In this document: positions 1 to 64,000 of the stretch, in pieces
Position numbering within the stretch: the stretch's first letter is position 1
How the letters are laid out: each line of letters opens with the position of its first letter
Assembly: GCA_964016885.1 (NCBI GenBank)
Contig: OZ024766.1
Coordinates: 18,786,001 to 18,850,000 of the forward strand
From: Eledone cirrhosa
Taxonomy: Eukaryota
DNA: 64,000 nucleotides
Reading direction: 5' to 3'
Position numbers and translations under genes: made by a program
Notes under the pieces: generated by a model
The model's database searches: none
What the model saw: only the letters and a program-made list of their open reading frames with translations
What the model was told of the DNA's origin: nothing

Positions 1-3000
1 GGTCATGTAGGTGTCACAACAAAAAGCACCCAGTCCACACTGTAAAGTGGTCATGTAGGTGTCACAACAAAAAGCACCCAGTCCACACTGTAAAGTGGTC
101 ATGTAGGTGTCACAACAAAAAGTACCGAGTCCACACTGTAAAGTGGTCATGTAGGTGTCACAACAAAAAGCACCCAGTCCACACTGTAAAGTGGTCATGT
201 AGGTGTCACAACAAAAAGTACCCAGTCCACACTGTAAAGTGGTCATGTAGGTGTCACAACAAAAAGTACCCAGTCCACACTGTAAAGTGGTCATGTAGGT
301 GTCACAACAAATAGCACCCAGTCCACACTGTAAAGTGGTCATGTAGGTGTCACAACAAAAAGTACCCAGTCCACACTGTAAAGTGGTCATGTAGGTGTCA
401 CAACAAAAAGTACCCAGTCCACACTGTAAAGTGGTCATGTAGGTGTCACAACAAATAGCACCCAGTCCACACTGTAAAGTGGTCATGTAGGTGTCACAAC
501 AAAAAGCACCCAGTCCACACTGTAAAGTGGTCATGTAGGTGTCACAACAAAAAGTACCCAGTCCACACTGTAAAGTGGTCATGTAGGTGTCACAACAAAA
601 GGTACCCAGTCCACACTGTAAAGTGGTCATGTAGGTGTCACGACAAAAAGTACCCAGTCCACACTGTAAAGAGGTCATGTAGGTGTCACAACAAAAAGTA
701 CCCAGTCCACACTGTAAAGTGGTCATGTAGGTGTCACGACAAAAAGCACCCAGTCCACACTGTAAAGTGGTCATGTAGGTGTCACAACAAAAAGTACCCA
801 GTCCACACTGTAAAGTGGTCATGTAGGTGTCACAACAAAAAGTACCCAGTCCACACTGTAAAGTGGTCATGTAGGTGTCACAACAAAAAGCACCCAGTCC
901 ACACTGTAAAGTGGTCATGTAGGTGTCACAACAAAAAGTACCGAGTCCACACTGTAAAGTGGTCATGTAGGTGTCACAACAAAAAGCACCCAGTCCACAC
1001 TGTAAAGTGGTCATGTAGGTGTCACAACAAAAAGCACCCAGTCCACACTGTAAAGTGGTCATGTAGGTGTCACAACAAAAAGTACCCAGTCCACACTGTA
1101 AAGTGGTCATGTAGGTGTCACAACAAAAAGTACCCAGTCCACACTGTAAAGTGGTCATGTAGGTGTCACAACAAAAGGTACCCAGTCCACACTGTAAAGT
1201 GGTCATGTAGGTGTCAACAAAAAGTACCCAGTCCACACTGTAAAGTGGTCATGTAGGTGTCACAACAAAAGGTACCCATTCCACACTGTAAAGTGGTCAT
1301 GTAGGTGTCACAACAAAAAGTACCCAGTCCACACTGTAAAGTGGTCATGTAGGGGTCACAACAAAAAGTACCCAGTCCACACTGTAAAGTGGTCATGTAG
1401 GTGTCACAACAAAAGGTACCCAGTCCACACTGTAAAGTGGTCATGTAGGTGTCACAACAAAAAGCACCCAGTCCACACTGTAAAGTGGTCATGTAGGTGT
1501 CACAACAAAAAGTACCCAGTCCACACTGTAAAGTGGTCATGTAGGTGTCACAACAAAAAGTACCCAGTCCACACTGTAAAGTGGTCATGTAGGTGTCACA
1601 ACAAAAAGTACCCAGTCCACACTGTAAAGTGGTCATGTAGGTGTCACAACAAAAAGTACCCAGTCCACACTGTAAAATGGTCATGTAGGTGTCACGACAA
1701 AAAGTACCCAGTCCACACTGTAAAGTGGTCATGTAGGTGTCACGACAAAAAGTACCCAGTCCACTCTGTAAAGTGGTCATGTAGGTGTCACAACAAACAG
1801 TACCCAGTCCACACTGTAAAGTGGACATGTAGATGTGGTCATGTAGGTGTCACAACAAAAAGTACCCAGTCCACACTGTAAAATGGTCATGTAGGTGTCA
1901 CAACAAAAAGTACCCAGTCCACACTGTAAAGTGGTCATGTAGGTGTCACGACAAAAAGTACCCAGTCCACTCTGTAAAGTGGTCATGTAGGTGTCACAAC
2001 AAACAGTACCCAGTCCACACTGTAAAGTGGACATGTAGATGTGGTCATGTAGGTGTCACAACAAAAAGTACCCAGTCCACACTGTAAAGTGGTCATGTAG
2101 GTGTCACAACAAAAAGTACCCAGTCCACACTGTAAAGTGGTCATGTAGGTGTCACAACAAAAAGTACCCAGTCCACACTGTAAAATGGTCATGTAGGTGT
2201 CACGACAAAAAGTACCCAGTCCACACTGTAAAGTGGTCATGTAGGTGTCACGACAAAAAGTACCCAGTCCACTCTGTAAAGTGGTCATGTAGGTGTCACA
2301 ACAAACAGTACCCAGTCCACACTGTAAAGTGGACATGTAGATGTGGTCATGTAGGTGTCACAACAAAAAGTACCCAGTCCACACTGTAAAATGGTCATGT
2401 AGGTGTCACAACAAAAAGTACCCAGTCCACACTGTAAAGTGGTCATGTAGGTGTCACGACAAAAAGTACCCAGTCCACTCTGTAAAGTGGTCATGTAGGT
2501 GTCACAACAAACAGTACCCAGTCCACACTGTAAAGTGGACATGTAGATGTGGTCATGTAGGTGTCACAACAAAAAGTACCCAGTCCACACTGTAAAATGG
2601 TCATGTAGGTGTCACAACAAAAAGTACCCAGTCCACACTGTAAAGTGGTCATGTAGGTGTCACGACAAAAAGTACCCAGTCCACTCTGTAAAGTGGTCAT
2701 GTAGGTGTCACAACAAACAGTACCCAGTCCACACTGTAAAGTGGACATGTAGATGTGGTCATGTAGGTGTCACAACAAAAAGTACCCAGTCCACACTGTA
2801 AAGTGGTCATGTAGGTGTCACAACAAAAAGTACCCAGTCCACACTGTAAAGTGGTCATGTAGGTGTCACAACAAAAAGTACCCAGTCCACACTGTAAAAT
2901 GGTCATGTAGGTGTCACGACAAAAAGTACCCAGTCCACACTGTAAAGTGGTCATGTAGGTGTCACGACAAAAAGTACCCAGTCCACTCTGTAAAGTGGTC

Positions 3001-3360
3001 ATGTAGGTGTCACAACAAACAGTACCCAGTCCACACTGTAAAGTGGACATGTAGATGTGGTCATGTAGGTGTCACAACAAAAAGTACCCAGTCCACACTG
3101 TAAAATGGTCATGTAGGTGTCACAACAAAAAGTACCCAGTCCACACTGTAAAGTGGTCATGTAGGTGTCACGACAAAAAGTACCCAGTCCACTCTGTAAA
3201 GTGGTCATGTAGGTGTCACAACAAACAGTACCCAGTCCACACTGTAAAGTGGACATGTAGATGTGGTCATGTAGGTGTCACAACAAAAAGTACCCAGTCC
3301 ACACTGTAAAGTGGTCATGTAGGTGTCACAACAAAAAGTACCCAGTCCACACTGTAAAGT
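1..3360. repeat. 48-bp tandem array (about 70 units, open at the window start) derived from a SINE-like element
   Basis: Unit GGTCATGTAGGTGTCACAACAAAAAGTACCCAGTCCACACTGTAAAGT. It runs directly into a SINE-like 3' end at 3361. Confidence 0.97.
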
Positions 3361-3505
3361 GGTTGGCACTAGGAAGGGCATCTGACTGCAGAAACCAAGC
3401 CAGAAACAGATCTGTACGAACAAGACACCGTCACCTGACCTGACTCAAACGGGGCAACCCGTCTAACCCATGCTAGCGTGGAAAATAGACATTAAATGAT
3501 GATGA
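3361..3505 (+). mobile_element. SINE-like 3' end with (TGA)n tail
   Basis: GGTTGGCACTAGGAAGGGCATC...CCATGCTAGCGTGGAAAATAGACATTAAATGATGATGA. Related sequences occur at 27908-28040 (-), 28160-28475 (+) and 56278-56417 (+). Confidence 0.75.
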
Positions 3506-3974
3506 CCAGATAGTCTCCATTCCAACAACAGAAACTATATACCCATATGATGAGAGAATCATTTCGAAATCTGTGAAACCAGGTAAGGAGTTGATTGTCA
3601 GATTGGACCATGGAAACAATGTTCCCATTGCTGACATTTATTTCTGGTCTTTTATATCTTTAATGGAAAAAAGAAAATGAATAATTATATACATATAAAT
3701 ATATATATTAGCAGTGTATATACACATATTTGTACGCATGTATGTTAATAAAGATAAGAGCAACCTCTATCGTTGCTACCCAAATGATTCGAGTCCGGGA
3801 CAGCATGGGATGAAGTTCTCTCGCGTGTTGGACCCCCCAGGGTCAACATACCTCGTGGTTTAATCCGAGGGCAGACTGCAGGCAGCGTTACCCAGGGAGA
3901 CAAGTTGAAGTAGCCATTCCAACTCCCGAGGGTGGCCAACTCGGCCTTGATAGCAATGAGGAGGGAGGTGATCT

Positions 3975-4250
3975 GGGGTCCCAAAACACCAGAAGTCTCC
4001 ACTGCTAAAGTTCCAGGGACCCAGGAGACCAGAAGTCTCCACTGCTATAGTTCCAGGGACCCAAAACACCAGAAGTCTCCACTGCTAACGTTCCAGGGAC
4101 CCAGGAGACCAGAAGTCTCCAGTGCTATATATTCAGGGACTCAGGACACCAAGGTCTCCACTGCTATATATTCATGGACACAGGACATCAGAGGTCTCCA
4201 CTGATACAGATTCAGGGACCCAGAACACCAGAGGTCTCCACTGATTCAGG
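3975..4250. repeat. 40-bp minisatellite, about 7 units
   Basis: CCAGAAGTCTCC recurs at 3989, 4029, 4069 and 4109, followed by more degenerate units. Confidence 0.9.
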
Positions 4251-4424
4251 TTCAAAGACAAACGTATTGGAAAGCAGCCAATATGTTCAACAACCCGGAT
4301 CGGTGGCTGAATGCACCAAATTACTGCAAGAGAATGTTGCACCATCTGATACTATCTGCCGTGCTTGTAACTCCAGGTAGGATGAGGTAGAGAGGACTTG
4401 TACCTAAAACACAGAGAAACAGAT

Positions 4425-5085
4425 CAAACACTGTATCAAAACATCTTATTAGACTCTTCAACTAATAACAACTGCTGAACCAAGATTAACTGAGAATGGT
4501 AAGAACCAGATCTAGATCAGACACTGTATCAACACATCTTGTCAGACCCTTCAACAATTGTGTTGAGCCAAGATTAACTGAGAATGCTAAGAACCAGATC
4601 TGGATCAGACACTGTATCAAAACATCTTGTCAGACTCTTCAACAATTGTGTTGAGCCAAGATTAACTGAGAATGCTAAGAACCAGATCTGGATCAGACAC
4701 TGTATCAAAACATCTTGTCAGACTCTTCACCAATTGTGTTGAGCCAAGATTAACTGAGAATGCTAAGAACCAGATCTAGATCAGACACTGTATCAAAACA
4801 TCTTGTCAGACTCTTCAACAATTGTGTTGAGCCAAGATTAACTGAGAATGCTAAGAACCAGATCTAGATCAGACACTGTATCAAAACATCTTGTCAGACT
4901 CTTCAACAATTGTGTTGAGCCAAGATTAACTGAGAATGCTAAGAACCAGATCTAGATCAGACACTGTATCAAAACATCTTGTCAGACTCTTCAACAATTG
5001 TGTTGAGCCAAGATTAACTGAGAATGCTAATAACCAGATCTAGATCAGACACTGTATCAAAACATCTTGTCAGACTCTTCAACTG
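4425..5085. repeat. 88-bp tandem repeat, about 7.5 units
   Basis: GAGCCAAGATTAACTGAGAATGC recurs at 4565, 4653, 4741, 4829, 4917 and 5005. Confidence 0.95.
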
Positions 5086-6011
5086 CTGAACCGTGAGACT
5101 CTGGATTAACTCAGACTGCAAAGAACAAGATTAGACGCTGCATCAAAACATCTTGTTAGGCTCTGCCAATCCGAGGGGACCTAGGTTTAAACTCAAAATA
5201 CAAAGGACTGGATTAGACACTTCAAGAATTCCACGGATCCAAGGGACCCAGGTTTTGAAATCAGAATGCCAAAAAAACCACAAAAAAAAAAAAAACAGAA
5301 CCAGACACAGCATTAAAATATCCCTTCTGCCAATCAGGGGGACCCTGGATTTCAACACAAAGAACCACATTGGACACTGTATCAAAACATCTGGTTAGAC
5401 GCAGCCATAGTTCTTGTCAACCCGAGGGATCCCTTGGAATTAGCTGGTGCCTTACTTATTGACCCTGAAAGGATAAAAGGATAAAGTTGACCACAGAACG
5501 CAGCAAGAAAGAACCGGAATATATAGAGACATAAAACCAGATATTCTAACAAGTGCTAATTTTGTCCCCTACAAAAACACTGCCAGACGCCCTACCAGAC
5601 AGTAAAGCACATATATCTGATTATATAGAACACTGTACTTACTCTCGGGCCCCTGGGGGAATAAAAAAAACAAACTCTCCCTCAACAGGGTTGGCGCACA
5701 GGAACCTTAAAATAAACCCCTCACACCCTAACAGGACTTTATATACATACACACATACATACATACACACACATATATATATATATAGATATACGGGGGT
5801 CGAGAGAAACTATAGAATCAAAAATTCTACACATCATACTCAACACACTACCTTATACGCACATATAATCATATGGGAATTATATATACATGGGAACAAT
5901 GTGTGAGTGTATTATATACATACACACATATATATATATATTGTTGTGTAGGGTGGGGTAATCAGTTAAAAAAGGGACTCAATACATTGGTAAAGTATAG
6001 GCATCTTTATT

Positions 6012-6110
6012 ATATATAGAAATGACTTCTACAGGACTAGACCAGTTTCATTCTTATGAAATCATCAGGACAAAAACAGTTCTAGTTTTGTAGGACACAT
6101 TTCTATATAT
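6012..6110 (-). ncRNA. Hammerhead-ribozyme-like motif inside a long hairpin
   Basis: The minus strand reads CTGATGA-tttc ataa gaat-GAAA-ctgg-TC (core 6068-6040). It is enclosed by the inverted arms ATATAGAAATG...ACTAG / CTAGT...CATTTCTATAT. Stem I does not pair directly next to the core. Confidence 0.55.
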
Positions 6111-7204
6111 GTGTGTGTGTATGTGTATATATATATATGTGTGTGTGTGGATGTGTGTGTGTGATCATATATTATATATACATGTTCATATATAAATCAT
6201 ATATATACATAGAGCCATATATATATATATATATTATATACATGTATATAAATCATATATGAATTACATACACAAATAACCATGTATAAATTATATACAT
6301 GTTCATATATAAATTATATATACACATATTCATATAAAAATCATGTAATAATTATATATATATATACAACCATATATAAATTATATATACATATAATTAT
6401 ATATACATGTTCATATATAAATTATATATATACATGTCATATATAAATCATGTAATAATTATATATAAATTATATATATACATGTCATATATAACCCATG
6501 TAATAATTATATATACATGTTCACATATAAATTATATATAAATCATGTAATAATTATATACACATAAAACCATGTATAAATTATACTAGGCCATATACGA
6601 ATTATATATATACACGTCATGGATGAATCATATATATATACACTCATGCATGGAGCATATATAGTTTTATCTATATTATACATACAGGCTTGGAATCAAA
6701 CTATGTACAAGTTTTATATATATATATATATATATACAATTTAATTAATATATATATATATAAATATAAATATATAAATATATATATACAATTTAATTAA
6801 TATATATATATATATATAATATATGTATATACAATTTAATTAATATATATATATATATAAATATAATATATATATATATAATATATATATATACAATTTA
6901 ATTAATATATATATATATAAATATAATATATATATATATATAATATATGTATATACAATTTAATTAATATATAAATATATATATATATATATGTAATATA
7001 TAATATATATAATATATATATATATATATAAATATATATAATATATATATATATATATAAATATATATAATATATATATATATATATAAATATATATTAT
7101 ATATATATATATACAATTTAATTAATATATATATAAATATAATATATATATATATATATGATTTACATCTATAGAATTATATAAAAGTTAAGTAGTTATA
7201 TAAT

Positions 7205-7303
<99 letters not shown>

Positions 7304-7359
7304 TAAGCACTCACCGTTAAGCTATGTAAAAAAAAATACAAATATATATATATATACAC

Positions 7360-7715
7360 TATAAACCCCCTATATATACACCATATACACACACCAGGGG
7401 TCATAAAAGGCTGTAGGTGGTCAATAGAGATACTAGAAACAGCAGCCAAGTTAAACCTCCATTCCCCCTCCCCCACCACCACCTACATAATGTAATGGCT
7501 ACTATATTATATACACCATATACACTATAAACCCCCTATATATACACCATATACACACACCAGGGGTCATAAAAGGCTGAAGGTGGTCAATAGAGATACT
7601 AGAAACAGCAGCCAAGTTAAACCTCCATTCCCCACCACCACCACCTACATAATGTAATGGTACAGTCATGGCACTTTACTGGTGATCACAGACCTGGCCT
7701 AGGGCTAAACAGACG

Positions 7716-7751
<36 letters not shown>

Positions 7752-7912
7752 CTCCATATACACACACCAGGGGTCATAAAAGGCTGTAGGTGGTCAATAG
7801 AGACACTAGAAACAGCAGCCAAGTTAAACCCCCATTCCCTCCACCACCTACATAATATAATGATAGTCAGGGCACATTACTGGTGATCACAGACCTGGCC
7901 TAGGGCTAAACA
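7360..7912. repeat. Three tandem copies of a ~180-210-bp segment
   Basis: CCATATACACACACCAGGGGTCATAAAAGGCTG..GGTGGTCAATAGAGA..CTAGAAACAGCAGCCAAGTTAAAC occurs at about 7381, 7547 and 7754. Confidence 0.85.
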
Positions 7913-7919
7913 CACGCAC

Positions 7920-7974
<55 letters not shown>

Positions 7975-7992
7975 CACACACACATATATATA

Positions 7993-8088
7993 TAGGGTGT
8001 CCCCGAAAAATGTATACACACTTCAATAGCATTCTAATATATATGACTTGTACAGGTAATCAAAGAATCTAAATTTTTGGGGACACCC

Positions 8089-8090
<2 letters not shown>
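7993..8090. mobile_element. Tiny Tc1/mariner-type MITE (~98 bp)
   Basis: Terminal inverted repeats AGGGTGTCCCCGAAAAAT ... ATTTTTGGGGACACCCTG, embedded in TA-rich sequence. CAGGGTG-type ends are typical of Tc1/mariner elements. Confidence 0.7.
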
Positions 8091-8128
<38 letters not shown>

Positions 8129-8273
8129 TATATATATATATATACACATATATATATATATATACACACATATATATATATATACACATATATATATATA
8201 TATATGCGTCCCAACGTAAATGACTGATAGAAAAATAATCGATCATAAAAATTGGTATTGGGGACGGAATAAA

Positions 8274-8339
<66 letters not shown>

Positions 8340-8563
8340 CACACTAGTTTTACAGGAAATATATAATATATATATAGTATATATATATATATAAATATAT
8401 AAATATATATACACACACACACATATATATATACAAACAAGTACCATCTCATATATATATATAAATATATATACACACACATATATATATATATATACAA
8501 ACAAGTACCATCATCTCATATATATATATATATACACACACACACTCACCATATATCAGTATA

Positions 8564-8602
<39 letters not shown>

Positions 8603-8956
8603 AGTGCCCTATAAACACCTTACAATGCACTATAAACACACAACAGGATATACACACCATAAACCAATATATATATACACACCAGCACACACTATATACA
8701 CCCCTACAATCCACCATTTTCCCATATATACACCCTACACCACACAATACACTCTACAACATGTATAGACTTTCAATGCAAAACTATACACGATAAACAC
8801 CCTCTACACTATATATATATATACACCTTTATATACATAATAAACACTATATAATTAACCCTAAGCATATATACACAATATACACCCTCTCCACTATATT
8901 ATACACGCTATATATACACTATAAAGCCACTATATACACCTACACTATACCATAAA

Positions 8957-9018
<62 letters not shown>

Positions 9019-9269
9019 GATATATACATATATACACACTATATAATACACAATAAACACCCTCTCCACTATATTATATACATACTATACACTCCCTATA
9101 TACACCCTCTTCACTATATCATACACCACATATATATATATATATATATATACGCTATAAACCCCTTATACACACCATATATCCACTATAAACCCCCTAT
9201 ATATACACCATCTCCACTATATTATATACACCATATATAAATATACACACTATAAACCCCCTTCATACA

Positions 9270-9305
<36 letters not shown>

Positions 9306-9325
9306 CACTATATAATACACATTAA

Positions 9326-9356
<31 letters not shown>

Positions 9357-9785
9357 CATTATATATACGCTATAAACCCTTTATACACTATATATACGCT
9401 ATAAACCCCCCTATATATACACCATCTCTACTATATTATATACACCATATATATATATATATATATATACACACTATAAACCCTCCCATATACACCATAT
9501 ATATATATATATAACACCTTAAATATACACATATATATATATATACACGCTATAAACCCCTTATACACTATAAATCCCTTATAAACATCATATATGCCCT
9601 CTAAACCCCCTATATACACTATATATACACCATATACACCCTCCACACTATTCTATACACAAAAGAGAGGTCGCCATGTTTGAGAGAGAGAAATATTGTT
9701 TTCCTCCGTTTTACAGAGAAATATATAAATATATACACCCACTGCTGTATATAGACCCTACACAGGCCGTGTGTGTATATATATA

Positions 9786-9816
<31 letters not shown>

Positions 9817-9877
9817 CTAAAGTGAAAGAGTAAATATAGGAAGGGGAGTATATACACACTGGAGTGGTGTGTATACA

Positions 9878-9949
<72 letters not shown>

Positions 9950-10056
9950 TTAGTATAGTATGTGTGCGTAAATATATACATATATATTATATATATAATA
10001 TATATACATATATATACGTATATATATAAGCGTGTGTGTACGTTAGTATATATATG

Positions 10057-10095
<39 letters not shown>

Positions 10096-10136
10096 GCGGA
10101 TATATACATACACGCTATTTAGCACATCAATAACTA

Positions 10137-10184
<48 letters not shown>

Positions 10185-10298
10185 GTGTTTATATATATAT
10201 ATATATATATACATACACATATATATATATATATATATATATACAATATATATATGATATATATATATATATATATGATATATATATATATATATATA

Positions 10299-10341
<43 letters not shown>

Positions 10342-10478
10342 GACAATATATATATACACTATACACGCCACTATGTTGTATATACAAACAAGATGGTGAG
10401 AGTAAAAGTAAAGGTTTTTGTGTGATGTATAGATTGCTGTGTATATATATATATATATATATACATATACATACACAC

Positions 10479-10509
<31 letters not shown>

Positions 10510-10529
10510 AGAAAAGTATACACAGAAGG

Positions 10530-10617
<88 letters not shown>

Positions 10618-11099
10618 GTGTGTATATAGAGATATATATTAAAGATATAATACTAGACATAACCTACATATTTATGTGTGTATATATAGCAACAATTAAC
10701 TACATATACATCCGTATACACACACATACACATATATATACACACATACATACATATATACATATATACATACATACATACATATATACATACATATATA
10801 CATACATACATACACATATACACACACATATATATATACACACATATATGTATACGGATGTATATATATATATATATAAATAAATACACACATCCGTATA
10901 CATATATATATATATGTATACGGATGTGTGTATATGTGTATATATGTGTATATATATGTATACACATATATGTATATGTGTGTGTGTAGAAAAGAAACAT
11001 CAAGGATATATATAAATCGGCACATATATATATATATACATCAATATATACAATATACACATATATATATATATATATACACATCAATATATACAATAT

Positions 11100-11130
<31 letters not shown>

Positions 11131-11329
11131 CACACACTACAGCAATATATAATATATATACACCCTACAACAGTATATACACACGTGTATACACTACAAT
11201 GATATAATATATATACACATATATACACTCTCCAACAATATATAATGCGTATACACTCTCTAAAACAATATATACACACATATATATACATTCTATATCA
11301 ATAAATAATATAAATCCACACTATATACA

Positions 11330-12568
<1,239 letters not shown>

Positions 12569-12714
12569 CTAGCTACAATAATTGCCATCCACAATCGTCC
12601 GACGGGGGGTAGGGAGTCCTTGGGGCCCGGGGAAATGTCCAGGGGTCGAATCCGATCTTCAGCTGTTCCTCCTTAAATACAATCTCTGTAAACACGACGA
12701 CTCCATGCACGGTG

Positions 12715-13330
12715 CTTTCTCCCTCTCTTTTGACTCTCACCCTCTCTACGCGGCTCTTAGTCTTTTCACGGCACTCCCTCTCTATATGGCGTTACCTGTC
12801 ACTCTCTATAAAACTATTAGTCTTTTCAATGTACACCCTCTCTATGTGACTGTTACGTTCTTTGCTATACTTCCTCTGCCTTCTACTTATTTAACTCAAC
12901 CTCTCTATACAACTATTAGTCTTTTTAATGTACTCCCTCTCTTTGTGACGCTTACGTTCTTTGCTATACTTCCTCTGTCTTCCTCTCTTTTGACTCTCAC
13001 CCTCTCTATACAGCTCTTAGTCTTTTCACTGCACTCCCTCTCTATATGGCGTTACCTGTCACTCTCTATAAAACTATTAGTCTTTTCAATGTACACCCTC
13101 TCTATATGACTCTTACGTTCTTTGCTATATTTCCTCTGCCTTCTACTTATTTAACTCACCCTCTCTATACAACTATTAGTCTTTTTAATGTACTCTCTCT
13201 CTTTGTGACGCTTACGTTCTTTGCTATACTTCCTCTATAATCCACTCTTTTAACTCTCACCCTCTCTATACAGCTCTTAGTCTTTTTACTGCACTCCCTC
13301 TCTATATGTTATTATACTCTGTATTCCTCT
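12715..13330. repeat. ~260-bp pyrimidine-rich tandem duplication (~2.3 copies) upstream of the KDM5 start codon
   Basis: ACTCTCACCCTCTCTA..C.GCTCTTAGTCTTTT recurs at about 12733, 12993 and 13253. Confidence 0.85.
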
Positions 13331-13939
13331 CTCTACAACTCTTAGTCTTTTTACTATACTCCCACTCTTCCCAAACCTATCTATATAATCCTTAGTCTTT
13401 TAACTCTCACACTCTCTATATAACGTTTAGTCTCTTTATTACACTCCCTCTATGTCCACACTCTCTATATAACTATTAGTCTCTCTACTCTTGCATCTCT
13501 CTATAAACTACATTCTCTCTCTCTCTATCACCCTCTCTATATAACTATTAATGTCTCTACTCAACTTTCTCTCTATATCTCAGTATCTTTCTCTCTATAT
13601 CTTCAGTATCTCTCTCTAAATTCCTAATCTTTTATTCTTCCTCTCTTTCTAACCCTCTCTATATAACCATTAGTTTATCTACAACACACCCTCTCTTACA
13701 ACATTAAGCTTTTACTCGCTCCTGTTTTCTTAGTCTATCTCTATCTCTCCCTCTTTCATAAACTATCTCTCTATCTACTTTACTCTCTCTCTCTTTATGC
13801 CTTTTAATATATCTACATCTTTCCCTCTCTATATAACAGTTACTCTATCCACACATGTTGCTCACTCTCTCTATGTATTCATACGTGACTCACTCTCTCT
13901 CTCTGTATCTTTATAATCTTTCAATCTCTCTCTCTTTCT

Positions 13940-15250
13940 TACTCATTCGGTGTGTCTCCATCCCATTCGTCCTGACGAGATCACGCGTAATCTCGTAGCG
14001 TTCCATCACTCCGCATCAGCCTCATCACTCCCTCTCTCACATATCCTCCCACCTCTTTTAAACACGATAGTAACGTTACCTCTTACTATTACTAATAATA
14101 AAATAGTTCCCAACAAAAAGACGTGATTGTCGCAATTGGAACGCTTTTTATCCCATTAATGGCGACTTTCCTATATTATTTATGCTACTGCTTTTTCCTT
14201 TTATTAGCTACCATTACTTCTACTATAATTCGAACTTACTCTCTCTCTCTGTTTTATTTACATCTCTACTTCCTCTTCTTCCACGCTGTCGTTGTTTTTC
14301 TCTTTCTTCTTTTTTAACCCCCTCTCTCTTATCTCTTTACATTTTTTCTTTCTTTACTCTTTCTCTCTCTCTCCTGCTTCTTTATCCTTCTCTTTCCCTT
14401 TCTCCGTCCTATCCTTTTATCATTGTCTCTTCTTTTGTGTATCCATCTCCTTTCTCGCCCTTTCTTTTCACATATATATGTATATATCTTTTACTCTCTT
14501 CCTTTCTCTTACTAAATATATTAGTCTTTCTCCTTTCACTCTCGCTCTTTCATTGTTTAAATAATACTCTCTCTCTCTCTTACTCCCCCCCTTTATGTCT
14601 TTATATATTTCTCTCTCCTCTCTTCTCTAGCTTTATATATCTCTCTCTCTCTCTCTCACAATCTCGCGTTGTTTTACTTCCTCTTTCTTCTCCCCCCCCC
14701 TCTCACATTGTTTAAATAACAAACTCTCCTCCTCTTCCTTCATTGTTTCAATCTCTCTCTCTCTCCCTCTCCTCCCTCCTTCTTATCATGTACATTCCCC
14801 ATCCCCACAGTCAGCCAACAATGCATTACGTGACCACTGGACCTCTCAGAAATGGCAGCCGCATCTCTACCTCCGCGTTTCATCCATTTACTAGCAGTCT
14901 CTTCATCTCTCCACTCTCTTTCACAATCGATGGAATGGCCATGGCCCGAAGGAACATCTTTAATCGTGACATTGCTGGATTTTGGGCCGACTTTTGGGAG
15001 TTAAACAATTACAAACACTACCATAACAATCAACATCCGCCATCGCACACAAAAACATAGTTCCATCATTCACGGACGTAAAAAACATATTTGTTACGGC
15101 TTTTTAACCTAAAAATTTTCGCACATATTTTCCTATAATTCCATCATCTTTGGCCCACGATGTTTATTTATTTTATAAAGTTATCGAAATTCGTACCCGT
15201 AAAATGTCGTCAACCCTTTGTTTTGCTTCCATTAGGAGCCTCTTTACATA
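13940..15250. promoter_or_regulatory. Candidate shared (bidirectional) promoter region of KDM5 and CCDC77
   Basis: Unique sequence with locally elevated CpG between two divergent genes. It contains a 22-bp near-palindrome at 13975-13996 and YY1-like AATGGCG/AAATGGCAGC motifs near 14158 and 14850. The TSS cannot be located from sequence alone. Confidence 0.35.
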
Positions 15251-16602
15251 CTTGTGTATGAATATATTGATTTACTGTGAACCTACACAGGTTACATAGA
15301 GAAAGGTCAAAGATATGTTTAAAATATTTAAAAATAAATATATATTTATTCATTATTTTTTTTCCTTTTTAACATCAAAATATTTCAATTTTATATTTTA
15401 TATCAAAGTTTCGATTTTTTTTTATTAATCAATAACTTTTTTTATTTGTAATTTTTCTCGGACTTATTTTTTCCTTACTAGCGTATAGATATATCGATTT
15501 ACCATTGAGGTCAGCATGTTATCTTGACAAAGGTCATTAACGATTCAAAGCTATTATAATTCCATTCACATGTAGTGATATAAATCCGCGGAAGTACTTT
15601 GTCCTTACTTTATATTATTTTTTTTTTAAACTTTAAAAATTGATTATTTCCAAATAAAATAAATCTTGATTACTTTTATTAAATATATTTCATCTATATT
15701 TCAATTCCTTTATTAAACAGTAAAACTGATATTTTCAGGGGATTATTTCTTTTTCAGTTGGCGTATGAATATATTGATTACCTTTTTACTGTTTTTGTTC
15801 GGGTCACGCTGAGAAGAGTGAAACAAGTTCTCCATTTGTACTGTTATAACTTCTCACGTAGCCGTCATTATAATATATACATTATTTAAAATGAATATTT
15901 TTAAATAATGAATATATAATATATTATATTTTGTTTAATTTCTACGTTTACAATAAATATTTTCTAAAAATTCCCACCATTTCTAAAAATATTTTTCTCG
16001 ACTGCTGTAGAAATTTTTTTTTTATTGTGCGCAATTCAAAGAATTTAATAAATGTATAAATTCTTAAGAGATATTATCTCCTTAAGTATAATATCTATGT
16101 ATATAAAGACATTATATACATAAAGACTATATATATTATAATTTTATATATATAAATATATACAGTGTGGGATTGACCTCGAAGCGAAAGACCTAGTGAT
16201 CTCGTTGTTATGAGATCACCCATTTTATTCATATGCACGAATAATTATATATATATATATATATGTATGTGTACTTTATATATTAAATATATATGTATAT
16301 ATAATATATAAAGTATAACAAAATATATATATATATATATATGTGTGTGTGTTGTGTTAAGAGTTTGAAGTGGAGTATTGCGGCGTAATTAAAAATGACT
16401 CCATCATTATAAGGGAGTGTATGAAAAATAAACGTGGGTTTCTTCAAACACCGAAACGAAACATTAATTTTTTTAGCAATTTTATATCATATCTATATAT
16501 ATATATATATATATATTAGTATATATATTTTTATAATATATTTATATATATATATATTAATATATGTATTCATATATATATATATACGTATATATATTGT
16601 AT

Positions 16603-16636
<34 letters not shown>

Positions 16637-16777
16637 GATGTATACACGCACATATATATATTATCGCCATACATACACACATATATATATTTACCCAAAC
16701 AAAGGCCAGTTTAAAAGTGACCCTTCCAATATAAAGTGGGGGCAATAAATTGAACCCGGTTTACACTATATATATAT

Positions 16778-16890
<113 letters not shown>

Positions 16891-16907
16891 CACACACACA
16901 CACACAC

Positions 16908-16947
<40 letters not shown>

Positions 16948-16950
<3 letters not shown>

Positions 16951-17359
16951 TGGCTGCCAACTCGTTTTCGAGTACGGCCACTACTTTATATCCATGTAGG
17001 AGAACCCCTACCGATGCGCTGAATGAGTGTGACTTTTCAGTCCAGCCAGCAACTTGAAAACTCTGGTACAAACACTACACTTGTGACAATTACTGACACA
17101 TAGTGCTGGGCCCATGGTACCATGTGACGACAAGTGCAGAGAGATCTCCAGATATAAAGCAATGCCTGTGCTGTGAAGCTTTTATAGTGAGCAAAGGCAC
17201 TGCACAAAGCCAGTCCCACTCTCTTAACCAAGATGATATTTACCAAAAAGAAGAACAAGTCAACATCATTGGATACCATCAGGGTTGCAGGTGTTATATC
17301 AGAGTTTTCCTTCTCCTAGAATTCTGCCTTGACAAAGGCTAAGGGGTCATCTCTCCCGG
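16948..17359 (+). mobile_element. Dispersed repeat, copy 1 (truncated), flanked by (TA)n
   Basis: Near-identical reverse complement of 28942-29355 and 58469-58882; the same 79/80-aa spurious ORFs appear in all three copies. Confidence 0.9.
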
Positions 17360-17499
17360 ATATATATATATATATACACACATATATATATATATGTAAT
17401 GTAGGATGTGAGTTTTATTGGAGCACAATAAAGCAATGCGTATATGTTGATTTAAAACTTCACTATTCACAAGTGTTTTTTAAGCTTCATATGTCTCCC

Positions 17500-17570
17500 T
17501 ATTTTATCTGATGAGAATGCAGATATCATCCCATGATGATATTTGTTTTTGAAATGCGCATAATAAAATA
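17500..17570 (+). ncRNA. Minimal type-I hammerhead ribozyme
   Basis: TATTTTAT-CTGATGA-GAATGCAGATATCATC-ccat-GATGATATTTGTTTTT-GAAA-TGCGCA-TA-ATAAAATA. It has a perfect 8-bp stem I, intact CUGAUGA and GAAA cores, a stem II pairing at 15 of 16 positions (with G-U), a palindromic stem III (ATGCGCAT) and an AUA cleavage triplet. Confidence 0.85.
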
Positions 17571-17604
17571 CTTGGAACTCTTTTAACCATCTCTTGATCT
17601 TATA

Positions 17605-17605
17605 T

Positions 17606-17652
<47 letters not shown>

Positions 17653-17805
17653 ATATATATGTGTGTGTGTGTGTATATATATGTGTGTGTGTGTGTATAT
17701 ATATGTGTGTGTGTTTGTATATATATATGTGTGTGTGTATATATATATATGTGTGTGTATATATATATATGTGTGTGTATATATATGTGTGTGTGTGTAT
17801 ATATA

Positions 17806-17836
<31 letters not shown>

Positions 17837-17877
17837 GTGTGTGTATGTATATATATATGTGTGTTTGTATATATATA

Positions 17878-17908
<31 letters not shown>

Positions 17909-17947
17909 GTGTGTGTATATATATGTGTGTGTGTGTATATATATATA

Positions 17948-17986
<39 letters not shown>

Positions 17987-18085
17987 ATGTATATATATAT
18001 GTGTGTATGTATATATATATGTGTGTATATATATATATATGTGTGTATATATATATATATGTGTGTGTATATATATATGTGTGTG

Positions 18086-18116
<31 letters not shown>

Positions 18117-18493
18117 ATATATATATGTGTGTGTGTGTATATATATATGTGTGTGTGTATATATATATATATGTGTGTATATATATATGTGTGTATATAT
18201 ATATATATGTGTGTATATATATATGTATGTGTGTATATATATGTATGTGTGTGTGTATATATATATATGTGTGTATATATATGTGTGTATATATATATAT
18301 GTGTGTGTATATATATGTGTGTGTGTATATATATATATGTATGTGTGTATATATATATATGTGTGTGTGTGTATATATATATGAGTGTGTATATATATAT
18401 ATATATGTGTATGTCTATATATATATGTGTGTGTGTATATATATATATATATGTGTGTGTGTATATATATATGTGTGTGTGTGTATATATATA

Positions 18494-18539
<46 letters not shown>

Positions 18540-18580
18540 GTGTGTGTGTGTATATATATATATACTGTATATATACATAT
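17605..18580. repeat. Compound (TA)n(TG)n microsatellite
   Basis: Direct inspection. Confidence 0.95.
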
Positions 18581-18596
18581 ATTGTTGTTTCTCGCA

Positions 18597-18627
18597 GGAC
18601 ATGTTCGAGGCAGGCCAAGACATGTCC
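18597..18627. promoter_or_regulatory. Candidate p53-family response element
   Basis: Two perfect RRRCWWGYYY decamers (GGACATGTTC at 18597-18606 and AGACATGTCC at 18618-18627) with a degenerate half-site AGGCAGGCCA between them. Confidence 0.45.
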
Positions 18628-18670
18628 CCGTTTCATTGCAGTTAAGTTGATGGCGAGGCTAAGGCACTGG
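18598..18670 (+). other. Possible non-coding 5'-UTR exon of CCDC77
   Basis: Acceptor-like TTGTTGTTTCTCGCAG at 18582-18597 and donor-like GG|GTAACA at 18671. The first coding exon has its own acceptor at 24114, so an upstream exon is expected. Confidence 0.3.
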
Positions 18671-20127
18671 GTAACAGCCAAGCGCCCTTAAATTTAACAC
18701 CTCCTCTCTCCCACCTCCATCATATCAACAAATATAGCCAGCTACAGAGTTGTCTTCCCTTGACTCCCCCCTTTCTCCCTTAGTTTCTGTATATCTGTAA
18801 ACCTGTAGTGTCACTGCCCATCGCCAGGTGGCGTATGTGTCGCCAGAAGAAGTAATTTTTAAAAAAAAACTTCTACATACTCGGATATACCACTTTTTCA
18901 TATCTGGTAAATATTGTCTCACCTTTCGTTAATTACCCCTTAATTACTACCACTTCCCACCTGTTTAAGACACCCCTGATACTGATCATACCTAGATCGA
19001 TCCCTGCCTGATGCTGCAGCCCCAAATCGATATCGATCTTGTCTGTTTTATATTTATAAACCAATCTGAAATATTTCCCGCCGTTTTTTCTCTCTCGTAT
19101 CTTTGCATCCTCCACGTCCGAGTTTGTCGCCTCATAACTTTTTTATTAATTAATATTTTTTAATTAAATTTTCCTCGGATATATTTCAAACTATGCAGAT
19201 TACGTTGATGAAATTAGGAGGAAAACTGTTAATTTTTCTGAAGGTTATGAGCGATCAAACATGGAGGGTGGTCAGGATTTTGATGTCTTCAAACATGTTA
19301 CAACCTGTTGAACACAGTCCCACTTAAGTGTTAATATATAATGTATGTATATATATAATATATATATAATGTATGTATATATATAATATATATATAATGT
19401 ATATATATATATTATGTATATATATATATAATGTATATATATATAATGTGTATATATATATATATATAATGTATATATATATAATGTGTATATATATATA
19501 TATATAATGTATATATATATAATGTATATATATAATGTATATATATATAATGTGTATATATATATAATGTATATATATATAATGTGTATATATATATAAT
19601 ATATATATATATATAATGTATGTGTATATATATATAATATATATATATATAATGTATATATATATATATAATATTATGTATATATATATATAATGTATAT
19701 ATATATATTATATATATATATAATGTATATATATAATATGTATATATATATATATATATGTGTGTGTCTATGTATATATAATGTGTGTGCGTATGTATAA
19801 GATGTAATTCAAGGGGCCACGTCAAAGAAGCACGTGTCTGAAGAATGCTCAGTCACTTACGTTAATTGCACGAGCAGGTCTTCTTTCTCTGTTGATCGAA
19901 CAACTGTGACACTCTTCGGTGAAAGCGACGGAAGACCGCAACCTGCTCGGACTGGACAAGGGGAGATAACTCGGCTCTAAGCCGGTTCGTTTAGTTTTGC
20001 TGTGAACTGGGCAGGGTTCCTTCGTTTATTACTGGTATTTAGGAGACACTGAAGTCAGTACTGTTCCTGTTGACTGGCCTATGGTGAAGAATACTCCATC
20101 CGTGACCATCCTGTCATATTTAGTCAT

Positions 20128-22563
20128 GGTGTATCTAGGACTACATTATCTAATGTACAGTACAGTAGTTAGTATTAGTGGCTATCAGACATAGTGTATC
20201 TAGGACTACATTATCTAATGTACAGTACAGTAGTTAGTATTAGTGGCTATCAGACATAGTGTATCTAGGACTACATTATCTAATGTACAGTACAGTAGTT
20301 AGTATTAGTGGCTATCAGACATAGTGTATCTAGGACTACATTATCTAATGTACAGTACAGTAGTTAGTATTAGTGGCTATCAGACATAGTATACCTAGGA
20401 CTACATTATCTAATGTACAGTACAGTAGTTAGTATTAGTGGCTATCAGACATAGTGTATCTAGGACTACATTATCTAATGTACAGTACAGTAGTTAGTAT
20501 TAGTGGCTATCAGACATAGTGTATCTAGGACTACATTATCTAATGTACAGTACAGTAGTTAGTATTAGTGGCTATCAGACATAGTGTATCTAGGACTACA
20601 TTATCTAATGTACAGTACAGTAGTTAGTATTAGTGGCTATCAGACATAGTGTATCTAGGACTACATTATCTAATGTACAGTACAGTAGTTAGTATTAGTG
20701 GCTATCAGACATAGTATACCTAGGACTACATTATCTAATGTACAGTACAGTAGTTAGTATTAGTGGCTATCAGACATAGTGTATCTAGGACTACATTATC
20801 TAATGTACAGTACAGTAGTTAGTATTAGTGGCTATCAGACATAGTGTATCTAGGACTACATTATCTAATGTACAGTACAGTAGTTAGTATTAGTGGCTAT
20901 CAGACATAGTGTATCTAGGACTACATTATCTAATGTACAGTACAGTAGTTAGTATTAGTGGCTATCAGACATAGTGTACCTAGGACTACATTATCTAATG
21001 TACAGTACAGTAGTTAGTATTAGTGGCTATCAGACATAGTGTATCTAGGACTACATTATCTAATGTACAGTACAGTAGTTAGTATTAGTGGCTATCAGAC
21101 ATAGTGTATCTAGGACTACATTATCTAATGTACAGTACAGTAGTTAGTATTAGTGGCTATCAGACATAGTGTACCTAGGACTACATTATCTAATGTACAG
21201 TACAGTAGTTAGTATTAGTGGCTATCAGACATAGTATATCTAGGACTACATTATCTAATGTACAGTACAGTAGTTAGTATTAGTGGCTATCAGACATAGT
21301 GTATCTAGGACTACATTATCTAATGTACAGTACAGTAGTTAGTATTAGTGGCTATCAGACATAGTGTATCTAGGACTACATTATCTAATGTACAGTACAG
21401 TAGTTAGTATTGGTGGCTATCAGACATAGTATATCTAGGACTACATTATCTAATGTACAGTACAGTAGTTAGTATTAGTGGCTATCAGACATAGTGTATC
21501 TAGGACTGCATTATCTAATGTACAGTACAGTAGTTAGTATTAGTGGCTATCAGACATAGTATATCTAGGACTACATTATCTAATGTACAGTAGTTAGTAT
21601 TAGTGGCTATCAGACATAGTGTATCTAGGACTACATTATCTAATGTACAGTACAGTAGTTAGTATTAGTGGCTATCAGACATAGTGTATCTAGGACTACA
21701 TTATCTAATGTACAGTACAGTAATTAGTATTAGTGGCTATCAGACATAGTATATATAGGACTACATTATCTAATGTACAGTACAGTAGTTAGTATTAGTG
21801 GCTATCAGACATAGTATATCTAGGAATACATTATCTAATGTACAGTACAGTAGTTAGTATTAGTGGCTATCAGACATAGTGTATCTAGGACTACATTATC
21901 TAATGTACAGTACAGTAATTAGTATTAGTGGCTATCAGACATAGTATATATAGGACTACATTATCTAATGTACAGTACAGTAGTTAGTATTAGTGGCTAT
22001 CAGACATAGTATATCTAGGAATACATTATCTAATGTACAGTACAGTAGTTAGTATTAGTGGCTATCAGACATAGTATATCTAGGAATACATTATCTAATG
22101 TACAGTACAGTAGTTAGTATTAGTGGCTATCAGACATAGTGTATCTAGGACTACATTATCTAATGTACAGTACAGTAGTTAGTATTAGTGGCTATCAGAC
22201 ATAGTATATATAGGACTACCTTATCTAATGTACAGTACAGTAGTTAGTATTAGTGGCTATCTGACATAGTGTATCTAGGACTACATTATCTTATGTACAG
22301 TACAGTAGTTAGTATTAGTGGCTATCAGACATAGTATATCTAGGACTACATTATCTAATGTACAGTACAGTAGTTAGTATTAGTGGCTATCAGACATAGT
22401 GTATCTAGGACTACATTATCTTATGTACAGTACAGTAGTTAGTATTAGTGGCTATCAGACATAGTATATCTAGGACTACATTATCTAATGTACAGTACAG
22501 TAGTTAGTATTAGTGGCTATCAGACATAGTATATCTAGGACTACATTATCTAATGTACAGTAC
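20128..22563 (+). repeat. 65-bp satellite, about 37 units; reverse complement of the 29.7-42.7 kb array
   Basis: Unit GTGTATCTAGGACTACATTATCTAATGTACAGTACAGTAGTTAGTATTAGTGGCTATCAGACATA. Confidence 0.97.
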
Positions 22564-22609
22564 ACCACTCCCCCACACACCCTCGGAACTCTCTTCACGA
22601 ACTTTTCTC

Positions 22610-22637
22610 CTGAAGAAAGACTTATGCCCGAAACGTC
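22610..22637 (+). ncRNA. Degenerate minimal hammerhead motif within a Penelope-like terminal remnant
   Basis: CTGAAGA-aagac ttat gccc-GAAA-CG-TC. The cores and the ACGT palindromic stem III are intact, but stem II is mismatched. Confidence 0.55.
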
Positions 22638-22729
22638 GTTCCCCTCCCTCCACTCTCAAGAGCCTGAAACTAATAAACCTCTGTTTGTACTGCCTCTCTG
22701 ATTCCGTTCCCGTTCCAGTTTTCACTATA

Positions 22730-22823
22730 CATATATATATGTGTAGTATATATACATATATACAGTATATATACATATATATATACAGTATATATACATA
22801 TATATATACAGTATATATATATA

Positions 22824-22883
<60 letters not shown>

Positions 22884-23125
22884 TGTGTATATGTGTATAT
22901 ATATATGTGTATATATATATGTGTATATATATATATATATATGTGTATATATATATATATATATGTGTATATATATGTTTATATATATATATATATATAT
23001 GTGTATATATATATATATGTGTTTATATATATATATATGTGAGTGTGTATATATGTGTGTGTGTGTGTGTCTATATATATATGTGTGTTTATATATATGT
23101 GTGTATATATATATGTGTTTATATA

Positions 23126-23162
<37 letters not shown>

Positions 23163-23702
23163 GTGTGTGTGTGTATATATATATATATGAGTGTGTGTGT
23201 GTATATATATATATATGTCTTTGTGTATATATATATATATATACATGTGCGTCAGTATATATATGTGTCTGTGTGGGTATACATATGTATATATATATGT
23301 GTATACATATGTATAATATATGTGTGTATATAATGTATTTATAAACGTGTATAACTGTTATTGCACGTATATTATGAGGGTGTATATGCATTTATTTATA
23401 CATTTGTGCATACATATATATATCTGTGTATATGTGTATATACATGTATGCATGTGTGGTATATATACATGTTTGTGTATGTATGTATATATATATATAT
23501 ATATATGCGTGTATATATATATATATGTCTGTGTATATGTATATGTGGTGTATATGTATATATATGTTTGTATGTATATATATATATATGTCTGTGTATA
23601 TGTATATATGTTTGTGTATGTATATATATATATGCGTGTCTGTTTATGTATATGTGTGTATATATAAATGTGTATATATATATATATATATATGCATGTG
23701 TG

Positions 23703-23754
<52 letters not shown>

Positions 23755-23959
23755 TGTGTGTATATGTATGTGTGTATGTATATATATATATATATGCGTA
23801 TGTGTATATTTATATGTGCGTATGTAATATATGCGTGTGTATATGTATATGTATGTATATATATATATATATGTATGTGTGTGTATATGTATGTATATAT
23901 ATGTATGTGTGTGTATATATATATATGCGTGTGTATATATGTATATGTGTGTATGTATG

Positions 23960-24003
<44 letters not shown>

Positions 24004-24036
24004 TGTGTATGTATATATATATATATGTGTGTGTAC

Positions 24037-24077
<41 letters not shown>

Positions 24078-24080
24078 CAT
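22730..24080. repeat. Compound (TA)n(TG)n microsatellite
   Basis: Direct inspection. Confidence 0.95.
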
Positions 24081-24190
24081 ATTTGTACCATTTTTTTTAT
24101 CATTCTTATTGCAGGAGAAACGCGAATCTCCCTGAGAGAGAGAGAGAGAGAAAAACAAAAACAAAAAGAAAACAAAAAAAATAAAACAAA

Positions 24191-26024
24191 ATGGCCGTTA
24201 ACCCGACAGCTTTCCTCAACAGAAACACCAACGCACTTCTAGTAGACATTGATGATGATGATGATGATAGTGGTGGTGGTGGTGGTGGCGGTGGTGGTGA
24301 AATAAAGGGTTCGACCACCGACCGGCTCGGCAGACTGGGCTGTCGCTTCTATAGCAACAGCAACACTGGTGACCCCTCGCCAGACCCCGGCGTGGGCCCG
24401 TTCGGCGACGACGGCGGCGCCGCCAAGTTCGGCTACGCAATTCGCTACCAGCAGCTGCCCCGCCGCCGCCGCCGCCTCCCCCAACACCCTCTTCTGAGTG
24501 AGAAAGCTGGTGGTGGTGGTGGTGGTGGTGGTGATGTTGATGTTGGTGGCGGTGGTGTATACGATGATGATGATGATGATGTTGGTGGTGGTGGTGGTGG
24601 TGGTGGTGTATATGATGATGATGAAGATGGTGGTGGTGGTGTATATGATGAAGATGGTGGTGGTGGTGGTTTGTATGATGATGGTGATGATGATGGTGGT
24701 GGTGGTGGTGGTGCATATAAGGGTTTTGGTGCTATATATTATAATGGTGGAGGTGGTGGTGGTGGTGGTGGTGGTTATGGTGACATCGATGATGTTGGCA
24801 GTGATGATGATGATGATGATGACGATGATGATGATGATGGTGGTGATGGTGAAGTTGGTGGTGGTGTAGGTGGTGTAGGTGGTGGTGGTGGCGGTGTAGG
24901 TGACGTTGAAATGGGCGAATGGCTTAAAAGGGAACTCGACAAGCTTCTCGGCAGGACCAAAGAGGCAGCAACTGGTTCCGGGGACACAGAAACCGGCCAG
25001 CAGCAGCGCCCCCTGGCTGAGAGAGACGCCGGCAGCGTCCTCCGCCACCAGCACCAGCACCAGCGCCACCTGGCCGACACAGACGGCAACGTCCGTGACC
25101 AGCTGCTGCAGCGCCACCTGGCTGACAAAGGCGGCAACGCCCTTGACCAGCTGCTGCAGCGCCACCTGGCTGGCAGAGGCGGCAACGTACATGCCCTGCA
25201 GCAGCAGCGCCACCTGGCTGACAGAGGCGACAACGTACATGCGCTGGAGCAGCGCCACCTGGCTGACAGAGGCGACAACGTACATGCCCAGCTGGAGCAG
25301 CGCCACCTGGCTGACAGAGGCAGCAATGTACATGCCCAGCAGCTGCAGCGCCACCTGGCCGACAGAGGTGGCAACGTACAAGCCCAGCTGCAGCAGCGCC
25401 ACCTGGCCGACAGAGGCGACAACTTACATGCCCAGCTGGAGCAGCGCCACCTGGTCGACAGAGGTGGCAACGTACAAGCCCAGCAGCTGCAGCGCCACCT
25501 GGCCGACAGAGGTGGCAACGTACATGCCCAGCTGCAGCAGCGCCACCTGGCCGACAGAGACGGCAACGTCCGCGACCAGGCTGTATCAAAACGAGCAGCA
25601 GCAGGAGGAGCACCACCAGCTGCTGCGCTAAAAACAACAGCCAAGGGGCAGATGGTGAGGCCGGTGCTGAAGAGCGGCCCAAAGGGAGGGGAGGGGGCGA
25701 AGCAGCAGGAGGCGTCGCGGAAGAGGAGGGGGAGGAGAAACAACAGGGCGCCGGCGGGGGGAGGGGGCAAAAGAGGGGTGGCGTTCGTGACGGGCAACCG
25801 GGATAAGGGGCCGAAGGCGAAGCCCCAGGGCGCTGGGTCGAACGTGGCTCAGACGTGGAAGGGGGCGAAGGCTGTGAGAAGCCAGGGCAGCGGTCCCGAT
25901 GGCGAGGATGGCGTCGCCGAGCGGGGACAGTCAAGCGCTGGCGTGACGAAGGGAGAGGGAGCTACCAAGCCATCCGTGACCACCTCATCTGGAAATTCTT
26001 TACCAAGCATTGATGAACGACTCA
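24191..26024 (+). CDS. CCDC77: CCDC77 orthologue, coding exon 1 (exon probably starts at 24115): Gly/Asp-rich region, 16-aa repeats and a basic region
   Basis: 611 open codons ending ...[10 protein letters not shown], which matches the LPSIDxRL motif that precedes PSRELL in CCDC77. Donor A|GTAAGT at 26025 (phase 1). Acceptor TTTTTTTTATCATTCTTATTGCAG ends at 24114. The 3' end is secure; the start codon is less certain (alternative ATG at 24911). Confidence 0.75.
25002..25580 (+). repeat. Coding 48-bp tandem repeat, 11 units plus one degenerate unit
   Basis: Encodes [16 protein letters not shown]-type units; the frame is preserved throughout (one unit is 15 aa). Confidence 0.9.
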
Positions 26025-26843
26025 GTAAGTTGTACAACACTCGTATATATTTTGTGTGTGTATATATTATATATGTGTGTGTGTATATATATATATATGT
26101 GTGTGTGTAGATGTTTGTGTGTGTATATATATATATATATGTGTGTGTGTAGATGTTTGTGTGTATATATATATATATATGTGTGTGTGTATATATATAT
26201 ATGTGTGTGTGTGTGTATATATATATACATATATGTGTGTATATATATATATATGTGTGTATATATATATGTGTATATATATTTATATGTGTGTATATAT
26301 ATATATATGTGTGTGTGTGTATATATATATATGTGTGTGTGTGTGTATATATATGTGTGTATATATATATGTGTATATATATTTATATGTGTGTATATAT
26401 ATATGTGTGTGTATATATATATATGTGTGTGTGTGTATACATATGTGTGTATATATATATGTGTGTATATATATATGTGTGTGTGGGTGTATATATATAT
26501 GTGTGTGTATAGATGTTTGTGTATATATATATATTATATATATGTGTGTGTATATATATATATGTGTGTAGATGTTTGTGTATATATATATATGTGTGTG
26601 TGTGTGTATATATATATACATATATGTGTGTATATATATATATGTGTGTATATATATATAATATATGTGTGTGTGTGTATATATATATGTGTGTATATAT
26701 ATATATATGTGTGTGTGTAGATGTTTGTGTGTGTATATATATGTGTGTGTATATATATATGTGTGTGTATAGATGTTTGTGTATATATATATATATATGT
26801 GTGTGTGTATATATATATATATGTGTGTAGATGTTTGTGTGTG

Positions 26844-26874
<31 letters not shown>

Positions 26875-26927
26875 ATATATATATACATATATGTGTATAT
26901 ATATATATATGTGTGTATATATATATA

Positions 26928-26966
<39 letters not shown>

Positions 26967-27200
26967 GTGTGTGTATATATATATGTGTGTATATATATAT
27001 GTGTGTGTATATATATGTGTGTGTGTATATATATATATCTGTGTGTGTATATATATGTGTGTGTCTATCTGTGTGTAGATGTTTGTGTGTGTGTATATAC
27101 TCACACACCCTCTCTCTCTCTCTCTCTCTTTCTCACACACTCTCTCTCTACTTCTCTCTCTCTCTCTCACTCTCACCCTCTCCATCTCTGCCCCTCTCAG

Positions 27201-27322
27201 GCCAGTTGCGACCCTCCAGAGAACTTCTACAATTCTACCGTAAGAAGATCGCGGAATACAACGAGGAGCACACGTCCATCATCAGCCACGTGGAGAGTTA
27301 CAGAGAGACTTACGAAGATATG
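27201..27322 (+). CDS. CCDC77: CCDC77 coding exon 2
   Basis: Acceptor CCCCTCTCAG; encodes (S)QLRPSRELLQFYRKKIAEYNEEHTSIISHVESYRETYEDM; GT donor at 27323. The phase is consistent with both neighbouring exons. Confidence 0.92.
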
Positions 27323-27361
27323 GTACCTCCACTATCACTTCTGTTGCTTTGTTGTTTGTGT

Positions 27362-27780
27362 GGAGACTGCACTGGTGTCGACATGTGGTGTGTATGGATG
27401 GTGATTGTTGGGTGAAGAAGTGTCAGGAGTTCCCAGTGGAAGGAAGCTGCAGTAGAGGAAGACCTGGGTATAAGAGGAGACTGCACTGGTATAGACATGT
27501 GGTGTGTATGGATGGTGACTGTTGGGTGAAGAAGTGTCAGGAGTTCCCAGTGGAAGGAAGCTGCAGTAGAGGAAGACCTGGGTATAAGAGGAGACTGCAC
27601 TGGTATAGACATGTGGTGTGTATGGATGGTGATTGTTGGGTGAAGAAGTGTCAGGAGTTCCCAGTGGAAGGAAGCTGCAGTAGAGGAAGACCTGGGTATA
27701 AGAGGAGACTGCACTGGTATAGACATGTGGTGTGTATGGATGGTGATTGTTGGGTGAAGAAGTTTCAGGAGTTCCCAGTA
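27362..27780. repeat. 114-bp tandem repeat, about 3.7 units
   Basis: CTGCACTGGT recurs at 27367, 27481, 27595 and 27709. Confidence 0.95.
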
Positions 27781-27843
27781 GAACTCTAGCTTAGACAAAT
27801 TGACATGATAATGATTATATATATACATATATATATGTGTGTG

Positions 27844-27906
<63 letters not shown>

Positions 27907-27907
27907 A

Positions 27908-28040
27908 TCATCATCATCATCATTTAACGTCCATCTTCCATGCTAGCATGGGTTATTAGACAAGTTGTATAGAACTGTTTCTAGCAAGATTTCTATGGCT
28001 GGGTACTCTTCCTAACACCAACCACTTTACAGAGTGGACT
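27908..28040 (-). mobile_element. SINE-like 3' fragment
   Basis: (TCA)n-TTTAACGTCC...CCATGCTAGCATGGG...TTCCTAACACCAACCACTTTACAGAGTG is the reverse complement of the family at 3361. Confidence 0.7.
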
Positions 28041-28159
28041 GCATGTATGTGTGTGTATGAATATATGTGCATCTATCTGTATTTGTGTGTGTGTATATAT
28101 ATATATATATTTACTCAGCTGTAGAAATGAGATGATAGGGACTGGGGTCCCTATCATTC

Positions 28160-28475
28160 CACTGTAAAGTGAACGTGGAGGTGCCAGGGCAAAAAAGCAC
28201 CCAGCACTCACTGTAAAGTGGTCGTGGAGGTGCCACGGTAAAAAAGCACCCAGCACTCACTGTAAAGTGGTTGTGGAGGTGCCACAGCAAAAAAGCACTC
28301 AGCACTCACTGTAAAGTGGTCGTGGAGGTGCCACGGCAAAGAAGCACCCAGCACTCACTGTAAATGAGGTTGGTGTTAGGAAGGGCATCCAGCTGTAGAA
28401 ATCAAGCCAGAATCAGTTCCCATCCCACCCTTGCAAGCAGGGAAAAAGCGGACGTAAAATGAAAAATGATGATAT
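28160..28475 (+). mobile_element. SINE-like fragment with four tandem copies of the internal CACTGTAAAGTGG..AAAAAGCACCCAG module
   Basis: Same module as the 48-bp array, followed by GGTTGGTGTTAGGAAGGGCATCCAGCTGTAGAAA and a GATGAT tail. Confidence 0.75.
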
Positions 28476-28824
28476 ATATATAGGTTTCGAGGTTCAAATT
28501 CGTCTACAGAACAGGTTTGGATTTTGAAATTTAAATCTGTCCAGGAATCATGGCAGTTGCCAATATAAGATTGTCTTTATTGACTTATATCGAGACAGAC
28601 AAATTGTATTCACTTTAATTAGTTTATTTCATTAATAGCTGACTGTCTGTTGCAATGCAAACACGTTTTGTGTTTATCATATATTTTAATGTATTTAACT
28701 GCTCGGAAATGACCCTTTCCTGGAGCTTAATTATTGTAAAGGACTGAGAGCTTATTCTCAAAATATTATATAGTATGTATGTATATGTATGTATGGGCCC
28801 AGCACTATATGTCAATAATTGTCA

Positions 28825-29355
28825 CTGGCAACCCCACCAAGGTTTCTTGGTGAGGAGGGTGACTTTGGACATCCTGCAGGACTAAAAACAAAACCTGTCA
28901 AAGGGCAAAGGAGCTCTTAAGAGTCAATGGCCATCCAAAATAACCGGGAGAGATGACCCCTTAGCCTTTGTCAAGGCAGAATTCTAGGAGAGGGAAAACT
29001 CTGATATAACACCTGCAACCCTGATGGTATCCAATGATGTTGACTTGTTCTTCTTTTTGGTAAATATCATCTTGGTTAAGAGAGTGGGACTGGCTTTGTG
29101 CAGTGCCTTTGCTCACTATAAAAGCTTCACGGCACAGGCATTGCTTTATATCAGGAGATCTCTCTGCACTTGTCGTCACATGGTACCATGGGCCCAGCAC
29201 TATGTGTCAATAATTGTCACAGGTGTAGTGTTTGTACCAGAGTTTTCAAGTCGCTGGCTGGACTAAAAAGTCACACTCGTTCAGCGCATCGGTAGGGGTT
29301 CTCCTACATGTATATAAAGTAGTGGCCGTACTCGAAAACGAGTTGGCAGCCACCA
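28825..29355 (-). mobile_element. Dispersed repeat, copy 2
   Basis: Near-identical to 58352-58882 and inverted relative to 16948-17359. Confidence 0.9.
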
Positions 29356-29376
29356 TATATATATATCTATGTCTAG

Positions 29377-29547
<171 letters not shown>

Positions 29548-29684
29548 TGAAAACTACAGCCTACATATCTCCCTCGGATCACACATACCTGCATTTAAAC
29601 CGGTTGAATCCAGCCAGAGTTCTCTCACCTCTTTCTGTTTACCTCTTTAGTATTTACATTACTCTATATATACTATTGTATTTT

Positions 29685-32600
29685 GTCTGATGGCCACTAA
29701 TACTAACTACTGTACTGTACATTAGATAATGTAGTCCTAGATACACTATGTCTGATAGCCACTCATACTAACTACTGTACTGTACATTAGATAATGTAGT
29801 CCTAGATACACTATGTCTGATAGCCACTAATACTAACTACTGTACTGTACATTAGATAATGTAGTCCTAGATACACTATGTCTGATAGCCACTCATACTA
29901 ACTACTGTACTGTACATTAGATAATGTAGTCCTAGATACACTATGTCTGATAGCCACTAATACTAACTACTGTACTGTACATTAGATAATGTAGTCCTAG
30001 ATACACTATGTCTGATAGCCACTCATACTAACTACTGTACTGTACATTAGATAATGTAGTCCTAGATACACTATGTCTGATAGCCACTAATACTAACTAC
30101 TGTACTGTACATTAGATAATGTAGTCCTAGATACACTATGTCTGATAGCCACTAATACTAACTACTGTACTGTACATTAGATAATGTAGTCCTAGATATA
30201 CTATGTCTGATAGCCACTAATACTAACTACTGTACTGTACATTAGATAATGTAGTCCTAGATACACTATGTCTGATAGCCACTAATACTAACTACTGTAC
30301 TGTACATTAGATAATGTAGTCCTAGATACACTATGTCTGATAGCCACTAATACTAACTACTGTACTGTACATTAGATAATGTAGTCCTAGGTATACTATG
30401 TCTGATAGCCACTAATACTAACTACTGTACTGTACATTAGATAATGTAGTCCTAGATACACTATGTCTGATAGCCACTCATACTAACTACTGTACTGTAC
30501 ATTAGATAATGTAGTCCTAGATACACTATGTCTGATAGCCACTAATACTAACTACTGTACTGTACATTAGATAATGTAGTCCTAGATATACTATGTCTGA
30601 TAGCCACTAATACTAACTACTGTACTGTACATTAGATAATGTAGTCCTAGATATACTATGTCTGATAGCCACTAATACTAACTACTGTACTGTACATTAG
30701 ATAATGTAGTCCTAGATATACTATGTCTGATAGCCACTAATACTAACTACTGTACTGTACATTAGATAATGTAGTCCTAGATATACTATGTCTGATAGCC
30801 ACTAATACTAACTACTGTACATTAGATAATGTAGTCCTAGATATACTATGTCTGATAGCCACTAATACTAACTACTGTACATTACATTAGATAATGTAGT
30901 CCTAGATATACTATGTCTGATAGCCACCAATACTAACTACTGTACTGTACATTAGATAATGTAGTCCTAGATACACTATGTCTGATAGCCACTAATACTA
31001 ACTACTGTACTGTACATTAGATAATGTAGTCCTAGATACACTATGTCTGATAGCCACTCATACTAACTACTGTACTGTACATTAGATAATGTAGTCCTAG
31101 ATACACTATGTCTGATAGCCACTAATACTAACTACTGTACTGTACATTAGATAATGTAGTCCTAGATACACTATGTCTGATAGCCACTCATACTAACTAC
31201 TGTACTGTACATTAGATAATGTAGTCCTAGATACACTATGTCTGATAGCCACTAATACTAACTACTGTACTGTACATTAGATAATGTAGTCCTAGATACA
31301 CTATGTCTGATAGCCACTAATACTAACTACTGTACTGTACATTAGATAATGTAGTCCTAGATATACTATGTCTGATAGCCACTAATACTAACTACTGTAC
31401 TGTACATTAGATAATGTAGTCCTAGATACACTATGTCTGATAGCCACTAATACTAACTACTGTACTGTACATTAGATAATGTAGTCCTAGATACACTATG
31501 TCTGATAGCCACTAATACTAACTACTGTACTGTACATTAGATAATGTAGTCCTAGGTATACTATGTCTGATAGCCACTAATACTAACTACTGTACTGTAC
31601 ATTAGATAATGTAGTCCTAGATACACTATGTCTGATAGCCACTCATACTAACTACTGTACTGTACATTAGATAATGTAGTCCTAGATACACTATGTCTGA
31701 TAGCCACTAATACTAACTACTGTACTGTACATTAGATAATGTAGTCCTAGATATACTATGTCTGATAGCCACTAATACTAACTACTGTACTGTACATTAG
31801 ATAATGTAGTCCTAGATATACTATGTCTGATAGCCACTAATACTAACTACTGTACTGTACATTAGATAATGTAGTCCTAGATATACTATGTCTGATAGCC
31901 ACTAATACTAACTACTGTACTGTACATTAGATAATGTAGTCCTAGATATACTATGTCTGATAGCCACTAATACTAACTACTGTACATTAGATAATGTAGT
32001 CCTAGATATACTATGTCTGATAGCCACTAATACTAACTACTGTACATTACATTAGATAATGTAGTCCTAGATATACTATGTCTGATAGCCACCAATACTA
32101 ACTACTGTACTGTACATTAGATAATGTAGTCCTAGATACACTATGTCTGATAGCCACTAATACTAACTACTGTACTGTACATTAGATAATGTAGTCCTAG
32201 ATACACTATGTCTGATAGCCACTAATACTAACTACTGTACTGTACATTAGATTATGTAGTCCTAGATACACTATGTCTGATAGCCACTAATACTAACTAC
32301 TGTACTGTACATTAGATAATGTAGTCCTAGATATACTATGTCTGATAGCCACTAATACTAACTACTGTACTGTACATTAGATAATGTAGTCCTAGATATA
32401 CTATGTCTGATAGCCACTAATACTAACTACTGTACTGTACATTAGATAATGTAGTCCTAGATACACTATGTCTGATAGCCACTGATACTAACTACTGTAC
32501 TGTACATTAGATAATGTAGTCCTAGATATACTATGTCTGATAGCCACTAATACTAACTACTGTACTGTACATTAGATAATGTAGTCCTAGATATACTATG

Positions 32601-35600
32601 TCTGATAGCCACTAATACTAACTGCTGTACTGTACATTAGATAATGTAGTCCTAGATACACTATGTCTGATAGCCACTAATACTAACTACTGTACTGTAC
32701 AGTAGATAATGTAGTCCTAGATACACTATCTCTGATAGCCACTAATACTAACTACTGTACTGTACATTAGATAATGTAGTCCTAGATATACTATGCCTGA
32801 TAGCCACTAATACTAACTGCTGTACTGTACATTAGATAATGTAGTCCTAGATACACTATGTCTGATAGCCACTAATACTAACTACTGTACTGTACAGTAG
32901 ATAATGTAGTCCTAGATACACTATGTCTGATAGCCACTAATACTAACTACTGTACTGTACTGTACATTAGATAATGTAGTCCTAGGTACACTATGTCTGA
33001 TAGCCACTAATACTAACTACTGTACTGTACATTAGATAATGTAGTCCTAGATACACTATGTCTGATAGCCACTAATACTAACTACTGTACTGTACATTAG
33101 ATAATGTAGTCCTAGATACACTATGTCTGATAGCCACTAATACTAACTACTGTACTGTACATTAGATAATGTAGTCCTAGATACACTATGTCTGATAGCC
33201 ACTAATACTAACTACTGTACTGTACATTATATAATGTAGTCCTAGATACACTATGTCTGATAGCCACTAATACTAACTACTGTACTGTACATTAGATAAT
33301 GTAGTCCTAGGTACACTATGTCTGATAGCCACTAATACTAACTACTGTACTGTACATTAGATAATGTAGTCCTAGATACACTATGTCTGATAGCCACTGA
33401 TACTAACTACTATACTGTACATTAGATAATGTAGTCCTAGATATACTATGTCTGATAGCCACTAATACTAACTACTGTACTGTACATTAGATAATGTAGT
33501 CCTAGATACACTATGTCTGATAGCCACTGATACTAACTACTATACTGTACATTAGATAATGTAGTCCTAGATATACTATGTCTGATAGCCACTAATACTA
33601 ACTACTGTACTGTACATTAGATAATGTAGTCCTAGATACACTATGTCTGATAGCCACTAATACTAACTACTGTACTGTACATTAGATAATGTAGTCCTAG
33701 ATACACTATGTCTGATAGCCACTCATACTAACTACTGTACTGTACATTAGATAATGTAGTCCTAGATACACTATGTCTGATAGCCACTAATACTAACTAC
33801 TGTACTGTACATTAGATAATGTAGTCCTAGATACACTATGTCTGATAGCCACTCATACTAACTACTGTACTGTACATTAGATAATGTAGTCCTAGATACA
33901 CTATGTCTGATAGCCACTAATACTAACTACTGTACTGTACATTAGATAATGTAGTCCTAGATACACTATGTCTGATAGCCACTAATACTAACTACTGTAC
34001 TGTACATTAGATAATGTAGTCCTAGATACACTATGTCTGATAGCCACTAATACTAACTACTGTACTGTACATTAGATAATGTAGTCCTAGATATACTATG
34101 TCTGATAGCCACTAATACTAACTACTGTACTGTACATTAGATAATGTAGTCCTAGATACACTATGTCTGATAGCCACTAATACTAACTACTGTACTGTAC
34201 ATTAGATAATGTAGTCCTAGATACACTATGTCTGATAGCCACTAATACTAACTACTGTACTGTACATTAGATAATGTAGTCCTAGGTATACTATGTCTGA
34301 TAGCCACTAATACTAACTACTGTACTGTACATTAGATAATGTAGTCCTAGATACACTATGTCTGATAGCCACTCATACTAACTACTGTACTGTACATTAG
34401 ATAATGTAGTCCTAGATACACTATGTCTGATAGCCACTAATACTAACTACTGTACTGTACATTAGATAATGTAGTCCTAGATATACTATGTCTGATAGCC
34501 ACTAATACTAACTACTGTACTGTACATTAGATAATGTAGTCCTAGATATACTATGTCTGATAGCCACTAATACTAACTACTGTACTGTACATTAGATAAT
34601 GTAGTCCTAGATATACTATGTCTGATAGCCACTAATACTAACTACTGTACTGTACATTAGATAATGTAGTCCTAGATATACTATGTCTGATAGCCACTAA
34701 TACTAACTACTGTACATTAGATAATGTAGTCCTAGATATACTATGTCTGATAGCCACTAATACTAACTACTGTACATTACATTAGATAATGTAGTCCTAG
34801 ATATACTATGTCTGATAGCCACCAATACTAACTACTGTACTGTACATTAGATAATGTAGTCCTAGATACACTATGTCTGATAGCCACTAATACTAACTAC
34901 TGTACTGTACATTAGATAATGTAGTCCTAGATACACTATGTCTGATAGCCACTCATACTAACTACTGTACTGTACATTAGATAATGTAGTCCTAGATACA
35001 CTATGTCTGATAGCCACTAATACTAACTACTGTACTGTACATTAGATAATGTAGTCCTAGATACACTATGTCTGATAGCCACTCATACTAACTACTGTAC
35101 TGTACATTAGATAATGTAGTCCTAGATACACTATGTCTGATAGCCACTAATACTAACTACTGTACTGTACATTAGATAATGTAGTCCTAGATACACTATG
35201 TCTGATAGCCACTAATACTAACTACTGTACTGTACATTAGATAATGTAGTCCTAGATATACTATGTCTGATAGCCACTAATACTAACTACTGTACTGTAC
35301 ATTAGATAATGTAGTCCTAGATACACTATGTCTGATAGCCACTAATACTAACTACTGTACTGTACATTAGATAATGTAGTCCTAGATACACTATGTCTGA
35401 TAGCCACTAATACTAACTACTGTACTGTACATTAGATAATGTAGTCCTAGGTATACTATGTCTGATAGCCACTAATACTAACTACTGTACTGTACATTAG
35501 ATAATGTAGTCCTAGATACACTATGTCTGATAGCCACTCATACTAACTACTGTACTGTACATTAGATAATGTAGTCCTAGATACACTATGTCTGATAGCC

Positions 35601-38600
35601 ACTAATACTAACTACTGTACTGTACATTAGATAATGTAGTCCTAGATATACTATGTCTGATAGCCACTAATACTAACTACTGTACTGTACATTAGATAAT
35701 GTAGTCCTAGATATACTATGTCTGATAGCCACTAATACTAACTACTGTACTGTACATTAGATAATGTAGTCCTAGATATACTATGTCTGATAGCCACTAA
35801 TACTAACTACTGTACTGTACATTAGATAATGTAGTCCTAGATATACTATGTCTGATAGCCACTAATACTAACTACTGTACATTAGATAATGTAGTCCTAG
35901 ATATACTATGTCTGATAGCCACTAATACTAACTACTGTACATTACATTAGATAATGTAGTCCTAGATATACTATGTCTGATAGCCACCAATACTAACTAC
36001 TGTACTGTACATTAGATAATGTAGTCCTAGATACACTATGTCTGATAGCCACTAATACTAACTACTGTACTGTACATTAGATAATGTAGTCCTAGATACA
36101 CTATGTCTGATAGCCACTAATACTAACTACTGTACTGTACATTAGATTATGTAGTCCTAGATACACTATGTCTGATAGCCACTAATACTAACTACTGTAC
36201 TGTACATTAGATAATGTAGTCCTAGATATACTATGTCTGATAGCCACTAATACTAACTACTGTACTGTACATTAGATAATGTAGTCCTAGATATACTATG
36301 TCTGATAGCCACTAATACTAACTACTGTACTGTACATTAGATAATGTAGTCCTAGATACACTATGTCTGATAGCCACTGATACTAACTACTGTACTGTAC
36401 ATTAGATAATGTAGTCCTAGATATACTATGTCTGATAGCCACTAATACTAACTACTGTACTGTACATTAGATAATGTAGTCCTAGATATACTATGTCTGA
36501 TAGCCACTAATACTAACTGCTGTACTGTACATTAGATAATGTAGTCCTAGATACACTATGTCTGATAGCCACTAATACTAACTACTGTACTGTACAGTAG
36601 ATAATGTAGTCCTAGATACACTATCTCTGATAGCCACTAATACTAACTACTGTACTGTACATTAGATAATGTAGTCCTAGATATACTATGCCTGATAGCC
36701 ACTAATACTAACTGCTGTACTGTACATTAGATAATGTAGTCCTAGATACACTATGTCTGATAGCCACTAATACTAACTACTGTACTGTACAGTAGATAAT
36801 GTAGTCCTAGATACACTATGTCTGATAGCCACTAATACTAACTACTGTACTGTACTGTACATTAGATAATGTAGTCCTAGGTACACTATGTCTGATAGCC
36901 ACTAATACTAACTACTGTACTGTACATTAGATAATGTAGTCCTAGATACACTATGTCTGATAGCCACTAATACTAACTACTGTACTGTACATTAGATAAT
37001 GTAGTCCTAGATACACTATGTCTGATAGCCACTAATACTAACTACTGTACTGTACATTAGATAATGTAGTCCTAGATACACTATGTCTGATAGCCACTAA
37101 TACTAACTACTGTACTGTACATTATATAATGTAGTCCTAGATACACTATGTCTGATAGCCACTAATACTAACTACTGTACTGTACATTAGATAATGTAGT
37201 CCTAGGTACACTATGTCTGATAGCCACTAATACTAACTACTGTACTGTACATTAGATAATGTAGTCCTAGATACACTATGTCTGATAGCCACTGATACTA
37301 ACTACTATACTGTACATTAGATAATGTAGTCCTAGATATACTATGTCTGATAGCCACTAATACTAACTACTGTACTGTACATTAGATAATGTAGTCCTAG
37401 ATACACTATGTCTGATAGCCACTGATACTAACTACTATACTGTACATTAGATAATGTAGTCCTAGATATACTATGTCTGATAGCCACTAATACTAACTAC
37501 TGTACTGTACATTAGATAATGTAGTCCTAGATACACTATGTCTGATAGCCACTAATACTAACTACTGTACTGTACATTAGATAATGTAGTCCTAGATACA
37601 CTATGTCTGATAGCCACTCATACTAACTACTGTACTGTACATTAGATAATGTAGTCCTAGATACACTATGTCTGATAGCCACTAATACTAACTACTGTAC
37701 TGTACATTAGATAATGTAGTCCTAGATACACTATGTCTGATAGCCACTCATACTAACTACTGTACTGTACATTAGATAATGTAGTCCTAGATACACTATG
37801 TCTGATAGCCACTAATACTAACTACTGTACTGTACATTAGATAATGTAGTCCTAGATACACTATGTCTGATAGCCACTAATACTAACTACTGTACTGTAC
37901 ATTAGATAATGTAGTCCTAGATATACTATGTCTGATAGCCACTAATACTAACTACTGTACTGTACATTAGATAATGTAGTCCTAGATACACTATGTCTGA
38001 TAGCCACTAATACTAACTACTGTACTGTACATTAGATAATGTAGTCCTAGATACACTATGTCTGATAGCCACTAATACTAACTACTGTACTGTACATTAG
38101 ATAATGTAGTCCTAGGTATACTATGTCTGATAGCCACTAATACTAACTACTGTACTGTACATTAGATAATGTAGTCCTAGATACACTATGTCTGATAGCC
38201 ACTCATACTAACTACTGTACTGTACATTAGATAATGTAGTCCTAGATACACTATGTCTGATAGCCACTAATACTAACTACTGTACTGTACATTAGATAAT
38301 GTAGTCCTAGATATACTATGTCTGATAGCCACTAATACTAACTACTGTACTGTACATTAGATAATGTAGTCCTAGATATACTATGTCTGATAGCCACTAA
38401 TACTAACTACTGTACTGTACATTAGATAATGTAGTCCTAGATATACTATGTCTGATAGCCACTAATACTAACTACTGTACTGTACATTAGATAATGTAGT
38501 CCTAGATATACTATGTCTGATAGCCACTAATACTAACTACTGTACATTAGATAATGTAGTCCTAGATATACTATGTCTGATAGCCACTAATACTAACTAC

Positions 38601-41600
38601 TGTACATTACATTAGATAATGTAGTCCTAGATATACTATGTCTGATAGCCACCAATACTAACTACTGTACTGTACATTAGATAATGTAGTCCTAGATACA
38701 CTATGTCTGATAGCCACTAATACTAACTACTGTACTGTACATTAGATAATGTAGTCCTAGATACACTATGTCTGATAGCCACTAATACTAACTACTGTAC
38801 TGTACATTAGATTATGTAGTCCTAGATACACTATGTCTGATAGCCACTAATACTAACTACTGTACTGTACATTAGATAATGTAGTCCTAGATATACTATG
38901 TCTGATAGCCACTAATACTAACTACTGTACTGTACATTAGATAATGTAGTCCTAGATATACTATGTCTGATAGCCACTAATACTAACTACTGTACTGTAC
39001 ATTAGATAATGTAGTCCTAGATACACTATGTCTGATAGCCACTGATACTAACTACTGTACTGTACATTAGATAATGTAGTCCTAGATATACTATGTCTGA
39101 TAGCCACTAATACTAACTACTGTACTGTACATTAGATAATGTAGTCCTAGATATACTATGTCTGATAGCCACTAATACTAACTGCTGTACTGTACATTAG
39201 ATAATGTAGTCCTAGATACACTATGTCTGATAGCCACTAATACTAACTACTGTACTGTACAGTAGATAATGTAGTCCTAGATACACTATCTCTGATAGCC
39301 ACTAATACTAACTACTGTACTGTACATTAGATAATGTAGTCCTAGATATACTATGCCTGATAGCCACTAATACTAACTGCTGTACTGTACATTAGATAAT
39401 GTAGTCCTAGATACACTATGTCTGATAGCCACTAATACTAACTACTGTACTGTACAGTAGATAATGTAGTCCTAGATACACTATGTCTGATAGCCACTAA
39501 TACTAACTACTGTACTGTACTGTACATTAGATAATGTAGTCCTAGGTACACTATGTCTGATAGCCACTAATACTAACTACTGTACTGTACATTAGATAAT
39601 GTAGTCCTAGATACACTATGTCTGATAGCCACTAATACTAACTACTGTACTGTACATTAGATAATGTAGTCCTAGATACACTATGTCTGATAGCCACTAA
39701 TACTAACTACTGTACTGTACATTAGATAATGTAGTCCTAGATACACTATGTCTGATAGCCACTAATACTAACTACTGTACTGTACATTATATAATGTAGT
39801 CCTAGATACACTATGTCTGATAGCCACTAATACTAACTACTGTACTGTACATTAGATAATGTAGTCCTAGGTACACTATGTCTGATAGCCACTAATACTA
39901 ACTACTGTACTGTACATTAGATAATGTAGTCCTAGATACACTATGTCTGATAGCCACTGATACTAACTACTATACTGTACATTAGATAATGTAGTCCTAG
40001 ATATACTATGTCTGATAGCCACTAATACTAACTACTGTACTGTACATTAGATAATGTAGTCCTAGATACACTATGTCTGATAGCCACTGATACTAACTAC
40101 TATACTGTACATTAGATAATGTAGTCCTAGATATACTATGTCTGATAGCCACTAATACTAACTACTGTACTGTACATTAGATAATGTAGTCCTAGATACA
40201 CTATGTCTGATAGCCACTAATACTAACTACTGTACTGTACATTAGATAATGTAGTCCTAGATACACTATGTCTGATAGCCACTAATACTAACTACTGTAC
40301 TGTACATTAGATTATGTAGTCCTAGATACACTATGTCTGATAGCCACTAATACTAACTACTGTACTGTACATTAGATAATGTAGTCCTAGATATACTATG
40401 TCTGATAGCCACTAATACTAACTACTGTACTGTACATTAGATAATGTAGTCCTAGATATACTATGTCTGATAGCCACTAATACTAACTACTGTACTGTAC
40501 ATTAGATAATGTAGTCCTAGATACACTATGTCTGATAGCCACTGATACTAACTACTGTACTGTACATTAGATAATGTAGTCCTAGATATACTATGTCTGA
40601 TAGCCACTAATACTAACTACTGTACTGTACATTAGATAATGTAGTCCTAGATATACTATGTCTGATAGCCACTAATACTAACTGCTGTACTGTACATTAG
40701 ATAATGTAGTCCTAGATACACTATGTCTGATAGCCACTAATACTAACTACTGTACTGTACAGTAGATAATGTAGTCCTAGATACACTATCTCTGATAGCC
40801 ACTAATACTAACTACTGTACTGTACATTAGATAATGTAGTCCTAGATATACTATGCCTGATAGCCACTAATACTAACTGCTGTACTGTACATTAGATAAT
40901 GTAGTCCTAGATACACTATGTCTGATAGCCACTAATACTAACTACTGTACTGTACAGTAGATAATGTAGTCCTAGATACACTATGTCTGATAGCCACTAA
41001 TACTAACTACTGTACTGTACTGTACATTAGATAATGTAGTCCTAGGTACACTATGTCTGATAGCCACTAATACTAACTACTGTACTGTACATTAGATAAT
41101 GTAGTCCTAGATACACTATGTCTGATAGCCACTAATACTAACTACTGTACTGTACATTAGATAATGTAGTCCTAGATACACTATGTCTGATAGCCACTAA
41201 TACTAACTACTGTACTGTACATTAGATAATGTAGTCCTAGATACACTATGTCTGATAGCCACTAATACTAACTACTGTACTGTACATTATATAATGTAGT
41301 CCTAGATACACTATGTCTGATAGCCACTAATACTAACTACTGTACTGTACATTAGATAATGTAGTCCTAGGTACACTATGTCTGATAGCCACTAATACTA
41401 ACTACTGTACTGTACATTAGATAATGTAGTCCTAGATACACTATGTCTGATAGCCACTGATACTAACTACTATACTGTACATTAGATAATGTAGTCCTAG
41501 ATATACTATGTCTGATAGCCACTAATACTAACTACTGTACTGTACATTAGATAATGTAGTCCTAGATACACTATGTCTGATAGCCACTGATACTAACTAC

Positions 41601-42752
41601 TATACTGTACATTAGATAATGTAGTCCTAGATATACTATGTCTGATAGCCACTAATACTAACTACTGTACTGTACATTAGATAATGTAGTCCTAGATACA
41701 CTATGTCTGATAGCCACTAATACTAACTACTGTACTGTACATTAGATAATGTAGTCCTAGATACACTATGTCTGATAGCCACTAATACTAACTACTGTAC
41801 TGTACATTAGATTATGTAGTCCTAGATACACTATGTCTGATAGCCACTAATACTAACTACTGTACTGTACATTAGATAATGTAGTCCTAGATATACTATG
41901 TCTGATAGCCACTAATACTAACTACTGTACTGTACATTAGATAATGTAGTCCTAGATATACTATGTCTGATAGCCACTAATACTAACTACTGTACTGTAC
42001 ATTAGATAATGTAGTCCTAGATACACTATGTCTGATAGCCACTGATACTAACTACTGTACTGTACATTAGATAATGTAGTCCTAGATATACTATGTCTGA
42101 TAGCCACTAATACTAACTACTGTACTGTACATTAGATAATGTAGTCCTAGATATACTATGTCTGATAGCCACTAATACTAACTGCTGTACTGTACATTAG
42201 ATAATGTAGTCCTAGATACACTATGTCTGATAGCCACTAATACTAACTACTGTACTGTACAGTAGATAATGTAGTCCTAGATACACTATCTCTGATAGCC
42301 ACTAATACTAACTACTGTACTGTACATTAGATAATGTAGTCCTAGATATACTATGCCTGATAGCCACTAATACTAACTGCTGTACTGTACATTAGATAAT
42401 GTAGTCCTAGATACACTATGTCTGATAGCCACTAATACTAACTACTGTACTGTACAGTAGATAATGTAGTCCTAGATACACTATGTCTGATAGCCACTAA
42501 TACTAACTACTGTACTGTACTGTACATTAGATAATGTAGTCCTAGGTACACTATGTCTGATAGCCACTAATACTAACTACTGTACTGTACATTAGATAAT
42601 GTAGTCCTAGATATACTATGTCTGATAGCCACTAATACTAACTACTGTACTGTACTGTACATTAGATAATGTAGTCCTAGGTACACTATGTCTGATAGCC
42701 ACTAATACTAACTACTGTACTGTACATTAGATAATGTAGTCCTAGATACACT
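29685..42752 (-). repeat. 65-bp satellite, about 200 units, with higher-order structure; fills a 13.3-kb intron
   Basis: Unit CTATGTCTGATAGCCACTAATACTAACTACTGTACTGTACATTAGATAATGTAGTCCTAGATACA; variant markers recur at 1165-bp and 1500-bp spacings. Confidence 0.98.
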
Positions 42753-42859
42753 GTACGCTATGTCTGACTATAAGTGGTGATGGTCATATTGAGAGAGAGC
42801 AGCCTTGCTCAGGACTCACCCAGGGCTAAACAACCCCTTTTTCTTCGTCTCTATTTCAG

Positions 42860-43022
42860 CTGAGAGAACTGGAAGACAAACAGAAAATTCAACATCTTCT
42901 CACTCTGGGGCCATGTCCAGGTAGCCAAGAGGTGACCTACTTCCATAAGGAGCCACCAGCGATGGCAATCACCGAGCAGAAGTATTCCAAGAATGTTGAG
43001 AATGTCGCGGCTATTAGTTCAG
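42860..43022 (+). CDS. CCDC77: CCDC77 coding exon 4
   Basis: Acceptor CTCTATTTCAG; encodes LRELEDKQKIQHLLTLGPCPGSQEVTYFHKEPPAMAITEQKYSKNVENVAAISS; donor G|GTAGAA (phase 1). Confidence 0.93.
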
Positions 43023-43089
43023 GTAGAACAGGTTGGTGTCTTCACACGTCTCTCGGAATATATATCAATGTATGTGGTAGATTTTCTGA

Positions 43090-46000
43090 ATGGGAGGCAC
43101 GTGGCTTAGTGGTTAGAGCATTGGCCTTGCAATGGTGACACGTGGCTTAGTGGTTAGAGCATTGGGCTTGCAATTGAGGCACGTGGCTTAGTGGTTAGAG
43201 CATTGGGTTGCAATGGAGGCACATGGCTTAGTGGTTAGAGCATTGGGCTTGCATTGGTGGCACATGGCTTAGTGGTTAGAGCATTGGGCTTGCATTGGTG
43301 GCACATGGCTTAGTGGTTAGAGCATTGGGCTTGCATTGGTGGCACATGGCTTAGTGGTTAGAGCATTGGGCTTGCATTGGTGGCACATGGCTTAGTGGTT
43401 AGAGCATTGGGCTTGCATTGGTGGCACATGGCTTAGTGGTTAGAGCATTGGGCTTGCATTGGTGGCACATGGCTTAGTGGTTAGAGCATTGGGCTTGCAT
43501 TGGTGGCACATGGCTTAGTGGTTAGAGCATTGGGCTTGCATTGGTGGCACATGGCTTAGTGGTTAGAGCATTGGGCTTGCAATGGAGGCACATGGCTTAG
43601 TGGTTAGAGCATTGGGCTTGCATTGGTGGCACATGGCTTAGTGGTTAGAGCATTGGGCTTGCATTGGTGGCACATGGCTTAGTGGTTAGAGCATTGGGCT
43701 TGCATTGGTGGCACATGGCTTAGTGGTTAGAGCATTGGGCTTGCATTGGTGGCACATGGCTTAGTGGTTAGAGCATTGGGCTTGCATTGGTGGCACATGG
43801 CTTAGTGGTTAGAGCATTGGGCTTGCATTGGTGGCACATGGCTTAGTGGTTAGAGCATTGGGCTTGCATTGGTGGCACATGGCTTAGTGGTTAGAGCATT
43901 GGGCTTGCATTGGTGGCACATGGCTTAGTGGTTAGAGCATTGGGCTTGCATTGGTGGCACATGGCTTAGTGGTTAGAGCATTGGGCTTGCATTGGTGGCA
44001 CATGGCTTAGTGGTTAGAGCATTGGGCTTGCAATGGAGGCACATGGCTTAGTGGTTAGAGCATTGGGCTTGCATTGGTGGCACATGGCTTAGTGGTTAGA
44101 GCATTGGGCTTGCATTGGTGGCACATGGCTTAGTGGTTAGAGCATTGGGCTTGCATTGGTGGCACATGGCTTAGTGGTTAGAGCATTGGGCTTGCATTGG
44201 TGGCACATGGCTTAGTGGTTAGAGCATTGGGCTTGCATTGGTGGCACATGGCTTAGTGGTTAGAGCATTGGGCTTGCATTGGTGGCACATGGCTTAGTGG
44301 TTAGAGCATTGGGCTTGCATTGGTGGCACATGGCTTAGTGGTTAGAGCATTGGGCTTGCATTGGTGGCACATGGCTTAGTGGTTAGAGCATTGGGCTTGC
44401 ATTGGTGGCACATGGCTTAGTGGTTAGAGCATTGGGCTTGCATTGGTGGCACATGGCTTAGTGGTTAGAGCATTGGGCTTGCATTGGTGGCACATGGCTT
44501 AGTGGTTAGAGCATTGGGCTTGCATTGGTGGCACATGGCTTAGTGGTTAGAGCATTGGGCTTGCATTGGTGGCACATGGCTTAGTGGTTAGAGCATTGGG
44601 CTTGCAATGGAGGCACATGGCTCTGTGGTTAGAGCATTGGGTTGCAATGGAGGCACAAGGCTCTGTGGTTAGAGCATTGGGCTTGCATTGGTGGCACATG
44701 ACTTAGTGGTTAGAGCATTGGGCTTGCATTGGTGGCACATGGCTTAGTGGTTAGAGCATTGGGCTTGCAATGGAGGCACATGGCTTAGTGGTTAGAGCAT
44801 TGGGTTGCAATGGAGGCACATGGCTTAGTGGTTAGAGCATTGGGTTGCAATGGTGACACATGGCTTAGTGGTTAGAGCATTGGGCTTGCAATGGTGACAC
44901 ATGGCTTAGTGGTTAGAGCATTGGGCTTGCAATGGAGGCACATGGCTTAGTGGTTAGAGCATTGGGTTGCAATGGAGGCACGTGGCTTAGTGGTTAGAGC
45001 ATTGGGCTTGCAATGGAGGCACGTGGCTTAGTGGTTAGAGCATTGGGTTGCAATGGAGGCACGTGGCTTAGTGGTTAGAGCATTGGGTTGCAATGGAGGC
45101 ACGTGGCTTAGTGGTTAGAGCATTGGGCTTGCAATGGAGGCACATGGCTTAGTGGTTAGAGCATTGGGTTGCAATGGAGGCACGTGGCTTAGTGGTTAGA
45201 GCATTGGGCTTGCAATGGAGGCACATGGCTTAGTGGTTAGAGCATTGGGCTTGCAATGGAGGCACATGGCTTAGTGGTTAGAGCATTGGGCTTGCAATGG
45301 AGACACGTGGCTCAGTGGTTAGAGCATTGGGCTTGCAATGGAGACACGTGGCTTAGTGGTTAGAGCATTGGGCTTGCAATGGAGACACGTGGCTTAGTGG
45401 TTAGAGCATTGGGCTTGCAATGGAGACACGTGGCTTAGTGGTTAGAGCATTGGGCTTGCAATGGAGACACGTGGCTTAGTGGTTAGAGCATTGGGCTTGC
45501 AATGGAGACACGTGACTTAGTGGTTAGAGCATTGGGCTTGCAATGGTGACACGTGGCTTAGTGGTTAGAGCATTGGCCTTGCAATGGTGATACGTGACTT
45601 AGTGGTTAGAGCATTGGCCTTGCAATGGTGATACGTGACTTAGTGGTTAGAGCATTGGGCTTGCAATGGTGACACATGGCTTAGTGGTTAGAGCATTGGG
45701 CTTGCAATGGTGATACGTGACTTAGTGGTTAGAGCATTGGCCTTGCAATGGTGATACGTGACTTAGTGGTTAGAGCATTGGGCTTGCAATGGTGACACAT
45801 GGCTTAGTGGTTAGAGCATTGGGCTTGCAATGGTGATACGTGACTTAGTGGTTAGAGCATTGGCCTTGCAATGGTGATACGTGACTTAGTGGTTAGAGCA
45901 TTGGGCTTGCAATGGTGACACATGGCTTAGTGGTTAGAGCATTGGGCTTGCAATGGTGATACGTGACTTAGTGGTTAGAGCATTGGCCTTGCAATGGTGA

Positions 46001-47597
46001 TACGTGACTTAGTGGTTAGAGCATTGGGCTTGCAATGGTGACACATGGCTTAGTGGTTAGAGCATTGGGTTGCAATGGTGACACATGGCTTAGTGGTTAG
46101 AGCATTGGGCTTGCAATGGAGACACGTGACTTAGTGGTTAGAGCATTGGGCTTGCAATGGTGACACGTGGCTCAGTGGTTAGAGCATTGGGCTTGCAATG
46201 GTGATACGTGACTTAGTGGTTAGAGCATTGGGCTTGCAATGGTGACACGTGGCTTAGTGGTTAGAGCATTGGGCTTGCAATGGAGACACGTGGCTTAGTG
46301 GTTAGAGCATTGGGCTTGCAATGGAGGCATGTGGCTTAGTGGTTAGAGCATTGGGTTGCAATGGAGGCACGTGGCTTAGTGGTTAGAGCATTGGGTTGCA
46401 ATGGAGGCACGTGGCTTAGTGGTTAGAGCATTGGGCTTGCAATGGAGGCATGTGGCTTAGTGGTTAGAGCATTGGGCTTGCAATGGAGGCACGTGGCTTA
46501 GTGGTTAGAGCATTGGGCTTGCAATGGAGGCACATGGCTTAGTGGTTAGAGCATTGGGCTTGCAATGGAGGTACATGGCTTAGTGGTTAGAGCATTGGGC
46601 TTGCAATGGAGGTACATGGCTTAGTGGTTAGAGCATTGGGCTTGCAATGGAGGCACGTGGCTTAGTGGTTAGAGCATTGGGTTGCAATAGAGGCACATGG
46701 CTTAGTGGTTAGAGCATTGGGTTGCAATGGAGGCACGTGGCTTAGTGGTTAGAGCATTGGGTTGCAATAGAGGCACATGGCTTAGTGGTTAGAGCATTGG
46801 GTTGCAATGGTGACACATGGCTTAGTGGTTAGAGCATTGGGCTTGCAATGGAGGCACATGGCTTAGTGGTTAGAGCATTGGCCTTGCAATGGAGGCACAT
46901 GGCTTAGTGGTTAGAGCATTGGCCTTGCATTGGAGGCACATGGCTTAGTGGTTAGAGCATTGGGCTTGCAATGGAGGCACATGGCTTAGTGGTTAGAGCA
47001 TTGGGCTTGCAATGGAGGTACATGGCTTAGTGGTTAGAGCATTGGGCTTGCAATGGAGGCACATGGCTTAGTGGTTAGAACATTGGGCTTGCAATGGAGG
47101 TACATGGCTTAGTGGTTAGAGCATTGGGCTTGCAATGGAGGCACATGGCTTAGTGGTTAGAGCATTGGGCTTGCAATGGAGGTACATGGCTTAGTGGTTA
47201 GAGCATTGGGCTTGCAATGGAGGCACATGGCTTAGTGGTTAGAGCATTGGGCTTGCAATGGAGGTACATGGCTTAGTGGTTAGAGCATTGGGCTTGCAAT
47301 GGAGGCACATAGCTCAGTGGTTAGAGCATTGGGCTTGCAATGGAGGTACATGGCTCAGTGGTTAGAGCATTGGCCTTGCAATGGAGGCACATGGCTTAGT
47401 GGTTAGAGCATTGGGTTTGCAATGGAGGCACATGGCTCAGTGGTTAGAGCATTGGCCTTGCAATGGAGGCACATGGCTTAGTGGTTAGAGCATTGGGTTT
47501 GCAATGGAGGCACATGGCTCTGTGGTTAGAGCATTGGGCTTGCAATGGAGGCACATGGCTCAGTGGTTAGAGCATTGGCCTTGCAATGGAGACACAT
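43090..47597 (+). repeat. 41-bp tandem array (about 110 units) derived from a tRNA/SINE 5' head containing a Pol III A-box
   Basis: Unit TGGCTTAGTGGTTAGAGCATTGGGCTTGCAATGGAGGCACA. TGGCTTAGTGG fits the A-box consensus TRGCNNARYGG, and GCTTAGTGGTTAGAGC resembles a tRNA D-arm. Confidence 0.9.
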
Positions 47598-49040
47598 GTC
47601 TATATATACACACACCTGTCTCTATATATACACCCACTCTATATACACACCTGTCTCTATATATACACATCCACTCTATATACACACCCACTCTCTATAT
47701 ATATATATACACCCACTATATATACACACCTGTCTCTATATATATACATCCACTCTATATACACCCACTCTACATACACCTGTCTCTAGATATATACACA
47801 CCCACTCTATATATATATACACCCACTCTATATACACACCTGTCTCTATATATATATATACACCCACTCTACATACACACCTGTCTCTATATATATACAC
47901 ACCTGTCTCTATATATATATACACACCTGTCTCTATATATATACACCCACTCTATATACACACCTGTCTCTATATATATACACCCACTCTACATACACAC
48001 CTGTCTCTATATATATACACCCACTCTATATACACACCTGTATCTATATATATCCACCCACTCTATATACACACCTGTCTCTATATATACACACCCACTC
48101 TATATATATATATATACACCCACTCTATATACACACCTGTCTCTCTATATATATATACACACCTGTCTCTATATATATACACCCACTCTATATACACACC
48201 TGTCTCTATATATATATACACACCTGTCTCTATATATATACACCCACTCTATATACACACCTGTCTCTCTATATATACACCCACTCTATATACACACCTG
48301 TCTCTATATATATACACCCACTCTATATACACACCTGTCTCTATATATATATACACACCTGTCTCTATATATATACACCCACTCTATATACACACCTGTC
48401 TCTCTATATATACACCCACTCTATATACACACCTGTCTCTATATATATATACACACCTGTCTCTATATATATACACCCACTCTATATACACACCTGTCTC
48501 TATATATATATATATACACCCACTCTATATACACACCTGTCTCTATATATATATATACACCCACTCTACATACACACCTGTCTCTCTCTCTATATATATA
48601 TATACACCCACTCTATATACACACCTGTCTCTATATATATATATATACACCCACTCTACATACACACCTGTCTCTATATATATATATACACCCACTCTAT
48701 ATATACACCCACTCTATATACACACCTGTCTCTATATATATACACCCACTCTATATACACACCTGTCTCTATATATATACACCCACTCTATATACACACC
48801 TGTCTCTATATATACACACCCACTCTATATACACACCTGTCTCTATATATATACACCCACTACATATATATATACACCCACTCTATATACACACCTGTCT
48901 CTATATATATACACCCACTCTATATACACACCTGTCTCTATATATACACACCCACTCTATATACACACCTGTCTCTATATATATACACCCACTATATATA
49001 TATATACACCCACTCTATATACACACCTGTCTCTATATAT
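47598..49040. repeat. Degenerate minisatellite ACACCCACTCTATATACACACCTGTCTCTAT(AT)n running up to the exon-5 acceptor
   Basis: Direct inspection. Confidence 0.9.
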
Positions 49041-49046
49041 TCCCAG

Positions 49047-49272
49047 GCAACAAAAAGAATCCCGGTGAGACGGGATGTCCCTGCAGCAGCGGTTGCCACG
49101 ACAACAGGGTCCTGTCCCTTCAAATCGAGTGCCTCCAGTCCCAGCTGGAGGAGCAGGCGAGGAACGCGAAGGAGAACATCGAGGGGCTGGTGGCAGACCG
49201 GGGCCTGAGGCAGCTGGAGTCGCACGCCAGGAAAACGAGGGACGAGACGAAGATTGAGAAGCTCCTGCAGAA
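49047..49272 (+). CDS. CCDC77: CCDC77 coding exon 5
   Basis: Acceptor TATTCCCAG; encodes (G)NKKNPGETGCPCSSGCHDNRVLSLQIECLQSQLEEQARNAKENIEGLVADRGLRQLESHARKTRDETKIEKLLQ; donor AA|GTTAGT (phase 2). Confidence 0.92.
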
Positions 49273-49319
49273 GTTAGTGTTGCTGTTGTTGTTGTTGTTG
49301 TGGTGGTGGTGGTGGGTAG

Positions 49320-52300
49320 CCTGGTGGGGAGTAGGGAGGTAGCCCGAGGGCCAAGGACACTGCTACAGGGTAGCCAGGTCTGTGTTGTTGGTGGGGAGTA
49401 GGGAGGTAGCGTTAGGGCCAAGGGCACTGCTATAGGGTAGCCAGGTCTGTACCTATGGGGGTAAGTAGGGAGGTAGCCCTAGGGCCAAGGACACCAGAAG
49501 TCTCCACTGCTAGGGGTAGCCAGGTCTGTACCTATGGTGGTAACTAGGGAGGTAGCCCTAGGGCCAAGGATACCAAAAGTCTCCACTGCTAGGGGTAGCC
49601 AGGTCTGTACCTATGGTGGTAAGTAGGGAGGTAGCCCTAGGGCCAAGGACACCAGAAGTCTCCACTGCTAGGGGTAGCCAACACTGTACCTATGGTGGTA
49701 AGTAGGGAGGTAGCCCTAGGGCCAAGGACCCCCAGAAGTCTCCACTGCTAGGGGTAGCCAGGTCTGTGTCCATGGTGGTAAGTAGGGAGGTAGCCCTAGG
49801 GCCAAGGGCACTGCTATAGAGTGGCCAGGTCTGTGTTGTTGGTGGGGAGTAGGGAGGTAGCCCTAGGGCCAAGGACACTGCTATAGAGTGGCCAGGTCTG
49901 TGTTGTTGGTGGGGAGTAGGGAGGTAGCCCGAGGGCCAAGGACACTGCTATAGAATGGCCAGGTCTGTGTTGTTGGTGGGGAGTAGGGAGGTAGCCCTAG
50001 GGCCAAGGACACTGCTACAGAGTGGCCAGCTCTGTGTTGTTGGTGGGGAGTAGGGAGGTAGCCCTAGGGCCAAGGACACTGCTATAGAATGGCCAGGTCT
50101 GTGTTGTTGGTGGGGAGTAGGGAGGTAGCCCTAGGGCCAAGGACACTGCTACAGAGTGGCCAGCTCTGTGTTGTTGGTGGGGAGTAGGGAGGTAGCCCTA
50201 GGGCCAAGGACACTGCTATAGAATGGCCAGGTCTGTGTTGTTGGTGGGGAGTAGGGAGGTAGCCCTAGGGCCAAGGACACTGCTATAGAATGGCCAGGTC
50301 TGTGTTGTTGGTGGGGAGTAGGGAGGTAGCCCTAGGGCCAAGGACACTGCTACAGGGTGGCCAGGTCTGTGTTGTTGGTGGGGAGTAGGGAGGTAGCCCG
50401 AGGGCCAAGGACACTGCTACAGAGTGGCCAGGTCTGTGTTGTTGGTGGGGAGTAGGGAGGTAGCCCGAGGACCAAGGACACTGCTACAGGGTAGCCAGGT
50501 CTGTGTTGTTGGTGGGGAGTAGGGAGGTAGCCCTAGGGCCAAGGACACTGCTATAGAGTGGCCAGGTCTGTGTTGTTGGTGGGGAGTAGGGAGGTAGCCC
50601 TAGGGCCAAGGACACTGCTATAGAGTGGCCAGGTCTGTGTTGTTGGTGGGGAGTAGGGAGGTAGCCCTAGGGCCAAGGACACTGCTATAGAGTGGCCAGG
50701 TCTGTGTTGTTGGTGGGGAGTAGGGAGGTAGCCCTAGGGCCAAGGACACTGCTATAGAGTGGCCAGGTCTGTGTTGTTGGTGGGGAGTAGGGAGGTAGCC
50801 CTAGGGCCAAGGACACTGCTATAGAGTGGCCAGGTCTGTGTTGGTGGTGGGGAGTAGGGAGGTAGCCCTAGGGCCAAGGGCACTGCTACAGGGTAGCCAG
50901 GTCTGTGTTGTTGGTGGGGAGTAGGGAGGTAGCCCTAGGGCCAAGGGCACTGCTACAGAGTGGCCAGGTCTGTGTTGTTGGTGGGGAGTAGGGAGGTAGC
51001 CCTAGGGCCAAGGGCACTGCTACAGAGTGGCCAGGTCTGTGTTGTTGGTGGGGAGTAGGGAGGTAGCCCTAGGGCCAAGGGCACTGCTACAGAGTGGCCA
51101 GCTCTGTGTTGTTGGTGGGGAGTAGGGAGGTAGCCCTAGGGCCAAGGGCACTGCTATAGAGTGGCCAGGTCTGTGTTGGTGGGGAGTAGGGAGGTAGCCC
51201 TAGGGCCAAGGACACTGCTACAGAGTGGCCAGGTCTGTGTTGGTGGTGGGGAGTAGGGAGGTAGCCCTAGGGCCAAGGGCACTGCTATAGAGTGGCCTGG
51301 TCTGTGTTGTTGGTGGGGAGTAGGGAGGTAGCCCTAGGGCCAAGGACACTGCTATAGAGTGGCCAGGTCTGTGTTGGTGGGGAGTAGGGAGGTAGCCCTA
51401 GGGCCAAGGACACTGCTACAGAGTGGCCAGGTCTGTGTTGTTGGTGGGGAGTAGGGAGGTAGCCCTAGGGCCAAGGACACTGCTACAGAGTGGCCAGGTC
51501 TGTGTTGGTGGTGGGGAGTAGGGAGGTAGCCCTAGGGCCAAGGGCACTGCTATAGAGTGGCCTGGTCTGTGTTGTTGGTGGGGAGTAGGGAGGTAGCCCT
51601 AGGGCCAAGGGCACTGCTATAGAGTGGCCTGGTCTGTGTTGTTGGTGGGGAGTAGGGAGGTAGCCCTAGGGCCAAGGACACTGCTACAGAGTGGCCAGGT
51701 CTGTGTTGTTGGTGGGGAGTAGGGAGGTAGCCCTAGGGCCAAGGACACTGCTACAGAGTGGCCAGGTCTGTGTTGGTGGTGGGGAGTAGGGAGGTAGCCC
51801 TAGGGCCAAGGGCACTGCTATAGAGTGGCCTGGTCTGTGTTGTTGGTGGGGAGTAGGGAGGTAGCCCTAGGGCCAAGGGCACTGCTATAGAGTGGCCTGG
51901 TCTGTGTTGTTGGTGGGGAGTAGGGAGGTAGCCCTAGGGCCAAGGACACTGCTACAGAGTGGCCAGGTCTGTGTTGTTGGTGGGGAGTAGGGAGGTAGCC
52001 CTAGGGCCAAGGGCACTGCTATAGAGTGGCCAGGTCTGTGTTGTTGGTGGGGAGTAGGGAGGTAGCCCTAGGGCCAAGGACACTGCTACAGGGTGGCCAG
52101 GTCTGTGTTGGTGGTGGGGAGTAGGGAGGTAGCCCTAGGGCCAAGGACACTGCTACAGAGTGGCCAGGTCTGTGTTGTTGGTGGGGAGTAGGGAGGTAGC
52201 CCTAGGGCCAAGGGCACTGCTATAGAGTGGCCTGGTCTGTGTTGTTGGTGGGGAGTAGGGAGGTAGCCCTAGGGCCAAGGGCACTGCTATAGAGTGGCCT

Positions 52301-52914
52301 GGTCTGTGTTGTTGGTGGGGAGTAGGGAGGTAGCCCTAGGGCCAAGGACACTGCTACAGAGTGGCCAGGTCTGTGTTGTTGGTGGGGAGTAGGGAGGTAG
52401 CCCTAGGGCCAAGGGCACTGCTATAGAGTGGCCAGGTCTGTGTTGTTGGTGGGGAGTAGGGAGGTAGCCCTAGGGCCAAGGGCACTGCTATAGAGTGGCC
52501 AGGTCTGTGTTGTTGGTGGGGAGTAGGGAGGTAGCCCTAGGGCCAAGGGCACTGCTATAGAGTGGCCAGGTCTGTGTTGGTGGTGGGGAGTAGGGAGGTA
52601 GCCCTAGGGCCAAGGACACTGCTACAGGGTGGCCAGGTCTGTGTTGGTGGTGGGGAGTAGGGAGGTAGCCCTAGGGCCAAGGACACTGCTACAGAGTGGC
52701 CAGGTCTGTGTTGGTGGTGGGGAGTAGGGAGGTAGCCCTAGGGCCAAGGACACTGCTACAGAGTGGCCAGGTCTGTGTTGGTGGTGGGGAGTAGGGAGGT
52801 AGCCCTAGGGCCAAGGACACTGCTATAGAGTGGCCAGGTCTGTGTTGGTGGTGGGGAGTAGGGAGGTAGCCCTAGGGCCAAGGACACCAGAGGTCTCCTC
52901 GTAGGGGTAGCCTG
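49320..52914. repeat. G-rich 67-bp tandem array (about 46 units) preceded by several ~80-bp variant units
   Basis: Unit GTGGCCAGGTCTGTGTTGTTGGTGGGGAGTAGGGAGGTAGCCCTAGGGCCAAGGACACTGCTATAGA. Confidence 0.96.
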
Positions 52915-52925
52915 ATATATATATA

Positions 52926-53026
<101 letters not shown>

Positions 53027-53034
53027 GTGTGTGT

Positions 53035-53055
53035 ATATATTCCAGTATATATATT

Positions 53056-53088
<33 letters not shown>

Positions 53089-53121
53089 TCCAGTGTATAT
53101 ATATATGTGTGTGTATGTATA

Positions 53122-53206
<85 letters not shown>

Positions 53207-53271
53207 GTATATGTGTGTATATATTCCAGGGTGTATATATATATGTGTGTGTGTGTGTGTGTATATTCCAG

Positions 53272-53312
<41 letters not shown>

Positions 53313-53721
53313 ATATATTCCAGGGTGTATATATATGTGTGTATATATTCCAGGGTGTATATATATATATATATCTGTGTATATATTCCAGTGTATATAT
53401 ATATATATATATATATACATGTGTGTGTATATTCCAGGGTGTATATATTCCAGTGTGTATATATATATATATTCCAGTGTGTATATATTCCAGGGTGTAT
53501 ATATTCCAGTGTGTATATATTCCAGGGTGTATATATTCCAGTGTGTATATATATATGTGTATATATTCCAGGGTGTATATATATATTCCAGTGTGTATAT
53601 ATTCCAGGGTGTATATATATATGTGTATATATTCCAGTGTATATATATATATATGTGTATATATTCCAGGGTGTATATATTCCAGTGTATATATATATGT
53701 ATGTGTGTGTATATATTCCAG
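53035..53721 (+). repeat. Minisatellite made of repeated copies of the exon-6 splice acceptor
   Basis: About 20 copies of TATTCCAG followed by GGTGTAT or TGT; the last copy is the acceptor used in the gene model. Confidence 0.85.
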
Positions 53722-54226
53722 GGTGTATAAGACGCAGGAGTTGCTGTACGACACGACGAAGCAGTTCCTGCAGCAGAGGTATAAGCAGCGGAGCAACGAG
53801 CGGGGCTGGATGTCGGAGAAAGACGGACTCCTGCAGCAGCTCGACCAGCTGGACGACTGGGCAAGGCATCACGGCCTCCACGCAGCAGCAACAGCAGCAG
53901 CAGCATCATCATCAACATCAACATCAACAGCAGCAGCAACAGCAGCAGCACACAGGAAGACATCGACTGGTGGTGGTGGTGGCGGCGGCGGGGCGGTGGA
54001 GGTGACACAGCACCACCACCACCCTCCTCCTCCTGCTGGTGGGGGTGGCGGGGTTTGCGGTTGCGGTGGCGGCGCTAGGTGCGCGCTGTGTCCAGGCTGT
54101 GTGCGCCGCACCGCCGCTGCTGCAGCTGCGCCTGCACCGCCGCGCCGCCGCTGCGTCGATGTTTGTTGCAGTGTTGGGGCCCACTTCAACGAGAACAGGG
54201 ATCCTGAGTTGCTGGAAGAGATACAG
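53722..54226 (+). CDS. CCDC77: CCDC77 coding exon 6, with a low-complexity/Cys-rich insertion
   Basis: Encodes (K)[37 protein letters not shown]...[12 protein letters not shown], containing the TQELLY and WMxEKD motifs of CCDC77; donor CAG|GTATGT at 54227. Confidence 0.9.
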
Positions 54227-54229
54227 GTA

Positions 54230-56012
54230 TGTAGTATAGGTTGTAGTAGAGTGGTGGTGGTTGGTGGTGGTGGGGGTTGGGGTTGTAGTGTAGGTTGTAG
54301 TAGAGTGGTGGTGGTGGTGGTGGTGGTTGGGGTTGTGTAGGTTGTAGTAGAGTGGTGGTGGTTGTTGTTGTAGTAGAGTGGTGGTGGTTGGGGTTGTAGT
54401 GTAGGTTGTAGTAGAGTGGTGGTGGTGGTGGTGGTTGTGGTTGTAGTAGAGTGGTGGTGGTTGGGGTTGTAGTGTAGGTTGTAGTAGAGTGGTGGTGGTG
54501 GTGGTGGTGGTGGTTGTGGTTGTAGTAGAGTGGTGGTGGTTGGGGTTGTAGTGTAGGTTGTAGTAGAGTGGTGTTGGTGGTGTTGGTTGTGGTTGTAGTA
54601 GAGTGGTGTTGGTGGTGGTGGTTGTGGTTGTAGTAGAGTGGTGGTGGTTGGGGTTGTAGTGTAGGTTGTAGTAGAGTGGTGGTGGTGGTGGTGGTTGTGG
54701 TTGTAGTAGAGTGGTGGTGGTTGGGGTTGTAGTGTAGGTTGTAGTAGAGTGGTGGTGGTGGTGGTGGTGGTGGTTGTGGTTGTAGTAGAGTGGTGGTGGT
54801 TGGGGTTGTAGTGTAGGTTGTAGTAGAGTGGTGGTGGTGGTGGTGGTGGTGGTTGTGGTTGTAGTAGAGTGGTTGGGGTTGTAGTGTAGGTTGTAGTAGA
54901 GTGGTGGTGGTGGTGGTGGTGGTGGTTGTGGTTGTAGTAGAGTGGTTGGGGTTGTAGTGTAGGTTGTAGTAGAGTGGTGGTGGTGGTGGTGGTGGTGGTT
55001 GTGGTTGTAGTAGAGTGGTGGTGGTGGTGGTGGTGGTGGTGGTTGTAGTAGAGTGGTGGTGGTGGTTGGGGTTGTAGTATAGGTTGTAGTAGAGTGGTGG
55101 TGGTTGGGGTTGTAGTGTAGGTTGTAGTAGAGTGGTGGTGGTGGTGGTGGTTGTGGTTGTAGTAGAGTGGTGGTGGTGGTGGTGGTTGTAGTAGAGTGGT
55201 GGTGGTTGGGGTTGTAGTATAGGTTGTAGTAGAGTGGTGGTGGTGGTGGTGGTTGGGGTTGTAGTAGAGTGGTGGTGGTGGTTGGGGTTGTAGTGTAGGT
55301 TGTGGTAGGGTGGTGTTGGTGGTGGTTGGGGTTGTAGTGTAGGTTGTAGTAGGGTGGTGGTGGTGGTGGTGGTTGGGGTTGTAGTAGAGTGGTGGTGGTG
55401 GTGGTTGTAGTATAGGTTGTAGTAGAGTGGTGGTGGTTGGGGTTGTAGTATAGGTTGTAGTAGAGTGGTGGTGGTGGTGGTGGTGGTTGGGGTTGTAGTA
55501 GAGTGGTGGTGGTGGTTGGGGTTGTAGTAGAGTGGTGGTGGTGGTGGTGGTTGTAGTAGGGTGGTGGTGGTGGTGGTGGTTGGGGTTGTAGTAGAGTGGT
55601 GGTGGTGGTGGTGGTGGTGGTTGGGGTTGTAGTGTAGGTTGTAGTAGAGTGGTGGTGGTTGGGGTTGGGGTTGTAGTAAAGTGGTGGTGGTTGTTGTAGT
55701 GTAGGTTGTAGTAGAGTGATAGTGGTTGGGGTTGTAGTAAAGTAGTGGTGGGTGTTGTAGTGTAGGTTGTAGTAGAGTGGGGTTGGGGTTGTAGTAAAGT
55801 GGTGGTGGGTGTTGTAGTGTAGGTTGTAGTAGAGTGGTGGTGGTTGGGGTTGTAGTAAAGTAGTGGTGGGTGTTGTAGTGTAGGTTGTAGTAGAGTGGTG
55901 GTGGTTGGGGTTGTAGTAAAGTGGTGGTGGGTGTTGTAGTGTAGGTTGTAGTAGAGTGGTAGTGTAGAATAGTGGAGGTGGTGGTTGGGGTATAGGTTGT
56001 AGTATAGTGGTT
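54230..56012. repeat. C-free G/T-rich degenerate repeat (GTAGGTTGTAGTAGAGT(GGT)n)
   Basis: Starts immediately after the exon-6 donor; strongly strand-asymmetric composition. Confidence 0.92.
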
Positions 56013-56013
56013 G

Positions 56014-56078
56014 TATTTTATCTGAAGAAAGCGTACCAAAGTCTTTTGGTGTCTTTGAAATATATATAACAATAAATA
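56014..56078 (+). ncRNA. Minimal hammerhead motif of the same family as 17500
   Basis: TATTTTAT-CTGAAGA-AAGCGTACCAAA-gtct-TTTGGTGTCTTT-GAAA-TATATA-TA; the 3' strand of stem I is degenerate. Confidence 0.65.
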
Positions 56079-56439
56079 TAGTTTCCATTTATTTAATATC
56101 ATTGTATATATATATATACATATATATAGAGAAAATTGAGGTTGGTAATGGCACATGGAATATATAAGAGACAGAATACTTTTTTGTGAAAAAACATAAT
56201 TTTATAAGGTAAGGAAATAATAAAGGGTATAAAAAATGACCGGTTTCGATGGGTCTGCAAAAGCCATCTTTTCAAATCCAGCTGTAGAAATCAAGCCAAA
56301 TCAGTTCCTGTATGAGCAAGGCATGGTCAGCCGACCAGACACTGCACACAACAGGACAACCCGTCTAACCCATGCTAGCGTGGAAGAACGGACGTAAAAT
56401 GGTGATGATGATGATGATATATACATGTATATATATAAA

Positions 56440-57200
56440 CCTGGTAAGAAATGTTTCATTGAGGCTTTCCCGTCTTTCCACCAACGAGCGCATTTTCAAC
56501 GACCATTCCACTTATTACAATGAAGCTCTTGCTCGAAGTGGATTTGTCGATAAGGTAGCATATACAGAGTACGAAAATAGACCTAGAAGAAATAGATCCC
56601 TGCGCATTTGTTGGTTTAACCCACCATATAATATGGAGGTGGCCACACCATTAGCTAAGATCTTTCTTTCCCTTATTACGAAGCATTTTCCCCCTACACA
56701 TAAATATAGTAAAATTTTTAATAGAAATACTATTAAAATTTCTTACTCTACGACTCCTAACCTTGCACATAACATCACAGCTTCAAATTTAGCTAAACTA
56801 CCTATCCGTAGGAACACGTGCAACCCTATAGTTAGTACTAACTGTAATTATAGGAATCGAGCTGATTGCCCCCTATCCGGGAAATGCCTCTCTAGTAACA
56901 TTGTCTACAAATGTAAGGTTGTAACACCCACGTCCCGTAGGGCCTACATAGGGTTAACCGCCAATAGTTTCAAGCAGCGTCTTTACATGCATACCCATTC
57001 TTTTCGTTACCCTTTAAGAAGGAATATGACGTCACTTTCAGCTTATATCTGGAGTCTAAAAGACAACCACACCCAATATAAGTTACACTGGGAGATCCTA
57101 GCCAGGGCTAGATCGTATAACGGAAATAAAAGACCATGTGACCTCTGCGCCGCTGAGGCCCTGGAAATACTCTACGCCACAGACCACATCTTAAACAAAA
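56440..57200 (+). pseudogene. Penelope-like element ORF C-terminus: RT C-terminal region/linker and GIY-YIG endonuclease
   Basis: Motifs WFNPPY, KHFP, KIFNRNTIKISYS and CPLSGKCL, then NIVYKC...AYIGLT..SFKQR..H..SF and CDLC..E...I. The RT catalytic core is absent. The ORF-track start lies in an unrelated SINE tail. Confidence 0.88.
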
Positions 57201-57377
57201 AATCTGTGTCCCTTTCTGGTAGTGTCCCATTCACTACCAGAAAGGGACACAGCAGTCAACTTGCGGCTACCAAGATGAAAACTGCTATGAAATCCCACAA
57301 TGAATTTTATACTTGAATTTTCAAGTCTCAAATTTTAACTCTTCGTATTATTAATTTTTCTTAATATTAATTAACAT

Positions 57378-57415
57378 TTGAAAAGATGGCTTTTGCAGAC
57401 CCATCGAAACCGGTC
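57378..57415 (+). ncRNA. Degenerate hammerhead in the Penelope-like terminal repeat (mirror copy on the minus strand at 56238-56275)
   Basis: TTGAAAA (in place of CUGANGA)-GATGG..CCATC-GAAA-CCGG-TC. Confidence 0.55.
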
Positions 57416-57625
57416 ATTTTTTATACCCTTTATTATTTCCTTACCTTATAAAATTATATGTTTTTTCACAAAAAAGTATTCTGTCTCTTATATATTCCAT
57501 GTGCCATTACCAACCTCAATTTTCTCTATAACCTTCGCTTTGTGTAGAAAATTACACTTTTCATATATATATATATATATATATACGATATTAACAAATG
57601 GAAACTATATTTATAAAACCATATT

Positions 57626-57690
57626 TATTTCATTATACATATTTCAAGGACACCAAGTTAAATTATGGTGTGCTTTCATCAGATAAAATA
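57626..57690 (-). ncRNA. Minimal type-I hammerhead motif of the same family as 17500
   Basis: The minus strand reads TATTTTAT-CTGATGA-AAGCACACCA-taatttaact-TGGTGTCCTT-GAAA-TATGTA-TA-ATGAAATA; all three stems can form. Confidence 0.78.
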
Positions 57691-57839
57691 TAATATAGAT
57701 CAGTTTCATAAACAAATATTGACATACCCTTAAAGAATGCAACCATGTCTGTTGGAAGCTCCCAGATAGTGGAGTTGTTTCCATTTGTTAATATATCGTA
57801 TATATATATATATTATATATTATATATTTATATTTGTAG

Positions 57840-57965
57840 AACCTGAGGTTTGAACTCCAACAGGCGAAGACGATGTCTGAAATGTACAGATCCCAGCTTA
57901 TAGAGGGAGAAGATGAACTATCGAAGATCAGAGAAGAAGGGGACTTTGCAAAGGAATCGTTTAAG
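57840..57965 (+). CDS. CCDC77: CCDC77 coding exon 7
   Basis: Acceptor TATTTGTAG; encodes NLRFELQQAKTMSEMYRSQLIEGEDELSKIREEGDFAKESFK; donor AAG|GTAAAG. Absent from the ORF track. Confidence 0.92.
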
Positions 57966-58041
57966 GTAAAGCAGCGGGGTGGTTGTTTGATATATAGTAT
58001 GTCTGTACACTTTACAGAGTGTACTGGGTGTATTTAACAGA

Positions 58042-58079
<38 letters not shown>

Positions 58080-58316
58080 TGTCTGTACACTTTACAGAGT
58101 GTACTGGGTGTATTTAACAGAATAATATTAATAAATGGAGAATATCTTTATAAAAGCATATTTATTTCATTATACATATTTGAAGGGTACTAATATTTGT
58201 TGTAAAGATAATGACATATCTTCCTGTGAACTTGAAGTTCAGTGAAGATATATATATATATATATATATATCTATGTGTATGTGTGTGTGTGTGTGTGTA
58301 TACATATATATATGTA

Positions 58317-58882
58317 CAACCTGTCTCATGGTCGGGTCGTTGGCGACTAAACTGGCAACCCCACCAAGGTTTCTTGGTGAGGAGGGTGACTTTGGACATC
58401 CTGCAGGACTAAAAACAAAACCTGTCAAAGGGCAAAGGAGCTCTTAAGAGTCAATGGCCATCCAAAATCACCGGGAGAGATGACCCCTTAGCCTTTGTCA
58501 AGGCAGAATTCTAGGAGAAGGAAAACTCTGATATAACACCTGCAACCCTGATGGTATCCAATGATGTTGACTTGTTCTTCTTTTTGGTAAATATCATCTT
58601 GGTTAAGAGAGTGGGACTGGCTTTGTGCAGTGCCTTTGCTCACTATAAAAGCTTCACGGCACAGGCATTGCTTTATATCTGGAGATCTCTCTGCACTTGT
58701 CGTCACATGGTACCATGGGCCCAGCACTATGTGTCAATAATTGTCACAAGTGTAGTGTTTGTACCAGAGTTTCCAAGTCGCTGGCTGGACTAAAAAGTCA
58801 CACTCGTTCAGCGCATCGGTAGGGGTTCTCCTACATGGATATAAAGTAGTGGCCGTACTCGAAAACGAGTTGGCAGCCACCA
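58317..58882 (-). mobile_element. Dispersed repeat, copy 3 (longest, ~565 bp), flanked by (TA)n
   Basis: Matches copies 1 and 2; non-coding. Confidence 0.9.
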
Positions 58883-59029
58883 TATATATATATGTATATC
58901 ATTTTATGTCCGCTTTTCCTTGCTTGCAAGGGTGGGACATATATATATATATATACATACACATATATACATGTAAAGTAACTGTAAAATTGTGATTATC
59001 TCCCCTTGTCTATGCTTGTCATATCTTGT

Positions 59030-61095
<2,066 letters not shown>

Positions 61096-64000
61096 TCACA
61101 GTTAAGGCTTTACCTCACATAATATTTACATTACTCTATATATACTATTGTATTGTCACAGTAAAGGCTTTACCTCACATAATATTTACATTACTCTATA
61201 TATACTATTGTAGTGTCACAGTAAAGGCTTTACCTCACATAATACCTCACATAATATTTACATTACTCTATATATACTATTGTATTGTCACAGTAAAGGC
61301 TTTACCTCACATAATACCTCACATAACATTTACATTACTCTATATATACTATTGTATTGTCACAGTAAAGGCTTTACCTCACATAATATCTCACATAACA
61401 TTTACATTACTCTATATATACTATTGTATTGTCACAGTAAAGACTTACCTCACATAATACCTCACATAACATTTACATTACTCTATATATACTATTGTAG
61501 TGTCACAGTAAAGGCTTTACCTCACATAATATTTACATTACTCTATATATACTATTGTATTGTCACAGTAAAGGCTTTACCTCACATAATACCTCACATA
61601 ACATTTACATTACTCTATATATATTATTGTATTGTCACAGTAAAGGCTTTACCTCACATAATATCTCACATAACATTTACATTACTCTATATATACTATT
61701 GTATTGTCACAGTAAAGGCTTTACCTCACATAATATCTCACATAACATTTACATTACTCTATATATACTATTGTATTGTCACAGTAAAGGCTTTACCTCA
61801 CATAATATCTCACATAACATTTACATTACTCTATATATATTATTGTATTGTCACAGTAAAGGCTTTACCTCACATAATATCTCACATAACATTTACATTA
61901 CTCTATATATACTATTGTATTGTCACAGTAAAGGCTTTACCTCACATAATATCTCACATAACATTTACATTACTCTATATATACTATTGTATTGTCACAG
62001 TAAAGGCTTTACCTCACATAATATCTCACATAACATTTACATTACTCTATATATACTATTGTATTGTCACAGTAAAGGCTTTACCTCACATAATATCTCA
62101 CATAACATTTACATTACTCTATATATACTATTGTATTGTCACAGTAAAGGCTTTACCTCACATAATATCTCACATAACATTTACATTACTCTATATATAC
62201 TATTGTATTGTCACAGTAAAGGCTTTACCTCACATAATATCTCACATAACATTTACATTACTCTATATATACTATTGTATTGTCACAGTAAAGGCTTTAC
62301 CTCACATAATATCTCACATAACATTTACATTACTCTATATATACTATTGTATTGTCACAGTAAAGGCTTTACCTCACATAATATCTCACATAACATTTAC
62401 ATTACTCTATATATATTATTGTATTGTCACAGTAAAGGCTTTACCTCACATAATATCTCACATAACATTTACATTACTCTATATATACTATTGTATTGTC
62501 ACAGTAAAGACCTTACCTCACATAATACCTCACATAACATTTACATTACTCTATATATACTATTGTATTGTCACAGTAAAGGCTTTACCTCACATAATAT
62601 CTCACATAACATTTACATTACTCTATATATACTATTGTATTGTCACAGTAAAGGCTTTACCTCACATAATATCTCACATAACATTTACATTACTCTATAT
62701 ATACTATTGTATTGTCACAGTAAAGGCTTTACCTCACATAATATCTCACATAACATTTACATTACTCTATATATATTATTGTATTGTCACAGTAAAGGCT
62801 TTACCTCACATAATATCTCACATAACATTTACATTACTCTATATATACTATTGTATTGTCACAGTAAAGGCTTTACCTCACATAATATCTCACATAACAT
62901 TTACATTACTCTATATATACTATTGTATTGTCACAGTAAAGGCTTTACCTCACATAATATCTCACATAACATTTACATTACTCTATATATACTATTGTAT
63001 TGTCACAGTAAAGGCTTTACCTCACATAATATCTCACATAACATTTACATTACTCTATATATACTATTGTATTGTCACAGTAAAGGCTTTACCTCACATA
63101 ATATCTCACATAACATTTACATTACTCTATATATACTATTGTATTGTCACAGTAAAGGCTTTACCTCACATAATATCTCACATAACATTTACATTACTCT
63201 ATATATACTATTGTATTGTCACAGTAAAGGCTTTACCTCACATAATATCTCACATAACATTTACATTACTCTATATATACTATTGTATTGTCACAGTAAA
63301 GGCTTTACCTCACATAATATCTCACATAACATTTACATTACTCTATATATACTATTGTATTGTCACAGTAAAGGCTTTACCTCACATAATACCTCACATA
63401 ACATTTACATTACTCTATATATACTATTGTAGTGTCACAGTAAAGGCTTTACCTCACATAATATCTCACATAACATTTACATTACTCTATATATACTATT
63501 GTATTGTCACAGTAAAGGCTTTACCTCACATAATATCTCACATAACATTTACATTACTCTATATATACTATTGTATTGTCACAGTAAAGGCTTTACCTCA
63601 CATAATATCTCACATAACATTTACATTACTCTATATATACTATTGTATTGTCACAGTAAAGGCTTTACCTCACATAATATCTCACATAACATTTACATTA
63701 CTCTATATATACTATTGTATTGTCACAGTAAAGGCTTTACCTCACATAATATCTCACATAACATTTACATTACTCTATATATACTATTGTATTGTCACAG
63801 TAAAGGCTTTACCTCACATAATATCTCACATAACATTTACATTACTCTATATATACTATTGTATTGTCACAGTAAAGGCTTTACCTCACATAATATCTCA
63901 CATAACATTTACATTACTCTATATATATTATTGTATTGTCACAGTAAAGGCTTTACCTCACATAATATCTCACATAACATTTACATTACTCTATATATAC
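61096..64000. repeat. 72-bp tandem array, about 40 units, open at the window end
   Basis: Unit TGTCACAGTAAAGGCTTTACCTCACATAATATCTCACATAACATTTACATTACTCTATATATACTATTGTAT. Confidence 0.97.

What the first reader, a model, noticed from the sequence alone, without database searches (positions are those of the whole stretch)
17500..17570. Textbook minimal hammerhead ribozyme between KDM5 and CCDC77, with structurally conserved relatives
Seen: intact CUGAUGA/GAAA/UH cores, a perfect 8-bp stem I, a long stem II and a palindromic stem III (AUGCGCAU). Relatives at 56014 (+) and 57626-57690 (-) keep the same TATTTTAT stem I and cores but have a stem II that differs from the 17500 copy and still pairs, which suggests structure is conserved over sequence. 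Known: minimal type-I hammerheads with palindromic stem III are typical of Penelope-like elements and retrozymes and are thought to cleave as dimers. Inference: this is a dispersed ribozyme-bearing non-autonomous family. This copy is in sense with CCDC77 and could cleave a transcript crossing it after nt 17562.
Basis: partly seen in the sequence, partly recalled or inferred. Interest (0 to 1): 0.85.

Follow-up and report, generated by a model that had tools for sequence, protein, structure and literature searches.

The report
Octopod Penelope-like element end with hammerhead
This is a leftover end of an octopus jumping gene (a Hydra-type Penelope-like retrotransposon) that has left about 59,000 copies of a hammerhead-shaped, likely self-cutting RNA motif across the genome; such motifs are known, but the copies stop just before two small conserved hairpins that likely tell the element's enzyme where to start copying, which I did not find described.

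Summary
The hammerhead at 17500-17570 is real and far above chance. It is not a non-autonomous retrozyme. It is a solo end (pLTR) of an autonomous Hydra-clade Penelope-like retrotransposon, inserted in (TA)n in an octopod genome.

Two exact patterns count 59,469 copies in 3.0 Gb. Stem II covaries across subfamilies whose proteins are only about 50% identical. Hammerheads in such ends are known, and one octopus Hydra family is in print. This variant differs: AUA cut site, mostly U at 11.1, long stem II with a fixed C-pyrimidine mismatch. A role in cutting CCDC77 RNA is unlikely: no partner copy is near, and this copy is mutated at the conserved C.

The new lead lies beside the ribozyme. Insertions end at two fixed sites, about +50 and +136 after the cut site. 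Each lies a few bases before a hairpin (RCTC-stem-loop-2 nt bulge-GAGY). A matching motif occurs in 33 of 36 5' regions of related metagenome elements, twice in 20. These hairpins likely position reverse transcription starts (untested). The scan had not noted this element before.

The parts
17500..17570 (+). Type I hammerhead motif: 8-bp stem I, CUGAUGA, 36-nt stem II (G-U closing pair, mismatch at pair 4), GAAA, palindrome AUGCGCAU, predicted cut after A17562 (AUA)
   Evidence: 708 genomic copies identical over 52 nt
17442..17609 (+). Solo pLTR of a Hydra-clade Penelope-like element, subfamily A1; 3' end at the first fixed end site (about +47 to +51 after the cut site), stopping just before hairpin 1
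   Evidence: 94% identical (including flanking TA) to the pLTR that ends the ORF-bearing copy L088; end mapping
17397..17440 (-). Inverted piece of the element's tail (about +91 to +138 after the cut site), ending at the second fixed end site; the other end of the same insertion
17610..18560 (.). (TA)n/(TG)n microsatellite target; a shorter (TA)n run flanks the left end at 17360-17396
57626..57690 (-). Intact hammerhead of another subfamily (30-nt stem II, AUAUGUAU), in a pLTR ending 48 nt after the cut site in (TA)n; antisense in a CCDC77 intron
56014..56105 (+). Degenerate hammerhead/pLTR of a third subfamily (28-nt stem II, AUAUAUAU; 3' strand of stem I broken); sense in the same CCDC77 intron
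56441..57214 (+). Truncated Hydra-type ORF end (thumb, cysteine linker, GIY-YIG) of a different family, 34-38% identical to the family A protein
57225..57560 (+). 3' UTR and pLTR of an unrelated Neptune-type element with a U3-A8 core hammerhead (about 57372-57420); its inverted copy lies at 56125-56277 (-)
12407..12565 (-). KDM5 first coding exon (JmjN domain), context only
24115..26030 (+). CCDC77 first coding exon (acceptor AG at 24113-24114, ATG 24191), so an unlocated non-coding exon likely lies upstream; context only, 3' end approximate

Best explanation
The motif is the hammerhead in the end repeat (pLTR) of an autonomous Hydra-clade Penelope-like retrotransposon, left here as a short two-ended insertion in (TA)n; it likely cuts only the element's own RNA, as a dimer or with the element's protein, and is likely inert at this locus. 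Steps. (1) Shown: full elements read pLTR - 5' UTR - about 800-aa RT + GIY-YIG ORF - 3' UTR - pLTR, unit 3,334 nt from cut site to cut site. (2) Shown: the hammerhead fold is kept with compensatory changes across subfamilies. (3) Inferred from literature: the 8-nt palindrome pairs between two copies in a tandem transcript to complete stem III. (4) Shown: integrated ends do not fall at the ribozyme cut site but at two fixed sites downstream, so the template was uncut or religated there (inferred). (5) Shown: each end site lies a few bases 5' of a conserved bulged hairpin. (6) Inferred: the protein docks on these hairpins and starts cDNA on the two nicked target strands, which would give one short end and one tailed end, as here.
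For: ORF linkage: L031 (open frame of 800 aa from the ATG), L042 (inverted pLTR, pLTR, ORF, pLTR), L037, L043. For the window's own subfamily: L073 (pLTR then ATG), L083, L088, L077. Hydra motifs RW, DKT, CxCx5C, CxxC..E..N..CxH, no CCHH (against PMC8557442 section 11). Copy number 54,598 + 4,871, reversed-pattern control 0. Covariation: 9 of 10 stem II pairs with double changes, 38 double-changed cells against 15.3 shuffled, 0 of 500 shuffles as high, slid controls 33-59% paired against 90%. Proteins of subfamilies A and D 50% identical. Stem III monomer costs 3.5 kcal/mol, self-duplex -10.5. Ends: 49 of 85 family A copies at +53, 32 at +135-138, 1 at +12, 3 run on into the ORF. Literature: PMC4209133, PMC11167929.
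Against: No cleavage or binding was measured. Rfam lists no hammerhead model at this locus, and the 800-aa ORF has no Pfam or PDB sequence match, so RT/endonuclease identity and clade rest on motifs read against the paper, not on a tree with named references. The usual 10.1-11.1 pair is A-U or G-U (62 of 75 distinct stem II sequences, a sample drawn mostly with a U-requiring pattern), which may slow cleavage (recalled). In the one PLE tested in vitro, hammerhead mutants did not affect insertion, so the ribozyme's role is open. The loci are not a random sample: subfamily A1 was oversampled.
Confidence: 0.9

Rival explanations
1. Non-autonomous non-LTR retrozyme family: short hammerhead repeats that spread as small circular RNAs using another element's RT.
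For: Most fetched copies are short and lack an ORF nearby. Type I hammerheads with a palindromic stem III occur in retrozymes.
Against: No 150-450 nt head-to-tail units among the fetched loci. The same subfamily is contiguous with RT/EN frames. 5' ends are scattered and 3' ends fixed, as for 5'-truncated copies of the autonomous element.
Confidence: 0.04
2. The 17500 copy has been co-opted to cut the CCDC77 pre-mRNA, or a transcript between KDM5 and CCDC77, after nt 17562.
For: Sense to CCDC77. The first coding exon has a splice acceptor, so a 5' intron likely exists and could span 17500. Core and stem I are intact.
Against: One copy per about 50 kb genome-wide: 1.3 expected in 64 kb, 3 seen (Poisson about 0.14, hand calculation). 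No cis partner. C-to-U at the family-conserved stem II position. Single PLE hammerheads showed no cleavage in vitro or needed the element's protein.
Confidence: 0.06
3. For the twin hairpins: they are not RT docking sites but DNA-level endonuclease or promoter sites, or translation elements of the 5' UTR, and the fixed ends are set by TA microhomology alone.
For: Both end sites are TA-like, so element and target share letters (35 of 107 ends overlap the hairpin's first base). The outer arms are nearly invariant, as a protein site would be. The D. virilis tail was reported as needed for endonuclease recognition.
Against: The inner stem covaries (C-G 32, U-A 24 of 67 at the first inner pair; 97 of 135 paired against 67 shuffled, maximum 83), only in the 2-nt bulge register, with 5-30 nt between the arms. 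This fits a single-stranded fold. Other TA-rich sites in these AT-rich UTRs are rarely used as ends.
Confidence: 0.35

Closest known systems
Hydra clade of Penelope-like elements (Craig et al. 2021, PMC8557442), including Hydra-1_Obim of Octopus bimaculoides
   Same: C-terminal GIY-YIG ORF with RW, DKT, CxCx5C, CxxC and CxH motifs; (TA)n targets; hammerhead near the 3' end; inverted truncated copies; tail at one end.
   Different: All 26 Hydra hammerhead rows in File S2 have stem III AC...GU and a GUH site; this family has AU...AU and AUA, a longer stem II and the pair-4 mismatch. Hydra-1_Obim has another hammerhead. The tail is about 85-90 nt, not 30-40. Elements are about 3.3 kb, against under 3 kb for most. 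No hairpins are mentioned in that paper's main text.
[quoted passage not shown]
   Same: Type I, palindromic short stem III, predicted dimer, in pLTRs, many solo and opposite-strand pairs, subfamilies with compensatory changes.
   Different: Described there: stem II 7-8 bp, stem I 4-5 bp, conserved G10.1-C11.1, a bulged base before stem II, 2,000-9,000 copies per genome. Here: stem I 8 bp, stem II up to about 15 bp, mostly U11.1, no bulge, at least 59,469 copies.
PAc, Poseidon element of Anolis carolinensis (Frangieh et al. 2024, PMC11167929)
   Same: Two internal RT start sites downstream of the hammerhead that define the tail; AT-rich targets; RNA 3' of the start site is needed.
   Different: Another clade. 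Starts lie in an AC-rich stem-loop inside the ORF; here they lie in the 5' UTR, each a few bases before its own copy of a repeated bulged hairpin.
Non-LTR retrozymes of animals (Cervera and de la Pena 2020, PMC7229834)
   Same: Type I hammerheads at high copy number (axolotl up to 120,000).
   Different: Those are ORF-free tandem repeats of 150-450 bp; this is the end of a protein-coding element.

Membership tests
Type I hammerhead ribozyme | CUGANGA, GAAA and UH core joined by three stems, ends in stem I | tested here: met
Type I hammerhead ribozyme | Stems supported by compensatory change | tested here: met
   stem II 9 of 10 pairs with double changes; stem I only one-sided changes; stem III one double change
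Type I hammerhead ribozyme | Conserved G10.1-C11.1 pair | tested here: not met
   G-U in this copy; 54,598 copies with U11.1 against 4,871 with another base, mostly C in the listed rows
Type I hammerhead ribozyme | Self-cleavage at the predicted site | not testable with these tools
   needs in vitro assay
Penelope-like element, EN+ | Single ORF with RT (YRDD) and C-terminal GIY-YIG between pLTRs, inverted truncated copy, tail at one end | tested here: met
   domains read from motifs, no Pfam hit
Hydra clade | DKT in place of DKG; RWK-like N-terminal motif | tested here: met
   DKT in L031, L043, L036, L252; RWT, RWI, RWR rather than RWK
Hydra clade | CxCx5C linker, no CCHH in the endonuclease, CxxC and CxH around E and N | tested here: met
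Hydra clade | Insertion into (TA)n | tested here: met
   171 of 176 copies end in a TA or CA microsatellite within 260 nt of the cut site
Hydra clade | Phylogenetic grouping with named Hydra RTs | not tested
   named references seen only in the supplement and compared by eye
Neptune / Nematis / Poseidon | DKG and CCHH motifs | tested here: not met
   absent in family A; present in the unrelated family L249-L251
Non-LTR retrozyme | ORF-free tandem repeats of 150-450 bp | tested here: not met
   unit 3,334 nt with ORF
Non-LTR retrozyme | Abundant small circular RNAs | not testable with these tools
   no RNA holder listed

The most novel reading that the evidence does not exclude
Hydra-clade Penelope-like elements carry twin cis-acting RNA hairpins (RCTC - variable covarying stem-loop - 2-nt bulge - GAGY) between the hammerhead and the start codon. 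Each docks one subunit of an RT-endonuclease dimer and fixes a reverse transcription start a few bases upstream. This would explain the long-noted pattern of one short end and one tailed end, and would define a portable RNA address of about 25 nt for internal target-primed integration into (TA)n.
Probability: 0.5. Interest if true: 0.72.

Novelty: new variant of a known kind. Interest (0 to 1): 0.46.

Why it matters
The hammerhead itself is an expected part of a known element class and probably does nothing for KDM5 or CCDC77. Two things add value. First, this is a very large natural series of one hammerhead variant (AUA site, U11.1, fixed C-pyrimidine mismatch), and two further core variants sit in the same genome (U3-A8, 2,041 copies; U4C, 4,581 copies). 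Second, how Penelope-like RTs choose their two internal start sites is an open mechanistic question. A short repeated hairpin beside both sites, conserved over 28-40% protein identity, makes that directly testable in the published in vitro assay.

Tried and rejected
Rfam: the whole-window scan listed only miRNA-model hits on microsatellites among the 150 of 181 rows shown; no hammerhead at the locus; nothing at gathering score in 6 of the 80 metagenome loci. Pfam and PDB sequence searches gave nothing for the ORF. Repeat finding was swamped by a 65-bp satellite. Expression: no RNA holder listed. Laying 4 runs on the CCDC77 acceptor region gave one 346-nt contig piece and no joints, so the CCDC77 start site is unknown; the CpG scan shows several candidate patches. 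My first guess of Neptune clade was dropped after motif reading. The idea that 56014 and 57690 are two ends of one element was rejected: they are different subfamilies around a nested mix. The idea that insertions end at the ribozyme cut site was rejected. Second-hairpin test in subfamily C: 0 of 3 distinct places ran on into the element, so it is untested there. The window's U3-A8 family lacks the hairpins and has a 36-nt tail; it is Neptune-type, so the hairpin is not general to PLEs. Lunse et al. was not held. L253 was fetched and not analysed.

Full report
OBSERVATION. The motif is at the stated place: stem I 17500-17507 with 17563-17570, CUGAUGA, a 36-nt stem II, GAAA, the palindrome AUGCGCAU and a predicted cut after A17562 (hammerhead numbering and the NUH rule are recalled). 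A generic descriptor finds 2 loci in the window against a mean of 0.01 in 100 simulations; fold z -2.5. The relative at 57690 (-) is intact; the one at 56014 (+) has a broken stem I. Rfam does not list a hammerhead here.

HOST AND CONTEXT. A CCDC77 exon is 92% identical to Octopus sinensis, 90% to O. bimaculoides and 86% to cuttlefish, so the host is an octopod by inference. The assembly has 2,996 Mb. KDM5 starts at 12565 on the minus strand. CCDC77 exons lie on plus from 24115 to 60915. Its first coding exon follows a splice acceptor, so a non-coding exon likely lies upstream, but its position is unknown (searches gave no information). The 17500 copy is therefore intergenic or in a 5' intron; the other two lie in the intron between 53872 and 57840.

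COPY NUMBER. One exact pattern gives 54,598 matches with U before GAAA and another gives 4,871 with a different base there; reversed-pattern controls are 0. 708 copies are identical to the window copy over 52 nt. One copy per about 50 kb makes three in this window unremarkable (1.3 expected; hand calculation).

WHAT CARRIES IT. Fetched regions show the hammerhead in both end repeats of a protein-coding element. L042 reads inverted pLTR, pLTR, ORF, pLTR, with 3,334 nt between cut sites, and L031 has an open frame of 800 aa from the ATG. The window's own subfamily is joined to the ORF start in L073 and to RT and endonuclease parts in L083, L088 and L077. The protein has YRDD, RW, DKT, CxCx5C, a GIY-YIG without CCHH, and CxxC..E..N..CxH. 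These match the definition of the Hydra clade in Craig et al. (PMC8557442, section 11), whose supplement lists an Octopus bimaculoides family with a different hammerhead. Pfam and PDB gave no match; the 18 homologues found were unnamed, 29-38% identical. Clade membership is by motif, not by tree.

ANATOMY OF THIS INSERTION. Sense pLTR 17442-17609 plus an inverted tail piece 17397-17440, with (TA)n on both sides. It carries no ORF and stops before the first hairpin described below, so it is likely a dead-end product.

THE RIBOZYME VARIANT. Among 138 copies from the loci then in hand (75 distinct stem II sequences, 16 clusters; not a random sample), stem II pairs 1-3 and 5-7 are paired in 69-73 of 75, and pair 4 in 0 of 75 (C-C 47, C-U 23). 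On 16 hand-picked representatives, 9 of 10 stem II pairs show double changes; 38 cells against 15.3 shuffled, 0 of 500; slid controls are far lower. The 'further pair types' measure was not above shuffles (162 of 500), stem I shows only one-sided changes, and relatedness is not controlled. The subfamilies' proteins differ deeply (A against D 50%; A against B 44-61% by segment). The 5' base of the mismatch is C in 52,093 of 54,598 copies; the window copy has U, likely CpG decay. Only 20 genomic matches change both 15.2 and 16.2. Stem III 8-mers are fully self-pairing (G-U allowed) in 131 of 138 copies. A monomer stem III costs 3.5 kcal/mol, while the self-duplex gives -10.5, consistent with the dimer model (PMC4209133; review PMC6765202). 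All 26 Hydra rows of Craig's File S2 and 39 of 40 hammerheads found in metagenome relatives use AC...GU, so the AUA form is uncommon but not unique.

WHERE COPIES END. Of 85 family A copies, 49 end at +53 and 32 at +135-138 after the cut site (L042 numbering), 1 at +12, and 3 run into the ORF; 5' ends are scattered, with 12 at a palindrome at -124/-125. By my reading of that table, 18 of 20 loci holding copies on both strands have one end of each type. The shorter subfamilies show the same two classes. This parallels the two RT start sites and tail of PAc (PMC11167929), where uncut RNA is the main substrate.

TWIN HAIRPINS. Just 3' of each end site lies RCTC - stem-loop - 2-nt bulge - GAGY. 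It was found near +50-65 in 51 of 62 distinct copies with 100 nt or more before the next (TA)n, and a second one at +141-149 in 3 copies that continue to the ATG. The gap from last matched base to hairpin was -4 to +9 nt in 96 of 107 short-ended copies and 3-9 nt in 30 of 33 long-ended copies; 31 of 171 were not scored. I predicted the second hairpin for subfamily D before searching: 1 of 20 fetched loci continued into the element and showed it, followed by the ATG (L145). Subfamily C gave no continuing copy. A separate Hydra family with a U4C core (4,581 copies) has a hairpin at +52 and short ends at +43-47. In 80 metagenome loci with related ORFs (28-40% identity), a descriptor that does not ask for inner pairing hit 33 of 36 5' regions (twice in 20, spacing 43-79 nt), against 3 of 36 antisense and 8 of 422 ORF windows, and 26 of 62 3' regions against 4 antisense. 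Inner pairs covary: 97 of 135 against 67 shuffled (maximum 83 in 5,000), and only with a 2-nt bulge. A stricter descriptor hit 16 of 37. Some of these loci are near-duplicates. Three ends in three loci could be tied to their own 5' UTR: gaps 3, 3 and 8 nt. By eye the same hairpin is in Craig's consensus sequences Hydra-2_Amil, Hydra-1_Ajap (twice) and Hydra-2_Ajap, and imperfect in Hydra-1_Crog and Hydra-1_Obim. It is absent from a Neptune-type family in this window. Function is inferred only.

MECHANISM AND ODDS. Identity as a Hydra-type pLTR: 0.9. Hammerhead active in the element's own RNA as a dimer or with protein: about 0.7 (inferred). Meaningful cutting of CCDC77 RNA: about 0.06. Hairpins as RT docking and start-positioning elements: about 0.5; a DNA-level or translational role remains possible.

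LITERATURE SEEN. PMC4209133: parts 1-2 of 4. PMC8557442: passages, section 11, supplement parts 2, 3, 52, 53 of 59 and term searches. PMC11167929: parts 1-2 of 4 and a term search of 3 text supplements with no hits; figures not seen. PMC6765202, PMC7229834, PMC13282606: passages (the last has no 'ribozyme' or 'Hydra' in its main text). Lunse et al.: not held. 'Not found in print' rests on searches of an open-access library; Repbase, subscription papers and unread supplements may hold it. Five look-ups of earlier scan findings showed nothing on this element or genome, only PLE hammerheads in other genomes.

VERDICT. Real feature; new variant of a known kind; interest 0.46, carried mostly by the hairpin lead.

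Noticed in passing
window 57372-57420 (+) and 56233-56270 (-); L249-L251: Neptune-type PLE family with a U3-A8 core hammerhead (palindrome ACCGGU), 2,041 exact-pattern copies, two ends at about +110 and +146, no RCTC hairpin.
   Followed up: partly
L036 6400-6760, L120, L243-L248: Another Hydra family with a U4C core hammerhead (CCGAAGA, palindrome ACAAUUGU), 4,581 copies, with the bulged hairpins and apparently three end classes near +45, +147 and +206.
   Followed up: partly
window 17442; family A copies: 12 of 85 5' junctions fall at a CATATG palindrome 124-125 nt before the cut site, several as fold-backs; possible template-switch hot spot.
   Followed up: partly
window 12565 (-) and 24191 (+): KDM5 and CCDC77 are head-to-head here; I recall the same arrangement for human KDM5A/CCDC77 (recalled, not checked).
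   Followed up: no
window 24185-26107: CCDC77 first coding exon is expanded by Gly/Asp tracts and a 13-14 aa repeat ([15 protein letters not shown]), about 615 aa against about 260 aa in O. sinensis.
   Followed up: no
window 20100-22560 (-) and 29580-42700 (+): 65-bp satellite, about 200 copies at 98-99% identity in a CCDC77 intron, with an inverted block upstream of the first coding exon.
   Followed up: no
window 16943-17340, 28964-29411, 58491-58900: Three copies of a roughly 450-bp dispersed repeat, 95% identical to a copy in L028; unclassified.
   Followed up: no
L206: A metagenome Hydra-type element has a hairpin whose inner stem-loop is nearly identical to hairpin 1 of octopod family A despite 37% protein identity.
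   Followed up: no
L097 +: A further hammerhead-like core with palindrome ACAAUUGU and a different stem II, family not examined.
   Followed up: no
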